From: an uncultured bacterium
Lineage (GTDB): Bacteria > Patescibacteriota > Patescibacteriia > Magasanikbacterales > GWA2-37-8
Length of the DNA stretch: 64,000 nt
Assembly (NCBI GenBank): GCA_937903605.1
Contig: CALCZC010000028.1
Span: 70,680-134,679, forward strand
Direction of reading: 5' to 3'
In this document: in pieces, positions 1 through 64,000 of the stretch
How positions within the stretch are numbered: position 1 is the stretch's first letter
Layout of the letters: every line of letters starts with the position of its first letter
The notes under the pieces: generated by a model
What the model was told of the DNA's origin: nothing
Databases searched by the model: none
Seen by the model: the letters and a program-made list of their open reading frames with translations, nothing else
Program-made: the position numbers and the translations under genes

Positions 1-648
1 ATCTTCCCCTATCAAACTATTGAAAAGTGTAGATTTTCCAACATTTGGTTTTCCAATCAGAGCTACTTTTATCGGGTTAAAATCTTTTTCTTGTTTCGGG
101 CGAATTTTTGTTTTATTGAGTTGTTTATAAAGTAGATCCAAAAAATCTCCGATATTACTGCCATTACCTGCGGAAACCGGAACTGGTTCTCCTAAACCAA
201 GTTTGAGCCAATCTCCGTCATGGGCACGTAAACGAAAAGACGCATTGTCGGCTTTGTTGGCTACTAAAATAACTGGTTTATTTTTTGCTTTTTGTCTGAG
301 GTGGCGGGCCAATTCTTTTTCTTGCGGTAAAAGTTCATCCTGAATATCTACGACAAAAACTATCACATCGGCTTCGTTTAGAGCAATTTCGGTTTGGGTT
401 ATAATCTCTTTTTCCAAAGGAACATTTTCATCAAAAGTAAGTCCGCCAGTGTCAATCAAGCGAAATTGTTTGCCGCGCCAAGAAGCAGTGCCGATGTTAC
501 GAGTGCGTGTGGTGCCGGGAATATTGGAAACTAGAGCATGTGCTGTTTCAGTGATTTTATTAAAAAGTGTGGATTTGCCAACATTAACTCTCCCGACCAA
601 AGCAACGGCAGGTAAATTTGTATTTATAATTTTTGCGGGAGTAGACAT
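1..648 (-). CDS. der: GTPase Der/EngA, N-terminal part (gene continues beyond window start)
   Basis: Reverse-strand translation from ATG at 648 gives MSTPAKIINTNLPAVALVGRVNVGKSTLFNKI...TGGL, then a second G-domain start IKVALIGKPNVGKSTLFNSLIGE. Two tandem P-loop GTPase domains are the Der hallmark. Confidence 0.85.
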   Translation of the reverse strand, partial: MSTPAKIINTNLPAVALVGRVNVGKSTLFNKITETAHALVSNIPGTTRTRNIGTASWRGKQFRLIDTGGLTFDENVPLEKEIITQTEIALNEADVIVFVVDIQDELLPQEKELARHLRQKAKNKPVILVANKADNASFRLRAHDGDWLKLGLGEPVPVSAGNGSNIGDFLDLLYKQLNKTKIRPKQEKDFNPIKVALIGKPNVGKSTLFNSLIGED

Positions 649-654
649 ATAACC

Positions 655-732
655 AATTTTTAATTTTTAATTTTCAATTTTTAATTCCGCAGGTTCGTAA
701 TTTCGTAGTATTTTCGTAGTTCGTAGGTAATT
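655..732. repeat. short tandem low-complexity repeats (AATTTTT x4; TTCGTAG x4) in der/LCP intergenic spacer
   Basis: Direct reading: aatttttaatttttaattttcaatttttaatt followed by ttcgtaatttcgtagtattttcgtagttcgtagg. Confidence 0.5.
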
Positions 733-2292
733 TTATTCTTTCGCATCCGTGCCAAGAACGATAAGAATATCAGAAATTAGCGGATTTGTCAAGGTTTTTT
801 CTTCGTTTTCTTCATCTTCCAATCCCTCGTAATTATTGGGTAAACTAGAAGTAGGGGTAGAAAATTTTACCAAATACCATTGGGGTAATGAACTTACTAT
901 TTTACCTGGTATTTCTTTGGTTAAAGCATCCAAAATTTCTTGTTGTAAATCTTTTGTAGCCAAATAAATTGTAGTTTTTTCTACTGGTCTATTATCAGCA
1001 TTACCGACATTGATCACGTTAAACCCTTCGTCGCTAAGTTTACTTTGATAACGAGAAGCTAGACCAGCACGCCAGGTGCCATTATAAATTTCTATTTTTA
1101 CATTTGGCCAAATAGGAATAGTGTGGCGTTTGTCGGTAGAGGAAACATTATCTTTTTCTTCGTTAAACTTATAGACAGACTCATCATTGATAACCGCTGT
1201 CCAATTGGGAGTAGTAGTAACATTAAGAAATATTTTGGCGATGGCATAATTGATATAATCCATTTTTCCGCCACGCGGAGCCAACATAAATGCTCCGTTG
1301 TTACCAATATATGGAACAGTAAAACCATTTATTCCACTATCAAGTACCAGATTTTTTACATCATCTGTTCCGGTATTTTTTACCAAATTTCCCAAATAAA
1401 TAATTTGTCCAATATTTAGATTGGTTTTGATATGGGCGGCAAGCGAATCAAAAATTTCTTTGACTTTTATGGGATTGCTATAAGTTTCAAAAGATAATAG
1501 TTTGTCTTTGAGTAAAGACATGATTTGTTGTTGACGACGAGATCTGGCAAAATCAGAATTTTCACCATTGGTGCCATGTCGAGAACGAGAGTAAATCAAG
1601 GCTCTGGCTCCATCCATCAATTCTGTTCCTTTTATAAATTCTATGGTTTGATAAGAATAATTTGGACCGGGATAAGCTTGATCGACAAATGAATTTTTTA
1701 TTTCAACATCAAGTCCGCCAACTAAGTTTATTATTTCTTCAAAAGCTTTGAAATCAACACGTACATAATAGGGGATAGAAATTCCAAAATTTTCTTCAAA
1801 TACTTTTCGCGCATATTCACCGCCTTGTCCGGGGGTAATCATTTCACCCAAAGCGCTAGCATAATTTATTTTATTGATACCTTTATCCGCGATTTGTACA
1901 GCCAAATCGCGCGGAATAGAAACCATGGCCACTTCTTTGGTGCTGGGTTTGATGCTGACGATGATATTGGTATCGGATAGATAAGGTCCGTCGTGACCTT
2001 CTCCGCCGATACCGAGTAATAAAATATTTATACGATCCTCTTTTTGACCTTCTAGTAGTTCATTATTGTGAAATAATAGATTTTTAACCGAAGAAAAAAT
2101 TCCGAATTTTTTCGGTTCCAATATTTCCAAACCGCCATTTTTAGCGGTTTTGATATTTTGATAAGCCAGAAAAGAAAGTAAAACTAAAAAAATACCGGTC
2201 AGTAAATACCAGAGCCAAATTTTTTTAGGTTTTTTTAAAGTAAAACCGCCGATTTTTTCCTCTAGAATCGGCTTTTCTTCATTACTTTCCAT
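733..2292 (-). CDS. LytR-Cps2A-Psr (LCP) family cell-envelope transferase, N-terminal TM anchor
   Basis: INILLLGIGGEGHDGPYLSDTNIIVSIKPSTKEVAMVSIPRDL motif block typical of LCP. TM helix WLWYLLTGIFLVLLSFLAY. Start likely ATG at 2292 (MESNEEKP); the ORF track extends to 2316. Confidence 0.8.
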   Translation of the reverse strand: MESNEEKPILEEKIGGFTLKKPKKIWLWYLLTGIFLVLLSFLAYQNIKTAKNGGLEILEPKKFGIFSSVKNLLFHNNELLEGQKEDRINILLLGIGGEGHDGPYLSDTNIIVSIKPSTKEVAMVSIPRDLAVQIADKGINKINYASALGEMITPGQGGEYARKVFEENFGISIPYYVRVDFKAFEEIINLVGGLDVEIKNSFVDQAYPGPNYSYQTIEFIKGTELMDGARALIYSRSRHGTNGENSDFARSRRQQQIMSLLKDKLLSFETYSNPIKVKEIFDSLAAHIKTNLNIGQIIYLGNLVKNTGTDDVKNLVLDSGINGFTVPYIGNNGAFMLAPRGGKMDYINYAIAKIFLNVTTTPNWTAVINDESVYKFNEEKDNVSSTDKRHTIPIWPNVKIEIYNGTWRAGLASRYQSKLSDEGFNVINVGNADNRPVEKTTIYLATKDLQQEILDALTKEIPGKIVSSLPQWYLVKFSTPTSSLPNNYEGLEDEENEEKTLTNPLISDILIVLGTDAKE

Positions 2293-2558
2293 ACGAAAAT
2301 GATTATAACACAGCAAATTTTTTAATTCAACCCTATTGATTTAAGCCAAAAAATCCTATTGATAACTTTTTGGTGATGTGTTAAAATTAGGTAGAGAAGG
2401 GGGTTTTTGTTTTTATAACCAGAGGAGCAAAATAGGATTCATAGCCTGCCTGCCGGCAGGCAGGCTCAGTGGTTACCAACCCGAACGTACCATTCGGTGC
2501 GGACGGGGAGCGCTGCAACCTTAAATAATAATGAAGTCTGGAGGGAATGAATTATTCT

Positions 2559-2632
2559 GGATGATTAGCTCAGTTGGTTAGAGTGTTGCATTCACATTGC
2601 AAAGGTCACTGGTTCGAATCCAGTATCATCCA
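2559..2632 (+). tRNA. tRNA-Val (anticodon CAC)
   Basis: GGATGAT acceptor pairs with ATCATCC. D-arm GCTCAGTTGGTTAGAGT. Anticodon stem TTGCA/TGCAA with loop TTCACAT. T-arm GGTTCGAATCC. Confidence 0.8.
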
Positions 2633-2647
2633 CATAAATATTTAAAT

Positions 2648-3154
2648 ATGTCACAAGATTTAACCAAAGAACAAGTCAATTTTGGAGAAATAGTCTTCTC
2701 TTGGAGTTTCAAAGAATATGAAAAACACGTACGTTCAACTCGTTGGTATTGGCTGATGAGTATTATTGGTTTGGCGATGCTAATTTTTGCGATTCTATCA
2801 CAAAATTATTTGTTTGCGATTATTATAGTTTTGTTTTCCATTATTATTTTTTTGCAGGATAAAAACGATCCCATTGAAATACCTTTTGCCATTGCAGAAA
2901 CAGGCATCATTATAGGTAATAAATATTATAGATTTAGCGAATTAAAAGATTTTTGGGTTATCTACAATCCGCCGGAAGTGAAAGTTTTATATTTTGGTCT
3001 TAAAGAGGTTTTTAAACACCGTTTACATATACCTCTGGGCGATATTGATCCCAGGCCAATTCACGAATATATTAGTCGATTTGTAACTGAAAATTTGGAA
3101 GAGGAAGACGAACCGTTTTCCGATAAAATGGGTCGCCTCTTGAAATTACATTAA
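2648..3154 (+). CDS. hypothetical membrane protein (two TM helices)
   Basis: ORF MSQDLTKEQ... with hydrophobic stretch WYWLMSIIGLAMLIFAILSQNYLFAIIIVLFSIIIF. The ORF-track start at 2597 overlaps the tRNA, so the ATG at 2648 is preferred. Confidence 0.55.
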   Translation: MSQDLTKEQVNFGEIVFSWSFKEYEKHVRSTRWYWLMSIIGLAMLIFAILSQNYLFAIIIVLFSIIIFLQDKNDPIEIPFAIAETGIIIGNKYYRFSELKDFWVIYNPPEVKVLYFGLKEVFKHRLHIPLGDIDPRPIHEYISRFVTENLEEEDEPFSDKMGRLLKLH

Positions 3155-3222
3155 AATTGTGCTAAGATAAACACGCTCCAAAAATAGGTGCTTAAAAGCA
3201 TCTATTTTTAAGCCAAAATTTT

Positions 3223-3294
3223 GGTCTCGTCGTTCAACGGATAGGACGCAAGCTTGCGGAGCTTGCAATCTAGGTTCGATTCCTAGCGAGATCA
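3223..3294 (+). tRNA. tRNA-Arg (anticodon read as GCG; unusual, verify)
   Basis: Acceptor GGTCTCG/CGAGATC (one GU pair). D-arm GTTC..GGAC. Anticodon stem CAAGC/GCTTG with loop TTGCGGA. T-arm CTAGGTTCGATTCCTAG. Confidence 0.7.
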
Positions 3295-3298
3295 CAAA

Positions 3299-3340
3299 AA
3301 TAATACCGCCCAAATAGGGGCGGTATTATTTTTGTTTTTC
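3299..3340 (+). terminator. rho-independent terminator (perfect palindrome AATACCGCCC-AAATAG-GGGCGGTATT plus T-run), bidirectional
   Basis: Sequence aaaataataccgcccaaataggggcggtattatttttgttttt directly after tRNA-Arg. Confidence 0.7.
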
Positions 3341-3362
3341 TCTCGCTCGGAGTCGAACTTGA
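3341..3362 (-). repeat. inverted partial copy of a tRNA 3' half (T-arm plus acceptor); right arm of an extended palindrome centred on the tRNA-Arg terminator
   Basis: Reverse complement is AAGTTCGACTCCGAGCGAGAGA, against tRNA-Arg GGTTCGATTCCTAGCGAGATCA. Confidence 0.5.
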
Positions 3363-3368
3363 AAGGGT

Positions 3369-3977
3369 TTAAAGTTCTTCCAAAAATTTATTTAAGTGAG
3401 TTAGAGTATCTGATTTTTGATTTACTTTTAAAGCGTTGCCCCCCAATCTAGAAAACACTTCGCAAGTATTTGCCGAATCTTCAATTAAATAAGCATCTGA
3501 TATTTTGCTGTTAAAAGATGTTAAAGAATCAATAAATTGTTTTCCGTTATCATCTGTTTTCAACATGCCGGTGTCATAAGAATTAATCACATGATCAAAT
3601 AATTTATCTAATTTTAAAGAGGGGACAGTAAAACGACTAAAACAATCCATATTGCCGGTAATAAGAACAGCATGATGTTTTTTTCTTAATTTTTGGATTA
3701 TTTCAATTGTTTTATTATCTACTTTCATTTTTTGGCAATCTGAGACAAACGATTCCCAAACTTCCTTTTCAGGTAAGTTGGCCCTCTCGCTTAATAATTT
3801 ATTAATTTCCTCCGAAGTATGTTTGCCTCGCATCCAATTTTTTATCATTTCTTTTTCCGTAACAAAAAAATCGGCCACAACCTGAGAAAATGTGGGGTTT
3901 TTTGCGCTTAAAGTTTCCCAGAAACGGGAAAAACAAAGCGTGCCGTCCCAATCTATAAAAACTACTTTTCTTTTCAT
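3369..3977 (-). CDS. HAD-superfamily hydrolase-like protein
   Basis: N-terminal FIDWDGTL (DxDGT motif I of HAD hydrolases). 202 aa. Confidence 0.65.
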   Translation of the reverse strand: MKRKVVFIDWDGTLCFSRFWETLSAKNPTFSQVVADFFVTEKEMIKNWMRGKHTSEEINKLLSERANLPEKEVWESFVSDCQKMKVDNKTIEIIQKLRKKHHAVLITGNMDCFSRFTVPSLKLDKLFDHVINSYDTGMLKTDDNGKQFIDSLTSFNSKISDAYLIEDSANTCEVFSRLGGNALKVNQKSDTLTHLNKFLEEL

Positions 3978-4172
3978 ATCTTTTATTATATCACGATAGT
4001 GCCCTTTAGCGTCTCATTTGCCTCATTTTTAATCGTTTTTTGGCTAATCTTAGACCCCGACCGAGGTGCTTAGCAAAATAAAATGAGACATATCCAAAAA
4101 AGCTCTCAACACATTGATTTTTACCTGTTCTAGACCGTAGTAGTTCATATAATTAAAATCGCCTAGTTTGTG

Positions 4173-4216
4173 GACGGTTTTATTTTTGTTTTTTCTCGAT
4201 AGGAATCGAACTTTTT
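4173..4216 (-). repeat. second copy of the tRNA-Arg trailer/3'-half-like unit, direct repeat of 3318-3362
   Basis: ggacggttttatttttgttttttctcgataggaatcgaactt versus ggcggtattatttttgtttttctctcgctcggagtcgaactt, about 80% identity. Reverse complement GTTCGATTCCTATCGAGA matches the tRNA-Arg T-arm/acceptor at 17 of 18 positions. Confidence 0.5.
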
Positions 4217-4252
4217 ATTTCAATTCTTTATGCTATAATATCAGCAGTAAAT

Positions 4253-6361
4253 ATGCTTTTATCCACCCCTGTTTCTCAATTGAATAAAGTCGGGAAAAAG
4301 ACCGCCGGCCATCTCAAACGTCTCAACATCAAAAATGTCGGAGATCTTTTGTCATACTTTCCTTTCCGCTACGAAGATTACCGCCAGATTTACAAAATAC
4401 GAGATTTACAAGAGGGGATGACTGCTACGGTTTTGGCGCGAGTGGAATTTATAAATAGTAAAAGAAGTAGACGACGTGGAAAAAACATTACTGAGGCTAT
4501 GGTGGGTGATGACAGCGGGTCTTTGCGCTTGATTTGGTTTAACCAACCGTATATTGCCAAGATTTTGCAAACAGGGGATCAAATATATTTATCCGGTAAA
4601 ATAAGCTCTGACATTTTTGGGGTCAAAATGAACAGTCCCCAATACGAGAAATTTAAAGAACGCCAAGCGCACACCGCGAGATTAGTGCCTATGTATCCGC
4701 TAACCCACGGTGTATCACAAAAACAGATGCGATTTTTGATGGAGCAGGTCTTACCTTTGACAGATAAAATGAAGGATTGGCTTCCTGAAAAGTTTATTGA
4801 AAAATATGATTTTGTACCTTTATCCGGAGCGGTGCGCGGAATTCATTTTCCAAACGATGAAATTGAACTAAAACAAAGCACAGACAGATTAAAATTCAAT
4901 GAATTGTTGCTTTTACAACTCAAAGCTGAAATCACGCGCGCTAGCAGGGCAAAAAGAAACGCGCCAAAGATGGAGTTTTTTGAAAACGAAATAAAAAATT
5001 TTGTTTTGGGTTTGCCTTATAAATTAACTGATACACAAAGAAGATCAGCCTGGGAGATTTTACAGGATTTACAAAAAGATATACCTATGAACAGATTACT
5101 TTCTGGAGATGTAGGTTCGGGAAAAACAATAGTGGCCGGTATTTGCTTGCTCAATGTGATTTTAAATGGTTATCAAGGTGTTTTGATGGCACCCACTGAA
5201 ATATTGGCCAATCAGCACTACAATACTCTTTGTAAATTACTTGGCGACAAAGTAAAAATCGCGATTTTAACAAATTCTAAATCTGAAATCATAAATCATC
5301 AATCTAAAATTGGGACAAAATTAGGCCAGAAGAAAGAAGTACTTGATAAGATTGGGCATGGTGAAGTAGACATCGTTGTCGGTACCCATGCACTGCTCGG
5401 TGACAAGGTGGGTTTTTCCAAATTGGGCATGGTGGTGGTGGATGAGCAACACCGATTCGGAGTAAATCAGAGAAAAACCATTAAAGAAAAAAGCGAAGGC
5501 ACGCATTTTTTGAGCATGACGGCTACGCCGATACCGCGATCTTTCGCTCTGATGGTTTATGGCGACTTGGATGTTTCTATTATTTCGCAAATGCCAATGG
5601 GGCGAAAAAAAATATTGACCAGGTTGGTGGAGGAGCATAACCGCCAAAAGGCTTATGAATTTATTCGCACCCAAGTGAAGCAGGGAAGGCAGGTTTTCGT
5701 GATTTGTCCGCTTATTGAAGAAAAAAAGAAAGAAGATGAAATAGAAATAACCAACTATCGTCCGGTTTGGAGCGCGTTGCTCGAGAAAAAAAGTGTGGTA
5801 AAAGAATTTGAAAAATTAAGCAAGACAGTGTTTCCCGATTTGAAAGTTGTTTATTTACACGGCAAAATGAAAACTGATGAAAAGGACGCGGTTATGGAAA
5901 AGTTTAAAAACAAAGAAGCTGATATTTTGGTGTCTACTTCCGTGGTGGAAGTCGGAGTGGATATTCCAAATGCTACGGTAATGATGATAGAAAATGCGGA
6001 AAGATTCGGATTGGCACAGTTGCATCAATTCCGCGGACGCGTCGGCAGGAGTGCTTACCAGTCGTATTGTTTTCTATTTACCCAAAACAGCGGACAAAAA
6101 GTTTCAGAACGTTTAAAATATTTTGAAAAAGAAAACAGCGGTTTCAAATTGGCGGAAAAGGATTTGGAAATTAGAGGGCCCGGTGATGTTTACGGTACAG
6201 CGCAAAGCGGAGAGGAAAATTTGCGTTTAGCTAAGCTTACTGATCAAGAATTGGTAAAAAAAGCGCGCGAAGTTGCCCGTGATATTGCGGTTGATTTTGA
6301 AAAATATCCGATTATAAAAAAGAAATTTTTTTCTTGGGAGAAAAGTGTACACTTAGAATAA
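4253..6361 (+). CDS. recG: ATP-dependent DNA helicase RecG
   Basis: N-terminal wedge/OB region. Helicase motifs GDVGSGKT, VVDEQHRFGV, MTATPIPRS, QLHQFRGRVGR. 702 aa. Confidence 0.9.
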   Translation: MLLSTPVSQLNKVGKKTAGHLKRLNIKNVGDLLSYFPFRYEDYRQIYKIRDLQEGMTATVLARVEFINSKRSRRRGKNITEAMVGDDSGSLRLIWFNQPYIAKILQTGDQIYLSGKISSDIFGVKMNSPQYEKFKERQAHTARLVPMYPLTHGVSQKQMRFLMEQVLPLTDKMKDWLPEKFIEKYDFVPLSGAVRGIHFPNDEIELKQSTDRLKFNELLLLQLKAEITRASRAKRNAPKMEFFENEIKNFVLGLPYKLTDTQRRSAWEILQDLQKDIPMNRLLSGDVGSGKTIVAGICLLNVILNGYQGVLMAPTEILANQHYNTLCKLLGDKVKIAILTNSKSEIINHQSKIGTKLGQKKEVLDKIGHGEVDIVVGTHALLGDKVGFSKLGMVVVDEQHRFGVNQRKTIKEKSEGTHFLSMTATPIPRSFALMVYGDLDVSIISQMPMGRKKILTRLVEEHNRQKAYEFIRTQVKQGRQVFVICPLIEEKKKEDEIEITNYRPVWSALLEKKSVVKEFEKLSKTVFPDLKVVYLHGKMKTDEKDAVMEKFKNKEADILVSTSVVEVGVDIPNATVMMIENAERFGLAQLHQFRGRVGRSAYQSYCFLFTQNSGQKVSERLKYFEKENSGFKLAEKDLEIRGPGDVYGTAQSGEENLRLAKLTDQELVKKAREVARDIAVDFEKYPIIKKKFFSWEKSVHLE

Positions 6362-6403
6362 TGTCCATTGTCATTCCTGCGAAAAAAGGAATAACAAGAT
6401 TTG

Positions 6404-6435
6404 TTAATAAAGCCCTTGAACTATCAAGGGTTTTA
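6404..6435 (+). terminator. rho-independent terminator after recG
   Basis: gcccttgaactatcaagggttttatgtt: stem CCCTTGA/TCAAGGG then a T-run. Confidence 0.6.
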
Positions 6436-6469
6436 TGTTAGAGTATTTGCGGTTCATTATTGTTTTTTA

Positions 6470-6900
6470 ATGGAGGCGGTTTATGCCAAGAGGTTCTGAA
6501 ATTTCCACTGCGGCCGAGGCGGTAGATGCTTTGTTCAAAAAAGCTTCTCCGTGCCGGCACCGCGAGTTGAAGGGAAAAGAAGCTGCATGCCATTTGACCC
6601 AGGTCGGAGCTATTGCCGAGTTTGTCGGCGAAGCTTCTGATTTGAAGGTCATTCCCGAAGGGGAAGTGACCGTCATGTTCTTTGACGGTTCCAAGGCCAG
6701 GCTTTTTTTCAGAAATTTGGTCTGCACAAGTGTCCAGGTGCTCGAAATGGGTACCCCGCCGAAGGAATTTTCGGACAAAGGGAAAAGAAAAGAAGCTGAA
6801 CAACTTTTTTATTTCACTAAACAGCAGGCTATTAAACCCTGCAACTGTTCCAGGTCTCTTCCCGGACTCAAACCCCTCTAACTAGAGGATTATTAGTTAC
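6470..6900 (+). ncRNA. candidate structured non-coding RNA of unknown class (GC-rich, hairpin-dense island ending in a strong terminator)
   Basis: Local GC is far above the window background. Three mutually overlapping ORFs of 100-130 aa on both strands have GC-rich codon usage unlike neighbouring genes. Many hairpins are visible: GTGCCGGCAC; GAAGC...GCTTC enclosing GCCGAgtttgtCGGC; ACCGTCatgttctttGACGGT; CCGAAggaattTTCGG. The 3' end is ACCACCCttgcGGGTGGTTTTTTT at 6872-6898. Confidence 0.3.
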
Positions 6901-6928
6901 TTTAAAACCACCCTTGCGGGTGGTTTTT

Positions 6929-8272
6929 TTATGTATGTTTTATAATTTCTTGAATATTTTTTATTTCCATTATCTTGATTTTATCCGTCGGCTTAAGCTT
7001 GTTTTTTGTTCCCAAATTTGTAATCACCGCTTTCATCCCGAGTTGTTCGCATTCTTTTATTCTTTTTTCCGTATAGGGGACAGGTCTTATTTCACCGTTC
7101 AAACCGACTTCGCCAAAAGATGCCAGGCGCGCATCCAACGGTTTATCTTTGAAGGCGCTTGCAATGGCCAGTGCTGCGGCCAGATCTGCCGCCGGTTCGT
7201 CAGCTGTCAATCCACCAACGACATTTAGGTGAATATCATAAGATTCCAAATTCAGGCCAACTCTTTTTTGCAATACTGCTATCAAAACATGTAAACGATT
7301 GAGGTCAAATCCGCTGGCTTTGCGCACCGGATAACCAAAAGATGTTTTACTAACAAGGGCTTGGATTTCCAGGAGCATGGGACGTGTGCCTTCCATGAGA
7401 CAAGTAATAACATTGCCAGATAAATTTTCTTGTCGTTCGGAAAGGAAAGAAGCAGACGGGTTTTTTACTTCCTCTAATCCGTTTTGCGCCATATTGAAAA
7501 CTCCAACTTCATCCGTACTACCGAAACGATTTTTGACTGTGCGTAAAATGCGATAAAAATGATGGCGATCGCCTTCAAGATAAAGCACTGTATCAACTAA
7601 GTGTTCTAGGGTTTTTGGCCCGGCCACTTCGCCGTCTTTGGTCACATGACCAACTAAAACAATAGCTGTATTAGTAGTTTTGGCTACTTCCATTATTTTG
7701 GTAGCACACACACGAATTTGAGATAAACCACCAGCTTCGCCGTCTGATTCCGCGGAATATATTGTCTGGGCGGAATCAATCACGGCCAAGGTTGGTTTCT
7801 TTTCTTTGAGCGTGGCGATAATTTTTTCTACGTGCGTTTCGTTGGCGAGCATCAGTCCGTTGTTTTTTATATCCAATCTGTCGGCGCGCATTTTTATCTG
7901 TTCAATGGATTCTTCACCGGAAATATAAATAGTGTTTTTTATGGCGTTGGCCAATTGTAGGGCGATGGTGCTTTTGCCTATCCCGGGTTCACCGCCAAGA
8001 AGCACAAAACTTCCCGGAACCAATCCGCCTCCCAAAACTCTATCCATTTCACCAATGCCAGTCGCGATTCTTTTTGTTTCCGAACTCTTAATTTCATTTA
8101 ACGATACTGTTTTGATACTTGGATATGCCACTTCGTCTTTTTGGTCATTGGTCATTGGGGCTTGGGATTTATCGATAGTTCCCCATTTTCCGCATTCCAA
8201 ACAACGCCCAACCCATTTTTGAAATTGTGCGCCGCAATTGGAACAGATAAAAATCGTTTGGTTTTTGGACAT
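6929..8272 (-). CDS. radA: DNA repair protein RadA/Sms
   Basis: N-terminal zinc ribbon CSNCGAQFQKWVGRCLECGKWGT. Walker A GEPGIGKST. KNRFG motif. Lon-like C-terminal domain. ATG for MSKNQ at 8272. Confidence 0.9.
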   Translation of the reverse strand: MSKNQTIFICSNCGAQFQKWVGRCLECGKWGTIDKSQAPMTNDQKDEVAYPSIKTVSLNEIKSSETKRIATGIGEMDRVLGGGLVPGSFVLLGGEPGIGKSTIALQLANAIKNTIYISGEESIEQIKMRADRLDIKNNGLMLANETHVEKIIATLKEKKPTLAVIDSAQTIYSAESDGEAGGLSQIRVCATKIMEVAKTTNTAIVLVGHVTKDGEVAGPKTLEHLVDTVLYLEGDRHHFYRILRTVKNRFGSTDEVGVFNMAQNGLEEVKNPSASFLSERQENLSGNVITCLMEGTRPMLLEIQALVSKTSFGYPVRKASGFDLNRLHVLIAVLQKRVGLNLESYDIHLNVVGGLTADEPAADLAAALAIASAFKDKPLDARLASFGEVGLNGEIRPVPYTEKRIKECEQLGMKAVITNLGTKNKLKPTDKIKIMEIKNIQEIIKHT

Positions 8273-8277
8273 AATAA

Positions 8278-9666
8278 TTACCAAGTGCCGTAACCGGCTA
8301 TAAATTCCGCTTCTTCATGAATAAAGTAACCTGTCAAAAGAATATTGTTTTTTGCCCAATAAGGTTTGCTAGGTCTAGTTTTATTTGTTAATTTTTTTAA
8401 TATTAATGGATCTTCAACAACAGGTCCGATTTGGTGATAAATTTTTCCATTATAATACACCCCAATATGAGTCACCGGGGGCATCCCTTTGGGACTTCTA
8501 AATACCGGGGTAGTTGGTTGAGCAACTCCACTTTTAATAGTAACTGGTTTGCTTGAAGCATCAGCGATGGTACAACCATTGTTTCCTGTACGAAAATTTT
8601 CCCAAAGGCCTATCCAATTACTTCCCATACTTGTCATAAATACTAAATCCCCATCTTTTATTCCATCCAAATCGCAAGGGTGAAATTTTCCACCAGATAC
8701 AAATTTAGACGCTACATCCCAAGCTCCGTTGGAATTGGTAACATCTGGGATAGATCCGCAAGCATCGGCTAAAGATTTTTTTACCCAACCAAGACATAGT
8801 CCTGCAGTAGTACCAAAAAGTTCATTTTTTTTTGCATATTCCGGATATTTATTTAATGAACAGCTGCTAATGTTAAAAGAAGAAGTAAAAGTATAACCTA
8901 CAGAGGGGTTTGTTTCAGGAGCCCCTTCAGTATCTATAGTTAACGGTTCAATTAAAGTAACCCCCAAACTTCTCAAATTAACCAATTGAGGATTTATCAT
9001 ATAAAGCAAAGAATAAGAACCCCAGGCCAAAATCAAACCGATAATGGATTGAGTTATCCTTTTATAAGCTTCTTTGCGATCTCCGCCAAGTCCGGAAAAA
9101 ATAATTTTTATTCCGGAAATAATTATCATCAAAACCGCTAAAATACTTATAGCGGTTAATCCAAAATTATAAATTGCTCGAATATATTCGCCCATCCAAG
9201 GAAAATAAGCACGACCACTATCATCTGACATTTCGGGTGGATCTGAAAATTTATCAAATCCAGGGATCCTTACCTGTAAGGTTGGAGCTTGAAGTTTAAA
9301 TTCGTCTTCAATTTTTGTTGTTAAAGGTACTTTATTACTGTCTTTACACTGGGCGTTTCCTAATCCTTTTTTTAAAGCTGTGGCTTGACAAGTTGCATTT
9401 ATTAATTCATCGGTAATTTTAGATCCTGAAAGATAGGTGACTTCAGCAGTGAAAGAAGTTTCAAAAGTATCAGTTGGATTTGCATCCGGGTTGTAATATT
9501 CCGATTCCTGATCCTGAATAACCTGTGTTATTTGATATGTGCACTTACATTGTACTGGTGCCTTCAAAGGAATTGGATCAAAATCAGAATCTATTCTTTG
9601 GGCAAACAATAGTTGTGCTTTAAATAAATAACAAACAATAAATAATATTAAAAATATTTTTTTCAT
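8278..9666 (-). CDS. secreted/membrane-anchored protein with C-terminal CHAP/NlpC-P60-like Cys-His hydrolase domain and a central pilin-like hydrophobic hairpin
   Basis: Signal peptide MKKIFLILFIVCYLFKAQLLFA. Central TM pair LTAISILAVLMIIISGIKIIFSGLGG...IIGLILAWGSYSLLYMI. C-terminal region has Cys...His spacing (CLGW...C...HIGVYYNGKIYH) consistent with a CHAP-type amidase. Call is from motif spacing only. Confidence 0.5.
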   Translation of the reverse strand: MKKIFLILFIVCYLFKAQLLFAQRIDSDFDPIPLKAPVQCKCTYQITQVIQDQESEYYNPDANPTDTFETSFTAEVTYLSGSKITDELINATCQATALKKGLGNAQCKDSNKVPLTTKIEDEFKLQAPTLQVRIPGFDKFSDPPEMSDDSGRAYFPWMGEYIRAIYNFGLTAISILAVLMIIISGIKIIFSGLGGDRKEAYKRITQSIIGLILAWGSYSLLYMINPQLVNLRSLGVTLIEPLTIDTEGAPETNPSVGYTFTSSFNISSCSLNKYPEYAKKNELFGTTAGLCLGWVKKSLADACGSIPDVTNSNGAWDVASKFVSGGKFHPCDLDGIKDGDLVFMTSMGSNWIGLWENFRTGNNGCTIADASSKPVTIKSGVAQPTTPVFRSPKGMPPVTHIGVYYNGKIYHQIGPVVEDPLILKKLTNKTRPSKPYWAKNNILLTGYFIHEEAEFIAGYGTW

Positions 9667-9667
9667 A

Positions 9668-10315
9668 TTATTTTGACAAAACCCCGTTTAAAATATCTGC
9701 TATTTTTACATCCTCTGTTAGATTAAGTTTTTTATTATTTATAAAAATGTTTGGCACTTGAGATAAACCTAGATTTTTTAAACTGATTTGTTCTTTTTCA
9801 ATTGTGTTTTTATAAAATTCATTTTGTAAACAATCTTTGAACGTGGCTGAATTTAAGTTCAAAGTAGATATTATTTCATCAACAGTCGACTCATTAAACT
9901 TGTTAGGTTTGATGGCCAAATTTAAAAAATTCCAATATTGATTTTGGTCCTGAGCACACTGTAGTGCTAGCAAAGGAAAAATATTCTTGTGTCCCAGCCA
10001 ATTTTCTTGAGCGATACCTTTGACCAGAAGGCGAACCGTTCCGGGATTTTTTTCTATATAAGAAATGATTTCTGCATGTCTTTTTGCACAAGAAGGACAT
10101 TCTAGAGAAAAAAACTCTGTTACGGTTATTGGTGAACCTGGACTGCCAAACATCGGATCTTCTTCGGTTACCGGTAAATAAACAGACAGTTCTTCAACCA
10201 GTGGTTTTTCAACCGGTTTCACATTTATTTTACTGCTTTGTTTAATCACTGAAAAAGAAATAAAAACCATCAAGATTAGAATAAGCGTCCCAAGTAAAAA
10301 TATTTTTTTATTCAT
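9668..10315 (-). CDS. DsbA-like thiol:disulfide oxidoreductase (thioredoxin fold, CPSC active site)
   Basis: Signal anchor followed by FFSLECPSCAKRH, the CxxC motif in DsbA context. Confidence 0.7.
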   Translation of the reverse strand: MNKKIFLLGTLILILMVFISFSVIKQSSKINVKPVEKPLVEELSVYLPVTEEDPMFGSPGSPITVTEFFSLECPSCAKRHAEIISYIEKNPGTVRLLVKGIAQENWLGHKNIFPLLALQCAQDQNQYWNFLNLAIKPNKFNESTVDEIISTLNLNSATFKDCLQNEFYKNTIEKEQISLKNLGLSQVPNIFINNKKLNLTEDVKIADILNGVLSK

Positions 10316-10352
10316 AAACGAAAATTATAAAAAGGTTGATGATCAAACAAAA

Positions 10353-11591
10353 CTATTGTTTAGCCTCAAATAACCCAGATTGATTATAGTCTGAAAAAAA
10401 TAGTTTATTTTCATTTTTATCAAAATAAATATTTTTTATAGAATAATCGCCATTTAAATTTATGACTGATTTAAAACCTGTAAATAAATCTATTTTATAA
10501 AGATCGTCAGGTGTGCCATCAGCGATTTTTGGTGATATGCCGGCGCCTTGCGGTAAGGATCGGGGAACTGCACAATAAAGTGTGTTGTCGTCAGCAAAAG
10601 TACATTTGTCAGCCCAAGTATTTAATTTCAATAACTCTCTTCCCGATCCTATATAATCTCCGGAAGAATTTACTACCCATAATTCCGGTTTATAATCACT
10701 TGCTGGACTATAAACATTATAAATTAATTTTTGTCCGGTCGGGGACCACTGTGAGTCAAATCCTAAGCCCTCAACAGTAATAGATTTGAAATTTTCACTA
10801 TTTTGTCCAACTAATAAAATTTCTTTTCGATAAGCTCCAAGATCGTTTGAACCCGTTTTACTAAAAGCGATTACTTGTCTATTTGGCGACCAAGAAACCG
10901 TAACCTTGTCGGCGTTTTCACCCATTGGTTCTATGAGACGAGTATCTGTGCCATCATCGTCAACGGTTAAAAGCCAACGATTTTCTGGGGAATACCCAAT
11001 ACTTTTGGCAGCGATTTTGTCATCATCGGGTGAAAAAGAAAATTCTTCCCAATGAGAAGGTACGGTGTACTGTTTGTCTTTTTCAAAATTATAAATAATC
11101 TTTGATTTATCAGGAAACTCAAGTACGGCTTTGTCGGAATTATTTGCCCAAGTAGTTTGAGAAACGCCATAAAAAACTTTTTCAGACAAACTTTCTGTTG
11201 TGCCGTCTTTTTTAACATGATAAAATTTTCCATCACTTTCATTATAAAAACGCATTTCTCCGTTGGTATTGTTGATAGAGGTGTAAGAAACTGGTCGGTC
11301 TACAATTTTATTTACCACTTCCGGCTGAGAAACACCGGCTCCGATGTCGGGCAATACTCCGGCAGTAGGTAGAGTAGTGGTTATTATTTGTCCTCCCGGA
11401 CCAGTAGTAGTAACAATTCTCTCTCCAGAAGGAGTAAAACCGGGAACCGTAATTCCAGGAATTTCTTCCGTTGGTGGTAAAGCCTCTTTTGGTAGTGTTT
11501 TTGAAAAGAGAAAATAAAGACCAAATCCCAAAAGGATAGTGACTAAAATCAAAACAATAATTAAAAGAATTTTTTTGGTAGCAACTGTCAT
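10353..11591 (-). CDS. membrane-anchored TolB-like/PD40 beta-propeller protein
   Basis: N-terminal TM helix then a repetitive beta-rich sequence with W/Y..D..G..F periodicity typical of PD40 propellers. Weak motif-level call. Confidence 0.45.
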   Translation of the reverse strand: MTVATKKILLIIVLILVTILLGFGLYFLFSKTLPKEALPPTEEIPGITVPGFTPSGERIVTTTGPGGQIITTTLPTAGVLPDIGAGVSQPEVVNKIVDRPVSYTSINNTNGEMRFYNESDGKFYHVKKDGTTESLSEKVFYGVSQTTWANNSDKAVLEFPDKSKIIYNFEKDKQYTVPSHWEEFSFSPDDDKIAAKSIGYSPENRWLLTVDDDGTDTRLIEPMGENADKVTVSWSPNRQVIAFSKTGSNDLGAYRKEILLVGQNSENFKSITVEGLGFDSQWSPTGQKLIYNVYSPASDYKPELWVVNSSGDYIGSGRELLKLNTWADKCTFADDNTLYCAVPRSLPQGAGISPKIADGTPDDLYKIDLFTGFKSVINLNGDYSIKNIYFDKNENKLFFSDYNQSGLFEAKQ

Positions 11592-11619
11592 ATATTTATA
11601 TATTATATATTTATATATT

Positions 11620-12180
11620 TTATTTTTTTGTTATATCTATTTTTCCTGCTTGTTCCATAAAAGGTTTGATTTTTGGCCATATCATAGGAGTTGCAATCAG
11701 AGAAGCGCAAGGAGGTATTATAATAAATAAAATAGTGCCAACTATCGGTAATAAGTTTAAAAAAGCAAAAAGAAAACTCAGTAAAAACCAGACCGCTAAA
11801 AAACTAGCTACTTTTTCTCCGGTTATTTTTTTTAAAACATTAACTATAGTGGCTATCAATTTTATATACCAGCCTATACCTGGAATATTTGTAGCGGCTG
11901 CAGCGGCTAATTTAGCTGCTTCTTCTTCCTGAGTAGAGACTTTTCTTTCTTGTTTTTCTTGGTTAAAACGAGGAGAAAGCTCGTTTTGTTGCTCCGGCGA
12001 CAAATCCGAATTGGCTTGTTTTTCTTGATCTTCTTGCTGTTTTGTTTCTTTTTGCTGTTTTTGTTGTTTAAAAGCTTCTTCACTGGCATTGGCGGTTGAA
12101 GATGGTAAATCCGGCTGTTCGTATTCAAAAGGCTGTGGCGGTTGGTATGGTTTTTTGTTGTCGGGTAGATTGTCCGCCAT
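11620..12180 (-). CDS. hypothetical protein: Pro/Gln/Glu-rich disordered N-terminus with C-terminal double TM
   Basis: QQKQQKETKQQEDQEKQ low-complexity region followed by two hydrophobic helices. Confidence 0.4.
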   Translation of the reverse strand: MADNLPDNKKPYQPPQPFEYEQPDLPSSTANASEEAFKQQKQQKETKQQEDQEKQANSDLSPEQQNELSPRFNQEKQERKVSTQEEEAAKLAAAAATNIPGIGWYIKLIATIVNVLKKITGEKVASFLAVWFLLSFLFAFLNLLPIVGTILFIIIPPCASLIATPMIWPKIKPFMEQAGKIDITKK

Positions 12181-12218
12181 ATCCTTTTATTTAAAATTTA
12201 AGATTTAAAATTCAAAAG

Positions 12219-14747
12219 TTAAATGACTATCAGTTTTTCTTTTTGTAATTTCAAACTGTAGTGCTTTTTAATTTTGCCTTTTAGTATAATCTCCGTCATT
12301 AATTCTTCCACTTGGTTTTCAATGAGAGTTTTTAGTTCGCGAGCGTTTTGATTTTGCGGTTTAAGTTGGTCTATCACCCAGGAGAGAGTTTTTTCCGGTG
12401 CTGTGATTTTAGTTTTATAATTCTTCAGTCTTTCGTTGAAAAGCTCTATTTCCAAGCGAGCTATCTTTTCCAAATGTTTTTTATCAAGTTGATTAAAAAG
12501 ACATATTTTATCCAAGCGATTGATAAACTCCGGAGAAAATCTTTCTTTTAGTTTTTCGGAAAGTTTATTTTGAGCGTCAAACCCTTTTTCTTTGGTATCA
12601 CCAAAACCGACCGCTCCTTTTTGTAGCTCGTCGGCAAACAGGGAAGTGGTCAATATTATTATAGCATGTTTTAGAGAAATTTTCTTCCCTGTAGAATCGG
12701 TGATAGATCCGTTTTCCAGCATCTGCAAAAGTAGCTTGGTAACGTCACGATGAGCTTTGTCTATTTCATCAAATAAAACAATACAATATGGATTCATCTT
12801 TATTCTATCGGTAAATTGGTTGGCTTCTTTATAACCCACATAACCGGCAGGGGAGCCTAACAATTTGGATACTCCGAAAGATTCGTTAAATTCACTCATA
12901 TCCAGTTTTATCAGAGCTTCGGATCCAGGATAAAGATTTTGTGCCAAAAGTTTGGCCAGTTCGGTTTTACCGGTTCCGGATACGCCGACAAATAAAAACG
13001 AGGCCAGTGGTTTTTGCGGGTCAGTCAAACCAAGTTGAGATTTTTCTATGGTTTTGACAATATTTTCTATGATATCATCTTGACCGACCAGTCTTTTTTT
13101 GAGATTTTCTTTGATTTTGGCAAAGCGATCTCTGTTGTCCAAAATCAATTCATTGGGTTGAGTGTTTATAATCTTGGCGATAGTTTGAAGAACATCCTTT
13201 TCCGTGACTGTGCCAAGATATTTTTCTTTTTGTTGAGTAATTTCTCTTTCTAAATTTTTTATTTCATGAGCTATTTTTATTTCATCTTCTTTCATAGTCA
13301 TGGCCAAACCAAAATCATTATCCAAGGCCGCCTTTTCTTTGTCAAAAGTTATTTTGTTTAATTTTTTACGCAATTGCCAAAGACGACTTTGTTTGGGGTC
13401 TGCGCCAAAACTCAGTCTTTTGGCCGAAGCTGTTTCGTCAATAAGGTCAATAGCTTTGTCAGGTAAAAATTTATCATTGATATAGCGATTGGCGAGATTA
13501 ACCGCGGAAACTATGGCTTTGTCGTTGATTTTTACTTGATGATATTTTTCATAATTTTTTTTCAGACCACTCAGAATTTTTACGGTTTCTTCCGGACTTG
13601 GTTCACGTACTATTATCGGTTGAAAACGGCGTTCCAACGCCGCATCACTCTCAATAAATTTTTTGAACTCCGCTCCGGTAGTACTACCGATACAACGGAT
13701 TTGTCCGCGCGCTAAAGCCGGTTTCAATATATTGGCCGCATCCATCGTTCCTTGCGAACTGCCGGCTCCGACAATATTGTGCAGCTCATCAATAAACAAA
13801 ATAATATTAGGATTTTGTAGAGTTTCTTCAATCACTTGTCGCAAACGTGATTCAAATTCTCCGCGATACATGGTGCCGGCGATGAGTAATCCCATATCAA
13901 GTGCATATATTTTTTTATATTTCATTATTTCCGGCACATCACCCTGTGTAATTTTTTTGGCCAAACCCTCAACAATCGCTGTTTTACCGACTCCCGGATC
14001 ACCAAGCAATATCGGATTATTTTTATTACGGCGACAGATTATCTGAACGAGACGATCAAGCTCTTTTTCTCGACCAATAACAGGGTCAATGTTTTTTTGT
14101 ATTTCTGGATTGGTTAATTCGGTCGCAAAAAAATCCAAGGCTGATTCTTGTTTTTGACCTATGGATTTTTTATTTTGTTTAGGCATGATTTCCGGAGGTA
14201 ATGGCATATCACTTTCAAAATTTTCTGAAATTTTATCCATGGTTTGGGATATCTCATCCATTTGCGGGAATTGCGAGGTGCCAACTAAAATATTTTTTAA
14301 TTGTGATTCTATGTCTGTGATAGAAATTTTACTTTGTTGCAGTATTTCCGAGATATCTCCGTCATTGGCTTGTAGTAGTGCGCTAAGTAAGTGTTCGGTA
14401 CCCAAAAAATTATGGTTATTTTCCGAAGCTATCAAAAAAGCTTTTTCCAAAATGGTTTTAGCAGACGGTGATAGCGGAGATAGTGATGCTTGGGCTGTTG
14501 TTTGAGAGGGGATTTGTCCGGGATTTTTACCATCTTCAGAAGGAATACTGAGAATTTTATTTTCCAGTAAATTTTCTTGTAGTTTGGCTTTATCCAATAT
14601 TTCATGAGCCAGTGAACCCTTTTCTTTAAACAGTGAAAACAAGAGATGAACAGGCCTAACCTCTTTTTGTTTGAGCTCTGTAGCCAGCTGGATGGCTTTT
14701 ACCAAAACATTTTTGAGATGATTGCTAAAACGTTCAGAAAGATGCAT
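12219..14747 (-). CDS. clpC: Clp/Hsp100 AAA+ chaperone ATPase (ClpC-like; ClpP-docking VGF loop present)
   Basis: Clp_N repeats. AAA-1 Walker A GDPGVGKTAIVEGLA. AAA-2 Walker A GVSGTGKTELAK. VGFG loop. Sensor-2 region. 842 aa. Confidence 0.85.
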   Translation of the reverse strand: MHLSERFSNHLKNVLVKAIQLATELKQKEVRPVHLLFSLFKEKGSLAHEILDKAKLQENLLENKILSIPSEDGKNPGQIPSQTTAQASLSPLSPSAKTILEKAFLIASENNHNFLGTEHLLSALLQANDGDISEILQQSKISITDIESQLKNILVGTSQFPQMDEISQTMDKISENFESDMPLPPEIMPKQNKKSIGQKQESALDFFATELTNPEIQKNIDPVIGREKELDRLVQIICRRNKNNPILLGDPGVGKTAIVEGLAKKITQGDVPEIMKYKKIYALDMGLLIAGTMYRGEFESRLRQVIEETLQNPNIILFIDELHNIVGAGSSQGTMDAANILKPALARGQIRCIGSTTGAEFKKFIESDAALERRFQPIIVREPSPEETVKILSGLKKNYEKYHQVKINDKAIVSAVNLANRYINDKFLPDKAIDLIDETASAKRLSFGADPKQSRLWQLRKKLNKITFDKEKAALDNDFGLAMTMKEDEIKIAHEIKNLEREITQQKEKYLGTVTEKDVLQTIAKIINTQPNELILDNRDRFAKIKENLKKRLVGQDDIIENIVKTIEKSQLGLTDPQKPLASFLFVGVSGTGKTELAKLLAQNLYPGSEALIKLDMSEFNESFGVSKLLGSPAGYVGYKEANQFTDRIKMNPYCIVLFDEIDKAHRDVTKLLLQMLENGSITDSTGKKISLKHAIIILTTSLFADELQKGAVGFGDTKEKGFDAQNKLSEKLKERFSPEFINRLDKICLFNQLDKKHLEKIARLEIELFNERLKNYKTKITAPEKTLSWVIDQLKPQNQNARELKTLIENQVEELMTEIILKGKIKKHYSLKLQKEKLIVI

Positions 14748-14749
14748 AG

Positions 14750-14850
14750 AGTAAGTTAATAATTGTTTTAAATGTTAATAATTGTTCTAGATGTTTTAAA
14801 AAACAAGTGAAGCGATAAAACAATTAGAACAAGCGCTTTAGCGCGATAAA
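14750..14850. repeat. R1 dispersed intergenic repeat (TTGTTCTAGATGTT ... AACAAGTGAAGCGATAAAA ... CAATTAGAACAAGCGCTTTAGCGCGATAAA)
   Basis: Same motifs recur at 23822-23975, 24361-24415 and, inverted, at 49008-49095. Confidence 0.55.
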
Positions 14851-14853
14851 TCT

Positions 14854-15315
14854 TTAAGATACTTCTTCCACTTCATGCCTGAGCATGATGTTATAATCCA
14901 TAAATTCAAAATAGCCGTTGAATTTTTTACCGGCAAAAAGCAAAGGCAGCCAATATTTGTCATCAGCCCACATTTTGTCATAAGGTACTTCACTTTTATT
15001 AAACCAATGGGGGCGCATTTCCTCGGTTTCGCTCGGGATGCCGTCAAAATCAGTAACGGAAAAAACCGAAACCTCCATTTCTTCACTTGCGCCATCTTGA
15101 AATTTGAAATTCAGTTTACCGATCAATTCCATTTTGGTCGGAGTTATACTGGCTTCCTCTTGTGTTTCACGAATAGCCGCTTGTTCTATAGTTTCACCCT
15201 GCTGCACTTTACCGCCAAAACCGTTCCAACGATCAGCGCCAAATCCTCTTTTTTTCATACCTAAAAGCACCCTACCTTCATCATGAACGATACAGAGAGT
15301 TAATATTTTTTGCAT
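14854..15315 (-). CDS. NUDIX hydrolase
   Basis: Nudix box GGKVQQGETIEQAAIRETQEEASI. Confidence 0.8.
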   Translation of the reverse strand: MQKILTLCIVHDEGRVLLGMKKRGFGADRWNGFGGKVQQGETIEQAAIRETQEEASITPTKMELIGKLNFKFQDGASEEMEVSVFSVTDFDGIPSETEEMRPHWFNKSEVPYDKMWADDKYWLPLLFAGKKFNGYFEFMDYNIMLRHEVEEVS

Positions 15316-15401
15316 AATATCAAAAATAAGAAATTTGCTTAATTCTTGGGGTTATTATATAATTTTTTTAGATAAAAAACAAGTTTTAAATATCAATTTT
15401 T

Positions 15402-16757
15402 ATGTCAATTTATAAAGCTTACGATATTCGCGGTATTTACCCGGATGAATTAAACGAAGAGTTAGCCAAAAAAATCGCTCAAGCTTTTGCTGTGATGCGT
15501 AAAAAAGAGCTCAACAAAGAGCAAATTACTCTTGTGGTTGGTGCTGATATGAGATTGTCTTCTCCGAGTTTGAAAAAACAAGTGATTGAAGGATTGTTTG
15601 AAAGCGGGGTTAGAGTGATTGATATTGATTTGGTTTCCACTCCGACCTTTTATTTTGCCGTTTCTTATTTTGGTTATGACGGCGGGTTGATGGTATCTGC
15701 TTCTCACAATCCAGCCCAATACAATGGGATAAAACTAGTACGTGAAGGCGCCAAACCTTTTGGTCAAGGCAATGGTATGGAAGAACTACAAAAAATAGTT
15801 GAACAGAACGAGTTTGTTATTTCAGAAAACAAGGGTAACATAATTTCAAAAGAAGAAATGCTTTTTACTCAAACCAAAGAAGAAGAAAAATTTGCGGATT
15901 TGAAAAAAATTAAATCCATGAAAATCGTAGCTGATGCAGCCAATGCCATGGGGGCGCAATATTTGTCAGAGTTATTTGCCGACCTGCCGCAAATAGAACT
16001 TATCAAAATGAATTTTGACTTAGACGGCACATTTCCCTCTCACGAAGCCGATCCGTTCAAAGATGAAAATATAGCGGATTTGAAAAAATGCGTTTTGCAA
16101 GAAAAAGCGGATTTGGGAATTGCGACCGATGGTGATGGGGATAGAATATTTTTTATTGATAATAAAGGCGAATTGGTAGAACCCTCTATAATCCGAGGAA
16201 TTATGGCGGAATTATTTTTGCGTGATAATCCGGGGAGTACAATTTGTTATGATATTCGTCCGGGTAAGATTACTCGCGATATGATAGAGCAAAACGGCGG
16301 TGTGCCAAGCGTCACCAGAGTTGGGCATTCGCTTATCAAAAAACAAATGCTTGAAACTGGCGCGGTTTTCGGCGGAGAATCATCCGGACATTTCTTTGTT
16401 AAATTTCCTTATGGCGTTTTTGAAGCCCCGATGGTTGTCACTTTGAAGCTTTTGCAAGAGCTTTCGGAAAAAAATATTTCACTTGCCGATTATACCGAGC
16501 CTCTTAAAAAATACTTTCACTCCGGAGAAATAAATTTCAAAGTTGCGGACAAAAATGTGGTGATGCAAAAACTCAAAGAAAAATTTGCGGACGCCGAGAT
16601 TTCTGATTTGGACGGGTTAACTTTTGAATATCCTGATTTTTGGTTTAATGTCCGGGCCAGTAACACGGAATCACTTTTACGGTTAAATTTGGAAGGTATA
16701 GATAATAAAATTGTTGAAGAAAAAACTGCTAAAATTAGCGAAATTATTAGTAAATAA
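15402..16757 (+). CDS. phosphomannomutase/phosphoglucomutase (alpha-D-phosphohexomutase family)
   Basis: Active-site loop VSASHNPAQYNGIKL. Metal-binding DGDGDR. Sugar-binding GGESSGH. Confidence 0.85.
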   Translation: MSIYKAYDIRGIYPDELNEELAKKIAQAFAVMRKKELNKEQITLVVGADMRLSSPSLKKQVIEGLFESGVRVIDIDLVSTPTFYFAVSYFGYDGGLMVSASHNPAQYNGIKLVREGAKPFGQGNGMEELQKIVEQNEFVISENKGNIISKEEMLFTQTKEEEKFADLKKIKSMKIVADAANAMGAQYLSELFADLPQIELIKMNFDLDGTFPSHEADPFKDENIADLKKCVLQEKADLGIATDGDGDRIFFIDNKGELVEPSIIRGIMAELFLRDNPGSTICYDIRPGKITRDMIEQNGGVPSVTRVGHSLIKKQMLETGAVFGGESSGHFFVKFPYGVFEAPMVVTLKLLQELSEKNISLADYTEPLKKYFHSGEINFKVADKNVVMQKLKEKFADAEISDLDGLTFEYPDFWFNVRASNTESLLRLNLEGIDNKIVEEKTAKISEIISK

Positions 16758-16777
16758 TAACAAAAATACATAAAAAG

Positions 16778-16810
16778 ACCTTGCTTACCTAAAGTAAGGT
16801 TTTTTATTAT
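16778..16810 (+). terminator. rho-independent terminator after phosphomannomutase
   Basis: aagaccttgcttacctaaagtaaggttttttatt. Confidence 0.5.
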
Positions 16811-16947
16811 TGACTTTTTCGTTAATCTATGTTATTTTTGACCGGATTAGTACCTTGATAATTAAACAAAGAAAAAATATTACGATTACGGTTAAAAAGA
16901 AATTGTAAATAAGTCCGATTACTTAATTTTTTGTGGAGGTTATTACC

Positions 16948-17514
16948 ATGAATTCCTATGTTAAAGATCCAAAAGTAGATGCTATTGCTGAGAAAATATT
17001 GGCAGCGTTTCCTAAAAGAAAACTGTCAAGAATACTCGGTTTGACCAGACCGTTGTGGCACAGGGCGGTGTTTGATGACACCGCGGAAGAGATTGTGCTT
17101 TTGAACGAAGAAATTTTGAAAGCAAGAACTAGAAGATCTACCGCCAACAAGTTTTATCATGTCGGTAAGGCGGAAACTTGCAACGATCTTTGCCGGATTT
17201 TGCTTGATGGCAAGGTATTTTTCAAGGAGGAAATGTTGGATTTTTTGAATAGACCGTTCGTCGGTTTGGAATTCACCAAAAGTACTTTTGAAAAATGCAG
17301 TTGGGGAATTTTTATCACCACTTCGGAAATTCTCACGGCATGCAGGAAGTCAGATCGTGATCATGAGAAATTTGCGTTTTTTGCTCCGATAAAAAGGTAC
17401 GAGGCGATTTTGCTTCCTACTCCTCTGGTTCAAGTTGTAGCCGGGGAATTTCCTCAGTACAAAAATTTACTCAAAGGGTACCGTAAATTCGCCGAAGAAC
17501 TGTCCAAACTTTGA
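16948..17514 (+). CDS. hypothetical protein (no recognisable motif)
   Basis: RBS GGAGG 7 nt before the ATG at 16948. 189 aa. Terminator hairpin AGGAAAGGTtaatcACCTTTCCTTTTTT at 17529-17560. Confidence 0.5.
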   Translation: MNSYVKDPKVDAIAEKILAAFPKRKLSRILGLTRPLWHRAVFDDTAEEIVLLNEEILKARTRRSTANKFYHVGKAETCNDLCRILLDGKVFFKEEMLDFLNRPFVGLEFTKSTFEKCSWGIFITTSEILTACRKSDRDHEKFAFFAPIKRYEAILLPTPLVQVVAGEFPQYKNLLKGYRKFAEELSKL

Positions 17515-17580
17515 TCGTAATTTTTTCTCAAGGAAAGGTTAATCACCTTTCCTTTTTTATTGAGTTTAAGATTAAAGGGA

Positions 17581-17609
17581 TTGACATTTTATTGGAAATG
17601 TACTATACT
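17581..17609 (+). promoter_or_regulatory. consensus sigma70-type promoter TTGACA-N17-TATACT
   Basis: ttgacattttattggaaatgtactatact, 22 nt upstream of a GGAGGTG RBS. Confidence 0.6.
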
Positions 17610-17641
17610 GGTGCAAGTCCTTTTTATTTTTGGAGGTGTCT

Positions 17642-17782
17642 ATGAAAAGAAAACGGTTTGAAGCTATCTTGGGATTTTGTCTGGGTTTTCTGTTTCAGGT
17701 CATTTTTATTTACGCAATGAAATTCGGCAAATTCACGGAAAGATGGGAGAGGAAAATCCCGTCTTTTAGGACCGTAAGATAA
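17642..17782 (+). CDS. small hydrophobic peptide (46 aa): MKRKRFEAILGFCLGFLFQVIFIYAMKFGKFTERWERKIPSFRTVR
   Basis: Not in the ORF track (under 60 aa). Has a consensus promoter, RBS GGAGGTG 4 nt before the ATG, one predicted TM helix, and a terminator CCAAGGCTaacaAAGCCTTGGTTTTTTT at 17791-17818. Confidence 0.45.
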   Translation: MKRKRFEAILGFCLGFLFQVIFIYAMKFGKFTERWERKIPSFRTVR

Positions 17783-17893
17783 TTATTTACCAAGGCTAAC
17801 AAAGCCTTGGTTTTTTTATGGAGTAAACCCCGTGAAATGGCGCTTCGCGCCAATTTTTACCTTGAGGTAAAAATTATTTTACAGGGGTAAATA

Positions 17894-17925
17894 TTGACAT
17901 ATTTCTTATTTTATGCTTAAATAAT
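17894..17925 (+). promoter_or_regulatory. promoter of ankyrin-like gene 1 (TTGACA, 17-nt spacer, TTAAAT/TAAATA)
   Basis: ttgacatatttcttattttatgcttaaataat. Nearly identical architecture recurs at 18524-18552 upstream of the paralog. Confidence 0.5.
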
Positions 17926-17960
17926 CTATTCGTTCCCTAACATTTTAAAAGGAGGGTTAG

Positions 17961-18476
17961 ATGAAGAAAATCGACCAGGCTCTTTGTACCGCTCTAAAAA
18001 GTCGACATTACCATGAAGCGAAAGATCTTCTCAAAAAAGGCGCCGACGCCAATGCTGTTTTCGAAGATAAGCACCATAGTCTGGAGGACTATTTTGCTCA
18101 TGGCAATGTCGTAAAGATGCTTGAACTTCTCTGCGACTATGATCTGGACATCAACCGCAAAGACCATTACGACCATACCTTGCTGGAAACGGCTATTTAT
18201 CTTTGCGATAAAAAGATGTTCCAGTTTTTGCTCAAGACCGGCAAACAAAACCTGAAGATCAAAACTTCGTTTGGCACCAGCTATCTTTGCCTGGCGCTCA
18301 AGGCGCGGCAGAAATATGCTTGTGACAAATGTTTTGTGGTAGGGTTGCTCGAAGCCGGGGCTGATTGGAGACAGGACAAATGTTTCGCCATAGATGAGGT
18401 GGAAGCGGTGGAATACGGAGATAATTTCTCCAGACTCGCTTCGTTCCTTATAAAAAAAGCGGTTTTTTTCAAATAG
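17961..18476 (+). CDS. ankyrin-repeat-like protein
   Basis: LLKKGADANAV and LLEAGADWRQD match the ANK consensus LLxxGADxNA. Own promoter, RBS GGAGGG, and terminator AGGCCCTgacaAAGGGCCTTTTTT at 18483-18511. Confidence 0.6.
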   Translation: MKKIDQALCTALKSRHYHEAKDLLKKGADANAVFEDKHHSLEDYFAHGNVVKMLELLCDYDLDINRKDHYDHTLLETAIYLCDKKMFQFLLKTGKQNLKIKTSFGTSYLCLALKARQKYACDKCFVVGLLEAGADWRQDKCFAIDEVEAVEYGDNFSRLASFLIKKAVFFK

Positions 18477-18523
18477 TTTCACAAGGCCCTGACAAAGGGC
18501 CTTTTTTCTTACTCTAGTGAACC

Positions 18524-18552
18524 TTGACTCTTGTTTCATTTTATGCTTAAAT
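18524..18552 (+). promoter_or_regulatory. promoter of ankyrin-like gene 2 (TTGACT-N17-TTAAAT), paralogous to 17894-17925
   Basis: ttgactcttgtttcattttatgcttaaat. Shares the block ttttatgcttaaat with the upstream paralog. Confidence 0.5.
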
Positions 18553-18593
18553 TAACTGTTAGTTCTTATAAATAACAAACAGGAGATTTGCCC

Positions 18594-19175
18594 ATGTGGA
18601 AAAAACTTTGGCAATGTCTTTTCCCCGGAAAAAATTCAAAGAGAAAGAAAACTCCATGTACGAAGGAAGAAACAGTGTTAGCAGAATTCATCAAAGTAGG
18701 CGAACTTTTCAAAGCAGAAGAGCTGTTGGTTAAAGGCGCTAGTGCTAATGCGATTTTTTATCACGAACATCTTGGAGTTTGTGATATCTTTTCAAAAACA
18801 GATACTTTCTACGGTCTTTGCTTGTTGCTTCGTTATGATCTGAATATCAATCTCAAAGATCGTGGCGGTGAAACATTGTTTGAAGCCGCTATTGTCAACC
18901 GTGATATCCGGATGTTTGAGAAACTTCTCAAAGATGCGGTAGATCCGAATACTATCACATCTGAGGATGTGGGTTTGGTGTGTTATGCTGCCAGACACAC
19001 GACCTTGAGGGGGGACAAAGTTTTCGTGGAAAAGCTCTTGGAACGCAATATCAAATGGCTCAAAGGAGAATTTCCCGAAATCGACAAGAAGAAAGTTTAT
19101 GAGTTTTCGCTCGACCTTATCAACGGTCGCAAGAAACTCGCCAGCTATCTTGTCGAGCTGGCTCACAAAAAATAA
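18594..19175 (+). CDS. ankyrin-repeat-like protein, tandem paralog of 17961-18476
   Basis: ELLVKGASANAIF, LLKDAVDPNT and similar ANK-like turns. RBS AGGAG 8 nt before the ATG at 18594 (the ORF-track TTG at 18588 is less likely). Terminator at 19176-19210. Confidence 0.6.
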   Translation: MWKKLWQCLFPGKNSKRKKTPCTKEETVLAEFIKVGELFKAEELLVKGASANAIFYHEHLGVCDIFSKTDTFYGLCLLLRYDLNINLKDRGGETLFEAAIVNRDIRMFEKLLKDAVDPNTITSEDVGLVCYAARHTTLRGDKVFVEKLLERNIKWLKGEFPEIDKKKVYEFSLDLINGRKKLASYLVELAHKK

Positions 19176-19828
19176 AGCAGGTCGTTTATCGACCTGCTTC
19201 TTTTTATATTTATAAACACTTCACCCTAGGGCGAAGTGTTTATTTCGGCTAAAATAATGGATTTTTCTTGAATATCCAACATCCTTCTCTCGTACTAGTA
19301 TTATTATTTTTTCTTTTCCACTTTTTGTAACCAAAAACTGGAGGAAAAAGTTTCCTCGCGGTTGAACCAAATACTGCCAGTTGTCTTCTTCGCTGTCTCT
19401 TTTGTTCAAAACTCCCCCGCCCTTGCGCGCAAGGGCGGGGTCAAACAGTTGAACAAATTCCGCTAAGGCGGAAACGCTCCAGCTCATCGCAACTGTTAAT
19501 TATTTGGTTCAAATGCTCGGACCTCCGAACCGTTGGCCAACAATCACAAAGGCGAGCATTTAAAAATACGAACAAATTTTGTTAAGGAGCGAAGCGTTAA
19601 GAAATTCTACTGTTTGAGGAATGTAATGACGAGTTTAGAATTTTAGCGTAGCGAGCTTTACAAAATTGTGAGGATTTTTAACAGTGAGCGATTTTCTTTC
19701 TGTCCACTTTCTTTTCTAAAAAGAAAGTGGACAAATCTGCGATAGCAGAATTAAAGTTTTTAGCAAGAAGGATGTGGAAATAATAAAGAAAACAAAACCC
19801 ACCATCTTCAGGTGAGCTTTTTTATTTT

Positions 19829-19867
19829 ATAAACTTTATGAACTTTATAACTTTATAACTTTATAAA
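19829..19867. repeat. tandem repeat (CTTTATAA-like unit x4) abutting the htpX stop
   Basis: aactttatgaactttataactttataactttataaact. Confidence 0.5.
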
Positions 19868-20761
19868 CTACTTTCCCATCATTCGAAGCCTCTTTATCCT
19901 TTCTTCTACCGGCGGATGAGTGGAAAACATAGCAGAAAGTTTTTTACCGGAAAACGGCGACGCGATGAAAAGGTGGGCAGTAGCTGAAGAGGCTTTTTGC
20001 ATAGGCCTATTTTCTTGGGATATTTTCTCTAGCGCGCTAGCTAATCCTTCAGGATAACGAGTTAGAAGTGAGCCGGAAGCATCAGCGAGATATTCACGTT
20101 GGCGAGAAATCGCTAATTTGATAAGCTCAGCAATAATAGGTGAAAGCACGGCAATGATTATACCGATAATCAAAAAAATCAAAGCAAATTGATTGCCTTC
20201 ACGGCGATTATCTCTAGAGTTTATAAATCCGCCGGAGCGTAAAAAAATATCCGATAACATCACGATAGATCCGACCATAACAGCCACCAGCATCATAAAA
20301 CGAATATCGTAATTTTTGATATGTGAAAGTTCATGAGCCAATACCCCTTCCAATTCTTCATTGGTAAGTTTTTCTAGTGCTCCGCGAGTGACGGCGATAG
20401 AAGCCAATTCCGGTTTTCGACCGGTAGCAAAAGCGTTTATTGTCGGATCTTCTATTATGTAGAGTTTCGGCATGGGCATGCCGTTTCCGATACAAAGATT
20501 TTCCACCAAGTGATAATAATATTTATTGTCATCATGTTCTATCAATTTAGCCCCGGTAGTACTCAACGCCACTTTATCGCCCGCAAAATAAGAAAAAGCG
20601 GTCATACAAAGAGAAAAAATAACGGCAAAACTAACTCCGCTCCAAGCTTGCCCTTGACCATAAGCCAAATCAAAAATATAACCTAAAAAGATAATAAAAG
20701 CGATGAAAAATGTCATCAATATGACGGACTTTCTTTTGTTTGAAGATATTTCGTTGTACAT
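19868..20761 (-). CDS. htpX: zinc metalloprotease HtpX (M48 family)
   Basis: HELSHIKNYD zinc-binding HExxH motif. Multiple TM helices. 297 aa. Confidence 0.85.
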   Translation of the reverse strand: MYNEISSNKRKSVILMTFFIAFIIFLGYIFDLAYGQGQAWSGVSFAVIFSLCMTAFSYFAGDKVALSTTGAKLIEHDDNKYYYHLVENLCIGNGMPMPKLYIIEDPTINAFATGRKPELASIAVTRGALEKLTNEELEGVLAHELSHIKNYDIRFMMLVAVMVGSIVMLSDIFLRSGGFINSRDNRREGNQFALIFLIIGIIIAVLSPIIAELIKLAISRQREYLADASGSLLTRYPEGLASALEKISQENRPMQKASSATAHLFIASPFSGKKLSAMFSTHPPVEERIKRLRMMGK

Positions 20762-20833
20762 AAAAATTAAATCTCAAATCTCAAAATGCAAATCTCAAAA
20801 CTAAAGTATCGCTTCGCGATATCTAATTAAATT

Positions 20834-20888
20834 GTCCCGTAGGGACACCAAAGTTTTGACTTTTGACATTTGAGTTTTGAGTTTGACC
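20834..20888. repeat. R2 repeat (GTCCCGtagGGGAC hairpin plus CACCAAAGTTTTGACTTTTGA...)
   Basis: Inverted homolog at 31214-31268. Preceded by an ATCTCAAA x3 tandem at 20765-20800. Confidence 0.55.
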
Positions 20889-20898
20889 AAGTTATATT

Positions 20899-21465
20899 TT
20901 AAAATTTGACTTGTACATTCTGTCTTTCACCCTCCGCTGCTTGAAAAAATTCATATTTGGTGAATTTCAACATTCCAGCGATAAGATTGGTAGGAAAGAC
21001 TTGAATTTTGGTGTTGAAATCGCGAACATTGCCGTTATAAAATCGGCGAGAAGCTTGGATTTTATTTTCAGTGTCGGAAATTTCATCTTGAAGTTGTAAA
21101 AAATTTTGACTTGCTTTGAGATCAGGATAATTTTCAGATACTGCAAAAATGGTTTTGAGAGTAGAAGACAGGGCATTTTCTGCTTGTTCTTTTTGCGCAA
21201 AAGTAGCGTCTTTTTTGTCATGCGTGGTCATAGCTGCGGTACGAGCTTCGGTTAGTTTGACCAAAGTTTCACGTTCGTGAGTCATATAACCCTTGACGGT
21301 TTCGACCAAATTTGGGATTAAATCATAGCGACGTTTGAGTTGGACATCAATATCGCTATATGCTTCATCCACGCGATTTTTTACGGTAATTAAGCCATTA
21401 TATGTAGCAATCAGCCAAATTATGGCTATTGCCAAAACCCCCAAAACGATGTAAAGTAAAGACAT
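20899..21465 (-). CDS. lemA: LemA family membrane protein
   Basis: N-terminal TM, then the conserved LemA block ...VDEAYSDIDVQLKRRYDLIPNLVETVKGYMTHERETL...RRFYNGNVRDFN. 188 aa. Confidence 0.8.
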   Translation of the reverse strand: MSLLYIVLGVLAIAIIWLIATYNGLITVKNRVDEAYSDIDVQLKRRYDLIPNLVETVKGYMTHERETLVKLTEARTAAMTTHDKKDATFAQKEQAENALSSTLKTIFAVSENYPDLKASQNFLQLQDEISDTENKIQASRRFYNGNVRDFNTKIQVFPTNLIAGMLKFTKYEFFQAAEGERQNVQVKF

Positions 21466-21543
21466 ATACTTTTATTTAACTTTAAGTTAAAATTACTTAA
21501 ATGTTTTTTTATTGTATACAAAATCGGTCTTTCTGGCAAGTAA

Positions 21544-21628
21544 ATTGAATACTGAATATTGTATATTGGATAAAACCAAAAATCCTGACCAATATTCAAT
21601 ATTTAATATTCAATATCCACTATCTATT
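21544..21628. repeat. R3 palindromic element (arms built of AATATTCAATATT / AATATCCAATATT units)
   Basis: attgaatactgaatattgtatattggata...ccaatattcaatatttaatattcaatatcc. Homologous palindrome lies inside the truB ORF at 45841-45915. Confidence 0.5.
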
Positions 21629-21630
21629 TT

Positions 21631-22791
21631 ATGCTCACTCTCGTCATTTTCATCGCCGTCCTCGCCGTACTCGTTCTTTCTCACGAATTTGGACATTTTG
21701 TTTCTGCGCGTAAAAGCGGGATGAAAGTTTATGAATTCGGCTTTGGTTTTCCGCCCCGTGCTTTCGGTTGGTACAAGGATCCAATTACCAAAAAAATCAA
21801 ATTTGTCGGGAAAAAATATGAAGCCAAAGACTGCCCGGCTGATACATTATATAGTGTGAATTGGTTGCCATTGGGTGGGTTTGTCAGTATTCGCGGTGAA
21901 AATGAACAAGATTTGGCCCCGGACAGTTTCCAAACCAAAAGTTTTTGGCCCAAAGCCGTCACCATAGTGGCTGGTGTTGTGATGAATATAGTTTTGGCTG
22001 GAGCCCTATTCTCTATCGGTTATTTTTTTGGTTTACCGCAGATTACCGAAGAGTTGCCAAATAGTGCTAAAGTAGAAAATCGTCGAGTAGAAATTTTACA
22101 AGTTATTGCCGATAAACCGGCGGCTGTTGCTGGATTGCAGGAAGGTGATGCGGTTGTCAAAGTCGGCTCTATAGATTATCCGCGACTCAAAGAAATGCAG
22201 GATTATATCAATAAACATCAAGACGAGGAAGTAGAGATAGTTATAAAAAGAGGAGAAGAGATAGTTGTCAAAAATATTAAACCTTTTATTTACAGTGACA
22301 CCGGTAGAGCCGGTATTGGTGTGGCAATTGCAGAATTGGGTACGGTTTCTTATCCTTGGTATCTGGCTTTTTATTACGGATTTAAAAACGCTTTTCTGAT
22401 GTTTGGCGCTATTGCCATCGCTTTTTATGATTTTATCAAAGGTCTTTTTGTTGGCACCAGCGTGGCCGGCGATATGGCCGGGCCGGTTGGTATTGCGGTA
22501 ATGACCGGTAAAATTGCCAAACTTGGTTTTATTTATTTATTACAATTTACCGCCGTGCTGTCTCTCAATTTAGCTTTCATAAATATTTTGCCGATTCCGG
22601 CACTGGACGGTGGTAGATTATTATTTTTGATTTTAAATAAAATAAATAAAAAATTAGCCCCGGCAAAATTTGAACAAATCGCGCACTCGGTAGGTTTTAT
22701 GTTATTGATGATTTTGATTTTGGCAGTGACGCTAAAAGATTTGACAATGTTCAAAGGTTTTTTTATAAATTTGGTAAATAAAATATTTTAA
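21631..22791 (+). CDS. rseP: RIP metalloprotease RseP (site-2 protease) with PDZ domain
   Basis: HEFGHFVSA HExxH motif in TM1. PDZ region. C-terminal LDGG motif. 386 aa. Confidence 0.85.
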   Translation: MLTLVIFIAVLAVLVLSHEFGHFVSARKSGMKVYEFGFGFPPRAFGWYKDPITKKIKFVGKKYEAKDCPADTLYSVNWLPLGGFVSIRGENEQDLAPDSFQTKSFWPKAVTIVAGVVMNIVLAGALFSIGYFFGLPQITEELPNSAKVENRRVEILQVIADKPAAVAGLQEGDAVVKVGSIDYPRLKEMQDYINKHQDEEVEIVIKRGEEIVVKNIKPFIYSDTGRAGIGVAIAELGTVSYPWYLAFYYGFKNAFLMFGAIAIAFYDFIKGLFVGTSVAGDMAGPVGIAVMTGKIAKLGFIYLLQFTAVLSLNLAFINILPIPALDGGRLLFLILNKINKKLAPAKFEQIAHSVGFMLLMILILAVTLKDLTMFKGFFINLVNKIF

Positions 22792-22796
22792 AATTT

Positions 22797-23828
22797 ATGC
22801 AAGAAAAATTGCAACAATTGAAAAACCAAGCTTTACCCGCGATTGCCAGTAGCAAAAATGAAGCGGAGCTTACGGATTTGGAAAATAAATATTTAGGTCG
22901 CAAAAACGGCGAACTGACCGAATTTATGAAGGGTCTCAAAGACCTAAATCCCGAAGAAAAGAAAAATGCCGGCCAACTACTCAATGAAATCAAAAAAGAA
23001 TTGGAAGAAGCTATAAATAAAAAAAGAGAAGAGCTCAGTAATGCCGGTTTTGCCCAAGCTATTGCTGGAGAAAAAGCGGATTTGAGTCAACCTTATTTAC
23101 CCAAAAAAGAAAGAGGGCATTTGCACCCCAATTCTATCGTGCAAAAAGAATTGGAAGATTTGTTTACCTCTATGGGTTTTATGGTGCTTGACGGACCGGA
23201 ACTAGAAAGTGATTATTACAATTTTGAAGCGATAAATATTCCTGCCACCCATCCGGCCAGAGAAAGTCAGGATACTTTTTATATCAAAAATCATGAAAAC
23301 TGGTTGGTGCGTACTCACACCTCTTCCAATCAAGTTCGTGCTATGGAAAAATATGGCGCGCCTTTGAAAATGATTACTCCAGGTCGTTGTTTTCGTAATG
23401 AAGCCACAGACGCCAGACACGAACATACTTTTTATCAATTGGAAGGTGTGGTGGTGGACAAAGATATTAATTTTGGTCACATGAAAGCGGTTTTGGAAAC
23501 CGTAGCGCAAAAATTATTTGGACCGGAGATCAAAGTTCGTTTGCGTCCGAAATTTTATCCGTTCGTTGAACCTGGGGTAAATGGAGAAGTGACTTGTTTG
23601 CTCTGTGGTGGTAAAGGATGCAATGTTTGTAAACATACCGGTTGGATGGAAATTTTTGGCGCTGGCATGATTCACCCTAACGTATTGCGAGCCGGCGGTC
23701 TTGATCCGCAAATTTATAGTGGTTTTGCTTTTGGTTTTGGTTTAACTCGTTTGGTGATGCTCAAATACGGGATAGATGATGTGAGATTATTACAGAGTGG
23801 AGACCTACGATTTGTGAGACAGTTCTAG
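22797..23828 (+). CDS. pheS: phenylalanine--tRNA ligase alpha subunit
   Basis: Class II aaRS motifs FRNEATDARHEHTFYQLEG and GAGMIHPNVL. 343 aa. Confidence 0.9.
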   Translation: MQEKLQQLKNQALPAIASSKNEAELTDLENKYLGRKNGELTEFMKGLKDLNPEEKKNAGQLLNEIKKELEEAINKKREELSNAGFAQAIAGEKADLSQPYLPKKERGHLHPNSIVQKELEDLFTSMGFMVLDGPELESDYYNFEAINIPATHPARESQDTFYIKNHENWLVRTHTSSNQVRAMEKYGAPLKMITPGRCFRNEATDARHEHTFYQLEGVVVDKDINFGHMKAVLETVAQKLFGPEIKVRLRPKFYPFVEPGVNGEVTCLLCGGKGCNVCKHTGWMEIFGAGMIHPNVLRAGGLDPQIYSGFAFGFGLTRLVMLKYGIDDVRLLQSGDLRFVRQF

Positions 23829-23975
23829 ATGTTGTAAATGTTCTAGGTGTTATAGATGTTGTAAATGTTCTAGATGTTCTAGATGTTATAGATTATCAAT
23901 TACAACAAGCGCTTTAGCGCGATAAAACAAACATAGTGGTAGAACAATTATAACAAGGGCTTTAGCCTGATAAAT
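23822..23975. repeat. R1 repeat block: tandem 12-18-mers (GTTCTAGATGTT / GTAAATGTT) then ACAACAAGCGCTTTAGCGCGATAAAA and TAGAACAATTATAACAAGGGCTTTAGCCTGATAAATT
   Basis: Direct reading. Left flank of the four-helix-bundle gene. Confidence 0.6.
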
Positions 23976-23987
23976 TATTTAATAAAT

Positions 23988-24359
23988 ATGGGAGGGTTAA
24001 ATTTTAGCTATCAAAATCTTGAAGTTACTATTTTAGCAAAAAAATTAATAAAAGAAATTTATTTTTTTACAAAAAACTTTCCAGCATCTGAAATTTACGG
24101 ACTTACAAACCAGTTAAGAAGAGCGGTAATATCAGTAGCTTTAAACATCGCAGAAGGAAGTAGTAAAAAAAGTTTTACAGATTTTAATAGGTATGTAAGA
24201 ATTGCAATAGGTTCTTTGGTAGAAGTCAATTGTGCTTTGGAAATATCTATAGAATTAGGGTATTTAAAAACAGAAGATTATGAAAAGATAAAATTAGATG
24301 TTCAGCCTCTTTATTTCAAATTAGTATCTTTATCAAAATATTTAACAAACAAGATTTAA
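23988..24359 (+). CDS. four-helix-bundle protein (23S rRNA intervening-sequence protein family)
   Basis: LTNQLRRAVISVALNIAEGSSKKSFTDFNRYVRIAIGSLVEVNCALEISIELGYL matches the conserved QLRRAAISIxSNIAEG...AxGSxxExxTxLxIA pattern of this family. 123 aa. Sits between pheS and pheT. Confidence 0.75.
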   Translation: MGGLNFSYQNLEVTILAKKLIKEIYFFTKNFPASEIYGLTNQLRRAVISVALNIAEGSSKKSFTDFNRYVRIAIGSLVEVNCALEISIELGYLKTEDYEKIKLDVQPLYFKLVSLSKYLTNKI

Positions 24360-24360
24360 A

Positions 24361-24415
24361 AATAACAAGCGCTTTAGCGCGATAAATCAATTAGAACAAG
24401 CGAAAAGCGATATAA
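24361..24415. repeat. R1 repeat (AACAAGCGCTTTAGCGCGATAAATCAATTAGAACAAGCGAAAAGCGATATAA), right flank of the four-helix-bundle gene
   Basis: Direct reading. Same core as 14821-14850 and 23903-23926. Confidence 0.6.
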
Positions 24416-24429
24416 CTATCATTAATTTT

Positions 24430-26892
24430 ATGAATATATCATACAACTGGCTGAAAAAACACGTCACTTTGCCTGATTCCATCACTCCTGAAATAGTGGC
24501 GGAAAAATTGAAATTGAGCACAGTAGAAGTGGAAAATATCATCAAACAAGGTGATAACTTGGAAAATATCGTAGTTGGTAAAGTGCTCAAAGCCGACAAA
24601 CATCCCAATGCTGATAAATTGAAACTTTGCCAAGTGGATTTGGGAAAAGAAAAAGTCCAGATTGTTTGTGGTGGCAGTAATGTTACTACTGATATGCTCG
24701 TAGCGGTGGCCAAAGTTGGTGCCAAAGTTTCTTGGCACGGCGAGGGGGAGTTGGTGGAAATCGTACCGACCAAAATCAGAGATATAGATTCCTATGGCAT
24801 GATTTGCGCGGGGAGTGAGATCGGACTGGCCGAAATGTTTCCGCCCAAAGATGAAAAAGAAATTTTGGATTTGACCGCACTGAATTTGAAAGTTGGGGCG
24901 GAGTTAAAAAAAGCGCTTGGACTCGATGATGTGATTTTGGAAATTGACAATAAATCTCTTTCCAATCGTCCCGATCTCTGGGGACACTACGGTATCGCTC
25001 GCGAAGTAGCCGTGCTTTTTCCGCGTGATTTTGGAGTTTACGAAACAAAAGATATAACTCCGGGTAAAGAAATAAAATTGAAAGTTACAGTAGAGGACGA
25101 ACCGCTTTGTCCGCGTTATATGGCGGTGGCGATAAGCGGAGTACAAGTCGGTCCGTCGCCTCTGTGGTTACAAAGAGCACTGTCATCTATCGGTTTGCGC
25201 AGTATCAATAACATCGTGGATATCACCAATTATATAATGTTTGATTTGGGGCAACCCCTTCATGCTTTTGATGCTCAAACTCTACAAACAAAAAACAAAA
25301 ATCAAAAACACATCATTGTTCGCACGGCAAATGACAAAGAAAAATTCAAACTATTGGATGAAAAAGAATTGTCCTTGACGGAAAATGATTTGGTAATTGC
25401 AGATGATGAAAAACCTATCGCGCTTGCCGGGGTAATGGGCGGATTTTATAGCGGGATAAACGACAAAACAACAGAAATTATTTTTGAAGCCGCAACTTTT
25501 GATCCGGTGTGTGTGCGTAAAACCGCGTTGCGCTACGATAGTCGCACAGATTCTTCCGCTCGTTTTGAAAAAAGCTTGGATCCCAATATGGCGGAAATAG
25601 CTTTGAAAAAAGCGGTAGAGATGGCACTGGAGCTTTGTCCGCAGGCTAAAGTGTCTAGCAATGTTGAAGATAAAAAGAATTTTCACTTAGCTACCGGACC
25701 ACTGCAAACAAGTGTGAATGACATTTGTAAAAAACTCGGAGTGCAAATTGAGAAAAAAGAAATTGTCGGCATCTTGCAAAGATTGGGTTTTGAAGTTAAA
25801 GAAAAAGGTAAAGACGGTCTGAGTGTCAAAATTCCGACTTGGCGCGCTACCAAAGATATATCGCTTTCCGAGGATTTGATTGAAGAGGTTGGTAGGATTT
25901 ACGGTTATGACAAGATAGATAGTTTCATGCCGGAATTTGAAATTACTCCGCCGGAAAAAAATATTTTACGCGATTTGGAACATAACTTGCGAAATATCTT
26001 GACCAAAGAACTTGGTTATGATGAAGTTTATAACTATTCTTTTGTCAGCGGTTTGCAAATAGATCGTCTGGGTGAAGGTAAAAATAAATATTTGGAATTA
26101 GATAATCCGCTTTCCAGTGAAAAACCTTATTTACGTCGAGAGTTGTTGCCAAACTTATTGGAAAACATTCAAAAAAATATAGAAAATTTTGATCGCGTGA
26201 ATATTTTTGAAATCGGCAAAACATATTTATCCGAATTTCCCGGTGCCAGAGCCGTGGCCAACGAAGACGATCTATTGCCACGTCAAGATACTTTTTTGAG
26301 TGTTGTAAATTATGAGAAAAAAAGCGATAACGGTTTTATCAAAGCTCGTTTGGCTTTGGAAAAAGTGATGGAAAATTTGCAACTTAGTTTTGTAGTGCGA
26401 GAGATCAAAGAAATCAAAGGTTATATGCATCCGGGCAGAGCCGGGGAGATAGTGGTAGGAGATCAAAAAATAGGTTTTATCTACGAGCTCAATCCGCTCA
26501 TTGCCAAAAAATGGGATTTAAACGACAGAGTTGGAATAGTGGAAATAAATCTCAGTGATTTGCGAGATATTTTGAAAACCAAAAAAGATTTTGTTTATCA
26601 AACATTATCTCAATTTCCGGAACCGACTCGAGACTTGGCTTTTGTGGCGGAGAAAAAAGTTACACATCAAGAAATTTTGGAAGCGTTAAAACACATTTCG
26701 CCGATTTTGAAATCCTTAGAATTGTTTGATGTTTATGAAGGCGAACACGTCAAAGCCGGATTTAAAAGTATGGCGTATCATTTTGTTTTTTCCGACTCTA
26801 CTCGTACTTTGAAGAATGAAGAGGTAGATGATGTGATGGGGGAGATAATAAAAATATTGAAAGATAAGTTTGGGGTGGAAGTGAGAGGGTAA
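24430..26892 (+). CDS. pheT: phenylalanine--tRNA ligase beta subunit
   Basis: N-terminal tRNA-binding (OB) domain VGKVLKADKHPNADKLKLCQVD. B3/4 and B5 domains. C-terminal FDVYEG motif. 820 aa. Confidence 0.9.
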   Translation: MNISYNWLKKHVTLPDSITPEIVAEKLKLSTVEVENIIKQGDNLENIVVGKVLKADKHPNADKLKLCQVDLGKEKVQIVCGGSNVTTDMLVAVAKVGAKVSWHGEGELVEIVPTKIRDIDSYGMICAGSEIGLAEMFPPKDEKEILDLTALNLKVGAELKKALGLDDVILEIDNKSLSNRPDLWGHYGIAREVAVLFPRDFGVYETKDITPGKEIKLKVTVEDEPLCPRYMAVAISGVQVGPSPLWLQRALSSIGLRSINNIVDITNYIMFDLGQPLHAFDAQTLQTKNKNQKHIIVRTANDKEKFKLLDEKELSLTENDLVIADDEKPIALAGVMGGFYSGINDKTTEIIFEAATFDPVCVRKTALRYDSRTDSSARFEKSLDPNMAEIALKKAVEMALELCPQAKVSSNVEDKKNFHLATGPLQTSVNDICKKLGVQIEKKEIVGILQRLGFEVKEKGKDGLSVKIPTWRATKDISLSEDLIEEVGRIYGYDKIDSFMPEFEITPPEKNILRDLEHNLRNILTKELGYDEVYNYSFVSGLQIDRLGEGKNKYLELDNPLSSEKPYLRRELLPNLLENIQKNIENFDRVNIFEIGKTYLSEFPGARAVANEDDLLPRQDTFLSVVNYEKKSDNGFIKARLALEKVMENLQLSFVVREIKEIKGYMHPGRAGEIVVGDQKIGFIYELNPLIAKKWDLNDRVGIVEINLSDLRDILKTKKDFVYQTLSQFPEPTRDLAFVAEKKVTHQEILEALKHISPILKSLELFDVYEGEHVKAGFKSMAYHFVFSDSTRTLKNEEVDDVMGEIIKILKDKFGVEVRG

Positions 26893-27087
26893 AAAAACAA
26901 AGCCCTAAGCTCTAATTTCTAATCTCTAAACAAGTTCAAATATAAAATTTTAAAATTTGATATTTAATATTAAATATTGTTTAGGATTTAGAATTTAGGA
27001 TTTAGTTATTAAGCTTTTTTACAAAATTTTTAAAAAGTGTTATAATATTTACAAGATAATAAATAATTAATTTAACAAGGAGGATCT

Positions 27088-27474
27088 ATGTTAGAAAATT
27101 CAAAAGATATTTTATATATCGTCATTTCGTTTTGTATTATCTGGGTTACGGCGTTTATTTGTTACATGTTTTATTACGCCGCCAGGATTTTGAAAAATGT
27201 AAATACAATTGTAGAAGAATTTCGTCTTCGTCTTCAGAGAATCACAGATACTATAAATTCTATCCAAGACAAAGTGGAGGGGATAGTTAGTTTGCTTGGG
27301 ATGGCCAGAGAAACTACCGGTGGGATGGTAAAAAATTTCATCACCAAAAAGGCTAGAGATTTTATGGATGACAAAGTGGAGGATTTTGGCGATATTGCCA
27401 AAGATGCGGTGGATAAAGCTATGGCTGTAGCGCAAAAGAAAGTGAAGAAAGTAGCGAAGAAAATGAAAAAATAA
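27088..27474 (+). CDS. hypothetical small membrane protein with basic coiled-coil tail
   Basis: TM helix ILYIVISFCIIWVTAFICYMFYY. Lys-rich C-terminus. Followed by terminator AAACCTCGCTATAGCGAGGTTTTTT at 27478-27508. Confidence 0.45.
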   Translation: MLENSKDILYIVISFCIIWVTAFICYMFYYAARILKNVNTIVEEFRLRLQRITDTINSIQDKVEGIVSLLGMARETTGGMVKNFITKKARDFMDDKVEDFGDIAKDAVDKAMAVAQKKVKKVAKKMKK

Positions 27475-27710
27475 ATAAAAAAACCTCGCTATAGCGAGGT
27501 TTTTTAATAGTTGCCAAAAGTTAAATTTTTAGTTATTATGAAGTAGCCAAAGGGAGGGTCTTTTTGGTTTATTTTTTTGTAGTATAACTTGGTTGTCATC
27601 CTGAACCCAAAGGGTGAAGGATCTATAAGTAAGATAAAATTATGAATTAAACGCATTGCTTTTTACAGATTCTTCGTTTCACCCAGAATGACAAAATGGT
27701 TTCGTTATTC

Positions 27711-27738
27711 AAAAATCTAAAATCTAAAATCTAAAATT
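27711..27738. repeat. tandem heptamer AAATCTA x4 immediately upstream of dnaE
   Basis: aaaatctaaaatctaaaatctaaaattg. Confidence 0.5.
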
Positions 27739-27743
27739 GTCTT

Positions 27744-30700
27744 GTGTCGTTCACTCACCTCCACGTCCACAGCCATTACTCGCTTTTGGACGGACTGCCA
27801 AAAATCAAAGAACTGGTAAAGACCGCGAAGAAACGCGGTTTTTCGGCGTTGGCTCTGACTGATCACGGCAATATGTATGGCGCGATTGAGTTTTATGAAG
27901 CTTGTCTCAAAGAAGAAATCAAACCAATCATTGGTATGGAAGGATATATTGCCAGCGGATCGCGATTTGAAAAAAATCCTCAAGATAAATATTTTCATAT
28001 TTTATTATTGGCGGAAAATTATACAGGATATAGAAATCTGATGAAACTTTCATCTCTGGCGCATACCGAAGGGTTTTATTATAAACCGCGCATGGATAAA
28101 GAGTTGTTGCGACAATATAGCGAAGGACTTATTTGCAGTACCGCTTGTATGGGTGGAGAAATCCCGCGAATTTTGCATAAAGAAAACAATTATGAAAAAG
28201 CCAAAGCTACGGCTCTGGAGTATGACGAGATTTTTGGTCGTGGAAATTTTTTCTTGGAACTTCTGGATGTGCCGGCGCTCGAAGGTCAAGCTGAAGTCAA
28301 TAATCAACTTATCCAAATCAGCAAGGAAACCGGGATACCTCTTATCGTGACGCGCGATGTCCACTATCTCAACCCCGAAGACGCGGAAGCTCAAGACACT
28401 TTGACCTGTATTCGCGACGGTAAAACCTTGGAGGATACGGATAGAAATACTATGGTCGGGATGGATTTTTCTCTTTGCGAAGAAAAAGAAATCGCCACGC
28501 GTTTCAAACATGTGCCGGAAGCCATAGAAAACACCGGTAAAATCGCACAGCGAGTAAATCTGGTATTGGAGCTCAACAAATGGCATTTTCCGCCGATTGA
28601 ACTGCCGCCGGGTAAAACCGCCGATGAATATCTCAGAGACGAGGTTTATACCAGATTACCCAAACTCATTGAATTTACAGATACTGTCAAAGAAAGAGCT
28701 GATTATGAACTCGGTATTATTGCTAAAAAAGGTTACTCGCCTTATTTTATTGCCGTAGCCGAATATGTAAATTATGCTCGTGAAAACGGAATCATGGAAA
28801 CCACCAGAGGTTCGGGTGCCGGCTCTATAGTTTCTTACGCCATGGGTATTACGACGGTCAATCCTTTATTTTTTAAACTTCCTTTTGAACGTTTCTTGAA
28901 TCCTTATCGTCCATCGCCTCCGGATATTGATGCGGATTTTGCCGACGACAGACGCGATGAGATGATAGCATATGTGACCAAAAAATACGGCGAGGACAAA
29001 GTGGCACAGATTATCACTTTTGGTACCATGATGGCGCGCGGTGCGATACGAGATGTGGGTAGAGCTTTGGGTTACGCTTATTCTTTTTGCGATCAAGTGG
29101 CCAAACTTATTCCCGCCGGGGCGCAAGGCTTCCAAGTGACTATCGCCAAAGCGCTGGAACTGGAGCCTGACCTCAAAGATTTATACAACAAAAACGCGCA
29201 AGTAAAACGTTTGTTGGATTTGGCACAAAAGATAGAAGGTTGCGCGCGACATACTTCAATACACGCGGCCGGGGTAGTTATTTCACCGACTCCGTTGACC
29301 GATTTCACACCCGTGCAAAGAGAAACCGGCGGGGAAAGGATAGTTACTCAATACGAGATGCACACTGTAGAAGCGGCCGGTGTTTTGAAAATGGATTTCT
29401 TGGGTATCCGCAACCTGTCTATTTTAGGTCGGGCGGTTGAAATTATTGAAAAAACTGCGGGAGTGAAAATAGATGTTTTCAATATCCCTTGGGATGATAA
29501 AAAAACTTATGAAATGTTGGCGCGCGGAGAAACTGTCGGTGTATTTCAGTTGTCTAGCTCCGGCATGACTCGATATCTCAAAGAATTAAAACCAAGTTCT
29601 ATATTTGATATCATGGCGATGGTGGCGCTTTTTCGCCCGGGTCCGATGGCTGTGATTCCGGATTATATCGCGCGTAAACAAAATCCCGATCTCATCAAAT
29701 ATTTGGATCCTCGCATGGAAAGTTATCTTGATCAGTCGCTTGGTTTGATTGTTTATCAAGACGATGTTTTGCTCACGGCCATTAATCTCGCCGGTTACAA
29801 TTGGGAAGAAGCCGATAAATTTCGTAAAGCCATGGGTAAAAAAATTCCCGAAGAAATGGAAAAACAAAAAGAGAAATTTTTCAAAGGTTGCAAAGAAGTC
29901 GGTAAGCTCAAACCGGAACTTATTGAAGAACTGTGGCATCTCATCGAACCGTTTGCAGCCTATGGTTTCAACAAAGCGCACGCCGCCTCTTATGCGGTGG
30001 TAGCTTATCAAACTGCGTATCTCAAAGCCAATTATCCTATCCAATATATGACCGCTATCTTGATAGCCGAAAGCGGGGATATGGATAAAGTGCCGGAAGT
30101 TATTCACGAATGCGAGAAAATGGGGATAAAAGTTTTACCGCCGGATGTGAACCAAAGTTTCAAAAGTTTTGCCATGATTACGCCTGATGACGGCAGTACT
30201 CCCTACATACGTTTTGGACTTAACGGAGTAAAAAATTTGGGCGAACATATTGCCGAAGTTATATATCGTACGCGTAAAGATGGTGGAAAATACCAGACTC
30301 TGGAAGATTTTATCAAACGTGTTAACGATAAAGATCTCAACAAAAAATCTCTGGAAGCGCTCATCAAATGCGGGGCATTGGACGCTTTTGGTTATGATAG
30401 AGGAGTGTTGCTGAATAATATTGAAAATTTGTTGAATTTTATTAAACAAAATAATGAACAAAACAATTCTAATCAAAATTCTCTTTTTGCTGGCAGTAGT
30501 ATCGGTTTTAGCAATAAAATAAAAATCAAAGATGCGCCCCCTGCAACCAAAGAAGAAATGCTAAAGTGGGAAAAAGAATTGCTTGGCGTGTATGTTACCG
30601 CGCACCCGTTTGAATTTTACGCCAAAAAGATGGAAAAATGTTTGACTCCAATAAAAGAATTAACAAATTTAGGTAAAAAACAATGGGTTGTAATTGGCGG

Positions 30701-31214
30701 AATTATTGAATTCGCCAAGAAAAAAATTACGCGTAGCGGTAAAACTATGATGTTTGCAACTATTGGCGATTTGACCGATAAATTGGAGCTTTTGATTTTC
30801 CCAAAAACTTACGAAACCACCAAGGATGTTTGGGTAGAAGGAAGAAATGTTTGTGTGATAGGGCGTACCAGCGAAGAAGAAGGGGATAATAAATTGTTTG
30901 TGGAAAAAGCATATGAGATAACACCGGAAAATTATATGGAGCTTACACAACAATTGGCAATGGGTAAAGAGCTTGGTTCTTCAAACGAAGAAAATAGTTT
31001 AAGAGAAGAAAGTATTACTTTGATTTTAAGTCTTGCGCAAGTCAAAGAAAAAGCCGATGTTATAAAAAGTATTTTGGCTAAATATCCGGGCGATATGCAG
31101 GTTTATCTTCGTGTCGGAGATAAGACGATAAAGACGCAATATCAAATAACATTTGACGATAATCTTAAAAAAGAGTTGGAAGATTTGTTGGGAGAGGGGA
31201 AGATAGTTATATAA
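27744..31214 (+). CDS. dnaE: DNA polymerase III alpha subunit (GTG start)
   Basis: PHP domain start SFTHLHVHSHYSLLDGL. Polymerase core and OB fold. 1156 aa. Confidence 0.9.
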   Translation: MSFTHLHVHSHYSLLDGLPKIKELVKTAKKRGFSALALTDHGNMYGAIEFYEACLKEEIKPIIGMEGYIASGSRFEKNPQDKYFHILLLAENYTGYRNLMKLSSLAHTEGFYYKPRMDKELLRQYSEGLICSTACMGGEIPRILHKENNYEKAKATALEYDEIFGRGNFFLELLDVPALEGQAEVNNQLIQISKETGIPLIVTRDVHYLNPEDAEAQDTLTCIRDGKTLEDTDRNTMVGMDFSLCEEKEIATRFKHVPEAIENTGKIAQRVNLVLELNKWHFPPIELPPGKTADEYLRDEVYTRLPKLIEFTDTVKERADYELGIIAKKGYSPYFIAVAEYVNYARENGIMETTRGSGAGSIVSYAMGITTVNPLFFKLPFERFLNPYRPSPPDIDADFADDRRDEMIAYVTKKYGEDKVAQIITFGTMMARGAIRDVGRALGYAYSFCDQVAKLIPAGAQGFQVTIAKALELEPDLKDLYNKNAQVKRLLDLAQKIEGCARHTSIHAAGVVISPTPLTDFTPVQRETGGERIVTQYEMHTVEAAGVLKMDFLGIRNLSILGRAVEIIEKTAGVKIDVFNIPWDDKKTYEMLARGETVGVFQLSSSGMTRYLKELKPSSIFDIMAMVALFRPGPMAVIPDYIARKQNPDLIKYLDPRMESYLDQSLGLIVYQDDVLLTAINLAGYNWEEADKFRKAMGKKIPEEMEKQKEKFFKGCKEVGKLKPELIEELWHLIEPFAAYGFNKAHAASYAVVAYQTAYLKANYPIQYMTAILIAESGDMDKVPEVIHECEKMGIKVLPPDVNQSFKSFAMITPDDGSTPYIRFGLNGVKNLGEHIAEVIYRTRKDGGKYQTLEDFIKRVNDKDLNKKSLEALIKCGALDAFGYDRGVLLNNIENLLNFIKQNNEQNNSNQNSLFAGSSIGFSNKIKIKDAPPATKEEMLKWEKELLGVYVTAHPFEFYAKKMEKCLTPIKELTNLGKKQWVVIGGIIEFAKKKITRSGKTMMFATIGDLTDKLELLIFPKTYETTKDVWVEGRNVCVIGRTSEEEGDNKLFVEKAYEITPENYMELTQQLAMGKELGSSNEENSLREESITLILSLAQVKEKADVIKSILAKYPGDMQVYLRVGDKTIKTQYQITFDDNLKKELEDLLGEGKIVI

Positions 31215-31268
31215 CTCAAAAGTCAAAACTCAAAAGTCAAAACTTTGGTGTCCCGATAAATCGGGACG
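31214..31268. repeat. R2 repeat, inverted copy of 20834-20888 (CTCAAAAGTCAAAACTCAAAAGTCAAAACTTTGGTGTCCCGataaatCGGGAC)
   Basis: Reverse complement aligns to gtcccgtagggacaccaaagttttgacttttga. Confidence 0.55.
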
Positions 31269-31332
31269 ATTAATTTTAAATTTTTAATTGCAATTTTGCA
31301 TTTTTAATTTTAACTTTTAAATTTTTTGCATT

Positions 31333-32148
31333 GTGCCCGAACTACCTGAAGTTGAAACAATCAAAAGACAGTTGGATAAGCTAACAGCCGGCAAAAAGAT
31401 TGTTTCCGCCGAGTTTTTTGGTCCGCAAAAAATGATAAATTTACCCAAAAATAAATTTTTGAAAATATTGACTGGAGCAAAAATCGTTGGTGTAAATCGT
31501 CGGGCGAAATTATTGATTTTGGAGTTAAATAACGATTATTTTTTACTGACTCATTTGAAAATGACCGGTAAATATCTTTGGAATATGCCCAAAGATAAAC
31601 ACACTCATCTGGTTTTAAGATTAAATGGTAAAAACCAACTTAATTTCAAAGATGTGCGAAAATTCGGTTATTTGAAATTAGTCAAAAAAGAAGAAATGTT
31701 GGAAATTTTGAAAAATACTTATGGTCCGGAACCGCTTGGCAGGGGTTTTACTTTTTCACAATTTGAAAAAATGTTATTACAAAAACCTAAAAGTAAAATA
31801 AAGCAATTATTACTCGACCAAAAATTTATTGCTGGAATTGGTAATATTTATGCCGGAGAAGCTTGTTTTTATGCCAATATTTTACCGGATAGAAAAGTCG
31901 CGACTTTGAAGCGTCAAGAAATTCAAAAATTATTTCAAGGATTAAAAAGTATTTTAACCATGGCGGTTAAATGTGGCGGGACTACGGCGGATGATTATCT
32001 AGATTGTTATGGTAACAGGGGAAATTATGCGGCTAAATTAAAAGTCTACGGACGTAAAGGTTTATCATGTTACAAATGTAAAACTATTTTGCAGGAAAGT
32101 AGACTTGGTGGTAGGGGAACAGTCTATTGTCTCAAATGTCAAAAATAA
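31333..32148 (+). CDS. mutM: formamidopyrimidine-DNA glycosylase (Fpg/MutM)
   Basis: N-terminal PELPEVE with catalytic Pro2 and Glu3. H2TH region. C-terminal zinc finger CYKCKT...CLKCQ. Terminator AATACTCCACTTAAATGGAGTATTTTTTT at 32152-32180. Confidence 0.85.
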   Translation: MPELPEVETIKRQLDKLTAGKKIVSAEFFGPQKMINLPKNKFLKILTGAKIVGVNRRAKLLILELNNDYFLLTHLKMTGKYLWNMPKDKHTHLVLRLNGKNQLNFKDVRKFGYLKLVKKEEMLEILKNTYGPEPLGRGFTFSQFEKMLLQKPKSKIKQLLLDQKFIAGIGNIYAGEACFYANILPDRKVATLKRQEIQKLFQGLKSILTMAVKCGGTTADDYLDCYGNRGNYAAKLKVYGRKGLSCYKCKTILQESRLGGRGTVYCLKCQK

Positions 32149-32176
32149 AAATACTCCACTTAAATGGAGTATTTTT

Positions 32177-33235
32177 TTAACCTATTTCCCAAGTCGGATT
32201 TGCTTGTAGTTTTTTCCAAGGAATAAATTTTTTATTTTTGGCTTTGTAATATCCGGCTACTGCCAGCATGGTGGCGTTATCCATACAATATTTTAATTCC
32301 GGTATTAGCAACAGCACGCCTAAAGGTTTGATTTTTTCTTCCATAGTTTGACGCAATTTGGTGTTAGCTGTGACTCCGCCTCCCATCACAACAGTTTTGG
32401 GTTTATATTTTTTGATAGCGCGAACGGTTTTTTCTGTGAGCACATCAATGATAGCTTGTTCAAAACTTGCGCAAAAATCTTGTAGTTTCTTTTTGTTGTT
32501 AGCTGGATTTTTTTGTAGATGATAAAGTACAGCGGTTTTCAGACCCGAGAAACTAAAGTTGAAATTATCTTGATTGAGCATAGGTCGTGGAAAATCTATT
32601 GCTTTACCATTTCCTTTTTGAGCCAAGATAGAAATTTTTGGTCCACCAGGATAAGAGAGTTTGAGCATTTTAGCAACTTTATCAAAACATTCTCCGGCTG
32701 CATCATCCAATGTCGCGCCGATTAATTTATAATTGCCTGGTTTTTTCATCAAAACGAGTTCAGTGTGCCCACCGCTGACAATCAGAGCCAGAGCGGGATA
32801 TTGTATGGACTTCGGACTTCGGACTTCGGACTTCGCTCGGTTATTTTTTTGAAGTCTGTAGTCTGTAGACTGAAGACCGATCTCCACCGAATGGATATGA
32901 CCTTCGAGGTGATTCACGGAAACCAAAGGTTTTTTTAGGAAGTAAGAAAGATTTCGAGCAGTTTCTACTCCGACAATCAATCCAGTGATAAGTCCTGGAC
33001 CGGAAGCCACAGTTATGATATCCGGTTTTCCTTCTTTGCTTATCTCTTCAACCAAAGGGATAATTTTTTCCGCGTGCATGCGGCCGGCGATTTCCGGTAT
33101 AACTCCGCCGAATTTTTTATGTAAATCTATTTGTGAAGCGGTTTTTTCCGCAATTACAAAAAAACCCTTATTCGAGCATTCGACTAGGGCAACAGATGTG
33201 TCATCACATGAACTTTCAATCGCTAAAATTTTCAT
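32177..33235 (-). CDS. tsaD: tRNA N6-adenosine threonylcarbamoyltransferase TsaD (Kae1/YgjD family), with about 20-aa insertion
   Basis: MKILAIESSCDDTSVALV. HLEGH metal-binding motif. SGGHTELV block. 352 aa. Confidence 0.85.
   Translation of the reverse strand: MKILAIESSCDDTSVALVECSNKGFFVIAEKTASQIDLHKKFGGVIPEIAGRMHAEKIIPLVEEISKEGKPDIITVASGPGLITGLIVGVETARNLSYFLKKPLVSVNHLEGHIHSVEIGLQSTDYRLQKNNRAKSEVRSPKSIQYPALALIVSGGHTELVLMKKPGNYKLIGATLDDAAGECFDKVAKMLKLSYPGGPKISILAQKGNGKAIDFPRPMLNQDNFNFSFSGLKTAVLYHLQKNPANNKKKLQDFCASFEQAIIDVLTEKTVRAIKKYKPKTVVMGGGVTANTKLRQTMEEKIKPLGVLLLIPELKYCMDNATMLAVAGYYKAKNKKFIPWKKLQANPTWEIG
32807..32872. repeat. R4 palindromic element (GGACTTCG x3 ... T-run ... GAAGTCTGTAGTCTGTAGACTGAAGACC) lying in frame inside tsaD
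   Basis: Encodes IGLQSTDYRLQKNNRAKSEVRSPKS between the HLEGH and SGGHT blocks. Homolog at 45429-45488. Confidence 0.55.
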
Positions 33236-33239
33236 AAAA

Positions 33240-33509
33240 TCAATTTAAATACTTTTTGCTTCGAAGAGTTTTTTCCAGTTGAATTTTTAATTCATTGTGA
33301 CCTTTACCGCCTTTAAAAAATAATTCGCGTTTTTTTGCATCATCCCTACTTAAGTATGCTTCGTAATAAATCAATTTCAAAGGTCTTCGAAATTTTGTTG
33401 CTTTTACTAAACCGTTGGAATGGTTTAAATACCTTTGCTTTAAATTATTTGTATAACCAATATACAATTTTTTGTCTTTTTGACTGTATAATATATAAAC
33501 GTAAAACAT
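33240..33509 (-). CDS. GIY-YIG nuclease superfamily protein (UPF0213-like)
   Basis: MFYVYILYSQKDKKLYIGYTNNLKQRYLNHSNG: GIY...YIG spacing plus R and N residues. 89 aa. Confidence 0.8.
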   Translation of the reverse strand: MFYVYILYSQKDKKLYIGYTNNLKQRYLNHSNGLVKATKFRRPLKLIYYEAYLSRDDAKKRELFFKGGKGHNELKIQLEKTLRSKKYLN

Positions 33510-33526
33510 ACCCTCCTAAAGTTTAA

Positions 33527-33649
33527 GGACGCTAAGCGTCCTTTTAAGATTACGTTAATTTAATTGTGGAGTGGGACGCTAAGCGTCCCTATTACAACGC
33601 TCAGCTTAGAGTGGGACGCTAAGCGTCCCGAATACGACGCTAAGCGTCG
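33527..33649. repeat. cluster of four palindromic hairpins GGGACGCTAAGCGTCCC between tRNA-Met and the GIY-YIG gene
   Basis: Copies at 33527-33541, 33573-33589, 33613-33629 and 33636-33649 (GACGCTAAGCGTCG). Confidence 0.6.
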
Positions 33650-33650
33650 T

Positions 33651-33724
33651 GTCAGGGGGGAGAGTCGAACTCCCGACCTAAGGGTTATGAATCCTTCGCT
33701 CTTACCAACTGAGCTACCCTGACA
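33651..33724 (-). tRNA. tRNA with CAT anticodon (elongator Met or Ile2/lysidine)
   Basis: Reverse strand GTCAGGGTAGCTCAGTTGGTAAGAGCGAAGGATTCATAACCCTTAGGTCGGGAGTTCGACTCTCCCCCCTGACA. Acceptor GTCAGGG/CCCTGAC. Anticodon loop TTCATAA. T-arm GGGAGTTCGACTCTCCC. Confidence 0.8.
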
Positions 33725-33946
33725 AATTTTGTTTTATATTTATATCAAAATTGATTTGATTATAAATAACCATTGTCTTCAGGCAAGTCCTGCCCGTCCG
33801 CAGTTCTGCAGGAACGGAGGCGGGAGCTACCCTGACATAAGTGTAAATATTATAGCTTATTTTATGAAAAAGTCAAGACGAGGAGTATCCTTTACAAAAT
33901 AACTATTTTGTGCTAATTTAAAGTAAATAATAATTAAAAATTTTTT

Positions 33947-34588
33947 ATGGAACCATATAATCAAAATGAAGGAGAAAATAAGATTTTTAAGGAAAATTTA
34001 GAAAATCAGGCGATTAAAAAAGAAGAAGCCCCGTTGGTTAATAGCAAGATTCCTAAAATCGTAATATCTCTGATAATTTTCTTGGCCGTTGTCGTTTTAA
34101 TTTTTGTAATAAATAAAGTTATACAAAAAAATGATAAAAATAAGCCTGAAGACGATTATTTAACTTGGAAAAATAATAGCACTACGACGATAGAAGCTGG
34201 GCTGACAACTACAACTTTAGAAACAGCAACTACTACACAGACAGCAGTTAAAAAAACAATTACCAAAAAAATTATCTCTCCTACAAAACCAGCTTCTACT
34301 TCTTTGTCGGCTACAAATGATTATTTGAAAGCGCGAAATACTTACCAAACCTCCGGTTATTATTTTCAGTTCTTAAATTGTAAAGGTACCCCAGGTATTT
34401 TGACGGTTAAAAAAGGCGCCAAATTGATGCTTGATAATCGTGATGATAAAACGAGAAAAATAGTTTTTATCGGTAAGCTTTATAATATCAACGCTTATGG
34501 TTATGTGATAGTTACCGCGGATAAACTTGGTAAACACTATATAACTTGTGATGGTGGTGGTGCAGCGCAAATAACCGTGCAACCATAA
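33947..34588 (+). CDS. hypothetical membrane-anchored Thr-rich protein
   Basis: TM helix IVISLIIFLAVVVLIFVI then a T/A-rich linker (TTTLETATTTQTAV). Terminator ACCCCGCCCtttataaggaGCGGGGTTTTTATT at 34655-34687. Confidence 0.5.
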   Translation: MEPYNQNEGENKIFKENLENQAIKKEEAPLVNSKIPKIVISLIIFLAVVVLIFVINKVIQKNDKNKPEDDYLTWKNNSTTTIEAGLTTTTLETATTTQTAVKKTITKKIISPTKPASTSLSATNDYLKARNTYQTSGYYFQFLNCKGTPGILTVKKGAKLMLDNRDDKTRKIVFIGKLYNINAYGYVIVTADKLGKHYITCDGGGAAQITVQP

Positions 34589-35396
34589 AAATTTAATTTA
34601 GTCATAGTGATCCCGTCCCTAAAATTTGAATTAAATAGAACGACCCCGCCCTTTATAAGGAGCGGGGTTTTTATTAAAAAAATTTTTAATAAAAAAACCG
34701 GCAAAAATGCCGGGTAAAATAGTAATGAGAAAGAATAAGAATTAAGTTTTTAGGTTGTGATAAACAAGGAGGAGAGAGGTGATAATTTCTTGCAGTCAAA
34801 ATTGACGCAAGGAATTATCAAAAGTCTCAACGCTGTTTATAGTTCAACCTTCGATTTTTCGGCAATCGATTTGCCGGCTTTTTTCAGAAATACTAAACTG
34901 TTTTAGACGGAATAAACCGGAAGCAAAGCGCTCTTCAAACGAAAACTTTTTGAAGACAGTTTTCATCTTGGACCTAACGGGTCTTATATCGAAAACTTTT
35001 AGTTAGTTTTCAACTGAAGTTTGACGATTTTCAACCGAGGACATTGCAAGCAAGTTCTCGGCTTATATCGGTTATAAAATAAAAGTTGTTTTTTGGACAC
35101 CTGTCCAGATCATACAGAAGAGGACAAGAAGAGCAAAAAATTTAAGAGAAGAAGAAAATAAAATATTCAAAAATGATTGGAAGGGCAAAAAGACAACTCT
35201 GAACTTAAACTTATTCGGTACTATTTTTTCGGGGGATAAAGAACGAATCAGTTCTAGCTATGCCCCCTGGACATAGCAGAACTTTAGCTAAAAGGTATTA
35301 TATCACAAATTAGCCAAATTTTAAATATGCAAAAACATTTTTGGCTTTATTTTCTCTAATTTTAGAGAAAATTTAGCTTGGGGATAACTTACAAAA

Positions 35397-35430
35397 AAAT
35401 CCGACTCAAGGTCGGATTTTTTTGTTTTAT
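35397..35430. terminator. bidirectional terminator (AAAAAAATCCGACctcaagGTCGGATTTTTTT)
   Basis: Perfect hairpin flanked by an A-run and a T-run, downstream of the minus-strand anti-sigma gene. Confidence 0.6.
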
Positions 35431-35441
35431 TTTAGCTGTTT

Positions 35442-36665
35442 TTATGGTAATTCTATTTCTTTTTGTTTTCTACCAAATAAGAAATAACCGATGATAATCA
35501 GAATACAAATTATAATAATTGTTTTATAAACTGGAATATACAAATTTACTATTTCAAACAAGCTTATAAAACGCAAAGTGATTGTGCCGTTTACCGTTTC
35601 CACGTTATTTATTAATTGTGTGTCTTGTTTACCAAGTTCAATTAAATTATTTTCTACGTTTTTTATTTGATTATCAAAATTTTCCAGATCTTTTTCATGC
35701 TGAGTCATGGTTCTCAATAATTCGGATACAAAATTGTTGTGAGTTTGGCGCGCATCATTTAATTGATCATCTAATTTTTTGGCAGTCTCTTTTTCGGTTG
35801 AAGAAACTGTTTTTCTTTGTTCCACTATATTTTCCATTATTCTTTGTAATCTACTTATTTCTTTATTTAATGAAGCATATTTTTCATCATATTTTTTGAT
35901 ATTGTCCGTGCGTTCCATTTTCAAATTATCCAAAGAGGTACTGGCGTATTCAGTTTGTTGTTCAATATTTTGTTTTTGTCCCAGTAAGTTGGTACTATTT
36001 TCATGGAGAGTAATAAATTTTTCTGGAAACATTTCAGTAACTTCTTCTATAAAAGATTCATAAGTTGATTTTGGTAGAACAAAATTGATGTTGGCGTATC
36101 TTTCATTCAAGTTGGCGCTGTCTATACGACCGTCATAACCGCGAATCATGGTTTTGAGACGAGTGTGCATCTTTTCCACTTTTCTGGTTTTGATATCCAA
36201 ACCAAAATTGGTTTTGAGATATTCGCGTGTATCGGTAATATCTACAGTTTTTGGAGAAGGAAAACGAAAAGATTCTGTATATTCGGAAACAGTATTTACT
36301 ATTTTTTCCGATAACGATTCTGATTCACCCAATCCGACGTGAGAGGCGGCCATTATCCCAAAGTCTCCTCCGGCTCCAGCTATATTAGATTCTGATGTCA
36401 ATCCTGTATCAAATTGATTTTCTACATAACTGATAGGAATTTCTCTCATTGTTTTGTTATAGCTTATCATCAGAAGTACTGCCAAAGCCGGCACAGCGGC
36501 AACCATTAGCCAACGCCAGGTAAAATGGTGTTTAGTTTTTGTTTCTTCCAAAGTTGGGCGTAGTGAATCTAGCACATTTTGTTTGATAATATCATTGTTG
36601 GGAGAAATTTTTTGAGATTTTTTTCCCCAACGTGTCAAATTGTCGGATATTTTTTTGTAAAACAT
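35442..36665 (-). CDS. putative anti-sigma factor / membrane protein (cytoplasmic N-domain, TM, extracytoplasmic domain, C-terminal coiled coil and TM)
   Basis: Located immediately downstream of the ECF sigma gene on the same strand. TM WRWLMVAAVPALAVLLMISY. Heptad-rich C-terminus. Confidence 0.5.
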   Translation of the reverse strand: MFYKKISDNLTRWGKKSQKISPNNDIIKQNVLDSLRPTLEETKTKHHFTWRWLMVAAVPALAVLLMISYNKTMREIPISYVENQFDTGLTSESNIAGAGGDFGIMAASHVGLGESESLSEKIVNTVSEYTESFRFPSPKTVDITDTREYLKTNFGLDIKTRKVEKMHTRLKTMIRGYDGRIDSANLNERYANINFVLPKSTYESFIEEVTEMFPEKFITLHENSTNLLGQKQNIEQQTEYASTSLDNLKMERTDNIKKYDEKYASLNKEISRLQRIMENIVEQRKTVSSTEKETAKKLDDQLNDARQTHNNFVSELLRTMTQHEKDLENFDNQIKNVENNLIELGKQDTQLINNVETVNGTITLRFISLFEIVNLYIPVYKTIIIICILIIIGYFLFGRKQKEIELP

Positions 36666-36689
36666 ATAATTGAGATTTTAGATCAATAT

Positions 36690-37217
36690 TTATATTACCG
36701 CTTTAGCTCTAGAGAGAGCCCGAAAAACTCGGACACGAGCGGTGATAGGGGATAGATTTAATATTTGTGCGACTTCTTTGAATGAAAATTCGGAAATATA
36801 ACGTAGTCTCAAAATTTCTTTATCATCTTGTGGAAGTTTTTCCAAAATTTCATCTACAAATATTTTGTCATTTAGATTTTCTCTGGCGATAAGATGATCA
36901 GGCACTTTTTCTGTTTCATCATTTTCTTCCAAAACCACAGTTTTGTTATTTTTGCGCCAATGCTGTCGGCATTCGTTGCGGGCGATAGCAAAAAGCCAAG
37001 CGCTAAATTTGACCCCTTTGGGTTCAAATTTGTGAAGCGATGTTATGGCTTTGAGCCAGGTTTCCTGCAGGATGTCATCGGCCAAAGCATTATCACGCAA
37101 TGTGTTTACCAGATAGCCGTAAAGTTTTGGGGTGATATCGTCCCAAAGCAAGGATACGGCGTTTTTACTGCCGGCTTTGGCGTTTTCCACCAAAGACAGC
37201 TCTTCTTTTAGGGTCAT
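36690..37217 (-). CDS. ECF (sigma-70 family group IV) RNA polymerase sigma factor
   Basis: Region 2 ILQETWLKAITSLHKF. Region 4 HTH RLRYISEFSFKEVAQILNLSPITARVRVFRALSR. 175 aa. Confidence 0.8.
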   Translation of the reverse strand: MTLKEELSLVENAKAGSKNAVSLLWDDITPKLYGYLVNTLRDNALADDILQETWLKAITSLHKFEPKGVKFSAWLFAIARNECRQHWRKNNKTVVLEENDETEKVPDHLIARENLNDKIFVDEILEKLPQDDKEILRLRYISEFSFKEVAQILNLSPITARVRVFRALSRAKAVI

Positions 37218-37307
37218 AGATTGGTAGGGGTTAAATTTGTATTTTACTACAAAAGTATAATACAGTAGGGTAGGTGAATGTTACAAGTTACGATCCTTGT
37301 TTTAATC

Positions 37308-37335
37308 TTGACATTTTTTATATTTATGGTATAAT
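37308..37335 (+). promoter_or_regulatory. consensus promoter TTGACA-N16-TATAAT driving tRNA-Glu
   Basis: cttgacattttttatatttatggtataat, about 20 nt upstream of the tRNA 5' end. Confidence 0.6.
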
Positions 37336-37354
37336 AGCCCTCGACAATTTATTT

Positions 37355-37426
37355 GGCCTCATCGTCTAATGGTTAGGACACCACGCTTTCAATGTGGTAA
37401 TAGGGGTTCGATTCCCCTTGGGGCTA
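37355..37426 (+). tRNA. tRNA-Glu (anticodon TTC)
   Basis: GGCCTCATCGTCTAATGGTTAGGACACCACGCTTTCAATGTGGTAATAGGGGTTCGATTCCCCTTGGGGCTA. Anticodon loop CTTTCAA. T-arm AGGGGTTCGATTCCCCT. Confidence 0.85.
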
Positions 37427-37432
37427 CATAAT

Positions 37433-37470
37433 AACAAAAGACCCCTGTTCATCAGGGGTCTTTTGTTATT
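37433..37470 (+). terminator. palindromic terminator AACAAAAGACCCCTGttcaTCAGGGGTCTTTTGTT
   Basis: Direct reading. Immediately after tRNA-Glu. Confidence 0.7.
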
Positions 37471-37795
37471 ATTATAGTTTTTCAAGGGGAATCGAACAAG
37501 GAAAGGGAGAAAACGTGAGTTTTCTCTTGCTGAGGAAAGGTTGTTGGAAAACCCGAAGGTTTTCCAAATAGGAGGCCGAAGGACGACGACGTGAGTATTC
37601 CCCTTGGGCTACATAAAATAAAATACTCCGACTTGCTCGGGGTATTTTATTTTATCTAGTCGTAAAGCGAGAATCGAAGGGTGCGAGCGAGCAAGGAGTG
37701 ATAGCGACGTAGCGAGGCGACGAAAATATGCCGGTGGCATATTTTCGGGCACCCCGGACGCGATTCCCCTTGGGGTTACATAAAATAACACACTC
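37471..37795. repeat. degenerate tandem copies (about 170-185 bp unit) of the tRNA-Glu trailer: direct 3'-end fragments ATTCCCCTTGGG(G)CTACATAA(A)ATAA at 37593-37616 and 37763-37787, and inverted T-arm fragments at 37478-37495 and 37668-37685
   Basis: gtattccccttgggctacataaaataaaatactccgacttgctcggggtattttatttt and cgcgattccccttggggttacataaaataa compared with the genuine cgattccccttggggctacataataa. Inverted copy caaggggaatcgaac is the reverse complement of GTTCGATTCCCCTTG. Confidence 0.6.
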
Positions 37796-37898
37796 ATTAT
37801 AAGCTGGATTTTTTGTATTGTCTTCAAATAGCCAAAAGAGTATAATATCCATATAAGCCAAATGGCTAAATTAAAGGCCTTTTTTGTCGACTTAAGAT

Positions 37899-39833
37899 AT
37901 GAAAGTCAAAAAGTTTAAAAAACCCATAGATAAAAATAAAGAACAGGAGAATGTCCAAGAATTGCTTTTTAAAAAAATGCCTATAGGGTGTATTTTGTGG
38001 GATGAAAAATTTAGAGCCAAATTATGGAATCCGGCGGCCGAGAAAATTTTTGGTTATTCTGCCAAAGAAGCCTTGGGTAAACACCCTTATGATATTATAG
38101 TTCCCAAATCCGCCCAAAAACAGGTAACTACAATTTGGCGCCGTCTTTTGCGGGGCGACACTTCTGCCAATTTGATTAATGAAAATAACACCAAAAAAGG
38201 AAATAAGATTATTTGCAGTTGGACCAATACACCAATAAAAAAAGAAAAAAATAACGTGATCGGTGTTTTGTCAATGGTAAAAAACATAAGTGAAGAACAA
38301 AAAAATAAAAACGCTTTAATTGAATCAGAAAGACGTCTTGCTGAAGTGATTGATTTTTTACCGGATGCCACTTTTGTTTTAAATAAAGAAGGCAAAGTTA
38401 TTGCTTGGAATAGAGCAGTTGAAAAAATGACCAAAACCAAAGCAAAAAAAGTTTTGGGTAAAGGAGATTATACTCATGCGATGCCTTTTTATGGCAGGCG
38501 TAGACCGGTTTTGGCCGATCTTATTTTGCAACCGGAACTTTTGCAGAAAATTATTCAAAATAAAAAATATCCTTTTATTAAAAAAGAAAAAGATACTTTG
38601 GTTACAGAAATTTTGTTAAAAAATGTTGGTGGTAAAGATATTTTTGTCTGGGCAAAAGCCGCCCCTCTTTATAACGCAGCTGGTAAAGTTTCCGGTGTTG
38701 TAGAATCTGTACGTGACATTACGGATAAGAAAAAATTGGAAAAAGAATTGCACGAGCGAGCCAACAGATTAGAAGAGTTGACTGCCAAAGACGAGGCAAT
38801 CCTTTGGTCATTGGGAGAAAGCTTGCGAGTATTTGACATTACGGGAAAAATTTTGAAAGTTAATCGAGCCTTTGAGAAATTGACCGGTTGGACCATGGAG
38901 GAAGTTTTGGGTAAAAAAGTTGAAGAAATTTTACCCCAAGAAGACGAGAGAGGTAAAAAGATTTCTTTGGGTGCACGCAATGTTTTTAAGGTTTTATCCG
39001 GTAAAGTCGGACAAATAGAAATTTCCGGTTTTTATATTCGTAAGGATAAGACAAAATTTCCAATGAGCGGGGTGATTACTCCGGTTTATTTGAAAAATGA
39101 AATTATTGGTGCGATTGAGGTTTTTCGTGATATTACCAAAGAAAAGGAGCTTGATAAAGCCAAAAGCGAATTTGTCTCATTAGCCTCGCACCAGTTACGT
39201 ACCCCACTGTCAATTATCAAATGGACTTTAAATTCTCTGGATAAACAAGATGAATTTTTTCAAAAAAATCAAGAAAAAATAAAAGACGTATATGAATCAA
39301 ACGAGCATTTGATTGCGCTGGTAAACAACCTTTTAAATATTACTAGGATAGAATCAGGAAAAATAATCGTTAATAAAAAGAAAGTCGGTTTATTAAATTT
39401 GGTAAAAGAGGCTTGTAAAAATTGTCAAAAACAAGCGCAAAATAGAAAACAAAAATTAAAATTTATTTTTGAAGGTAAAATAGACCATGTTTTTGTTGAT
39501 CCGATTCTTTTTTCCGAAGCTTTCTGTAATGTTTTGGGTAATGCTTTCAATTACGGTTTGGATAAATCAACGGTTACGGTTAAAGTAAAAAGAATTAACG
39601 GAGATTATCTGATTTCTGTTCATAATTTCGGTCCTGTTATTGGAGAGCAAGAAAAAAAGAAAATTTTTACCAAATTTTATCGCGGTCCAGCTTCTCCTGC
39701 TAGAAATTTTTCCGGGAGTGGTTTAGGTTTATTCTTTACCAAAGCCACGGTAGAAGCTAATGGTGGTAAAATCTGGTTTGAATCTATAAAAAACAAAGGT
39801 ACGACTTTTTATTTTACTGTGCCCATAAAATAA
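37899..39833 (+). CDS. PAS-domain sensor histidine kinase
   Basis: Several PAS-like segments. H-box FVSLASHQLRTPLSII. HATPase N/G boxes (NAFNYG, GSGLGL). 644 aa. Confidence 0.8.
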   Translation: MKVKKFKKPIDKNKEQENVQELLFKKMPIGCILWDEKFRAKLWNPAAEKIFGYSAKEALGKHPYDIIVPKSAQKQVTTIWRRLLRGDTSANLINENNTKKGNKIICSWTNTPIKKEKNNVIGVLSMVKNISEEQKNKNALIESERRLAEVIDFLPDATFVLNKEGKVIAWNRAVEKMTKTKAKKVLGKGDYTHAMPFYGRRRPVLADLILQPELLQKIIQNKKYPFIKKEKDTLVTEILLKNVGGKDIFVWAKAAPLYNAAGKVSGVVESVRDITDKKKLEKELHERANRLEELTAKDEAILWSLGESLRVFDITGKILKVNRAFEKLTGWTMEEVLGKKVEEILPQEDERGKKISLGARNVFKVLSGKVGQIEISGFYIRKDKTKFPMSGVITPVYLKNEIIGAIEVFRDITKEKELDKAKSEFVSLASHQLRTPLSIIKWTLNSLDKQDEFFQKNQEKIKDVYESNEHLIALVNNLLNITRIESGKIIVNKKKVGLLNLVKEACKNCQKQAQNRKQKLKFIFEGKIDHVFVDPILFSEAFCNVLGNAFNYGLDKSTVTVKVKRINGDYLISVHNFGPVIGEQEKKKIFTKFYRGPASPARNFSGSGLGLFFTKATVEANGGKIWFESIKNKGTTFYFTVPIK

Positions 39834-39868
39834 TTAAAAAATAAATAAAAATTTAATTTTTTTAAAAT

Positions 39869-40252
39869 ATGAAAAAAATTCTAATTGTGGAAGACGAAGA
39901 AATAATGCTCAAAGCCTTGGTGGAAAAATTTTCCTCAGAAGGTTTTGAAGTGGTAAAAGCTATAGATGGTGAAGAGGGTTTAAAAAAAGCTTTGCATGAA
40001 AAACCAGATATCATATTGCTTGATATTTTGTTACCAAAAATGGACGGAATGGCGGTGTTGAAGAAACTTCGTGAAGATGCTTGGGGTAAATATGCCAAAG
40101 TAATTTTACTGACCAATGTTAGTGATGCGGAAACCGTAGCCACGGGCGCGGAGTTTGGCACTGGTGAGGGTGAAGTTTATGAGTATTTGGTTAAAACCGA
40201 CTGGACTTTGGATGAGGTTGTACAAAAAGTAAAAAATAGATTGAAAAGTTGA
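39869..40252 (+). CDS. stand-alone response-regulator receiver domain (CheY-like)
   Basis: ILIVEDEEIMLKAL. Phospho-acceptor Asp in DIILLDILLPKMDG. Conserved Lys near the C-terminus. 127 aa. Confidence 0.8.
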   Translation: MKKILIVEDEEIMLKALVEKFSSEGFEVVKAIDGEEGLKKALHEKPDIILLDILLPKMDGMAVLKKLREDAWGKYAKVILLTNVSDAETVATGAEFGTGEGEVYEYLVKTDWTLDEVVQKVKNRLKS

Positions 40253-40259
40253 TTAGCAT

Positions 40260-42002
40260 ATGGCATTTTTTGCAAATCACAAAACAATTAAAAAACAAAA
40301 TTCCGATACTTATCGGCAATTTTTTGAAGATAATGATTTGGTGATTTCTACAGATGCTAATTTTTTTTGGGGTGGTGAGTATGGGGTGATGGACGGCGGG
40401 CCGGCGATTGTAAATCTTTTTCCGCGTAAAATTTTTTTAGGCATATCAAAAATTTCACAAAAAAAAGTGAAAGCTGATTATTATCAATATTATCAAAATG
40501 ATAAAAATAGGTTTAATGAATGTTCCGGCGATTTGTTTTTTGGTATATATGGCAAAGATAAATTTGATGTTTGGTACAAATATCTACTTTCTCAAGGGTT
40601 TGATTCCGGCTTAAAAATAAATATTTTAACCGAAGTCCCCTTAGATGTTTCTGCTGGCACTCAAGGAAATGTCGCTTATTTATTTGCTTTAGCCGGCTTT
40701 TTATTGCTTGAAAAAATAGAAAAGAGAGATATGGAAGAATGGAAAAATAAAAGTTTGGAATGGCGCTTGAAAGACGAAAATTTTTTGGAAGTTCTTTATT
40801 TTGCTTGGAGTCTGGAAGCTTTGTTTAATGGTTATAATGTTTCCGGGGTTCACAGCTTTACGGCATCACTTTTTGAAAAAGAGCCGGTAGTTTTTTTGAA
40901 AGATGGAAATGTACAACAAGACCTAAATAAATATTTAGAAAATAGTCGCATAAAATTTTCGGCTTTAAAATTAGATAGATTGGAAAGCGGATTAAATTTT
41001 GATACAGCCGTTATTTTTTCCGGAAAAACCAAAAAGACCGGACAAAATGTTTTGAAAAGTTTGCAAAATTTATACGAAAGAGAGGACTTTAAAAAAGAAA
41101 AATTGGTTTTTTTGAAAGAAAATGAATTTTTGGCGAAATCCGCAGAATATAATGAATTAAAAAGTAGTTATTTTGGTACAGCCAAAGCATTGTCTTGGGA
41201 AATAGTAGCTTCATTAAAAGATGTTTTGGAAAAAAACAAGAAAGCGGAAGAATATTTTTTTAATAGTATAAATAACTATCAAAATATCTTTTCTTTACTG
41301 GGTATTTTGGGAGAAGGGGATGTGTTAAATTATATTTACGAACAGTTGCGTGCTTTAAAAATAAATTTTAAACCCATAGGTTCAGGCGGTGGCGGGTCTT
41401 TACTTTTGGTTGATAAATATGGAGAGTTAGAAATAAAATTAGCAAGATTAGAAAAAAAAGTAAAAGAACAAGAGTTGGATTTGGAAATTTATTTTTTTTC
41501 CAATACAGATGGTTGGGAAATAGACGGACCAACGGTAGAACAGTTTTTATCAGTCGGCTCCAGAGCGGATCATATCAAAGGTAGAATTTTCAAAGGTTTT
41601 GTTTATGATTGTGCACAAAGTAAAAAAGAAGAAATAATTGCTACTGATTTTGAAAAAATTATCAAAGAAAACGAATTTGTTTTAGATCTGGATAATAAGA
41701 AAATATTTATCAAAGGCAAAAAAATAACTTCCAAAGATTTACATAGTGCCAAAGTAGCAGTAGAAATTTTAGAGAAATTGATTTTGGATGATTTTCATAT
41801 GATTACGGCGGAAAAAATAGAAACTTCTTCTTACCGGGATCGTTATGAAATACAGAGTAAGATTATTTCCCCGCTTATCAAATTGGTAAAAGAAAAGCTC
41901 GGCAAAAAAATGCCTTTGGAAATAAAAGGGGAGTTAAGTAGGTTTAATTTGAAATTGAGTAAAGCGAATTTGAAGATAGTTTTAGGGAAAGAGGTTTTAT
42001 AA
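40260..42002 (+). CDS. divergent GHMP-kinase-family-like protein (long, 580 aa)
   Basis: N-terminal STDANFFWGGEYGVMDGGPAIVNLF resembles the APGKxxLFGEHxVVYGxPAIA signature. PLDVSAGTQGNVAYLFALAG resembles motif 2 (PxGSGLGSSAA). KPIGSGGGGSLLLV resembles motif 3 (KxxGAGGGG). Confidence 0.45.
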   Translation: MAFFANHKTIKKQNSDTYRQFFEDNDLVISTDANFFWGGEYGVMDGGPAIVNLFPRKIFLGISKISQKKVKADYYQYYQNDKNRFNECSGDLFFGIYGKDKFDVWYKYLLSQGFDSGLKINILTEVPLDVSAGTQGNVAYLFALAGFLLLEKIEKRDMEEWKNKSLEWRLKDENFLEVLYFAWSLEALFNGYNVSGVHSFTASLFEKEPVVFLKDGNVQQDLNKYLENSRIKFSALKLDRLESGLNFDTAVIFSGKTKKTGQNVLKSLQNLYEREDFKKEKLVFLKENEFLAKSAEYNELKSSYFGTAKALSWEIVASLKDVLEKNKKAEEYFFNSINNYQNIFSLLGILGEGDVLNYIYEQLRALKINFKPIGSGGGGSLLLVDKYGELEIKLARLEKKVKEQELDLEIYFFSNTDGWEIDGPTVEQFLSVGSRADHIKGRIFKGFVYDCAQSKKEEIIATDFEKIIKENEFVLDLDNKKIFIKGKKITSKDLHSAKVAVEILEKLILDDFHMITAEKIETSSYRDRYEIQSKIISPLIKLVKEKLGKKMPLEIKGELSRFNLKLSKANLKIVLGKEVL

Positions 42003-42027
42003 AAATAAAAAAGCCGGCATTTGCCGG

Positions 42028-42669
42028 CTAACGGTCGTTTCCATTGTCTCCTTCTGGTTCTGGCCAGCCATCACCATCTTTTTTTAGAAAATTACTGGTT
42101 TTTATGAGCCATGCGGCTCCTATCAAAAAAATGTCTAATAAACTAACTACATACCCTGTGCATAAATATATAACTAAGGTAATAATGGTAAAAATTGCCA
42201 GATAAATAATAAATTCCCACTCACGACTGCTGAGTGTGTTTTTTTGAGCCCTTATTTTTTCAAATAAAGTATTACTTTCTTGGTAATTAGTCATTTGATT
42301 TTTTTTCCAAGCTACCATGCTTTTTGGCCCCCATTTCCCATCAACAGTAAGCTTTGAATCAATCTTCTGTTTAAGATTGGTTTGAATCACTTTTATTTTG
42401 GGAATAAATTTCTCCCAAGCTTTTTGAGTTTTTAGCCCCCATTTACCATCAATCTTGAGACTAGGTGCAACCTCTTTTTTCAAGAGATATTGAAATTCTT
42501 TGACTTGTTCCCTTGTCATCTTTTTTTCGATTGGAGTAGGATTATAATTTTTTGCTTTCAAAAATACTCCTTCCTTTTCACGAATTATTTCTTTATGATG
42601 TTTAAAATGACCGCCCCAGCAAGAGAAAAAAAATCCAAAAAAAATAAAAAAAACGATTACCCTTTTCAT
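42028..42669 (-). CDS. membrane protein with two peptidoglycan-binding-like repeats
   Basis: Signal peptide. Repeats IDGKWGLKTQKAWEKF and VDGKWGPKSMVAWKK match the DGxxGxxTxxAv pattern of the PG_binding_1 domain. C-terminal TM helices. Confidence 0.5.
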   Translation of the reverse strand: MKRVIVFFIFFGFFFSCWGGHFKHHKEIIREKEGVFLKAKNYNPTPIEKKMTREQVKEFQYLLKKEVAPSLKIDGKWGLKTQKAWEKFIPKIKVIQTNLKQKIDSKLTVDGKWGPKSMVAWKKNQMTNYQESNTLFEKIRAQKNTLSSREWEFIIYLAIFTIITLVIYLCTGYVVSLLDIFLIGAAWLIKTSNFLKKDGDGWPEPEGDNGNDR

Positions 42670-42692
42670 GGCACACCCCCTTATTTTGGTTG

Positions 42693-42896
42693 TTAAAGAA
42701 CATTATTTATTGAAGGAACCAATGATTTTGACTGGTAAATAGATTTTTGACAATTTGGACAATAAATTTTAGGAATTAAACAGTAATTATCTTTACATAA
42801 AAAACAGGTGTCTTCACCGCAAATAGGGCAACTTCTGTTTCCCAAGGAAATAACGCTTTGAATTGTTTCTTCATTATTGTCCATATAATAAAGCAT
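42693..42896 (-). CDS. small zinc-ribbon protein (CPICG...CFLC...CPNC)
   Basis: Four Cys pairs in 67 aa. Confidence 0.4.
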   Translation of the reverse strand: MLYYMDNNEETIQSVISLGNRSCPICGEDTCFLCKDNYCLIPKIYCPNCQKSIYQSKSLVPSINNVL

Positions 42897-42949
42897 TTCA
42901 TTGATAAATATAAAATACTTTATCTATCCCCTGACAACAAAGGACAAAA

Positions 42950-42985
42950 ATAAAACCCCGCCCTTAGGTAAGGGCGGGGTTATCT
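42950..42985 (-). terminator. terminator downstream of hup (AACCCCGCCCTTAcctAAGGGCGGGGTT plus T-run on the minus strand)
   Basis: Perfect hairpin in the spacer. Confidence 0.6.
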
Positions 42986-42999
42986 TTAAGCTCTATAAA

Positions 43000-43281
43000 T
43001 TATGAAGCTTTTAAAGCGTCTTTGAGAGCTTTGCCAGCTTTGAATTTTGGAACCTTAACAGCCGGAATTTGAATTTTTTCGGTCGGGTTTTGTGGGTTTA
43101 CCCCAGTGCGTCCGGCACGAACTTTGACGGAAAAAGCGCCAAAACCGGTCAAAACCACTTCTTCACCTTTTTTCATAGTGTCGATGATGGTGTCAACGGT
43201 TGTGTTAACAAATTCCTCAGCCTCCTTTTTGGAAATGTTTAATTTTTCCGATAGAACTTGAGCTAATTCTGCTTTGTTCAT
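43000..43281 (-). CDS. hup: DNA-binding protein HU
   Basis: MNKAELAQVLSEKLNISKKEAEEFVNTTVDTI...GFGAFSVKVRAGRTGVNPQNP...IPAVKVPKFKAGKALKDA. 93 aa. Confidence 0.9.
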   Translation of the reverse strand: MNKAELAQVLSEKLNISKKEAEEFVNTTVDTIIDTMKKGEEVVLTGFGAFSVKVRAGRTGVNPQNPTEKIQIPAVKVPKFKAGKALKDALKAS

Positions 43282-43371
43282 AGTAGAATAAATTAAATTA
43301 AATACTTAAATTTCTATTATTAGAATATCATAGATTAAAGATTTTGGCTATAGATAGGCAAAATTGTTATC

Positions 43372-43416
43372 CACAGGGTGGTAGAAGCTAAAGCTTCACC
43401 ACCCTGCAGGCAGGAT
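43372..43416. other. long perfect hairpin CAGGGTGGTagaaGCtaaaGCttcACCACCCTG downstream of rny
   Basis: Direct reading. A bidirectional terminator AAAAAACTTCCCagtaGGAAGTTTTTT is at 43502-43530. Confidence 0.5.
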
Positions 43417-43584
43417 GTATAGTTAAAAGTTATAAAGTTACCCGCCAGAGGCAGATTCATCTTTGGTGAAAAAGTTTTTAAAGTTCTTTATATCGTATTA
43501 AAAAACTTCCCAGTAGGAAGTTTTTTAATTTAAAATTAATTTTTAAGACCTATAACTTTTTATTTTCAACTTTATACTTTTCAC

Positions 43585-45114
43585 TTATTTAGCGTATTCC
43601 ACAACTCGAGTTTCGCGAATTATGGTAACACGGATTTCACCGGGATATTGTAATTCTTGCTCAATACGACGGCAAACATCTTTGGCCAATTGATAAGCGG
43701 CATAATCATCAATTTCGCTAGGTTTGACAAAAATCCTGACTTCTCTACCAGCCTGAATAGCGTAAACTTTTTCAATACCCATGAAACTGCTGGCAACTTT
43801 TTCCAATTCTTCCAAACGAGCGACAAACTGTTCGTAACTGTCTTTGCGAGCTCCGACTCGAGAAGAAGAAATAGCGTCCGCCGCTTTCGCAATAGACGAA
43901 TATACATTATATGGTTTATCCATATGATGGGTGAGAGCAGCTTGAGCAATTTCTTCGTCAATATTGAATTTTTTAAGCAGTGCATAACCGATTTCTGGAT
44001 GAGAACCTTGAGTTTCTTGATCAACTGCTTTACCGATATCATGGAAGAAACCGCATTTTTTAGCTTTTGCTTCGTCCAATTTTAATTCTCCGGCAATGAT
44101 GGACGATAGATAGGCCACCTCAATGGAGTGATTAAGAATATTTTGACCGTAAGAAGTACGATATTTCAAACGTCCAACAATACTGACCATTTTTGGGTCA
44201 AGTCCGGTAATACCGAGTTTATATAGCGCTTCCTCACCGGCTTTTTTGATATCAATAGCCAAGTCTTGTTTGGCTTTTTCTACAAATTCTTCAATACGTG
44301 CCGGTTGAATACGTCCATCTTCTATCAATTTTTCCAAAGCTAATTTAGCTACTTGACGACGGATGGGGGAGAAACCGGAAACTGTAATAGTTTCCGGAGT
44401 ATCATCAATAATCAGTTCGCAGCCAGTTAATTTTTCGATTGTTTTAATATTGCGACCTTCTTTACCAATAATACGCCCTTTCATTTCTTCGCTTGGCAAG
44501 GTTACGGCAGTTGATGTGGTTTCTGCGGCATGAGAAGAAGCGCAACGTTGAATTGCGGTGGTGATTATTTCTCTGGCTTTATCTTCATAAACTTCACTGG
44601 CTTCTTTTTCTACTTTCATAACTCGACTTATCAAATCTGCTTGAGAGTCAGTTTCTATTTTATGAAAAAGTTGTTCCTTAGCTTGTTCCGGAGTCATACC
44701 GGCAACTTGTTGCAACTTTTGTTCCTGTTGTAGTTTGATTTTTTCAATATCTTCTTTGACTTTGTTTACCAACTCTACTTTTTCTTGAATTTTTTGTTGT
44801 TTATCCTGTAACTCCAAAAGTTTTTGGTCAAACATGCTTTCTCTTTTTTCCAAACGTTGTTGGGTGGCAGAAAGATCTTGACGTATTTGCCTTTCTTCTT
44901 TTTTGGTTTCGTCAATGATTTGGACCGCTTTTTCTTTGGCTTCCAAAATCAAAGTTTGATATTTGCTTTTAGCTTCTTCAAGCATTTTTTCCGCCTTAGC
45001 TTCGGCTGAATTAGCGGCTTTAAGAGCGGTTTTTTTACGCCAATAATAACCGACAAAAACCCCACCTATCAAGCAGACGATTGATCCGCCGATAGTATAG
45101 ATTACGATATTCAT
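43585..45114 (-). CDS. rny: ribonuclease Y
   Basis: N-terminal TM. Coiled-coil region. KH domain (IIGKEGRNIKTIEKLTG). HD domain (HSIEVAYLSSIIA...FHDIGKA). 509 aa. Confidence 0.9.
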   Translation of the reverse strand: MNIVIYTIGGSIVCLIGGVFVGYYWRKKTALKAANSAEAKAEKMLEEAKSKYQTLILEAKEKAVQIIDETKKEERQIRQDLSATQQRLEKRESMFDQKLLELQDKQQKIQEKVELVNKVKEDIEKIKLQQEQKLQQVAGMTPEQAKEQLFHKIETDSQADLISRVMKVEKEASEVYEDKAREIITTAIQRCASSHAAETTSTAVTLPSEEMKGRIIGKEGRNIKTIEKLTGCELIIDDTPETITVSGFSPIRRQVAKLALEKLIEDGRIQPARIEEFVEKAKQDLAIDIKKAGEEALYKLGITGLDPKMVSIVGRLKYRTSYGQNILNHSIEVAYLSSIIAGELKLDEAKAKKCGFFHDIGKAVDQETQGSHPEIGYALLKKFNIDEEIAQAALTHHMDKPYNVYSSIAKAADAISSSRVGARKDSYEQFVARLEELEKVASSFMGIEKVYAIQAGREVRIFVKPSEIDDYAAYQLAKDVCRRIEQELQYPGEIRVTIIRETRVVEYAK

Positions 45115-45428
45115 ATGTTATAAATAAAAAAATCCCAAGATTTTGGGAAGTTAAACATGTTTTAGCTTTATTTTAGCTAAAAAATCACTTATTTTACTTA
45201 TCCTTGGTACTTAAATTACAAAACTGCCAAAAATATTTTTTGGCTCAATACAGCTAAATTTGAAGTTTTGTTATTAAGATTGAAATTTGACATAACCTGT
45301 CGGTTTTCTATTACAAAAGGATAAATTCACAAACAGTGATAAGGCAGTTTAACTTCCGGAATCAAGATTGTTAATGAATTAATTTTGTATCTCCATTATA
45401 GCAATAATTTGTCTTTTTGTCAAACTGG

Positions 45429-45488
45429 TTGGTCTTCAGTCTGCGGTCTTCAGTTTTTTGTAGCCTGAGGTCTGAGGACCGAAGTCAA
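45429..45488. repeat. R4 palindromic element overlapping the last 13 codons and stop of truB
   Basis: ggtcttcagtctgcggtcttcagttttttgtagcctgaggtctgaggaccgaagtc. Homologous to 32807-32872. Confidence 0.5.
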
Positions 45489-46256
45489 ACACATTGCATC
45501 TTTTAAGTCGTAGTCGCCAATTTTAGTTCGTTTTAGTTCTTGGCAATAGGCCCTGGTATTCAATTTTTTTCCAATATCTTCCGCCAGAGTACGGATATAT
45601 GTTCCGGGGGAACAGGTGACGGTTATTTTTAAAACAGGATATTGATAACCCAAAATTTGTAAGTCAAATATTTCAATCTTGTTTGCTTTTCTTTTTATCT
45701 TTTTTCCTAAGCGCGCCAGTTTATAAAGTCGTTGCCCGTCTATCTTTTTAGCGGAAAACATTGGGGGAATCTGGTTTTGAGAGCCGATAAATTTTATCAG
45801 AATTTTTTCTATTTCAAGTTTTGAAGGAACATAAGGATGGATACTGGATATTGGATACTGGATATTATTTGAAAATATTTTTAATATCCAATATTTAATA
45901 TCCAATATTATTTTTTTGAGGGAACTTAATTTAAAAGGTGTGATAACCCCTGTTTTATCCCCAGTGTTTGAAACTTCACCCAACTTTATCGTCGCTTCAT
46001 AAGTTTTCGGCAGATTTTTGAAGTTTTCAATTTCTCGTGTAGCTTCGCGTCCGATTGCGACAATGAGCAATCCGGTGGCAAAAGGATCCAGCGTCCCGGC
46101 ATGTCCCACACGCGGTTTTTTAACTTCCGGATTTTGTTGGCGAAATATTTTTCGGATATATCCAACCACATCAAAACTGGTCCAGCCTTCGGGCTTGTTA
46201 ATTAGTAAAAAAGTATTTGATTCAAGTTTGAAATTGTTTTTAGTAATTATATTCAT
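45450..46256 (-). CDS. truB: tRNA pseudouridine(55) synthase TruB (no PUA domain) carrying an in-frame palindromic insertion
   Basis: Catalytic HAGTLDPFATGLL. FIGSQNQIPPMFSAKKIDGQRLYKLAR. 268 aa. Confidence 0.85.
   Translation of the reverse strand: MNIITKNNFKLESNTFLLINKPEGWTSFDVVGYIRKIFRQQNPEVKKPRVGHAGTLDPFATGLLIVAIGREATREIENFKNLPKTYEATIKLGEVSNTGDKTGVITPFKLSSLKKIILDIKYWILKIFSNNIQYPISSIHPYVPSKLEIEKILIKFIGSQNQIPPMFSAKKIDGQRLYKLARLGKKIKRKANKIEIFDLQILGYQYPVLKITVTCSPGTYIRTLAEDIGKKLNTRAYCQELKRTKIGDYDLKDAMCLTSVLRPQATKN
45841..45915. repeat. R3 palindromic element inside truB, 75 bp (25 codons, encodes IILDIKYWILKIFSNNIQYPISSIH)
   Basis: atactggatattggatactggatatt-atttgaaaatattttt-aatatccaatatttaatatccaatatt. 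Arms are reverse complements. Reading frame is maintained. Confidence 0.6.
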
Positions 46257-46376
46257 ATTGCTTGTATTGTATCATTCGTGCAGATTCGTGTAAAAAATCG
46301 TGTTTTCTGTTTTGTCTTTTTTCATTTATCTATATATTTGTGCAGATTAGTGCAAAGATTCGTGTTTTCTAAAACA

Positions 46377-46410
46377 AAAGCCCCTTATGCAGGGGCTATA
46401 AAATAAAGAA
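46377..46410 (-). terminator. terminator (AGCCCCTTatgcAGGGGCT) downstream of the 46411-46734 gene
   Basis: Hairpin followed by a T-run on the minus strand. Confidence 0.55.
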
Positions 46411-46734
46411 CTATTTTCGGCGACTTGTTTCCGGCTTGTCTTTGAGTACCGGTAATTTATAACCGGAGTTGACAAAGAGCTGGGCAGCCAGATGTCGCGG
46501 AATAGTCGTGTAGTCAAGTACTCCCACTACTCCCGCCTGTCTTTCCATGATGGAGGTAATGCGATAAGGAACGGGGCTAAGCCGAAGGGTTTTGGCCGCC
46601 GTCTCAACCGCTTCTCTGGAAAGAAAGACGACTTCCTCCCTGCCTTTGAAGCGAATCACTTCTGCTCCCTTGAGCTTTTTACCAGTGATGGGACAACAGC
46701 CTTGTTTTTCAAGGGCTTTGATCAATTCATCCAT
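46411..46734 (-). CDS. hypothetical protein, possibly L7Ae/YlxQ-like RNA-binding protein; GC-rich codon usage
   Basis: RBS AGGTGA before the ATG. Loose pattern match to YlxQ/L7Ae (KALEKQG...GKKLKGAEV...VVFLSREA...VPY...GVVGVLD). An overlapping antisense ORF and high GC mean an RNA alternative is not excluded. Confidence 0.4.
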   Translation of the reverse strand: MDELIKALEKQGCCPITGKKLKGAEVIRFKGREEVVFLSREAVETAAKTLRLSPVPYRITSIMERQAGVVGVLDYTTIPRHLAAQLFVNSGYKLPVLKDKPETSRRK

Positions 46735-46979
46735 TTTTTCACCTGCTAACGAAAGTTGTTAAAATAACTTTTGCTCCAAAATCGGAACTGGAATATTTTA
46801 ATATATTTTTCTAATTTTGTCAACTAGACAGTAAAAAAGACTGTTTTTAGGCAAATCTTTTCTAATCCCAGCTGAAATATTTGACTTTTTTGTCAATTAC
46901 CTTTATAATTTCAATTACTTTTAATTTTTATTATTATTCTTACTGCTTACAAGCTTACTAGCTTACTGGCTCAACAAGT

Positions 46980-48995
46980 ATGAATGTTTCCGAATTAGCT
47001 CGACAACTTAGAGTACCACCGCAAAAACTTTTGCAAATATTGCCTGAGTTTGGTTTTGATATTGGTGCTCGTGCGGTAAAAGTTGACGATAGGGTTGCAG
47101 AACGTATCAAGAAAGAATGGCGCAGGATCAAATTTGTTCTAGAAGAACGAGAACGTAAAGAAAAAGAAAAACAAAAAGAATTGGAAAAAGAGATGCGTCA
47201 ACAAAGTGATACAGTGGTACAAATTCCCGCCAAAGTGACAGTAAAAGAACTGTCATTACTTTTGGATTTGCCACTTAATAAGTTAATAGTTGAATTGATG
47301 AAAAATGGTATTTTGGTTTCGCAAAATGAAAATTTAGATTATGACACAGCTGTGATTATTGCCGAGGATTTGGGTTTCAAAGTTGATAGAGCTGATGATA
47401 AAAAAGAAACAGAAGACAACCACCATGTTACAAATTTAGAAAATATTTTATCCAAAGAAGCTATTGCTCCGCGTGCCCCGGTAATCGTGGTGATGGGTCA
47501 TGTTGATCACGGTAAAACCAAATTATTGGACGCTGTTCGCAATACCAATGTTATAGATACGGAATCTGGCGGTATTACCCAGCATATCGGTGCTTATCAA
47601 GTTGTATGGACAGATCCGAAATCCAAAGAAAAACGTCCGATTACTTTTATTGACACTCCGGGTCACGAAGCTTTTACTGTGATGCGTAGTCGTGGCGCTA
47701 AAGTTGCCGATATTGCTATTTTGGTGGTAGCGGCTGACGATGGAGTTAAACCCCAAACTGTGGAAGCTATCAATATTATCAAAGCCGCCAAACTTCCGTT
47801 TATCGTGGCGGTAAACAAAATTGATAAAGAAGGAGCTGATCCGCAGAGGGTGCGTACTGATTTGTCTCAATACAGCATTATTCCGGAAGAATGGGGTGGA
47901 GAAGTGCCGATGGTGGATATTTCCGCCAAACAAAATTTACATATTGATAAATTGCTTGATACTTTATTGTTATTGGCTGACGTTAATAATGAACAAATTC
48001 GTGCCAATGCGGACAGGTCTGCGGCCGGTACGGTTATCGAAGCTCATGTGGATAAAGGCGAAGGACCGGTAGCCACCATTTTGGTTCAAGTTGGAACTCT
48101 GAATTTGAATGATCCGCTAGTAGTTAACGGTGAGATTTATGGTAAAGTTCGAGCAATGAAAAATTATCGCGGAGAAAATATTTTGCAAGCCGGTCCTAGT
48201 TGTCCGGTTAGGATTTTGGGTTTCAAAGTTGCCCCGCAAGTCGGTGATGTGCTGGATGTCGGTTCAGCTGGAACATCATCTTTGATAGATGTTAAAGCCA
48301 AGAAAACTCAACAATCTGGTGCGGAAAAAATACATAATCATCAAACGGATTCTGGAGAAGACGAAGAAGGTAAAAAATATTTTAACGTAGTTATTAAAGC
48401 TGACACCCTCGGATCACTCGAAGCGATCATCGGTTCTTTTGAAAAAATGAAAAATGACGAAGTTTCTGTTCGAGTGGTTGGAAAAGGTTTGGGAAATATC
48501 ACAGCTGATGATGTAACCTTGGCGCAAACCACAGGAGCTAAACTTTTTTCTTTTCATGTAGCGGTCACACCGGTGGCGCATGACATGATTCAAAGCACTG
48601 GAATTGATTTCAAAGAATATAAAGTAATTTATGACATGTTTAATTATATTGAGGTAGAGTTGGAAAAAATGTTGAATCCGGAAGTAACGATTACAGAACT
48701 TGGAACTTTCAAAGTTTTACAAATCTTCCGTTCCGATAAAAACAGTCAGATTTTGGGCGGTCGAGTAGAAAAAGGAAAAATCCAAAAAGATACCAAAGTT
48801 CGTATTAAACGCAAAGGTGAACATATTGGAATCGGTAAATTACCGCAAATCCAGATGGGACGTCAAGCGGTTTCTGAAATTGAACAAGGTAACGAATGCG
48901 GTGCACAGTATGAAGGTAAATTGCATGTGGAAGTCGGAGATATTTTGGAAGTATATAAGGAAGAAAGTAAAAAGAAGAAGTTAGAATTTAATTAG
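46980..48995 (+). CDS. infB: translation initiation factor IF-2
   Basis: G-domain [26 protein letters not shown]-terminal beta-barrel domains. 671 aa. Confidence 0.9.
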
Positions 48996-49007
48996 GAAGT
49001 TTTAACT

Positions 49008-49095
49008 GTTTTATCGCGCTAAAGCGCTTGATATAAATGATTTATCACTTCGTTTGTTTATATAACATTTAGAACAATTATAACATTTAACAACT
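49008..49095. repeat. R1 repeat, inverted orientation (TTATCGCGCTAAAGCGCTTG ... ATTTATCACTTCGTTTGTT ... TAGAACAATTATAACA)
   Basis: Reverse complement of CAAGCGCTTTAGCGCGATAA and AACAAACGAAGTGATAAAT; compare 14802-14850. Confidence 0.55.
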
Positions 49096-49102
49096 TTTAA
49101 TT

Positions 49103-49423
49103 ATGGAAAACAATATAAATTCAACAAATTTTAAGGAGGAAGTTTTGGATAGTAATATCCCTGTATTAGTAGATTTTTGGGCGCCATGGTGTGGTCCTTG
49201 CCAGATGATGCTTGGAGTTTTGGGGGAGTTAATTGAAGATAACAAAGACAAAGCGGTCAAAATCGTTAAATGCAATGTTGATGAAAACGGAGATGTAGCC
49301 GGACAATATAATGTTATGAGCATCCCGACCTTCATAATGTTCAAAAATGGAGAAATTGTAGAAACTATGACCGGGGGAGTGCAGAAGGAAAAGTTGCAAG
49401 GATTAATAGACAAAAGCCTGTAA
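49103..49423 (+). CDS. trxA: thioredoxin
   Basis: WAPWCGPC active site. 106 aa. Confidence 0.9.
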   Translation: MENNINSTNFKEEVLDSNIPVLVDFWAPWCGPCQMMLGVLGELIEDNKDKAVKIVKCNVDENGDVAGQYNVMSIPTFIMFKNGEIVETMTGGVQKEKLQGLIDKSL

Positions 49424-49434
49424 AATTACAAAAT

Positions 49435-49513
49435 GTCATCCCCGCGAAGGCGGGGATCCAGGAAAATTAAGATAGCCACTGGATTCCTCCGCCAAAGGCG
49501 GACGGGAATGACA
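49435..49513 (+). ncRNA. R5 structured element, copy 1 (three hairpins closed by a terminal GTCATCC/GGAATGAC stem); candidate small RNA or structured repeat
   Basis: gtcatccccgcgaaggcggggatccaggaaaattaagatagccactggattcctccgccaaaggcggacgggaatgaca. Followed by terminator AAACCCACTagttAGTGGGTTTTTTG at 49518-49545. Confidence 0.4.
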
Positions 49514-49562
49514 GTAGAAACCCACTAGTTAGTGGGTTTTTTGTTTTATTATCATATATCTT

Positions 49563-49580
49563 TATATTGATATCAATATA
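49563..49580. promoter_or_regulatory. 18-bp perfect palindrome TATATTGATATCAATATA (GATATC core) at the left edge of the R-M locus
   Basis: Direct reading. Related TTGATA/GATATC palindromes cluster at 52957-53080. Confidence 0.4.
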
Positions 49581-49833
49581 ATCATAGTAAAAAAAGTGTA
49601 ATTTTTGGTGGAATAAGGGATTAGATTAAACAGTTTTTTGTGTCAATGTTTGTTCAAAAATTAGGTAACCGTGTTTATCTAGTTAAAATCTGGTCGAGTT
49701 GGTTTATTTTTGGTAAAAATTTTTGGAGAGCCTATTTTTAAGCGTAATGGTTGTTGTTACAGGGGTTTATCCACTTGTTTTTCAATTATATATCATGTAT
49801 ACTAAAATTATCGTTATCATTTGAAAACGCGCT

Positions 49834-52014
49834 ATGAAAAAAAAGCAAAAAACAACAACTAAATTCGACGTAGAAAAAGATGTTGAGCTATCCGACTTAA
49901 CTAAAGAAATTCTTAGCAATGAAATTTCAAAGTTTGACGAGTACCAGGCTTGGAAAAATTTTTTTGTCAGATATATCGATCCAGATGTTGTTCATAGAAA
50001 AAAAGATATAAAGGAGTTTGAAAGAAAATTAGGCGCTGATTTTTTTGAAATTCTTTATACAATTCATTTAATAGTTTATTTAGTTGCCAATAAATTTATT
50101 ATCCAAATACAAGTACCCGATAAATTTAATGTTTCGGAAGTTATATTTGAAAATGTTTTTAAAAATTTTTCTGAAGAATCTAAAAATAAGATTGATAAAA
50201 AAATTGGCGATTTATTTATACAATTGTGTAAAGAAAATCTACACGCATATGATCTATTCGAAAATATTTATAGAACTATTTCTCCAAGAGAGATAAGAAA
50301 ACCTTTGGGTGAATATTTTACCCCCCTTTCACTTGCAGAAAAAATGGTTTCCGAAGTGGATAAAAAATATTCTGATGAAAGATGGCTAGACAACTCAAGC
50401 GGATTCGGTGTATTCTTATTTGCATATCTTGATAAATTTGGAATTAAAAATATTGAAAAATTTAGTTGCATAGATGTAAATCCGCTATCTGTTTATGTAA
50501 CCAAGGTAGCTATTTTACTAGAGTACAGGACACAATTAAATAAAATAGCTGACCTTAAAATTTATTGGGGCGATGTTCTCTTAAACGAAAGATATGAGTT
50601 TAGAGATGGGAAAATATTGGTATCAGGTAATTTTTCTGAACTTCAAAGTAATGTTGGGGTTGTGATTGGCAACCCTCCATGGGTGAGCTGGAAATCAATG
50701 ACCAAAGAATATCAAAAACTGATTGGGGATGATTGGAGAAGTTACGATATTTTTGAGAAAAATATTACAAGAAAAACACTAGGGGCTTGTAATGATGATT
50801 TGTCAAGCTATTTTGTTTATTTCTCTATAGACAAATTTTTAAAAAAACAAGGATTACTTAAGTATGTGATAAATCTCTCTTTGTTCAAGAGTAATTTAGC
50901 AGGAAAAGAATTTAGAAAATTTAATATTCAAAAAACCAACACTCCTTTCAGAATTGAAAAAATTTATGATCTTTCAAATTATAAAGTTTTTCCCGGCATA
51001 GCCAATTCATACTGTGTTTTTGATGCGACCAAAGGCGAGAAAACAATTTTTCCAGTACCTTACTCAATCATTAATGGTAAAAAAGGCAAAGAAATAGAAA
51101 GCACTATAGAAACTGGCGCTCGACCAGTAAACAATCAAGACAATGGCGCTTTGATAACAATAAACGGCAACGACCAGCAGTTCGATTCTATTGAGGGAAT
51201 TTGTGAATACAAAGCACGGGCCGGCGTGTGTACTTGGCTCAACAGTGTTTATTGGATTAGAAAAATTGAGGATGCTGGTGAATTAACTTTGGTATCCAAC
51301 CTCGGGACTATAGGTAAAAAGAAAGTAGCAGAAATAGAGAATAAAATTGAAAAAGATCTAATATTTCGCTTATTAAGAGCAAGGAATCTTAATGATTTTA
51401 ACCCGGTAATTGAAAATTATATTATTGTTCCCCAACAAAAAGATGAAATGTCAAAGCCTATTGATGAAAAAGAAATGAAGGCAAAATATAAAAATACTTT
51501 TGTATTCTTTAAAAATTTCGAAAACGAATTAATAGAAAGAAGTGGCTATAAAAAGTTTTTAAAAGGACAGCCTTTTTATGGTCTTTATAATATTGGTCCG
51601 TATACAACTGCGCCCATAAAACTTGGTTGGCAGTTCGTATCTAAAAAATTTCAAGTTTATTTAATTGATAATGCGGAAGACATAATACCGGACCTAAATG
51701 TGATGTTTATCCCTCTAGAAGATATAAATGAGGCCTATTATTTGCATGCTCTTTTGAACTCTAAATATGCTACGAAAAAAATTGAATCAAGCTCTAACTG
51801 GACATTTCCAAGTGGGTCAATACAAAAAATATATTTAGAAAAATATAATTCTAAAGATGATCTTCACACTAGTATATCGTCATTACAGCAGAAGATTTTA
51901 TCTCAAAAAATAATCGGATTAGAAGAAGAAATGGAGAAACTATTTAAGGAATATTGGTTCAATGGGAGAAAAAAGAAGCGTGAAATTACCCAAATTCAAT
52001 TATCGTTTGTATAA
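49834..52014 (+). CDS. N6-adenine DNA methyltransferase, gamma class (Eco57I/TaqI-like) with a large target-recognition region
   Basis: Motif order X then IV: GEYFTPLSLAEKMV upstream of VIGNPPWVSW (NPPW catalytic motif IV), then a long TRD. 726 aa. Confidence 0.8.
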   Translation: MKKKQKTTTKFDVEKDVELSDLTKEILSNEISKFDEYQAWKNFFVRYIDPDVVHRKKDIKEFERKLGADFFEILYTIHLIVYLVANKFIIQIQVPDKFNVSEVIFENVFKNFSEESKNKIDKKIGDLFIQLCKENLHAYDLFENIYRTISPREIRKPLGEYFTPLSLAEKMVSEVDKKYSDERWLDNSSGFGVFLFAYLDKFGIKNIEKFSCIDVNPLSVYVTKVAILLEYRTQLNKIADLKIYWGDVLLNERYEFRDGKILVSGNFSELQSNVGVVIGNPPWVSWKSMTKEYQKLIGDDWRSYDIFEKNITRKTLGACNDDLSSYFVYFSIDKFLKKQGLLKYVINLSLFKSNLAGKEFRKFNIQKTNTPFRIEKIYDLSNYKVFPGIANSYCVFDATKGEKTIFPVPYSIINGKKGKEIESTIETGARPVNNQDNGALITINGNDQQFDSIEGICEYKARAGVCTWLNSVYWIRKIEDAGELTLVSNLGTIGKKKVAEIENKIEKDLIFRLLRARNLNDFNPVIENYIIVPQQKDEMSKPIDEKEMKAKYKNTFVFFKNFENELIERSGYKKFLKGQPFYGLYNIGPYTTAPIKLGWQFVSKKFQVYLIDNAEDIIPDLNVMFIPLEDINEAYYLHALLNSKYATKKIESSSNWTFPSGSIQKIYLEKYNSKDDLHTSISSLQQKILSQKIIGLEEEMEKLFKEYWFNGRKKKREITQIQLSFV

Positions 52015-52511
52015 ACCTCTTCGCCGTTTGTTTTTGCCCATTTTATAGTAAAACCCACGTGAGAAATATCGTTTGAACTGATTGATAATTGACGCTCGGT
52101 TTCTTTTAAAATATTTTCAGTTGGAACCTTATAAATTACTTTTATATCTAAAGGAGCTTCTTGTTTAAATACAGCACAATAAAAACAACTGTTTCTACTA
52201 ATTCTTAGTAGGGATTTTTTTTTCTTCTCTTCTGGACTTTTGAACATTCTGTCTAATTGAAAAGTTCCATTTTCCCAACAAGACAAATATTCATACAAGT
52301 TGCTAGGATTTTTTGGGTCCCAGGCGTCCGCTTCATGTTTTGTGGTATGGACTTCATGACCAAGGGCTGAGCCGATAATCAGTTCTTTGACTAGTCCTGG
52401 TTGGAATAAATTAGCATAACCCAAACCAGAAGCAATTTTTTGCGCCTCTTTTACAAGTGAGACAATTTGTTTTAATTTCTCTTGTTTTGTTTTGGTATCT
52501 ATTTTACTCAT
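51996..52511 (-). CDS. putative Type II restriction endonuclease (downstream of, and overlapping, the C-protein gene)
   Basis: Genomic context only: 4-bp overlap with the controller-like HTH gene and convergent with the MTase. Acidic/Lys residues (EADAWDPKN...E...K) are compatible with PD-(D/E)xK but no motif is secure. Confidence 0.45.
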   Translation of the reverse strand: MSKIDTKTKQEKLKQIVSLVKEAQKIASGLGYANLFQPGLVKELIIGSALGHEVHTTKHEADAWDPKNPSNLYEYLSCWENGTFQLDRMFKSPEEKKKKSLLRISRNSCFYCAVFKQEAPLDIKVIYKVPTENILKETERQLSISSNDISHVGFTIKWAKTNGEEVYTNDN

Positions 52512-52735
52512 AATTCTTTCATTAGTTTATCGATCTCAATTTTTAGTGCTTTGCTGATTTTTTCGATATTTTTTAAGGTTATATTTTTTTCTGCACGCTC
52601 AATCATGCCGATATATGTTCTGTGAACACCCGCTCGATTAGCTAATTCTTCTTGAGACAAACCTAACTCAGCACGTCTTTTGCGCAATTGTTGACCAAAT
52701 TTAATTAAGATTTCGGTCTTCATAAGAATAATCAT
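52508..52735 (-). CDS. XRE-family HTH protein, likely R-M controller (C) protein
   Basis: LRKRRAELGLSQEELANRAGVHRTYIGMIERAEKNITLKNIEKISKALKIE. 75 aa. Translationally coupled to the downstream ORF. Confidence 0.7.
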   Translation of the reverse strand: MIILMKTEILIKFGQQLRKRRAELGLSQEELANRAGVHRTYIGMIERAEKNITLKNIEKISKALKIEIDKLMKEL

Positions 52736-52956
52736 AGTATATCAATCTGCTAATTCTAGTTCTACATACTATAGTTAGCATATACAACTTTAATAATTTT
52801 AGGAAGCTTCTAATATTTTTTATGTTAGGAGGTGCGGGACGGGGGATCTGGTTAAATGGCGCTTTGCGCCAATTTTTTGAATAAAAATTATTTAACCGGG
52901 TAAACTTATCCACACCCCCTATTTTGTAGTTTTTGGAATTTCTGTGTTATTATTAA

Positions 52957-53080
52957 ACTATCAATCTATATATTGATAGTTATAAAAAGCTATTTATAAG
53001 TTGATATCTACAAATAACTATTTAAAAATTGATAGGTATAAATAGATATCTATAAATAACTATCATTATATTGATATTTT
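52957..53080. promoter_or_regulatory. cluster of operator-like palindromes and iterons (AACTATCAATctatatATTGATAGTT; GTTGATATCTAC; ATAGATATCTAT; ATAACTAT repeats)
   Basis: Direct reading. Upstream of the 53092 HTH gene and between the C-R operon and the surface-protein array. Confidence 0.45.
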
Positions 53081-53091
53081 AACGTATTTGT

Positions 53092-53304
53092 GTGAAAGTG
53101 GACGCAAAAAAATTCAGCGCCAATCTCAAGCGCTTGCGCTTGGGTAGGGGAATGTCCCAGGAGATGTTGGCGCGCAATGCGGATTTACGGCTTTCCAATT
53201 TAGCAAAATTGGAGGGTGGTTTTAACGTTAATCCGACTTTGCAAACATTATCGTCACTGGCACATGTTTTGACCGGGGACAGTATAGACAGGCTTTTACA
53301 ATAA
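53092..53304 (+). CDS. small XRE-family HTH regulator (GTG start)
   Basis: LKRLRLGRGMSQEMLARNADLRLSNLAKLE is a Cro/C1-type HTH. 70 aa. No clear RBS. Confidence 0.5.
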   Translation: MKVDAKKFSANLKRLRLGRGMSQEMLARNADLRLSNLAKLEGGFNVNPTLQTLSSLAHVLTGDSIDRLLQ

Positions 53305-53454
53305 AAGTGAAAATTATTAATTATTGTTTATTGATTATTAATATTTCTTTATTTCTTTCTTTAAGGGAGGGAGAAAGAAGTATTTTAAAATAATCAATAA
53401 ACAAGAGTTAAAAATAAATAAGGATAAATAAACAATAAATAATAAACAATAATT

Positions 53455-54408
53455 ATGTTTATTGGAAAGAAAAAAAATTATTTTTTGATTGGATTGATTG
53501 TACTTGGGACAGTCTTGGTTTTGTTATCCTTAAATTCTAATGCCGCGACCCCTCCTTCTGTAATCAGTTATCAAGGTAAAATTTTGGAAAACGGAGTTTC
53601 AGCTTCCACCTCTTTGACTATGACTTTTGAACTTTTCAATACATCTACCGGAGGATCCGCACTTTATACATATACAGAAGCAATTGTTCCAAGTAGTGGT
53701 TTATTTTCTGTTTTGATAGGAGATAGTTTGATAAATCCACTAGATCCGGAAATTTTCAAAAACAATAGCGAACTTTATTTACAAGTAACAGTCGGTATAG
53801 AAACACTTTATCCACGTAAACGTATTGTTACCGTGCCTTATGCTTTCAATGCTAAATATTTGGACGGATATGGAGTTTCACTTACTCCAACCAATACAAA
53901 TTATATACCGGTAGCCGACAGTGATGGTGGATTTACTTTTGGCAATGTGACGACAACGGGGGATTTATATGTGAGTGGAACGGTGAGAGTAGGTGATATT
54001 TGTAGCAAGGATGGAAGTTTTTGTTTTAATATTGATGAATTAAATATAACAGTCAAAGAGATGCGAACCACTTCGGTTAAATATATAGGCAACGTAACCA
54101 CTACACCTTCTTTGAGAGGTTATCAAGCCGCCAATGCTATTTGTAATGCTTTTTGGAGCGGAAGTCATTTTTGCAAAACCGAGGAAATAATGACAATTAT
54201 AGAAAAACAAAATATAAATTATTTTTCCGGAACAGCTTGGTTGGCAAATGGACCTCCGGGTTATACTGCGCCAGCAAATGATTGTAGCGGTTGGACCAGT
54301 TCTGACGGAAATAGGTATGGTGCAATTTGGCAATTTAATAGCGATGGTGGTGGTAGTGGATATCTAACCACTTGCAACCAACCGCTGCCTTTGGCGTGTT
54401 GTAAATAG
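53455..54408 (+). CDS. membrane-anchored secreted protein carrying the shared Cys-rich C-terminal ...ACCK module (paralog 1, short)
   Basis: TM YFLIGLIVLGTVLVLLSL. C-terminal GYQAANAICNAFWSGSHFC...GPPGYTAPANDCSGWTSSDGNRYGAIWQFNSDGGGSGYLTTCNQPLPLACCK. Confidence 0.6.
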   Translation: MFIGKKKNYFLIGLIVLGTVLVLLSLNSNAATPPSVISYQGKILENGVSASTSLTMTFELFNTSTGGSALYTYTEAIVPSSGLFSVLIGDSLINPLDPEIFKNNSELYLQVTVGIETLYPRKRIVTVPYAFNAKYLDGYGVSLTPTNTNYIPVADSDGGFTFGNVTTTGDLYVSGTVRVGDICSKDGSFCFNIDELNITVKEMRTTSVKYIGNVTTTPSLRGYQAANAICNAFWSGSHFCKTEEIMTIIEKQNINYFSGTAWLANGPPGYTAPANDCSGWTSSDGNRYGAIWQFNSDGGGSGYLTTCNQPLPLACCK

Positions 54409-54479
54409 AAAACACTAATTTGAAAACACGAATTTTTACACTAATCAACACAGATAAACAAAAATAAAAAATACAAAGT

Positions 54480-54552
54480 GTCATCCCTGCGAAAGCAGGG
54501 ATCCAGGAAAAGTTAAACAAGCCACTGGATTCCTGCTTTCACAGGAATGACA
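54480..54552 (+). ncRNA. R5 structured element, copy 2, with compensatory substitutions relative to copy 1
   Basis: gtcatccctgcgaaagcagggatccaggaaaagttaaacaagccactggattcctgctttcacaggaatgaca. The CCCCGC/GCGGGG stem becomes CCCTGC/GCAGGG, and TCCGCC/GGCGGA becomes TCCTG/CAGGA. Confidence 0.4.
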
Positions 54553-54563
54553 AAAACAAAACT

Positions 54564-57500
54564 ATGTATTCACGAACAGTAACACAATTTGATCTGATGA
54601 TGAAAACGATAATGATCGTGTTGTTTGTGTTTGGTTTGTTCGTATTTTTTGTTGATGTTACCAAAGCCGCACAGTGGGTAAATAATCCGGCTAATTGTGC
54701 GACCCAATCTCCCGGTGGAGAAGTTGTTTGTCAAACAAGCGAAACTCCGGATTCTCGTGTTTGTGGGGTCAGCGGAGTTCAATATTATTGTTTTTCAAGT
54801 GTGGCTGTATTTAGCGCTCCTGGATATACACAAAATAATAATCAAAATAGAAGCGGTTTAGGTGGTGGTTATATTATGGATTGTGAAGCAAACGATGGCG
54901 TTCCGCCAAGTGGGCCATTTTGTGACAATAGCACAGCTTTTTGGTGCAATAGTGATGTTACTTGTAATGATAAATTTAGAATTACTCGATGTAGCTCTAG
55001 TAAATGGGCTTATGAAGCAAATGCTTTTTCTTGTACAGATTGTATTTCAACCAGATTGGATTGTAGTGGAGATGATGTGTGTGAGGTGGTAAAAGGTGCA
55101 ACAACTTCATCCACTGTTCCAAATGCAAATTATGGAAATACTTGTGATAGCGTTGTTTGTAAAAGTGGTTATGAAAATTGCAACACTAGCACCTTGGATT
55201 GGAGTGATGGTTGCGAAATACAATTTAATGTTAGTACTTGTACAACAGGCGGAGGTGAACCGGGAGTTTGGACAGCTTGCGGAGTTTGTACAGCTTTACC
55301 GCCAAAATATTTCTTGACTGCTAGTAATACGGATTATTATTCAGACAAACCACTTCTTTGGGGAACACAACTGGGAAATGGTGATCTTGTCAGTTTCAGC
55401 AACGCAACTTCTTCAAATATTTTTGTAGTGAAAAACGATGCTTCTGTGTTTATGAGTTCCACCTTAGCCACAACCACGGATAAATATTTTTATAATTACA
55501 ACGGAGATTTATATTGGGGTGATATGAAATTGGGAACTGGTGGGGGAGTAACATATACTGCTGGCAGTGGACTAAATTTAGCCGGATATGAATTTACCAT
55601 TGATACTTCTACTGATTTTAATTGGACAGGACAGCATACTTTTAATACAACTACGACATTTCCGCTTGGAGTTTGGGGCGCGGATGGCAGGGTTGGTATT
55701 GGTACAACTACCCCTACCTCTAGTTTATCGTTAGTGGTTGGTGATTATGATGGGATTACTTTGTTTGATGCTACCGGACAAATGGCAGCGGGCTTGGGAG
55801 CCGGTGGTAGTGCAAACGCAGGACTATCTTTGTTTAATCGTATTTCTGGTGATATGAGTGTTTCTTTAAATTCTGATTCTAATTCATATATAAATAATGA
55901 TTATAATTTTGGTATTGGGACCACAACACCGGATTATAAATTTACTTTAGATGGAGATGGGTTTTTTATGGCGAGAGGATTGACTCATAATCCAATTATT
56001 TATGGTTATCAAGGTGAAATATTGGGGCAAACAGGAGAAGGTTCTAGAACATTTTTTTATCCAAGAAAATCAGCTTTTAGAAGTGGTGTAATTACTGATA
56101 TGTCAGTATTTGGTATGGCTTTTGGTTATCCATTTTCAAATGAAGTTGATCAATGGGATGATAATAATATTGGCTCGGCTTCTTTTGCAGCTAATGTAAA
56201 TAATAAAGCCAGTGGACTTTCTTCAGCGGCTTTTGGAACACACAACATTGCTTCAGGGACATCTTCTTTCGTGGGCGGTGGTAATGCTAATGAAGCCGCT
56301 GGATTAACCTCTATAGTTTTAGGCGGAACCGGTAATTTTGTTGGAGCTGAAGGATCAGGTATTGTAGGTGGTTGGTCAAACACTTCAACAGGTTTTAGTG
56401 CTTTTATCGGTGGTGGTAGATATAATATAACTTCAGGTGATTACTCTTTTATTGGTGGTGGTAGATATAATGTAGCTTTAAGTGATTATTCTGTTGCTTT
56501 TGGTAGTTATATGACGGTTTCCGGAACAAATTCTTTTGGTATAAATCTTTTTGGTGGTGGTATTTCTTCTACTCTAGCTCAAGATAATACTTTTGCAGTT
56601 ATGGGTGGAAATGTGGGGATTGGAACAACTACTCCGCAGCATACATTAACTTTGGCCGGAGATTTTGATATTGCTGAAAATGGCCTGTTAAAATTTAACG
56701 GAATTTCAGGTTCTGTTGATCAAGTTATCAAAATAAACACCTCCGGTTTTCCAGAATGGGTGGATGTTGATTCTCTTTTCATAAACAATACAACATTTAA
56801 TAGCAGCACCGAGTTTAACAGCACCAGCACTTTTAATAGCACCGCGATTTTTGAAGGGCCTTCATATTTCAATAATGATGTTTTTGTCAGCGGAACAATT
56901 TCTTCAACCAATTTATATGTAAATGGTAACAGTACAACAACCGGTGATCTGTATGTTCTCGGTCAAGCTATATTTCACGATATTTTACCAGCGGATAATT
57001 TAGCTTATGCGATAGGAACTTCTACGTTTGTTTGGAAAGAAGGTTGGTTTGGAAAAATATTTACTCCGGAAATTGATTTTACAAATAATTGGAAATTATC
57101 TACTACGACCGACGGAGGATTGGTATTTACTAGCTCTACCCAAGTGGCGTTGGCGATACTTTCTACCGGACAAGTGGGAATAAATACTACAACAATAGAA
57201 GCGAATTTAAAGATTAAGGTAGATGGAAATATTGGTTCCAAACTATATTGCGATGTAAATGGAAATAATTGTTTTGATCCGAACGCTTTCGGCTGGGCCA
57301 CTCCTCAAGCTAGATATATGAATACCACAACTGCTAATTATAATGGAAATTTTGGTAGTTTTCCGGCGGCTAGTGGGACAATTGGTTATGAAGCCGCAAA
57401 TCATATCTGTAGCTCTACGGTTGGTGTTGGTTATCATATTTGTCAGGCAAATGAAATTTTGGATATTATCAGAATTTATGGCACTAGCACGTTTGCCAGT

Positions 57501-57689
57501 AAAACAAACGGATGGGTAGCAAATGGTCCTCCAGGGTATGTCACGGTATCTACAAATGATTGTGAAGGATATACCACCTCTACCGTTAGTTTTTATGGAG
57601 CATGGTGGAAATTTAACGACAGTAGTGGTGGAGGAAGTGGAAAAATGACCAATTGCAGTACTCTCCAACCAATAGCGTGTTGTAAATAA
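54564..57689 (+). CDS. large secreted surface protein (paralog 2): signal anchor, Cys-rich N-module, Gly-rich tail-fibre-like repeats, shared C-terminal ACCK module
   Basis: N-module GGGYIMDCEANDGVPPSGPFCDNSTAFWCNSDVTCNDKFRITRC ... TCTTGGG. Repeats of type SFVGGGNANEAAG / YSFIGGGRYN. Motif MGGNVGIGTTTPQ. C-term GYEAANHIC...GPPGY...NDCEGYTT...GAWWKFNDSSGGGSGKMTNC...IACCK. 1041 aa. Confidence 0.65.
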   Translation: MYSRTVTQFDLMMKTIMIVLFVFGLFVFFVDVTKAAQWVNNPANCATQSPGGEVVCQTSETPDSRVCGVSGVQYYCFSSVAVFSAPGYTQNNNQNRSGLGGGYIMDCEANDGVPPSGPFCDNSTAFWCNSDVTCNDKFRITRCSSSKWAYEANAFSCTDCISTRLDCSGDDVCEVVKGATTSSTVPNANYGNTCDSVVCKSGYENCNTSTLDWSDGCEIQFNVSTCTTGGGEPGVWTACGVCTALPPKYFLTASNTDYYSDKPLLWGTQLGNGDLVSFSNATSSNIFVVKNDASVFMSSTLATTTDKYFYNYNGDLYWGDMKLGTGGGVTYTAGSGLNLAGYEFTIDTSTDFNWTGQHTFNTTTTFPLGVWGADGRVGIGTTTPTSSLSLVVGDYDGITLFDATGQMAAGLGAGGSANAGLSLFNRISGDMSVSLNSDSNSYINNDYNFGIGTTTPDYKFTLDGDGFFMARGLTHNPIIYGYQGEILGQTGEGSRTFFYPRKSAFRSGVITDMSVFGMAFGYPFSNEVDQWDDNNIGSASFAANVNNKASGLSSAAFGTHNIASGTSSFVGGGNANEAAGLTSIVLGGTGNFVGAEGSGIVGGWSNTSTGFSAFIGGGRYNITSGDYSFIGGGRYNVALSDYSVAFGSYMTVSGTNSFGINLFGGGISSTLAQDNTFAVMGGNVGIGTTTPQHTLTLAGDFDIAENGLLKFNGISGSVDQVIKINTSGFPEWVDVDSLFINNTTFNSSTEFNSTSTFNSTAIFEGPSYFNNDVFVSGTISSTNLYVNGNSTTTGDLYVLGQAIFHDILPADNLAYAIGTSTFVWKEGWFGKIFTPEIDFTNNWKLSTTTDGGLVFTSSTQVALAILSTGQVGINTTTIEANLKIKVDGNIGSKLYCDVNGNNCFDPNAFGWATPQARYMNTTTANYNGNFGSFPAASGTIGYEAANHICSSTVGVGYHICQANEILDIIRIYGTSTFASKTNGWVANGPPGYVTVSTNDCEGYTTSTVSFYGAWWKFNDSSGGGSGKMTNCSTLQPIACCK

Positions 57690-57713
57690 TTAATAAGTTA
57701 TAAAGCAAACAGT

Positions 57714-59615
57714 ATGCGATTAAAAGCTAAAACAACAATGAAAATAAATTTCTTGGTCAAAATGATAATGATCGTGTTGTTTGTGCTCGGCGCATTTGTA
57801 TTTTTTGTTGATATTTCCAAGGCGGCTGAATCTGAATGGAAAAATAATCCCGCTGAATGTAGCACTAAACTTGGTGCTGTGGAATGTTCTAGCGGATATA
57901 GAATTTGCGGGGTATTTAATAATTCCGGTTTGTGTTTTACTCCGATGACAAGAGAAAGATTATCCTCAACCAATGATGGTTTGTCACAAACAAGGTACTC
58001 TCCTTCTTTTGGTGGCGGTTTTATTTTAGATTGTAATGCAACTGTTACACAAACAAAAGGGGAAACCGAACCACATTGTAATAATTCTAATACAATTGGA
58101 GTAAACAGTCTTTGGTGTAATGCTAGCACCACTTGTTCGAATGATCATGTGTTAACTAGATGTTTTGCCGGAATTTGGGAAGGACAATCCGGATCACACG
58201 AATGTGTTGTTCCGGGGATGACTCCTACGACTACCGGATGTGTGAGTGGTTATGCAAATTGTAATTTAGGAGAACCAAATAGCCCTATTGACCCCAGTGA
58301 TTGTGAAGTTAGAATCGGTTTTACTACATGTACAGGCGCTGGTGGTTTGCAAGGAACTTACAATGCTTCTTGTCAATGTGTAGTTGCGACCTCCACATTT
58401 GTTACTGGTGTACAAACACATTTTGCCACTTCTTCACCCCTCCTTTGGGGGACACAATATGGAGATGGTGATCTTATAAAATTTTCAAAAAACAATATCT
58501 CCACCAATACCTTTATGGTAAAAAATGACGGCTCGGTGGGAATAGGAACAGATTCATTTGATAGTAATGTCGCCGCTTTGGTTGTATCTTCTACCAGTAA
58601 AGGAATTTTAATTCCAAGATTGACCGTCAGTCAGAGAGACGCGATTAGTGGAGCGCCGGAAGGCTTACTGCTTTATAATATGGATGATCATGAATTCAAT
58701 TATTATAATGGCTCGGGATGGGAAAGTGTTGGTAAAACTTATTCCGCTTCTAGTACCGGTGGTTTAAATTTAAGTGGAACAAGTTTTTCGGCTAATGTTG
58801 ATAATTTGACAATTGAAATTTCCGGAAGTAATCAATTGAAAGTAAAATATGATCCGATTTTCTTTGCGACAAACACTACTGGTTTGACATTTATGTACGA
58901 CGATGGATTCTTTGCTACCAGTAGTTTTGGTTTAATGCTCAAAGATATGGGTGTTGTCAGTAGTACCTATGGGAGCGAAAACACAGCGGTTACTTTGGGT
59001 ATTGATAATTATGGTCGAGTATATTTCGTCGCTACAAGCGCTATTATGATTGGAATAGAAAATATTACGAATTCATCTTCTCTGGCAAGAGTTGATATGG
59101 AAAACACTTTCACCTCGCCGACGATTTTCAGCGCCAGCACGACATTTAATGCGACGACAACTCATAATGCTGGGGTAAGAGCGAATTTGTATTGTGATTC
59201 TTCCGGAACGAATTGTTTTGATCCGAGTTTGGGTTGGGTTACTACGGTTCTTGACGTAACAACCACACCGGCTACAACAACAGGTTCATTTACCTTTACA
59301 ACAGGAACTCTACGAGGATATCAAGCAGGAAATGCAATTTGTAATCATTATTATCCAGGATATCATTTCTGTTTTAGTGGAGAAATAATTTCTTATATAA
59401 GAACGGCTTCCAATATTAATAAATTTGCGGGATTGCCTCAAGCATGGATATCTGAGGGTCCGCCAGGATTTACTTCTGATTCAAATGATTGCGGTGGATA
59501 TACCACGGCTGACTTAGAACCTCTGGGAGCATTTTGGGAATTTGATAGTGATGGTGGTGGTAGAGGTTGGCTATCTACTTGTGGTTCAGCAAAAAATATT
59601 GCTTGTTGTAAATAA
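57714..59615 (+). CDS. secreted surface protein (paralog 3) with the same N- and C-terminal Cys-rich modules
   Basis: MIMIVLFVLGAFVFFVDISKAA signal. GGGFILDCNAT...WCNASTTCSNDHVLTRC. TTGCVSGYANCN...DCEVRIGFTTCTGAGGLQGTYNASCQCVV. C-term GYQAGNAICNHYYPGYHFC...GPPGF...NDCGGYTT...GAFWEFDSDGGGRGWLSTCGSAKNIACCK. 633 aa. Confidence 0.65.
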   Translation: MRLKAKTTMKINFLVKMIMIVLFVLGAFVFFVDISKAAESEWKNNPAECSTKLGAVECSSGYRICGVFNNSGLCFTPMTRERLSSTNDGLSQTRYSPSFGGGFILDCNATVTQTKGETEPHCNNSNTIGVNSLWCNASTTCSNDHVLTRCFAGIWEGQSGSHECVVPGMTPTTTGCVSGYANCNLGEPNSPIDPSDCEVRIGFTTCTGAGGLQGTYNASCQCVVATSTFVTGVQTHFATSSPLLWGTQYGDGDLIKFSKNNISTNTFMVKNDGSVGIGTDSFDSNVAALVVSSTSKGILIPRLTVSQRDAISGAPEGLLLYNMDDHEFNYYNGSGWESVGKTYSASSTGGLNLSGTSFSANVDNLTIEISGSNQLKVKYDPIFFATNTTGLTFMYDDGFFATSSFGLMLKDMGVVSSTYGSENTAVTLGIDNYGRVYFVATSAIMIGIENITNSSSLARVDMENTFTSPTIFSASTTFNATTTHNAGVRANLYCDSSGTNCFDPSLGWVTTVLDVTTTPATTTGSFTFTTGTLRGYQAGNAICNHYYPGYHFCFSGEIISYIRTASNINKFAGLPQAWISEGPPGFTSDSNDCGGYTTADLEPLGAFWEFDSDGGGRGWLSTCGSAKNIACCK

Positions 59616-59620
59616 AATAA

Positions 59621-62600
59621 TATGAATATTCAGAAAATGGTACAATTTATTTCTTTTAAAAAAGCATTCTTTATTGCTTTGCTTGTATTTAGTTTTTCAA
59701 TAATTTTTGTAGATTCTGCAAAAGCCGCTGATTGGAAAAAAACCCCAGCCCAATGTCCCAGTGTATATGAAGGATACGGTCAAACCGGCGGTCCGGGAGA
59801 GGGTATGTGTGGTGTGTTGGGTAATACAGCTTTATGGTTTAGTACTTCATCTTTAGTGCTGTTAGTACCAACTGTTTCTACAAACACCAATAATACACCA
59901 GGAGTAAATTTAGGAGGATATGTTGTTGATTGCCATGCTTACGATGCAAGCCCTTTGCCAGACGGTCCTTTTTGCGATAATAATACAAATTTTTGGTGCA
60001 GTCCAGATCCATCTTGTAATAGTTTATATGTAAAAACAACATGTAATGCAAGTAAGTGGGCAATTGATTCCGGTGCTTTTACTTGTGTTACTCCTGGGGC
60101 AGCTCCCTCAACCACTGGGTGTATTAGTGGTTATGCAAATTGTAATATAGGAACTTCTGATCCTAATAATTGCGAGGTAAGAATAGGCGTTACAACCTGT
60201 ACCGGAGCCGGAGGTTTGCAAGGTACTTTCAATGCTTCCTGTGACTGTATTGTTCCGGCCTCTAATTTTAGAACTGGAATTCAAGCTGAATTTTTAACTT
60301 CTTCGCCTTTACTTTGGGGTAAACAATACGGTGATGGCGATCTAATCCGTTTTACAAATAACAAAGTTTCTACTTCTTCATTTGTAGTTTTTAATTCCGG
60401 ACAAGTTGCGATTGGACATAATATAAATGTTTCTACCACTTCCGTGGCGTTTGAAGTTTCGTCAACCCAGCGCGGTATCTTAATTCCGAGATTAGGCGGA
60501 ACAAATCCTATTACAAATGGCGTAGATGGTGAATTATATTACAATACAACATCAAAAAAATTCATGTATTACAATGGTCTTGCTTGGGGTGAGTTGGGTA
60601 GTGGTGGGTCTTCTTGGGTAACCACAACTTTATTGTCTGTTTCAGGTAATGCTACAGGGCTTTATCCAGCAGGAACAGTTTCTACTACGATTGGTATTGG
60701 AAGCACGGGTACGGATATTTGGTTACAAACCAGTAGTACTCCGAGATTATACGTAGCGGAAAATGGGAATGTGGGGATTGGGACGACTTCGCCTCAAGAA
60801 AAATTATCAGTGGTGGGGAATATTTCGAATTTAATAACAAATCAATCCGGAGTAGGTCGTATTTCTTTTGTTAATTTAACTGTTGGAAGTGTTGGAGATT
60901 ATGGTATATATTCTATTGATGTTTCTGGTCGTTATGCTTATGTAGGTGGTCCTGGATTAGGATCAACAGCCGCAAATTTTTCAATTATAGATATAAATGA
61001 TATTTATAATCCAGAGCCAATTTTTACCACTTCTGGTTTTGCAACTTATCTCAGAGATATAAAAGTAGCGGGGAAATATGCTTATTTAGGAAGAGGAACA
61101 TCAAGTGGCAATTTTAAAATATTAGATATTTCTAATCCTAAAAATCCTGTAGAAATATCCTCATCTACGTTTGGTACTAGTTTGCGCACTTTAGAAATTG
61201 TTGGCAACTATGCATATGTTGGTAATAATGCAAGTTCAAATAATTTTAGGATTATTGACATTTCCAATCCACGTAGTCCAATAAATATCTCAACAATAAC
61301 TATCGGTAGTACAGTTATTAATTCTATACAAATTGTTGGTAATTATGCATATATAACAAATATTCAAGGAGCAAATAATTTTAGTGTTGTTGATATCTCT
61401 GATCCGTATAATCCAATAAATATTTCAACAATAACCGCTGGTCTTTATAGTATTTATTCTGTCCAGGTATCGGGTCGGTATGCTTACATAGGGAATGGCA
61501 CAGGAGCAGCAGATAATTTTAGAATAATTGATATTTCTGATCCATATAATCCGGTAGTAACATCGACCTTGAAGGTTGGTAGCGCTAGTATTACGTCTAT
61601 AAAAATTTCTGGTCGTTATGCTTATATAGGAAGTTTTGCAACTACCGATAATTTTCACATAGTTGATATTTCCAACCCATCTTCTCCAATAAATATTTTT
61701 TCCGATAGTATTGCTGGAAGCAATGTTAGAGCTGTAAATGTGTCGGGTCGTTATGCATTTGTTGGAACCATGACTCAAACAAATGGAACTTTTAATATAA
61801 TTGATATTTCAGGAACAGAAGTTTCTTCTCTTATTGCGCACTCATCAGAAATCGGCAATTTACAAGTTCGTAATAACATTATCACACAAGGTATTGGTCA
61901 ATTTGGATCTCTTAATGTTGGTGCTGGAGGCTTACTTGTAAATGGGTCTTTGTCAGTGAGTGCCACGAATAGCCCATCTTATTTTGGAGGAAATGTTGGA
62001 ATTGGAACAACTTCTCCAATTTTTAAATTAACTCTTGGTGAAGATGGTGGTATTTATTCCGCTTGGCCAGATTATACTCCTCTTGGTTCATTGGAAGGGG
62101 CTGTTTTACCTTCGACTTCGTCTGGAACATTGATGTTTTGGTATCCGCGTAAAGCCGCTTTTAGAGCTGGTGTTATGGATAGGTCTCAACCAAACAGTGA
62201 TGCCTGGGATGAATCTAATATAGGTCTGTTGTCGTTTTCTTTTGGTGGTAATAATGTCGCTTCAGCCACTGGAACATTTGTAGTCGGAGGAGCCAATACA
62301 TCTTCAGGGCAATATTCATCAATTACTGGTGGTACATTTAATAATATAACGGGAAATGTTTCTTTTATTGGCGGTGGTTTTACTAACACCATTTCTTCAG
62401 GAAACTCTGCTATTGGCGGAGGATCTTATAATACTATTTCTGGTGCCTATTCATTTATTGGCGCTGGTAGAGATAATGTTGCTTCAGGATACGCTTCTTT
62501 TGTAGGGGGCGGTCGCAATAACACATCTTCAGGACAATATTCAGTTTCGTTTGGTTATGACAATGAAGTATCTGGTAACTATTCTTTTGTTAGTGGTCAG

Positions 62601-64000
62601 ATGAATGAAGTGAGCGGGTATAATTCTGTGGCATTTGGAAACAAAATGAATGTTAGTGGTGCTTATTCTTTTGGTATAAATTTAGAACCAGACGATGAGG
62701 GAGGTGTTGTTAATTTGTCAAATGATAGAGTTTTGGCAGTTATGGGCGGGAACGTGGGGATTGGGACCAGTAATCCTCTTGCGAAATTATCTCTTGATAA
62801 CGATGGTTCAATTTTAGCTCAAGGAACCTCTGGATCTGGTTGGAATGGTGGAACTCTTGGCGCTGGGTCTAGAATGATGTGGATAGCGAGTAAAGGTGCT
62901 TTTAGGGCGGGTAAAACTTGGGGAACAAATTGGGATACAACTAAAATAGGTTTTAATTCTATTGCTCTTGGTGAGGATCATTTAGTAACAAGCTCTTTTG
63001 GATTTGCTGCTGGGGGTAGAAGTCATGAAATAACAGGGGATTCTTCAGTTGTAATAGGTGGAGAAAATAATATTATTTCTGATAGTAATTCAGGTATTAT
63101 TGCTGGTTGGAATAATATTATATCAGATAGGTATTCTGTTATTTCTGGTGGTCAGGATAATTTAATTTCAAATGAATTTTCATTTATTGGTGGTGGTACT
63201 AACAACACTGTTTCAGGAGCTGGTTCTGTAATATTTGGTGGTTATAACAACACTGTTTCAGGAAATTATTCTTCTGCTTTTGGTTATAATATGAATGTTT
63301 CGGGAGGTTATTCTTTTGGTATTAATGTTAGTACTACAGCTGCAACACTTTCTCGAGATAATACCATTGCTTTGATGGGAGGTAATGTGGGGATTGGGAC
63401 GACCTCGCCACAATCTTTATTGGATGTATCTGGCGACAGTGCTACAATTAGAATTTCAGATCATTCTTCCACAAGAATACCAGCATTAATTTTTATGAGA
63501 GGTACTAGTACTGTATTTGGAGAAGATATTTGGACAGATTGGAAAATTGAAAATAATTCTGGTGAGCTTAGGTTTAGTGCTAACGCAAATGGAGTTTCTA
63601 CAACATCTTTATATTTAGGTTCATCAGGTAAGATAGGTATGAATACTATTCCTTTAACCTCGCTACACCTTGCTGGTGATGGAGCGATTTTGGCGACAGG
63701 AACTTATGGATCTGGCTGGGATGGAGGATCTCTTGGTGCAGGAACAAGATTGATGTGGATACCAAGTAAAGGTGCTTTTAGAGTAGGATATGTGAATGGA
63801 ACAGAATGGGACGAGACGAATATAGGCGCTTACTCTGCGGTTTTTGGTTATAATAGTTTAGCATCAGGCAGTCGTTCTTTTATTGGCGGTGGTTATAATA
63901 GTAGTGTAACTGGAAATTATTCCTCTGTAATTGGAGGTTTTAATAATAAGGTTGCAGGTGCAAATTCATTTATTGGTGCAGGTTCAAGTAATTTTGTTTC
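59621..64000 (+). CDS. giant secreted surface protein (paralog 4), 5' portion only (frame stays open to the window end; over 1450 aa in window)
   Basis: Not in the ORF track because no stop falls in the window. Signal MNIQKMVQFISFKKAFFIALLVFSFSIIFVDSAKAA. Same Cys-rich N-module (GGYVVDCHAYDASPLPDGPFCDNNTNFWCSPDPSCNSLYVKTTC; TTGCISGYANCNIGTSDPNNCEVRIGVTTCTGAGGLQGTFNASCDCIV). Seven LVIVD-type repeats (RYAYVGN...NNFRIIDISNP). Many Gly-rich YSFIGGGxNNxVSG repeats. Recurrent MGGNVGIGTTSPQ motif. Confidence 0.6.

What the first reader, a model, noticed from the sequence alone, without database searches (positions are those of the whole stretch)
3223..4216. tRNA-Arg 3'-half / palindromic terminator / inverted 3'-half architecture, with a second copy 900 bp away bracketing a HAD-hydrolase gene
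The 3' half of tRNA-Arg (T-arm and acceptor) is followed by a perfectly palindromic terminator. Immediately after that comes an inverted, diverged copy of the same T-arm/acceptor (reverse complement AAGTTCGACTCCGAGCGAGAGA). The region 3270-3362 is therefore one long imperfect palindrome centred on the terminator.

A second copy of the right arm plus trailer lies at 4173-4216. It is about 80% identical overall. Its tRNA-like part matches tRNA-Arg at 17 of 18 positions. The single 609-bp HAD-like hydrolase gene is thus flanked by direct repeats derived from a tRNA 3' end.

This is the kind of footprint left by tRNA-targeting integrative elements (att duplication). Alternatively it is a designed long-range RNA structure that competes with tRNA folding. 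No integrase is present.
Basis: seen in the sequence. Interest (0 to 1): 0.65.

Follow-up and report, generated by a model that had tools for sequence, protein, structure and literature searches.

The report
Scar of small tRNA-tail-copying mobile element
The odd tRNA-Arg tail copies around the hydrolase gene are real, and they are best read as decayed insertion scars of an abundant, apparently undescribed small non-coding mobile element of Patescibacteria that copies its target's 3' end in both direct and inverted form.

Summary
tRNA-Arg(GCG) (3223-3295) is followed by a perfect 18-bp-arm palindromic terminator. An inverted copy of its T-loop/acceptor 3' part follows (B, 3340-3360), and a second inverted copy lies at 4195-4213 (C). 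The window has three copies of the motif against 0.05 expected by chance.

The att-site reading is only partly right. Both copies are inverted relative to the tRNA, and no integrase lies nearby. A strain with 98%-identical RecG has no HAD gene. In its place sits a ~125-nt GC-rich structured element ("X"), then a direct tRNA-Arg 3' copy and a terminator.

X belongs to a family found after tRNA-Glu in this window and on at least 120 metagenome contigs:
- 65 of 127 copies lie 200 nt or less downstream of a co-oriented tRNA (34 anticodons), and none lies behind an opposite-strand tRNA.
- 70 of 112 are flanked by direct target duplications of 12-92 nt, several of them perfect over 61-88 nt.
- 44 of 62 tRNA-linked copies carry an inverted copy of the tRNA 3' part at the X 5' edge, against 0 of 287 control windows.

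The Arg locus is an old, twice-hit, partly overwritten insertion site. The insertion mechanism (copy/template-switch) is inferred. There was no Rfam match, and limited literature searches found no description.

The parts
3223..3295 (+). Intact tRNA-Arg(GCG). Its last ~23 nt (3273-3295, 'A') are the sequence copied elsewhere.
   Evidence: ARAGORN; Rfam RF00005 56.8 bits; coordinates.
3294..3339 (.). Terminator T. Perfect palindrome ACAAAAATAATACCGCCC / GGGCGGTATTATTTTTGT with a 6-nt loop, then a T-tract. It is shared with the convergent HAD gene.
   Evidence: I3 (100% complementary); terminator scan.
3340..3360 (-). B: inverted copy of the tRNA-Arg T-loop, T-stem 3' strand and acceptor 3' strand. 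On the minus strand it reads AAGTTCGACTCCGAGCGAGAG.
   Evidence: 17/21 identity to the tRNA read from the sequences. It is the same junction fragment found at the 5' edge of X elements.
3361..3370 (+). Stub of the X element (GAAAGGGTTT, its first 10 nt). It overlaps the HAD stop codon.
   Evidence: L100 and L095 continue from this same sequence into a full X element. Contig L223 ends at about window 3365.
3369..3977 (-). HAD-superfamily hydrolase gene (202 aa). It occupies the place of the X body and the direct tRNA copy.
   Evidence: PF00702. Present in L088 (91% aa). Absent in the L100 allele.
3978..4132 (-). Conserved 5' leader/promoter region ('U') of HAD.
   Evidence: Nearly identical in L088. 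By reading of the sequences printed, it is homologous to the region upstream of a dNK-like gene in L095.
4133..4148 (+). GACCGTAGTAGTTCAT. This end of U sits exactly where the 3' end of a direct tRNA copy (…GCGAGATCAC) abuts the hairpin in L100. It is possibly a degenerate direct copy (D).
   Evidence: Comparison of the window, L100, L088 and L095 junctions. This is an inference from 6/8 terminal matches.
4149..4194 (+). T': degraded, mosaic second terminator hairpin plus T-tract. Its left arm resembles the L100 T'. Its right arm resembles T (3318-3339).
   Evidence: D5 (91% to 3318-3339). An intact hairpin occupies this position in L088 and L100.
4195..4213 (-). C: second inverted copy of the tRNA-Arg 3' part. 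On the minus strand it reads AAGTTCGATTCCTATCGAG.
   Evidence: 17/18 to the tRNA read from the sequences. Present at the same position in L088 and L100.
4234..6361 (+). recG promoter (-10 TATAAT at 4234-4239) and recG. This is the right-hand unique flank.
   Evidence: tRNA-Arg(GCG) lies directly upstream of recG in several distant Patescibacteria.
37355..37779 (+). Parallel, better-preserved example in the same window. It comprises tRNA-Glu 37355-37427, palindromic terminator 37428-37472, inverted fragment 37484-37497, X element 37498-37596, direct tRNA-Glu 3' copy 37597-37612 and second palindromic terminator 37613-37655. A degenerate second unit follows: inverted fragment 37667-37679, then a direct copy at 37762-37779.
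   Evidence: nhmmer with the metagenome-derived X profile hits 37500-37568, E = 7e-6.

Best explanation
The tRNA-Arg / terminator / inverted-fragment architecture is the decayed scar of two successive insertions of a small non-coding mobile element. I call the element X. It is about 70-190 nt long, GC-rich, and contains two covarying hairpins. It is abundant in Patescibacteria.

Shown:
- X sits just downstream of a gene's 3' end, mostly tRNAs, and for tRNA-linked copies always in the tRNA's orientation.
- It is flanked by a direct duplication of target sequence. For tRNAs the duplication starts in the T-loop. It runs to the tRNA 3' end, and in fresh copies through the terminator.
- At its 5' edge X carries an inverted copy (B) of the start of that duplicated segment.

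Applied to this locus:
- B (3340-3360) and C (4195-4213) are two such junction fragments.
- Only the first 10 nt of the element next to B survive.
- The rest of that element and its direct tRNA copy are replaced by the HAD gene and its leader in this strain. A co-occurring allele keeps X, the direct copy and the terminator.

Inferred, not shown:
- Insertion is a copy-type event. A nick or 3' end near the gene end is extended. It first copies the target backwards (snap-back, giving B). It then copies an X template, and then returns to the target (giving the long duplication of variable length).
- A reverse transcriptase or another template-switching polymerase acting in trans is the likeliest engine.
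- The predicted long RNA hairpin that masks the tRNA 3' half is a by-product.
For: Arg locus
- L100 (RecG 98% identical) reads ...CGAACTTGAAAGGGTTT | X (~125 nt) | ATTCTCCTAGCGAGATCAC | palindromic terminator | inverted fragment | recG promoter, with no HAD.
- L223 carries the window's tRNA-Arg, T and B, and ends at about window 3365, in the first bases of the X stub just after B.
- L095 has T, B, X and a direct copy next to the HAD 3' end, with the same X(1-10)|stop-codon junction.
- L088 keeps B and C at the same positions, but with different hairpins.

Family membership
- The L100 X aligns with metagenome members L155 (z = 9.9) and L151 (z = 7.3), and with the window's tRNA-Glu X (z = 4.6).
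- A profile built from metagenome copies hits window 37500-37568 (E = 7e-6) and copies in L037, L039, L040, L056, L059, L071 and L082.

Generality
- Among 148 tRNAs in 82 Patescibacteria sequences (81 loci plus the window), copies of a tRNA's own 3' 19 nt lie downstream 20 times and upstream once.
- The X core pattern hits at least 120 metagenome contigs and no viral contigs.
- 65 of 127 copies have a co-oriented tRNA within 200 nt upstream, and none has an opposite-oriented one. 34 anticodons are represented.

Insertion signature
- 70 of 112 copies have flanking direct repeats of 12-92 nt. Examples are 88/88, 85/85, 63/64, 61/61 and 57/58 identical.
- For tRNA targets the repeat starts 12-25 nt before the tRNA end. 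In most cases it ends 0-2 nt after it.
- An inverted copy of at least 10 nt of the tRNA 3' part abuts X in 44 of 62 copies. The controls give 0 of 287 far windows, and 5 of 62 when the same window is tested in direct orientation.
- The copy after X is followed by unrelated sequence, so B is made at insertion.

Structure and mobility
- H1 is kept in 37 of 37 sequences, with some compensatory changes.
- H2 occurs as 27 different stem sequences that preserve pairing.
- Within one genome (L037), X copies at tRNA-Lys and tRNA-Glu are near-identical by eye, while their flanks are tRNA-specific.
Against: - In the window's Arg locus only 10 nt of X remain. The assignment therefore rests on alleles in other assemblies.
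- The L100 contig starts inside B. Its left flank is inferred from the matching contig break in L223.
- The profile hit to the L100 and L095 X is weak (E about 0.3). Membership there rests on pairwise alignments to a divergent subfamily.
- No true empty site was found for any copy.
- No transposase, integrase or dedicated reverse transcriptase was linked to X. No longer, protein-coding version was found.
- B is not contiguous with the terminator stem (a T-tract intervenes), so simple hairpin-primed extension does not explain every junction.
- How HAD replaced the body of X is unexplained.
- All evidence is comparative sequence analysis. No RNA or DNA intermediate has been observed.
Confidence: 0.7

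Rival explanations
1. Classical att duplication. A tRNA-Arg-targeting integrative element, driven by a tyrosine integrase, delivered the HAD gene. The two tRNA-derived repeats are attL and attR, and the integrase has since been lost.
For: Two ~42-nt repeats derived from the tRNA 3' end flank a single gene. The space between tRNA-Arg and recG holds different genes in relatives: HAD here, and acetyltransferase, TerC and tRNAs in L099. HAD presence is polymorphic.
Against: - Both repeats are inverted relative to the intact tRNA, whereas att repeats are co-oriented with it.
- No integrase lies within about 10 kb.
- The HAD-less allele is not an empty att site. It carries X, a direct tRNA copy and a terminator.
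- The same repeat geometry occurs with no cargo at tRNA-Glu and at dozens of tRNAs.
- Duplication lengths vary from 12 to 92 nt, unlike a fixed att core.
- The arrangement including HAD is conserved in a species whose HAD protein is only 91% identical.
Confidence: 0.07
2. Selected RNA structure. The inverted copy exists to pair with the tRNA-Arg 3' half in read-through transcripts. It would serve as a processing site (for example for RNase III) or as a maturation-control hairpin, and it was shaped by selection rather than by a mobile element.
For: - RNA 3223-3365 is predicted to fold into the long hairpin instead of the cloverleaf (-76 kcal/mol, z = -10.9).
- An inverted fragment is retained after tRNA-Arg in L088, L095 and L099.
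- The same tRNA/hairpin/inverted-fragment layout occurs at other tRNAs.
Against: - B starts after the terminator T-tract, so most transcripts should end before it.
- B has diverged from the tRNA at 4 of 21 positions without compensation. In L088 its acceptor half is lost.
- In L037 the inverted copy appears by eye to match the gene, not the diverged downstream copy.
- Identical junction fragments are made behind protein-coding genes and are tied to X.
Confidence: 0.1
3. Element-independent DNA instability. Template switching at the palindromic terminator (quasi-palindrome extension) created the inverted copy, and slippage duplicated it. On this view X is an unrelated neighbour.
For: The centre of the palindrome is perfect and its outer arms are imperfect. 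That is what one expects if an originally perfect inverted duplication decays on the unconstrained side. Terminator hairpins differ between close relatives, which shows rapid turnover.
Against: - The inverted copy abuts the X core with a 0-3 nt gap in 51 of the 53 copies where it was found.
- It is absent from control windows (0 of 287).
- It also occurs where no hairpin lies between it and its template (L114, L170, L138).
- It comes with perfect long target duplications flanking X.
Confidence: 0.08
4. Remnants of duplicated, decayed tRNA-Arg genes (pseudogenes) on the minus strand.
For: The fragments are tRNA-derived and are each followed by terminator-like sequence.
Against: - Both fragments start at the same T-loop position and contain no 5' tRNA sequence.
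- The same sharp boundary, about 22 nt before the tRNA end, is seen in 27 of 53 independent copies at other tRNAs.
- ARAGORN and Rfam find nothing there.
Confidence: 0.03

Closest known systems
tRNA-gene att sites of integrase-type genomic islands and prophages (P4/lambda-type tyrosine integrases)
   Same: The target is the 3' part of a tRNA gene, starting in or near the T-loop. The tRNA stays intact because its 3' part is present twice. Repeated hits build arrays next to the tRNA.
   Different: No integrase is present. The element is about 100 nt and non-coding. The duplicated length is variable (12-92 nt) and includes unique downstream sequence. An extra inverted copy of the target is created. 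Non-tRNA gene ends are also hit.
Bacterial small interspersed repeats (MITEs, Correia/NEMIS, REP/BIME, RUP, BOX)
   Same: Short, non-coding, multi-copy, hairpin-rich and intergenic, often next to terminators, and presumably mobilised in trans.
   Different: MITEs carry their own terminal inverted repeats and make short target duplications of fixed length. Here the 'inverted repeats' are made of target sequence and differ at every site, and the duplications are long and variable.
Target-primed reverse transcription elements (LINE/SINE, R2) and snap-back or template-switching reverse transcriptases (e.g. the group II intron-like G2L4 RT; bioRxiv 10.1101/2022.03.14.484287, title and abstract as listed)
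   Same: Target duplications of variable, sometimes long, length. Junction microhomology (X 3' ...GTGAGAT overlapping the T-loop GAT). Inverted target sequence is the expected product of snap-back synthesis. The element is strictly polar relative to the target.
   Different: No reverse transcriptase has been tied to X, and there is no A-tail or internal promoter. Nothing of this kind is known to me in bacteria. This is a resemblance of signature, not a tested mechanism.
Retroviral / LTR-retrotransposon primer-binding site
   Same: A sequence complementary to roughly the last 15-20 nt of a tRNA sits at the edge of a mobile element.
   Different: The complement excludes the CCA end and covers the T-loop. 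It matches whichever tRNA is adjacent, not a fixed primer tRNA. There are no LTRs.
Integron cassette arrays (attC) and CRISPR spacer integration
   Same: Cassette-like units (X, or here a gene) alternate with imperfect palindromes that have variable centres. A whole palindromic unit is duplicated at insertion, as a CRISPR repeat is.
   Different: There is no IntI or Cas1. The attC core sites RYYYAAC/GTTRRRY are not matched (the ends read ATCGAAC and GTTCGAT). The palindrome arms are target-specific, not element-borne.

Membership tests
tRNA-targeting integrative element (att duplication by tyrosine integrase) | Integrase gene inside or next to the element | tested here: not met
   Pfam labels of all genes within about 10 kb in L001 and L088 show none. 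The 854-bp interval holds only HAD.
tRNA-targeting integrative element (att duplication by tyrosine integrase) | Partial tRNA 3' copy co-oriented with the intact tRNA at the far end of the element | tested here: not met
   Both extra copies in the window are on the opposite strand. A co-oriented copy exists only in the HAD-less allele L100.
tRNA-targeting integrative element (att duplication by tyrosine integrase) | Fixed att core identical at both ends, with an empty site carrying a single copy | tested here: not met
   Flanking repeats around X vary from 12 to 92 nt. The HAD-less allele is not an empty site. No empty site was found.
MITE (miniature inverted-repeat transposable element) | Small, non-coding, multi-copy | tested here: met
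   X is 65-190 nt with no ORF, occurs on at least 120 contigs, and reaches up to 4 copies in 14 kb.
MITE (miniature inverted-repeat transposable element) | Element-encoded terminal inverted repeats shared by all copies | tested here: not met
   The sequence left of the X core and right of its 3' end is complementary only because both derive from the local target. It differs at every locus.
MITE (miniature inverted-repeat transposable element) | Short target-site duplication of fixed length | tested here: not met
   Lengths of 12-92 nt.
TPRT-type non-autonomous retroelement (SINE-like) | Variable-length target-site duplication, polar insertion | tested here: met
TPRT-type non-autonomous retroelement (SINE-like) | RNA intermediate and a partner reverse transcriptase | not testable with these tools
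   A DGR-type RT plus bAvd lies about 8 kb from HAD in L001, outside the window. No link to X could be tested.
Integron gene cassette / attC | attC with RYYYAAC ... GTTRRRY core sites, and IntI nearby | tested here: not met
   The palindrome ends read GTTCGAT ... ATCGAAC. No integrase gene.
Any described RNA family (Rfam 15) | Covariance-model match at or near the gathering score | tested here: not met
   Only tRNAs and one group I intron pass the gathering score. E-value mode on window 37300-37900 and L037 3000-3500 gives only weak chance-level hits.

The most novel reading that the evidence does not exclude
X is a new kind of bacterial non-autonomous element. It is copied into nicks or 3' ends at the ends of highly transcribed genes by a template-switching polymerase or reverse transcriptase acting in trans. 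During insertion it manufactures its own closing stem (an inverted copy of the target) and a long target duplication. It therefore rides on read-through from tRNA genes without destroying them. The stem made of target sequence would then serve to release X RNA from the read-through transcript.
Probability: 0.3. Interest if true: 0.85.

Novelty: new variant of a known kind. Interest (0 to 1): 0.68.

Why it matters
If this reading is right, several things follow.
- Streamlined Patescibacteria (CPR) genomes host an abundant, so far unannotated small mobile element with an unusual insertion signature: a long target duplication of variable length plus an inverted target copy.
- It would explain a class of puzzling partial tRNA copies downstream of tRNA genes. 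About one in ten tRNAs in the sampled loci has one.
- It would explain recurrent assembly breaks next to tRNAs.
- It would explain why the space behind tRNA-Arg is a variable hotspot in which genes such as this HAD hydrolase come and go.
- The signature points to copy-type or template-switch insertion in bacteria. The dated, perfect duplications make that directly testable.
- For annotation, these fragments should not be read as att sites or prophage borders.

Tried and rejected
- Rfam. The gathering-threshold search of the whole window and six loci, and the E-value search of two X regions, gave no family for X.
- Viral contig scan with the X core: 0 hits.
- Exact motif GACGACGTGAG in the fetched loci: found only in L100, so the motif was too narrow.
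- Search for longer, protein-coding versions of X, looking for a direct repeat up to 8 kb away. One candidate (L151) proved to be an ordinary X followed by unrelated genes.
- Search among 229 fetched loci for true empty sites: only self-matches or low-identity matches.
- GTDB genome scan with RecG. The closest species representatives are only about 53% identical, apart from a 2-kb fragment of the same species. It was useful only for the conserved tRNA-Arg to recG adjacency.
- Five literature searches (CPR repeats, MITEs, tRNA-linked elements, snap-back reverse transcriptases) found no description of this element.
- Considered and rejected by sequence inspection: tmRNA-like domain, RNase P, SRP, ZTP riboswitch, hammerhead, retron msr/msd, TnpB/IscB guide RNA, IS200/IS605 ends and integron attC.
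- RNAalifold on the MAFFT alignment recovered only hairpin H1, because H2 was misaligned. H2 was therefore assessed with a custom script.
Full report
**Observation**

The window is a low-GC (36.6%) Patescibacteria genome segment. ARAGORN and Rfam place an intact tRNA-Arg(GCG) at 3223-3295.

- The tRNA is followed by a perfect palindrome with 18-nt arms (3294-3311 / 3318-3335), a 6-nt loop and a T-tract (I3).
- Next comes CTCTCGCTCGGAGTCGAACTT (3340-3360). This is the reverse complement of a diverged copy of the tRNA's T-loop, T-stem 3' strand and acceptor 3' strand. It extends the palindrome to 3274-3358 (I1).
- A second inverted copy with a similar T-rich trailer lies at 4172-4213 (D5, I2, I4).
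- The motif occurs three times in the window, against 0.05 expected.
- A 202-aa HAD-family gene (3369-3977, minus strand) lies between the two inverted copies. recG starts at 4253.

The key qualifier is that both extra copies are inverted relative to the tRNA.

**Comparison with relatives at the Arg locus**

- Exact-protein look-ups recover the same strain from several samples.
- A related species (L088, HAD 91% identical) has the same gene order and both inverted fragments at the same positions. Its hairpins have different sequences, and its HAD gene is a recombination mosaic.
- A more distant relative (L099, RecG 80%) has tRNA-Arg, hairpin and inverted fragment. An acetyltransferase, TerC, two tRNAs and another gene then precede recG.
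- In several distant Patescibacteria, tRNA-Arg(GCG) lies directly upstream of recG. The space between the two is therefore a variable hotspot.

The decisive allele is L100 (RecG 98% identical). Its contig begins inside the inverted fragment and reads CGAACTTGAAAGGGTTT. It continues with a ~125-nt GC-rich hairpin-rich segment (X) and a direct copy of the tRNA-Arg 3' end (ATTCTCCTAGCGAGATCAC). A new perfect palindromic terminator, the second inverted fragment and the recG promoter follow. There is no HAD gene.

A contig from another sample (L223) is identical to the window through tRNA-Arg, the terminator and the inverted fragment. It ends at about window 3365, in the first bases of the X stub. 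This is the behaviour expected when two alleles coexist. L095 (RecG 83%) carries hairpin, inverted fragment, X and a direct copy next to the 3' end of its HAD paralogue, with the identical 10-nt X stub abutting the stop codon.

The window's Arg locus therefore reads, left to right:
1. tRNA-Arg (A)
2. terminator T
3. inverted fragment B
4. the first 10 nt of X
5. HAD and its leader, on the minus strand
6. a possible degenerate end of a direct copy
7. the degraded terminator T'
8. inverted fragment C
9. recG

**The same architecture elsewhere**

Downstream of tRNA-Glu in this window (37355-37427) lie, in order:
- a perfect palindromic terminator
- an inverted tRNA-Glu fragment
- an X-like element
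- a direct tRNA-Glu 3' copy
- a second palindromic terminator
- a second, degenerate unit

Across 148 tRNAs in 82 Patescibacteria sequences, copies of a tRNA's own 3' 19 nt lie downstream 20 times and upstream once. Inspection shows the recurrent layout of tRNA, optional terminator, inverted fragment, X and direct fragment. X has a conserved sequence, GGAAAGGGG-YCGGGRAAAC-loop-GTTTYCCCG ... AAACCG-loop-GGTTT ... GCGAAGCGAC.

**The X family**

A 19-nt core pattern found no viral contigs. The counts are:

| Measure | Result |
|---|---|
| Copies with a co-oriented tRNA within 200 nt upstream | 65 of 127, covering 34 anticodons |
| Copies with an opposite-strand tRNA upstream | 0 |
| Copies flanked by a direct repeat of 12-92 nt | 70 of 112 evaluable |
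| tRNA-linked copies with an inverted copy (≥10 nt) of the tRNA 3' part abutting the X core | 44 of 62 |
| Same test on control windows | 0 of 287 |

- Copies not behind tRNAs follow tmRNA-like 3' ends or protein-gene ends.
- Several flanking repeats are perfect or nearly so: 88/88, 85/85, 63/64, 61/61 and 57/58 identical. The second copy is followed by unrelated sequence.
- Between the first repeat copy and X lies a short segment that is the reverse complement of the start of the repeated segment.
- In tRNA-linked copies the direct repeat starts 12-25 nt before the tRNA end, in the T-loop or T-stem. It mostly ends 0-2 nt after it, or in fresh copies after the terminator. The X-proximal end of the inverted copy is sharply fixed at about 22 nt before the tRNA end.
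- The junction of the X 3' end with the direct copy shows microhomology...GTGA|GATTCC.
- X has two hairpins supported by compensatory changes. H2 alone occurs as 27 different stem sequences.
- A profile built from the metagenome copies hits the window's tRNA-Glu element (E = 7e-6) and copies in seven other loci.
- The L100 X aligns with members L155 and L151 (z = 9.9 and 7.3).
- Within one genome (L037), X copies at tRNA-Lys and tRNA-Glu are nearly identical by eye, while their flanks are tRNA-specific. That is the hallmark of a mobile, or at least actively copied, element whose flanks are made from the target.

**Interpretation**

The inverted tRNA-Arg fragments are junction scars of X insertions, not att sites.

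- Arrays arise when the tRNA-proximal site is hit again. That explains why a full unit of direct copy, terminator and inverted fragment lies next to recG in L100, and why the window retains C.
- The HAD gene is not delivered by these repeats. It occupies the position of the X body in some strains. The junction between the X stub and the HAD stop codon is shared with L088 and L095, so it is old. The HAD and X alleles appear to coexist in populations.
- How HAD came to lie there is unresolved. Deletion between repeated B/X-stub units, as present in L095, could generate the window's arrangement.

**Mechanism (inferred)**

A DDE transposase or an integrase does not fit long duplications of variable length, and neither explains a de novo inverted copy of the target. 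A copy-type process fits better. A 3' end at or just after the gene end is extended. It copies a stretch of the target backwards, then an X template, then resumes on the target. This yields target, inverted start of target, X, target.

Snap-back synthesis and template switching are documented properties of reverse transcriptases, including bacterial group II intron-like RTs (bioRxiv 10.1101/2022.03.14.484287, as listed). No enzyme was linked to X here. A DGR-type RT lies about 8 kb away in the same genome, but this is only circumstantial.

**The RNA-structure idea**

A read-through RNA 3223-3365 is predicted to form the long hairpin rather than the cloverleaf (-76 kcal/mol, z = -10.9). Three points argue that the structure is a by-product:
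- The inverted copy lies beyond the terminator T-tract.
- It drifts without compensation.
- It is produced equally behind protein genes.

A role of such stems in releasing X RNA from read-through transcripts remains possible but untested.

**Novelty**

- X matches no Rfam 15 family.
- Five full-text searches found no description. These searches were limited and cannot prove absence.
- X behaves like a small non-autonomous mobile element, but its insertion signature differs from MITEs, REPs, integron cassettes and integrase att sites.
- I file it as a new variant of a known kind. A copy-type or retro-type mechanism new for bacteria remains the more novel reading my evidence does not exclude.

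**Limits**

- All evidence is comparative.
- No empty site was found.
- The left end of the L100 allele is inferred.
- Only 10 nt of X survive at the locus I was given.

Noticed in passing
window 3978-4148 (minus strand); L095 about 5890-6040; L088 3545-3735: The ~150-nt leader upstream of HAD is nearly identical in L088. By reading, it is clearly homologous to the region upstream of a dNK/thymidylate-kinase-like gene in L095. Two different nucleotide-metabolism genes therefore share a conserved 5' leader. It has no Rfam match and could be a cis-regulatory RNA.
   Followed up: partly
window 3369-3977 versus L088 3734-4342: The HAD gene is a mosaic. Its 5' two-thirds is nearly 100% identical at the DNA level between the two lineages, while its 3' third is clearly more diverged. 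This indicates recent recombination.
   Followed up: no
L223 end (about window 3365); L100 start (about window 3352); L227-L229 starts (window 37486-37559): Contigs from other samples break at or within a few bases of the inverted-fragment/X junctions at both the Arg and Glu loci. This fits coexisting alleles or repeat-induced assembly breaks.
   Followed up: partly
L001 18195-19576 (about 4 kb beyond the left edge of the window): A reverse transcriptase (RVT_1) lies next to a bAvd gene, a diversity-generating retroelement, in the same genome. In strain L002 the RT gene has a different length.
   Followed up: no
L013 about 3940-4080 and about 4440-4620 (minus strand): Downstream of two tRNA-Ser genes lie pseudo-copies of the tRNA's 3' two-thirds. 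Each carries a 38-nt insert of two GC-rich hairpins in the T-loop, at TTCG^CGAA. This is a different small insert from X.
   Followed up: no
L099 6052-6138 (minus strand): ARAGORN reports a tRNA of undetermined identity with an 8-nt anticodon loop (cttg), next to tRNA-Ile(tat), in the variable region between tRNA-Arg and recG.
   Followed up: no
L010, L013, L015, L024, L030: tRNA-Arg(GCG) lies directly upstream of recG, co-oriented with it, in several distantly related Patescibacteria. tRNA-Ser genes are often nearby. This is a conserved adjacency.
   Followed up: partly
X elements, metagenome loci L102-L221: The H2 loop sequence covaries with the upstream GG(N)GGAA segment: GGUGG goes with GCAA, GGCGG with GCUG, and GGAGG with GUG. 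This suggests a tertiary or alternative pairing inside X.
   Followed up: partly
L056 3720-5496 (minus strand): An X copy behind tRNA-Ile is truncated after its first hairpin and is followed by a 572-aa ORF. It is a second case, like HAD here, of a gene sitting where the X body should be.
   Followed up: partly
L082 13761-13985 (minus strand): A group I intron (Rfam, 62.6 bits) lies near a tRNA gene in a Harrisonbacteria contig.
   Followed up: no

Follow-up and report, generated by a model that had tools for sequence, protein, structure and literature searches.

To our knowledge, the origin and purpose of the intervening sequences (IVS) of rRNA genes, and of their four-helix-bundle (4HB) ORF, have been open questions since the early 1990s. 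The 23S rRNA IVS, described for Coxiella burnetii and Leptospira, carries an ORF of the PF05635 family. In Coxiella the element comprises the S23p ORF, tandem heptamers (GACAGAT repeated three times upstream of the ORF, in a copy number that varies between strains) and a terminal inverted repeat of 28 bp at which RNase III cuts (PMC4990558). Arrays of short units are also known as the short tandemly repeated heptamers of cyanobacteria and as the G-rich GGGAATC-type repeats of Xanthomonas and Nostoc, in a report that mentions no four-helix-bundle or intervening-sequence gene (PMC4692102). A full-text search of the literature returned no description of 4HB genes with flanking arrays outside rRNA. 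The locus analysed here has a PF05635 ORF with such arrays between pheS and pheT, the genes of the two subunits of PheRS. It is probably a functional IVS-family 4HB ORF lying in an old IVS-type insert of ~600 nt that has been inherited between these two genes.

The 4HB gene between pheS and pheT

The window, which is the whole 64-kb stretch of DNA that was analysed, carries pheS, the 4HB gene and pheT in this order and in the same direction. Their features and those of the related R1 repeats are the following:

14755–14850, − strand: R1-A, ORF-less, between the NUDIX gene and clpC (fold z −4.3, transcribed strand)
22797–23828, + strand: pheS, PheRS alpha subunit (Pfam tRNA-synt_2d, E = 3e-90)
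23822–23893, + strand: G/T-rich 5′ arm of eight tandem 9-mers, GTTCTAGAT / GTTGTAAAT / GTTATAGAT (TRF, 80% matches)
23904–23926, + strand: left R1 core module, with hairpin GCGC-TTTA-GCGC at 23909–23920
23940–23955, + strand: A/C-rich arm TAGAACAATTATAACA, pairing with the 9-mer array at 88% complementarity over 16 nt
23952–23974, + strand: diverged core-like module AACAAGGGCTTTAGCCTGATAAA, a match with three mismatches and hairpin GGGC-TTTA-GCC, just 5′ of the 4HB start codon
23988–24359, + strand: 4HB gene, 123 aa (PF05635 and TIGR02436 profile matches)
24364–24386, + strand: right R1 core module, conserved in the window and in genomes L106 and L011
24383–24414, + strand: right A/C-rich arm TCAATTAGAACAAG and degenerate module ACAAGCGAAAAGCGATATA, ~15–45 nt 5′ of the pheT ATG
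24430–26892, + strand: pheT, PheRS beta subunit (Pfam B3_4, B5, tRNA_synthFbeta and FDX-ACB)
49008–49095, + strand: R1-C, ORF-less, between infB and trxA (fold z −2.2)

An earlier note, made from the letters alone, had recognized a 123-aa ORF of the 4HB family between the two PheRS genes, and the profile matches agree. Residues 9–107 of the protein align to positions 1–99 of the 106 of PF05635 (23S_rRNA_IVP; E = 3e-29, 101.8 bits, cut-off 33.8), TIGR02436 is matched with E = 1e-27 (96.5 bits, cut-off 24), and residues 17–119 match in sequence the solved pentamer PDB 2GSC (XCC0516; E = 3e-21). Pfam also backs the identities of ClpC, NUDIX, IF-2 and thioredoxin. An Rfam search of the whole window at the gathering cut-off found four tRNAs only, and the insert is not in an rRNA gene; between 23700 and 24500 no Rfam family matched up to E = 1. 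The 4HB gene has a GC content of 26% (GC3 16%) while pheS and pheT have ~40% (GC3 35–38%). Its dN/dS is 0.16 between the window and L011; the gene is kept by purifying selection and is probably a functional family member. PADLOC gave no defence-system match for the protein, and a viral contig collection, consulted for a possible link to phages, contained no relative of the window's 4HB type. The identical protein occurs in pheS|pheT context at all nine places among the matches listed (15 contigs).

PF05635 also includes Avd, the accessory variability determinant of diversity-generating retroelements, whose pentameric four-helix-bundle type the 4HB protein probably shares, and some homologues match PF22296 (bAvd) in addition. 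That the protein is itself an Avd is nonetheless extremely improbable: unlike in Avd systems, the genes called over 10 kb on each side encode no reverse transcriptase domain, the immediate neighbours are pheS and pheT, and the window protein matches PF05635 only.

Repeat modules of the insert and their ORF-less relatives

The R1 core, AACAAGCGCTTTAGCGCGATAAA, is found exactly at 14828 (+), 23904 (+) and 24364 (+), with one mismatch at 49010 (−) and with three at 23952 (+), which makes five matches when none is expected. The arm TAGAACAATTATAACAAG is exact at 23940, has two mismatches at 14816 and 49070 and three at 24383 (four matches, 0.11 expected). The presence of R1 on both sides of the 4HB gene, reported in the earlier note, is thus borne out by the exact 23-nt cores at 23904 and 24364, which form a direct repeat, and the tandem run noticed on the left is an array of period 9 in eight copies (23822–23893). 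The pheS stop codon TAG falls within the first 9-mer. The seven units that follow, from 23829, are mini-ORFs in the pheS frame made of a start codon, one codon and a stop (ML*, MF*, VL*, ML*, MF*, MF*, ML*).

The left flank alone (23829–23975, R1-B1) already comprises a full stem-loop of R1 type and an additional small hairpin, with the left core module located in the loop of its stem; the fold has z −2.4 on the + strand and −3.6 on the − strand (all R1 fold z-scores were computed against 200 shuffles). The pheS–pheT spacer measures 621 nt, and its whole transcript folds no better than shuffles (z −0.67); significant structure is confined to the left flank and the ORF-less copies. Across the ORF, the complementarity of the right A/C arm with the 9-mer array is weak (75% over 16 nt); the stem that would bracket the ORF in the window is not significant (z −0.85 to −0.92), and the two flanks are mainly direct repeats, with 25 direct 7-mers in common. 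The likeness of the A/C arm to the pheS 3′ end (GAACAATTTTAA in relatives) had been considered as a target duplication, a reading dropped because the 9-mer units, read in reverse complement, already give the arm.

R1 copies without cargo had been placed by the earlier note at clpC|NUDIX and infB|trxA, and the core was found at both. Read in the sense of transcription, R1-A consists of the core, the G/T arm, a small module and two A/C arms followed by the clpC ATG. R1-C consists of the core (read as TTTATCGCGCTAAAGCGCTTGA), the small module and the A/C arm, followed by the trxA ATG at 49103. What had been called R1 is an arm plus a small GC-hairpin module, and its copies 5′ of clpC and trxA, which form hairpins and have no ORF, are related to the 4HB flanks. 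R1 has the foldback inverted arms and the filled and empty sites in close relatives that characterize miniature inverted-repeat elements: the NUDIX|clpC spacer has 106 nt with R1 in the window and in L103, and 8 nt without R1 in L102. Three R1 loci are present in the visible 64 kb, and a scan of a metagenome collection for the exact 21-nt core found only the pheS-4HB-pheT and NUDIX|clpC loci, as strain variants. The organism is present in samples from anaerobic digesters, for example JGI 3300010357, 3300009696 and 3300010355. A second element, CTCTAA/TTTAGG, lies 3′ of pheT in the window and in the LemA-M48 gap in L102, and is missing in L017. R1 is one of several families of ~100-nt inverted short tandem repeats that fill the intergenic spacers of this genome and that vary in position between sister species and strains.

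Transcribed hairpins are also formed by the Correia elements of Neisseria, which are miniature inverted-repeat elements. R1 and the other array elements resemble them in their ~100-nt size, their intergenic location inside operons, their long imperfect hairpins and a presence and position that vary between sister species. Unlike in Correia elements, the arms are built of 7–9-nt tandem units in arrays and not of unique terminal inverted repeats. A target-site duplication was not seen, and the copy number in the visible 64 kb is low. We know of no cognate transposase for R1-type elements. Like the repeats of PMC4692102 (with units of 7 nt), these are intergenic arrays that change in length and sequence from one close relative to another between constant flanking genes; the arrays of the pheS–pheT type differ in being inverted pairs of fixed polarity around an ORF.

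The position of the A/C arm ~5–35 nt 5′ of the start codons of clpC, trxA, the 4HB gene and pheT, in each case oriented like the gene that follows (window, L011, L013 and L016), would suit an expression signal, that is, a promoter, terminator or translation leader that flanks the 4HB gene by chance. We hold this to be very unlikely. The idea, raised in the earlier note, of a ubiquitous terminator motif fails, as none of the three R1 loci has an intrinsic-terminator-like site (a G+C-rich stem of at least five pairs, then a T run), and the stem of the core hairpin has only 4 base pairs; sigma-70-like sites are equally missing. Moreover, L102 has clpC and pheT behind spacers of only 8 and 12 nt, and ordinary TTGACA/TATAAT promoters and Shine-Dalgarno sites do exist in the lineage (27018–27046; L017).

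Inheritance of the insert

The gap between pheS and pheT is mostly 1–50 nt in 18 Patescibacteria and in 61 of 62 other genomes (the remaining one, L094, has no pheT match). Comparison of the spacing, which the earlier note had proposed, found the pair tightly set in L017, L102, most other Patescibacteria and Firmicutes, at a distance of 1–13 nt in most relatives; the empty sites in the sister species L017 and L102 have spacers of 13 and 12 nt. The ~600-nt insert is the derived state and separates two genes that are otherwise tightly coupled. The order pheS-4HB-pheT is also found in L011, L013 and L016, that is, in four lineages with the window. The 4HB protein of the window is 73, 59 and 56% identical to those of these three genomes, respectively, while the values are 87, 60 and 56% for PheS and 80, 46 and 52% for PheT. 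The 4HB identities group the window with L011 and L013 with L016, compatible with the host tree, in which the L013–L016 clade has 47% support only and some deep NJ nodes are below 50%. In the NJ tree the window (with the gene) pairs with L017 to the exclusion of the 4HB-bearing L011 (bootstrap 100/99%), and vertical inheritance costs at least 4–5 independent losses. An ancestor of a subclade related to Magasanikbacteria gained the insert, which has been passed on at the same place ever since; at least one sister lineage has lost it cleanly. In all four lineages the 4HB gene has a persistently low GC, which could reflect repeated re-acquisition.

The modules that travel with the gene are not the R1 cores. 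The left core is missing in L106 (4HB protein 89% identical) and in L011, and both cores are missing from the orthologous loci of L013 and L016; the left core of the window is a recent module gain. The 9-mer array has eight copies in the window and five in L106 and L011. Conserved with the gene are, 5′ of it, a G/T-rich array of short tandem repeats and, 3′ of it, A/C-rich arms (ACAATTAKAAC) complementary to that array. The arm ACAATTA[GT][AT]?AAC occurs only in 4HB flanks or R1 loci of genomes that carry this 4HB type, with no match in ~67 kb of relatives lacking the gene. The arms show a compensatory change (GTTCTA:TAGAAC in the window, GTTGAA:TTCAAC in L016), and the bracketing stem reaches z −4.8 in L016 and −3.0 in L013.

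These results bear on the proposal of the earlier note that R1 forms the ends of a small selfish cassette, which would be moved or excised by recombination between R1 copies and be still active. The exact cores on both sides of the gene, the cargo-free R1 elsewhere and the empty sites of L102 and L017 all speak for it, but we regard it as improbable. The cores cannot be the ends of an element that lacks one or both of them in four related loci, and recombination between them should leave one R1 behind while the empty sites hold none. The target-site duplication that had been suggested as a check was not recognizable when filled and empty sites were compared (in relatives ~17% diverged in nucleotide sequence); no recombinase was seen either, the matches listed show one genomic context only, and there are no indels within the insert among strains. 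Strains with the same 4HB protein differ by 3 mismatches in the 601-nt insert when 24.9 are expected from the flanking genes. This low divergence was not counted as a sign of cassette transfer, because strains chosen for an identical 4HB protein are thereby selected for a tract, centred on the gene, that coalesced recently, and because low-divergence tracts of similar length exist elsewhere in the same comparison. With its synteny shared by four lineages and a 4HB identity that tracks that of PheS, the insert is old, dispensable and bound to a single locus, and is not an active cassette, as is also implied by the gene-free copies of its flanks between other genes.

A different explanation is that the gene is an ancestral operon member with a host function, such as a lineage-specific accessory or regulator of PheRS, and that the repeats around it are unrelated. 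It would account for the conserved co-directional synteny, for the single-copy gene under purifying selection whose identity follows its neighbours, and for spacers without promoter or terminator. Conservation without flanking repeats had been named in the earlier note as the mark of such a gene; the layout is conserved indeed, but related inverted arms are always present, and their motif is specific to 4HB-bearing genomes. The explanation is rather unlikely also in view of the absence of the gene in L017, L102 and most relatives, of family members in unrelated operons (see below), of a different 4HB type (34% identical) at the same pheS|pheT junction in L024, and of a GC3 of 16% next to neighbours with ~36%.

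A probable IVS-type insert and its family

An old insert of IVS type remains the reading that we prefer. In its anatomy, a G/T array precedes the ORF and A/C arms follow both the array and the ORF, with small GC-hairpin modules scattered among them. Read-through along pheS-4HB-pheT would transcribe the 4HB gene together with its neighbours. In this transcript the G/T arm would pair with the A/C arms, as terminal repeats do in rRNA intervening sequences, and this pairing may let the insert reside between two essential cistrons at little cost. Mobility of the insert and processing of its RNA are likewise suggested, and, by analogy with the IVS, RNase III might excise it from the transcript. As in Coxiella, short tandem repeats of variable copy number stand just 5′ of the ORF, and, as with the rRNA IVS, ORF-less versions exist and the element probably lies in a transcribed unit, with sequences of weak complementarity around the ORF. 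The insert differs from rRNA IVS in its location between protein-coding cistrons instead of 23S rRNA helix 25 or 45, and in the weak terminal stem and mostly direct repeats of its window copy. It differs from that of Coxiella in that its ORF is under purifying selection while the Coxiella ORF is decaying.

Shared inverted 7-mers were counted between flanks of 120 nt for 17 4HB loci with long enough flanks and for 198 other genes. Flank pairs of 4HB genes share a median of 8, against 1.5 for the other genes (p = 5e-7). In a separate comparison, flank duplexes have a mean z of −3.0 against −0.22 (p = 1e-4). Of the 22 4HB loci with a G/C imbalance, 21 have the G-rich arm upstream (p = 1e-5). The second 4HB type keeps a flank motif, CTTGTAGG/CCTACAAG, at pheS|pheT in L024 and at rpiB|rpe in L107. 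Other family members sit inside unrelated operons, among glycosyltransferase genes and at icd|cstA, rpiB|rpe and gmk|nadD (Flavobacterium).

We put forward, tentatively, that 4HB genes with their polar pair of short-tandem-repeat arrays (G-rich 5′ and C-rich 3′ of the gene) are one widespread class of insertion elements that invades transcribed DNA generally, and that their ORF-less derivatives account for a large part of the intergenic DNA in candidate-phyla genomes. This class would target rRNA genes, where its members are known as intervening sequences, as well as gene junctions within housekeeping operons, and R1 and the CTCTAA/TTTAGG element would be examples of ORF-less derivatives. The fixed strand polarity would point to a step at the RNA level, either processing or spread via an RNA intermediate, and the Avd-like, putatively pentameric protein could be the nucleic-acid-binding factor of the element itself. 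The locus and its relatives display the anatomy of an IVS outside rRNA: sister species have filled and empty sites, the arms are conserved and specific to the element, copies without an ORF exist, and the strand polarity is common to unrelated bacteria. With them, the "hypothetical four helix bundle protein" becomes open to comparative work, and boundaries, gains and losses, and RNA processing are now testable. For the annotation of candidate-phyla genomes, this means that much intergenic DNA appears to consist of hairpin arrays with a fast turnover rather than of regulatory sequence.

The four-helix-bundle gene at the pheS-pheT junction

The window is AT-rich (36.6% G+C); among named relatives, Candidatus Magasanikbacteria MAGs are the closest. 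Over 800 nt tested (23701-24500) it is 100% identical to an anaerobic-digester metagenome contig (ERZ724082 NODE_258) whose pheS and four-helix-bundle (4HB) proteins are identical to those of the window and whose gene order is the same. The 4HB gene that the earlier note saw wedged between pheS and pheT was confirmed, and the three genes lie on one strand:

22797-23828, + strand, pheS (gene call)
23988-24359, + strand, 4HB ORF of 123 aa (PF05635, TIGR02436)
24430-26892, + strand, pheT (gene call)

[quoted passage not shown]

A PheS scan over species-representative genomes yielded 80 loci (18 from Patescibacteria, 62 from others). The pheT start is found 1-50 nt past pheS in most of the 18 Patescibacteria and in 61 of the 62 other loci, the single exception (L094) being one where the pheT search gave no match. 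Two sister species, L017 (PheS 87% identical) and L102 (pheS 83% nucleotide identity), carry neither the 4HB gene nor repeats, and their pheS-pheT spacers measure 13 and 12 nt. Tight pheS-pheT spacing is therefore ancestral and the insert derived. The spacing comparison suggested in the earlier note thus upholds an insertion; a recent or active one is contradicted by the same pheS-4HB-pheT order in L011 (a Magasanikbacteria MAG), L013 and L016. Identity to the window in these three genomes is 73, 59 and 56% for 4HB, 87, 60 and 56% for PheS, and 80, 46 and 52% for PheT, so that 4HB identity follows that of its two neighbors. In a neighbor-joining tree of two proteins (PheS and PheT; L011 is partial) the window falls in (L011,(WIN,L017)) with 100/99% support, and L017, nested inside this group, has lost the insert cleanly. 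L016 and L013 belong to two other subclades, each with 4HB-free sisters. The 4HB groupings (WIN,L011) and (L013,L016) are compatible with the host tree, where support for the clade holding L013 and L016 is just 47%.

The 4HB gene is under purifying selection (dN/dS of 0.16 relative to L011; 0.065 for pheS and 0.087 for pheT), and its dS amounts to roughly two-thirds of the pheS and pheT values. Its G+C content in the window, L011, L013 and L016 is well under that of its neighbors (26-31% versus 34-45%; GC3 of 16-28% versus 19-47%). The exact protein occurred in the same genomic context in all nine places shown, from 15 contigs read. Relative to strains L002, L003, L004 and L008 the insert (23829-24429) has 3 differences in 601 positions and the 4HB ORF none in 372, while the adjacent pheS and pheT portions differ by 5-6%; this low divergence is probably an artefact of retrieval by the exact 4HB protein in a recombining population.

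The simplest history is a single old insertion followed by vertical inheritance with several losses, a position both derived and old that makes the gene, in a sense, an insertion and also an operon member of long standing. Repeated site-specific insertion at pheS|pheT may be an alternative, in favor of which another 4HB type (34% identical) is found at the same junction in L024 and yet another (35% identical) directly upstream of pheS in L023; the parallel identities and compatible groupings described for L011, L013 and L016 are those of the simpler history. Other inserts at this junction are one of ~170 nt in L022 (5030-5200), with a 35-nt direct repeat and a (TTC)n run, and one of ~940 nt in the Gracilibacteria genome L030 (5060-6000).

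Arms, core and hairpin arrays in the flanking repeats

The earlier note had correctly placed the core of the dispersed repeat R1, its arm TAGAACAATTATAACAAG and the 9-mer tandem run, whose counts are far over chance, and had correctly assigned clpC, NUDIX, infB and trxA. It had also reported R1 flanks without cargo elsewhere, and such copies do exist, namely R1-A (NUDIX|clpC) and R1-C (infB|trxA). The three R1 loci share common building blocks: a G/T-rich arm of GTTCTAGAT-type units, a complementary A/C-rich arm (ACAATTAGAAC or ACAATTATAAC) and small modules of the form ACAAG-(short hairpin)-GATAAA, of which the “core” is the variant whose hairpin is GCGC-TTTA-GCGC, a stem of only four pairs. 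Along the transcription of the neighboring genes the G/T arm is invariably 5′ and the A/C arm 3′, the latter ending ~5-35 nt ahead of the next start codon (clpC, trxA, 4HB, pheT). R1-A and the left 4HB flank form long imperfect hairpins that beat shuffled sequence (z -4.3 and -3.6, better strand); the R1-C fold is weaker (z -2.2), and the right 4HB flank folded alone was not significant against shuffles. Neither a sigma-70-like promoter nor an intrinsic-terminator-like site was found in any of the three loci. The first 9-mer of the array overlaps the pheS stop codon and the next seven (23829-23891), read in the pheS frame, each comprise a start codon, one codon and a stop (ML*, MF*, VL*, ML*, MF*, MF*, ML*), a pattern also present in L011 and L106.

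The arms and the core differ in their association with the gene. In L106 (4HB 89% identical) and L011 the left flank holds five 9-mers and is missing the GC hairpin, while the right-hand core is kept in the window, L106 and L011 (3/3); hence the window has gained its left core recently, as a module of ~40 nt. L013 and L016 are without any R1 core and still have both arms, a G/T-rich left one and a right one of (G/C)AACAATTATAAC; in L016 a compensatory change has replaced GTTCTA:TAGAAC by GTTGAA:TTCAAC. Matches to the arm motif ACAATTA[GT][AT]?AAC were confined to genomes with this 4HB type, where all of them lay in 4HB flanks or R1-A/R1-C; ~67 kb from seven 4HB-free relatives gave zero matches. 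Because of this retention and restriction the arms belong with the 4HB gene. At the NUDIX|clpC junction of L102 R1-A is missing (8-nt spacer). R1-A and R1-C look like ORF-less derivatives of 4HB flanks. As for the GC-hairpin core, it is a secondary module; the element does not end there, contrary to one reading in the earlier note.

Many other spacers of the window run from 7-9-nt tandem units through small GC hairpins to those units in reverse complement, each site having a unit of its own (folds of z -2.2 to -5.3 versus shuffles). These spacers and a second dispersed repeat, ~75 nt long, whose ends GTCATCCCYGCGAARGCRGGGATCCAGG ... GGAATGAC are inverted and which looks like a miniature inverted-repeat element, are:

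20762-20898; 21535-21625; 26893-27012; 31215-31332; 52950-53080; 53305-53454: hairpin-array spacers of shared design
49435-49512; 54480-54551; ~27593-27692; 6370-6400: GTCATCCCYGCGAARGCRGGGATCCAGG ... GGAATGAC repeat

The CTCTAA.../...TTTAGG family follows pheT in the window and is missing from that position in L017, and L102 has it in the LemA-M48 spacer (6108-6231); a strain with 95.5% pheT nucleotide identity has wholly different content past pheT. Since other spacers share its design and shift among relatives, R1 is one of several fast-turnover families and no special mark of the 4HB location.

The GTCATCCCYGCGAARGCRGGGATCCAGG ... GGAATGAC repeat is also found past pheT in strain L003 (~3670-3790). 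Hairpin repeat AATGGCGCTTYGCGCCAATTTTT has copies in two unrelated spacers (17836-17858 and 52855-52877). The 20-nt GC palindrome CCTGCCTGCCGGCAGGCAGG, upstream of tRNA-Val (2445-2464), recurs in the right 4HB flank of L013 (6375-6396), a species sharing only 60% PheS identity; it seems that different species have small GC hairpin modules in common. An Eco57I-type restriction-modification methylase (49834-52014; E 1.8e-12) lies in a region full of dispersed repeats. Two large ORFs of 1041 and 633 aa (54564-57689 and 57714-59615), without a Pfam match, carry 45-nt tandem repeats (56401-56492) that also occur at 63066-63161, and the >4 kb after them (59616-64000) are nearly devoid of long ORFs.

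Polar inverted flanks across the family and a proposed RNA mechanism

Independent 4HB loci were added from three other bacteria, one L024 type and 19 viral contigs, the latter possibly including misclassified bacterial DNA and not all being phylogenetically independent of one another. The gene is typically wedged co-directionally inside one operon (e.g., glycosyltransferase genes, icd|cstA, rpiB|rpe; in Flavobacterium its context is gmk|nadD (PMC5524665)). In nearly all added loci short tandem units precede the gene and the reverse complement of those units follows it, each element having its own unit. Inverted 7-mers shared between 120-nt flanks have a median of 8 for 4HB genes (n=17) versus 1.5 for other genes (n=198; p=5e-7), a background inflated by AT-rich low-complexity sequence, and direct 7-mers are not enriched in the same test (p=0.33); the window is the outlier (25 direct, 3 inverted). 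The mean z of flank duplex energy is -3.0 versus -0.22 (p=1e-4). The arrangement is polar: among 23 4HB loci the upstream arm has G>C in 21, C>G in one and a tie in one (p=1e-5).

The L024-type gene (L024 4420-4788) retains CTTGTAGG/CCTACAAG beside its ORF at two different junctions in different organisms. It has >5,000 database relatives at E<=1e-10, of which >120, from several candidate phyla and many on contigs <2 kb, are 68-84% identical. It is far more conserved than the host PheS proteins, as expected of a spreading or multi-copy element.

L107, another candidate-phyla genome, has PDDEXK_3 and DUF559 ORFs wedged into a sugar-metabolism operon that also carries a 4HB gene, the former (797-1204) between perfect 15-nt inverted repeats (ACGAAATTACGAAAT / ATTTCGTAATTTCGT) and the latter (4394-4744) between ~50-nt direct repeats. 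Among non-4HB genes, strongly complementary flanks (z -4.5) occur only around a 98-aa GIY-YIG ORF (L100 5631-5927). An 89-aa GIY-YIG ORF of the window (33240-33509), beside tRNA-Met, adjoins three hairpin copies GGACGCTAAGCGTCC (33527-33628).

The 23S rRNA intervening sequence of Coxiella (PMC4990558) contains an S23p ORF and tandem heptamers varying in number among strains, and RNase III cuts its 28-bp terminal inverted repeat. The 4HB loci outside rRNA have this anatomy. The same protein family is reported from inside rRNA insertions of candidate-phyla bacteria (bioRxiv 10.1101/2024.02.27.582315). We propose that the 4HB gene would be transcribed as part of pheST (the pheS-4HB-pheT spacers gave no promoter or terminator consensus), that its G/T and A/C arms would pair in RNA and, by analogy with rRNA intervening sequences, be processed or tolerated, and that the ORF-less copies would have arisen from 4HB flanks. 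As the ORF-bracketing stem is weak in the window, the case for the RNA-stem step comes mainly from the orthologues and from the family at large.

The finding is real and its earlier interpretation, a small selfish cassette with R1 ends or a recombination hot spot, is right in part: the insertion has flanks of its own with cargo-free copies elsewhere, but this element of intervening-sequence type is an old and dispensable resident, has been inherited stably and does not end at the R1 core. Above all, it offers a way into the unexplained biology of four-helix-bundle/intervening-sequence elements.

What the first reader, a model, noticed from the sequence alone, without database searches (positions are those of the whole stretch)
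32807..32872. R4 palindrome in tsaD, with its homolog at the truB 3' end: second in-frame repeat family
See the R3 finding above. The tsaD copy is reported separately because it is a different repeat family, built of a GACTTCG/CGAAGTC heptamer with a central T7-8 run. The two copies (32807-32872 and 45429-45488) are mutually inverted. Both sit inside or overlap coding sequence of RNA-modification enzymes. The tsaD copy codes a low-complexity stretch STDYRLQKNNRAKSEVRSPKS.
Basis: seen in the sequence. Interest (0 to 1): 0.6.

Follow-up and report, generated by a model that had tools for sequence, protein, structure and literature searches.

The report
Heptamer-repeat palindrome translated inside tsaD
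A 72-base hairpin-forming repeat whose arms are four tandem 7-base units sits in frame in an essential tRNA-modification gene of a candidate-phyla-radiation bacterium, where it most likely is selfish, recently spread DNA translated into a floppy surface loop.

Summary
Window 32807-32878 is a 72-nt (24-codon) quasi-palindrome inside tsaD on the minus strand: (GGACTTC)x4, a 16-nt loop with T7, then four degenerate complementary heptamers. It replaces a roughly 4-residue loop that follows the HxxxH metal-binding motif.

Relatives with 74-78% identical TsaD lack it. A strain with 95-97% identical flanks carries (TCAAAAA)x4 at that site, and another carries the element in the opposite orientation. 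A genome whose tsaD is near saturation at 4-fold sites (43% identical) carries it at 70/72 identity, with sharp boundaries. That pattern indicates lateral spread or mobility, not vertical descent.

The copy at the truB 3' end (45431-45487) is a true relative. It is conserved in orthologues, and one orthologue shares a 24-nt terminal signature with the tsaD copy.

The element belongs to a genome-wide class of hairpins with heptamer-repeat arms: 12 period-7 arrays in the window against 0 in shuffles. The same TsaD loop is an insertion hot spot across the clade.

The closest analogues are Rickettsia palindromic elements and heptamer SSR/STRR repeats.

The mobilisation mechanism is unknown; the window encodes no transposase. 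I rate it a new variant of a known kind, of moderate interest.

The parts
32807..32878 (-). R4 element in tsaD: a 72-nt quasi-palindrome, codons 120-143, translated as GLQSTDYRLQKNNRAKSEVRSPKS
   Evidence: Absent or different in close relatives.
32807..32834 (+). Perfect arm (GGACTTC)x4. On the tsaD sense strand it reads (GAAGTCC)x4 and encodes KSEVRSPKS.
   Evidence: TRF: 4.1 copies, 100% matches. The same perfect array is present in L006, L009 and L214, and on the other strand in L004.
32835..32850 (+). Loop GCTCGGTTATTTTTTT, with T7 at 32844-32850. On the sense strand it reads A7TAACCGAGC and encodes the (Q)KNNRA stretch.
   Evidence: Both differences from the L006 copy fall in this loop.
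32851..32878 (+). Degenerate arm GAAGTCT GTAGTCT GTAGACT GAAGACC. It leaves a 1-nt mismatch about every 7 nt in the stem.
   Evidence: The terminal signature is shared with the truB copy in L211.
32177..33235 (-). tsaD (tRNA t6A37 threonylcarbamoyltransferase), 352 aa, intact
   Evidence: PDB 6nak_B at E=7e-79. Pfam PF00814. AF2 mean pLDDT 80.2, with the two 10-residue blocks covering the insert (121-140) at mean pLDDT 49 and 45 and the insert mostly coil.
45431..45487 (-). R4 copy at the truB 3' end. Its left arm encodes the last 12 residues, LTSVLRPQATKN, and the stop codon TGA (45450-45452) starts the right arm.
   Evidence: Orthologous copies in L210, L211 and L212.
45450..46256 (-). truB (tRNA pseudouridine-55 synthase), 268 aa. 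It also carries the in-frame R3 heptamer hairpin at 45838-45909.
45395..45423 (-). Consensus sigma-70 promoter (12 of 12 matches, with the TG extension) immediately downstream of the truB R4 copy. It drives the rny leader.

Best explanation
R4 is a small, non-coding, self-propagating palindromic repeat, a 'protein-coding palindrome'. Its two arms are inverted arrays of about four 7-nt units.

It entered, or replaced, the short surface loop that follows the HxxxH metal-binding motif of TsaD. It survived there because it is 72 nt long (a multiple of 3), has no stop codon in the reading frame, and lies in a loop that tolerates extra residues. It is transcribed and translated with the gene as a 24-residue disordered loop and contributes nothing required for t6A synthesis.

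The older copy sits at the 3' end of truB; the tsaD copy is a more recent derivative. Once in place, each arm is reshaped by slipped-strand mispairing, which homogenises one arm to a perfect array. The element can be flipped or re-inserted in either orientation.

Shown here: the insertion, the in-frame intact ORF, the presence/absence/orientation polymorphism, near-identity across strongly diverged hosts, the family relationship with the truB copy, and the genome-wide class of heptamer-arm hairpins.

Inferred: that the insert is translated, that it is neutral, and that it is mobile in the strict sense. The enzyme or process that moves it is unknown. My best guesses are a trans-acting enzyme that recognises hairpins, or copy-choice/template switching into pre-existing A-rich heptamer tracts.
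For: **Insertion**
- T. maritima TsaD aligns to residues 1-118 and 144-348, leaving 25 query residues opposite 5.
- P0008, P0009 and P0011 (72-74% identical) have only KSKI or NSKI at the site.

**State at the site does not follow host-gene divergence**
- L006: flanks 80%/74% identical, element 70/72.
- L004 and L005 (two independent assemblies): flanks 98%/96%. The perfect (GGACTTC)4 arm lies on the other strand. Arm matches are 50/56 when aligned inverted and 41/56 when aligned direct (my count from the sequences; all R4 copies align in a single orientation in A4).
- L002: flanks 97%/94%, with (TCAAAAA)4 at the site.

**Near-identity is far above neutral expectation**
- Window and L006 are 43% identical at 4-fold sites and 54-58% at third codon positions.
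- The probability of at least 70/72 matches is 7e-7 given the overall flank identity, and 3e-23 given the 4-fold-site identity.
- The boundaries are sharp to within 10 nt.

**Family relationship**
- All six R4 copies align in one orientation, and L211's truB copy shares GTAGTCTGTAGAC[C/T]GAAGACCGAT with the tsaD copy.
- truB orthologues down to 67% identity keep a diverged copy.
- L214 carries a second (GAAGTCC)n array elsewhere in tsaD.

**A class of such elements**
- 12 period-7 arrays in the window against 0.0 in shuffles; other periods from 5 to 12 give 0-2.
- Other families have several copies: 93% complementarity over 42 nt and 92% identity over 26 nt.
- Orthologous intergenic spacers in close relatives hold different hairpins or none.
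- By my reading of the loop listing, well over a third of the 118 related TsaDs carry insertions in this same loop, including R4-like ones in proteins 56-60% identical.

**Tolerated loop**
- In the AF2 model the 10-residue blocks 121-130 and 131-140 have mean pLDDT 49 and 45, and the insert lies between helix 109-118 and strand 148-154.
- The invariant residues of the homologue alignment are conserved in this protein.
Against: - No transposase, RAYT or IS200-like gene lies in the 64 kb.
- I found no target-site duplication and no terminal inverted repeats distinct from the arms.
- Only two R4 copies occur in the window.
- The unit GGACTTC recurs in unrelated bacteria and viruses, so part of the similarity between copies could be convergent.
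- The perfect (GAAGTCC)4 arm is identical even in L214, a TsaD only 60% identical. This may reflect an intrinsically favoured unit combined with concerted evolution, rather than transfer.
- Translation and neutrality are not shown by any expression data.
- The key comparison rests on one 1.4-kb metagenome contig (L006).
Confidence: 0.6

Rival explanations
1. The hairpin was generated locally and is not mobile. The short A-rich heptamer-like loop sequence (AAATCTAAAATA) seeded replication slippage. Arms expanded in 7-nt steps, and only net changes divisible by 3 survived in the gene. Intrastrand template switching created and maintains the inverted partner arm. Under this view, similarity to the truB copy and to other genomes is convergence on an intrinsically expansion-prone unit.
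For: - Heptamer arrays of many different units occur across the genome.
- L002 differs from the empty site by exactly +21 nt, which is 3 units.
- One arm is always perfectly homogenised.
- The mismatch recurs with a period of 7 nt, as expected if each arm evolves in concert on its own.
- (GGACTTC)n and its inverted partners arise in many phyla.
- Heptamers are reported to be an over-represented SSR class in bacteria, possibly because of polymerase slippage (PMC4692102).
Against: - The degenerate arm is identical and the loop is 14/16 identical between window and L006, although the host gene is near saturation at neutral sites.
- A non-repetitive terminal signature is shared with L211's truB copy.
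- The R4 unit bears no evident relation to the resident AAATCTA/TCAAAAA units at the site.
Confidence: 0.2
2. The element is a functional cis-element kept by selection at the nucleotide level. Candidate roles are an mRNA or antisense-RNA structure, a cruciform or protein-binding site, or, for the truB copy, a 3' stabiliser or insulator ahead of the rny promoter.
For: - Nucleotide conservation of the element far exceeds that of the surrounding synonymous sites.
- The truB 3' copy is retained in orthologues down to 67% identity, always between the truB stop codon and the consensus promoter.
- The strand antisense to the host gene folds better than the mRNA strand in 10 of 11 coding copies.
Against: - The closest strains lack the element, invert it, or replace it.
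- The truB copies have decayed hairpins in some lineages, with sense-strand z-scores of -0.7 to -1.3.
- No U-tract follows either hairpin, so neither is an intrinsic terminator.
- There is no Rfam match.
- The antisense promoter-like hits are at noise level.
Confidence: 0.12
3. The insert is an adaptive protein feature: a lineage-specific TsaD loop selected for a partner or tRNA interaction.
For: The reading frame is preserved, and the peptide is nearly the same in P0003 and P0005.
Against: - Both differences between the window and L006 change the amino acid (N-N-R-A to N-K-R-T).
- The inverted L004 copy encodes an unrelated peptide (GLRKGLRTSDFGLQKTVDRRLKT) at the same place.
- Strains 95% identical lack the insert.
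- The region has low pLDDT and is mostly coil.
- The conservation is at the nucleotide level, including third codon positions at 23/24.
Confidence: 0.04
4. The insert is not translated. It is either bypassed by the ribosome (as in T4 gene 60 or the mitochondrial byp elements) or removed from the mRNA.
For: It is a stable hairpin inside an ORF. Mobile hairpin inserts in some mitochondria are bypassed (from my own knowledge; not tested here).
Against: - The length is a multiple of 3 and the frame has no stop codon in every carrier examined, including the inverted copy.
- There is no stop after a take-off codon and no matched take-off/landing codons (ATC and ATA).
- No intron or intein features are present, and there is no Rfam hit.
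Confidence: 0.02

Closest known systems
Rickettsia palindromic elements (RPEs; Ogata et al. 2000, 2002, as summarised in PMC10969869)
   Same: RPEs are short palindromic repeats dispersed in a reduced genome. Many are inserted in frame in unrelated housekeeping genes, at positions compatible with the protein fold, and are translated as extra peptide segments. They occur in several families.
   Different: - RPEs are about 100-150 bp, are defined by conserved family sequences that encode conserved peptides, and are regarded as old.
- R4 is 72 nt, and its arms are tandem heptamers.
- R4 occurs in both orientations at one site and shows signs of recent spread.
- The host is a CPR (Patescibacteria) bacterium. 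No sequence relationship to RPEs was tested.
Heptamer simple-sequence repeats: cyanobacterial STRR repeats, TAACTGA repeats (PMC4679880), GGGNATC repeats (PMC4692102)
   Same: These are tandem 7-nt units in arrays of a few copies. They are mostly intergenic, abundant in particular lineages, strongly variable between close relatives, and occasionally lie inside ORFs. The unit TTGGTCA, which I recall as STRR2, also occurs here (8138-8158).
   Different: Those repeats are described as direct arrays of one unit. Here, arrays come as inverted pairs that form long hairpins with a periodic mismatch. There are many different units per genome, and the arrays are inserted in frame in essential genes.
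REP / REPIN / BIME elements and their RAYT transposases (PMC3116915, PMC3733652)
   Same: These are short imperfect palindromes present in many copies. They are non-coding and are thought to be mobilised in trans as hairpins.
   Different: - REPs are extragenic, 20-40 bp, with a conserved GTAG or CGTC head and an associated RAYT gene.
- No RAYT gene lies in the window, and R4 has no conserved head tetranucleotide.
- R4 lies inside genes and is built of heptamers.
MITEs that make in-frame fusions (ERIC, Correia, BOX; PMC10969869)
   Same: These are small non-autonomous elements that can lie within ORFs and show presence/absence polymorphism between strains.
   Different: MITEs have terminal inverted repeats flanking an internal region, target-site duplications, and a cognate IS element. 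None of these was found for R4.
Small dispersed repeats (SDR) of cyanobacteria (Elhai et al. 2008, Genome Res 18:1484; recalled from memory, the paper was not held)
   Same: These are very small mobile repeats that nest within hairpins and, as I recall, within tandem heptamer tracts.
   Different: SDRs have a conserved 21-27-nt core. Here the conserved feature is the architecture plus short terminal signatures. This comparison is not verified against the paper.

Membership tests
Protein-coding palindromes (RPE-like, functional sense) | Palindromic repeat inserted in frame in a conserved gene, absent from orthologues | tested here: met
   The 72-nt insert is in frame. It is absent in P0008, P0009, P0011 and T. 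maritima TsaD.
Protein-coding palindromes (RPE-like, functional sense) | More than one copy of the same family in the genome, some of them in other genes | tested here: met
   There is a truB 3' copy and a second array in the L214 tsaD. Only 2 copies are present in this 64 kb.
Protein-coding palindromes (RPE-like, functional sense) | Insertion at a position compatible with the protein fold (a surface loop) | tested here: met
   The insert lies between helix 109-118 and strand 148-154. The 10-residue blocks 121-130 and 131-140 have mean pLDDT 49 and 45, and the position is a loop in the 6nak_B alignment.
RPE families RPE-1 to RPE-10 (membership proper) | Sequence similarity to an RPE consensus, about 100-150 bp, in Rickettsia | tested here: not met
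   The length is 72 nt and the host is CPR/Magasanikbacteria-like. Sequence similarity to RPE consensus sequences was not tested because none was available.
Heptamer SSR / STRR-type repeats | Tandem 7-nt unit in at least 3 copies, over-represented in the genome | tested here: met
   TRF gives 4.1 copies at 100% matches. There are 12 period-7 arrays against 0.0 in shuffles.
MITE | Target-site duplication flanking the element | tested here: not met
   No direct repeat is visible at the junctions of the tsaD or truB copies.
MITE | Cognate transposase or IS sharing the terminal repeats | tested here: inconclusive
   None was found in the 64-kb window. The rest of the genome was not available.
REP/REPIN | Extragenic location, conserved GTAG/CGTC head, associated RAYT gene | tested here: not met
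   The element is intragenic. GTAG occurs only as a variant heptamer within an arm. No RAYT gene lies in the window.
Intrinsic terminator | G+C-rich hairpin followed directly by a U-tract on the transcribed strand | tested here: not met
   The scan lists neither R4 copy. The T7 run lies in the loop, not after the stem.
Translational bypass element (gene 60 / byp) | Matched take-off and landing codons, a stop after take-off, no constraint on length or frame | tested here: not met
   The flanking codons are ATC and ATA, the frame has no stop, and all carriers have lengths divisible by 3.
Known structured RNA family | Match to an Rfam covariance model | tested here: not met
   There were no hits at gathering score, and only chance-level hits (E of 0.2 or more).

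The most novel reading that the evidence does not exclude
CPR (Magasanikbacteria-type) genomes may host an undescribed kind of very small mobile element: 60-120-nt hairpins whose arms are arrays of about four heptamers. On this reading the elements are currently active. They pass between diverged lineages, home to the same surface-loop codons of essential genes in either orientation, nest within one another, and do so without any recognisable transposase. They would be continually adding translated disordered segments to core proteins.
Probability: 0.3. Interest if true: 0.75.

Novelty: new variant of a known kind. Interest (0 to 1): 0.55.

Why it matters
- **A second, active example.** Apart from Rickettsia, clear cases of selfish palindromes translated inside essential genes are rare, and RPEs are considered old. 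Here the same codon boundary of tsaD shows empty, heptamer-array, forward and inverted states among near-identical strains. A 97%-identical copy sits in a strongly diverged host. This offers a chance to catch such elements in the act and to identify what moves them.
- **CPR protein lengths.** It helps explain why CPR orthologues of core proteins vary so much in length: TsaD 327-405 aa and TruB 215-310 aa among the hits.
- **Annotation.** Low-complexity segments in CPR proteins, and odd C-terminal tails, can be repeat read-through rather than biology of the protein.
- **An open question.** It links the long-noted but unexplained excess of heptamer repeats in bacteria to hairpin-forming, dispersing elements.

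Tried and rejected
- **Strict hairpin scan.** It missed the heptamer hairpins because of their periodic mismatches, so I switched to periodicity-based detection.
- **Genome-contig scan with the TsaD alignment.** It was useful only as a negative control for period-7 arrays and for naming the lineage.
- **Uniform strand bias.** I tested whether all hairpins fold better on the + strand, as a leading-strand mutational bias would predict. The result was mixed, so I rejected this as a general rule.
- **GIY-YIG homing hypothesis.** The 89-aa GIY-YIG gene lies next to tsaD and is absent from the empty-site relative L007. Intron-less homing would co-convert the 357 nt between that gene and the insert, but that stretch is only 80% identical between window and L006. 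Not supported.
- **Homologous recombination of a tsaD segment.** Identity is not raised in the ±150 nt around the element (79% and 81%), and the boundaries are sharp.
- **Phage vector.** The R4 terminal signature is absent from viral contigs. The viral (GGACTTC)n hits are unrelated arrays in mostly high-GC contigs.
- **Other rejected readings.** Terminator, known RNA family, pseudogene, intein or intron, and bypass were all rejected.
- **Literature.** Searches found no description of in-frame palindromic or heptamer elements in CPR. Elhai et al. 2008 could not be read.
Full report
**What is there**

On the + strand, window 32807-32834 is a perfect (GGACTTC)x4 array. 32835-32850 is GCTCGGTTATTTTTTT. 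32851-32878 is GAAGTCT GTAGTCT GTAGACT GAAGACC (TRF). The element is therefore 72 nt, 6 nt longer than reported.

It consists of two inverted arrays of four heptamers around a 16-nt loop. Both strands fold into a long hairpin that no shuffle equals: + strand -30.2 kcal/mol, - strand -20.8, z about -4.2. The stem carries one unpaired position about every 7 nt.

The element lies inside ORF 32177-33235(-), on codon boundaries (codons 120-143), and encodes GLQSTDYRLQKNNRAKSEVRSPKS.

**The host gene**

The ORF is TsaD. It matches T. maritima TsaD (6nak_B) at E=7e-79. Residues 1-118 and 144-348 align, leaving 25 query residues opposite 5 in the solved protein.

The insert follows the NHLEGHIHS (HxxxH) motif. 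The residues that are invariant across 30 homologues, including both His of this motif, are present. An AlphaFold2 model has mean pLDDT 80.2. In it the 10-residue blocks covering the insert (121-130 and 131-140) have mean pLDDT 49 and 45, and the insert is mostly coil between helix 109-118 and strand 148-154.

The identical protein is on record from 6-7 contigs in several sources. This is neither an assembly artefact nor a pseudogene.

Names attached to homologues place the organism among Candidatus Magasanikbacteria, in the Patescibacteria/CPR.

**It is an insertion, and the site is polymorphic**

TsaD homologues range from 327 to 405 aa. I fetched the DNA of six relatives and aligned the site.

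| Locus | tsaD flanks vs window (up/down) | State at the site |
|---|---|---|
| L007 | 80% / 73% | Only AAATCTAAAATA (KSKI) |
| L008 | 77% / 79% | AATCTAA/AATCAAA units around a different G+C hairpin |
| L002 | 97% / 94% | GAT(TCAAAAA)x4TT, exactly 21 nt (3 units) longer than the empty site |
| L004, L005 (two assemblies) | 98% / 96% | GGACTAAGAAAA, (GGACTTC)x4, A, then GAAGACC GTAGACA GAAGACT GAAGACT; the perfect arm is on the other strand |
| L009 | 94% / 91% | 72/72 identical to the window |
| L006 | 80% / 74% | 70/72 identical to the window |

For L004, arm matches to the window element are 50/56 in inverted alignment and 41/56 in direct alignment (my count from the sequences).

**The key quantitative result**

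Window and L006 are only 43% identical at 4-fold degenerate sites and 54-58% at third codon positions. Yet the element is 70/72 identical, with third positions at 23/24 and both differences in the loop.

The probability of this is 7e-7 given the overall flank identity and 3e-23 given the neutral-site identity. Identity drops to background within 10 nt of either end, and the adjacent 150 nt are 79% and 81% identical.

An element that is nearly invariant between hosts at neutral saturation, yet absent, replaced or inverted in strains 95-98% identical, has not simply been inherited and drifted. It has spread laterally or been re-inserted recently. The alternative is nucleotide-level selection that the closest strains have escaped, which is the less economical reading.

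**The truB copy**

45431-45487 lies at the end of truB (45450-46256, -). Its left arm encodes the last 12 residues (LTSVLRPQATKN), and the stop codon TGA begins the right arm.

TruB orthologues down to 67% identity end in LTSDFGLQTTKDSRQ, LTSDYGL or LTSDYGLQITKDHRL. These are (GGACTTC)n read in frame. Others end in LPLK.

The DNA of three orthologues shows heptamer-phased, diverged versions at the same place. In each the element is followed by the TTGACA -35 box of the rny-leader promoter, which in the window is a 12/12 consensus promoter.

Aligned together, all six R4 copies share one orientation: a GGACTTC-type arm, then a GWAGAC-type arm, then CGAT. L211's truB copy ends in GTAGTCTGTAGACCGAAGACCGAT, and the window tsaD copy on the + strand ends in GTAGTCTGTAGACTGAAGACCGAT. 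This signature occurs in no other fetched locus and in no viral contig.

The truB copy looks like the older, vertically diverging one. A loose heptamer-array search finds only these two R4 loci in the window.

**A caution about the heptamer**

(GGACTTC) in 3 or more copies occurs in at least 120 metagenome contigs with GC from 0.37 to 0.70 and in 10 viral contigs. It often sits next to GGCCTTC, GGATTTC, GGTCTTC or CGACTTC arrays. Sometimes it pairs with an inverted (GAAGAC)n partner that gives the same periodic mismatch.

The unit is a recurrent simple-sequence repeat across bacteria, so it cannot define a family on its own. It has no stop codon in any of the six frames (direct reading of the sequence), which helps it survive inside genes.

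**The wider class**

Period-7 tandem arrays number 12 in the window against 0.0 in shuffles, while periods 5, 6 and 8-12 give 0-2. They are frequent in the window's lineage and in a Magasanikbacteria genome, and rare in about 75 other bacterial TsaD loci.

Most arrays come as inverted pairs of roughly four units forming hairpins in intergenic spacers, with a different unit at each locus. Some families have several copies: 93% complementarity over 42 nt, and 92% identity over 26 nt. Orthologous spacers of close relatives hold different hairpins or none.

Heptamer arrays or hairpins lie in frame in recG, radA, pheT, tsaD and truB in this window.

By my reading of the loop listing, well over a third of the 118 related TsaD proteins carry insertions in the loop after HIHSVEI. 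These include R4-like ones in proteins only 56-60% identical (P0037, P0050, P0041), other heptamer hairpins, and unrelated palindromic elements, some of them nested.

**How it most likely works**

Shown:
- an in-frame 72-nt palindromic insertion in a tolerant loop;
- presence, absence and orientation polymorphism at the site;
- near-identity across diverged hosts;
- a related copy at truB;
- a genome-wide class of heptamer-arm hairpins.

Inferred:
- the element is selfish DNA that disperses, and survives in genes only where it keeps the frame open and the fold intact;
- it is translated as a disordered loop;
- once in place, its arms evolve in concert by slipped-strand mispairing. That would explain why one arm is always a perfect array and why the mismatch recurs with a period of 7 nt.

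What moves it is unknown. The 64 kb encode no transposase. I found no target-site duplications.

A homing model based on the neighbouring GIY-YIG gene is contradicted by the diverged DNA between that gene and the insert. Ordinary homologous recombination is contradicted by the sharp boundaries. A trans-acting hairpin-specific enzyme, or copy-choice into resident A-rich heptamer tracts, remain guesses.

**Rivals**

- **Purely local generation by slippage and template switching.** This explains much of the architecture, but not the identical degenerate arm and loop in L006 or the shared terminal signature.
- **A functional RNA or DNA structure.** It is not excluded, especially for the truB copy, which is always found between the truB stop codon and the rny promoter. 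Turnover in the closest strains, decayed hairpins in some orthologues, the lack of a U-tract and the lack of any Rfam match argue against it.
- **An adaptive protein loop.** This is unlikely, because the inverted copy encodes an unrelated peptide and the conservation is at the nucleotide level.
- **Bypass or excision.** This is unlikely, because every carrier keeps a length divisible by 3 and an open frame.

**Comparison with known elements**

In behaviour the element is closest to Rickettsia palindromic elements, which also insert in frame in housekeeping genes (PMC10969869). It is not a member of those families: it is 72 nt against about 100-150 bp, has heptamer arms, and occurs in a CPR host.

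In composition it belongs with bacterial heptamer repeats. These include the STRR repeats, the TAACTGA repeats (PMC4679880), the GGGNATC repeats, and the noted over-representation of heptamer SSRs (PMC4692102). Those are described as direct arrays, not as inverted pairs translated within essential genes.

It fails the MITE tests (no target-site duplication, no cognate IS) and the REP tests (intragenic, no conserved head, no RAYT). I found no description of such elements in CPR in the held literature. That search is limited, and Elhai et al. 2008 on small dispersed repeats could not be read.

**Verdict**

I class it as a new variant of a known kind. Interest is moderate (0.55). The most interesting part is the evidence for recent spread of a 72-nt protein-coding palindrome, in either orientation, at one codon boundary of an essential gene.

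Noticed in passing
window 45838-45909 (-), inside truB: There is a second in-frame heptamer hairpin (R3; TGGATAC/ATATCCA units) encoding DIKYWILKIFSNNIQYPISSI. Many TruB relatives carry it. Some have other palindromic elements nested in it or in its place (WIPAFAGMT, CLPAGR, GRDGDSSSARASVGMT). Related copies lie at 21544-21619 and in the L004 dnaE-fpg spacer.
   Followed up: partly
window 5279-5299 (recG), 8138-8158 (radA), 25284-25309 (pheT): Short heptamer arrays lie in frame in three more housekeeping genes. The radA array uses the unit TTGGTCA, which also appears in L002 and which I recall as the cyanobacterial STRR2 unit.
   Followed up: partly
window 653-686, 12188-12217, 20769-20884, 21544-21619, 26893-27010, 27707-27739, 31213-31326, 53312-53452: Many intergenic spacers in the window hold arrays of about four heptamers, most of them paired into hairpins, each locus with its own unit. 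In the spacers compared, close relatives hold different hairpins or none; the dnaE-fpg spacer is about 20 nt in L007 and 118 nt here.
   Followed up: partly
TsaD relatives (alignment A1; proteins P0001-P0120): TsaD has at least three insertion hot spots in this clade. After LQKNP, P0003, P0006 and P0010 carry ICHAELVSASPRRAKGRSRNKFGMTD, another palindromic element. After EEISK.., L214 carries a second (GAAGTCC)n array. Protein lengths range from 327 to 405 aa.
   Followed up: partly
window 54479-54552: A strong palindrome, GTCATCCCTGCGAAAGCAGGGATCCAG ... CTGGATTCCTGCTTTCACAGGAATGAC, folds at -43 to -47 kcal/mol. It is of the type whose translation gives the WIPAFAGMT/VIPAKAGIQ-like peptides seen inserted in TruB relatives.
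   Followed up: no
window 14821-14850, 23897-23926, 23945-23974, 24357-24386, 49010-49059(rc): A 30-50-nt repeat, CAATTAGAACAAGCGCTTTAGCGCGATAAA, is present in five copies. Three of them flank a gene of the 23S_rRNA_IVP family (23988-24359).
   Followed up: no
window 45114-45423 (-): A 12/12 consensus sigma-70 promoter with a TG extension is followed by an untranslated leader of about 280 nt before rny (RNase Y). The leader is conserved in L210-L212 and contains two terminator-like hairpins. It has no Rfam match.
   Followed up: partly
window 33240-33509 (-); L007 2800-3000: An 89-aa GIY-YIG gene is wedged between tRNA-Met and tsaD in the window and in L002, L004 and L008. It is absent from L007, whose tsaD site is empty; there a G+C-rich palindromic stretch follows the tRNA instead.
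   Followed up: partly
window 33569-33648: A 40-nt tandem repeat (1.9 copies) containing GGGACGCTAAGCGTCCC hairpins directly abuts tRNA-Met (33649-33723).
   Followed up: no
window 54564-64000: Several large genes without Pfam matches are built of 45-nt (15-aa) Gly-rich repeats plus other internal repeats. They are probably surface proteins.
   Followed up: no
loci L090-L224: (GGACTTC)n and its one-base variants form arrays in contigs of very different GC content, including giant-virus and phage contigs. Some are paired with inverted (GAAGAC)n arrays, and some lie inside long ORFs (L129, L166).
   Followed up: partly
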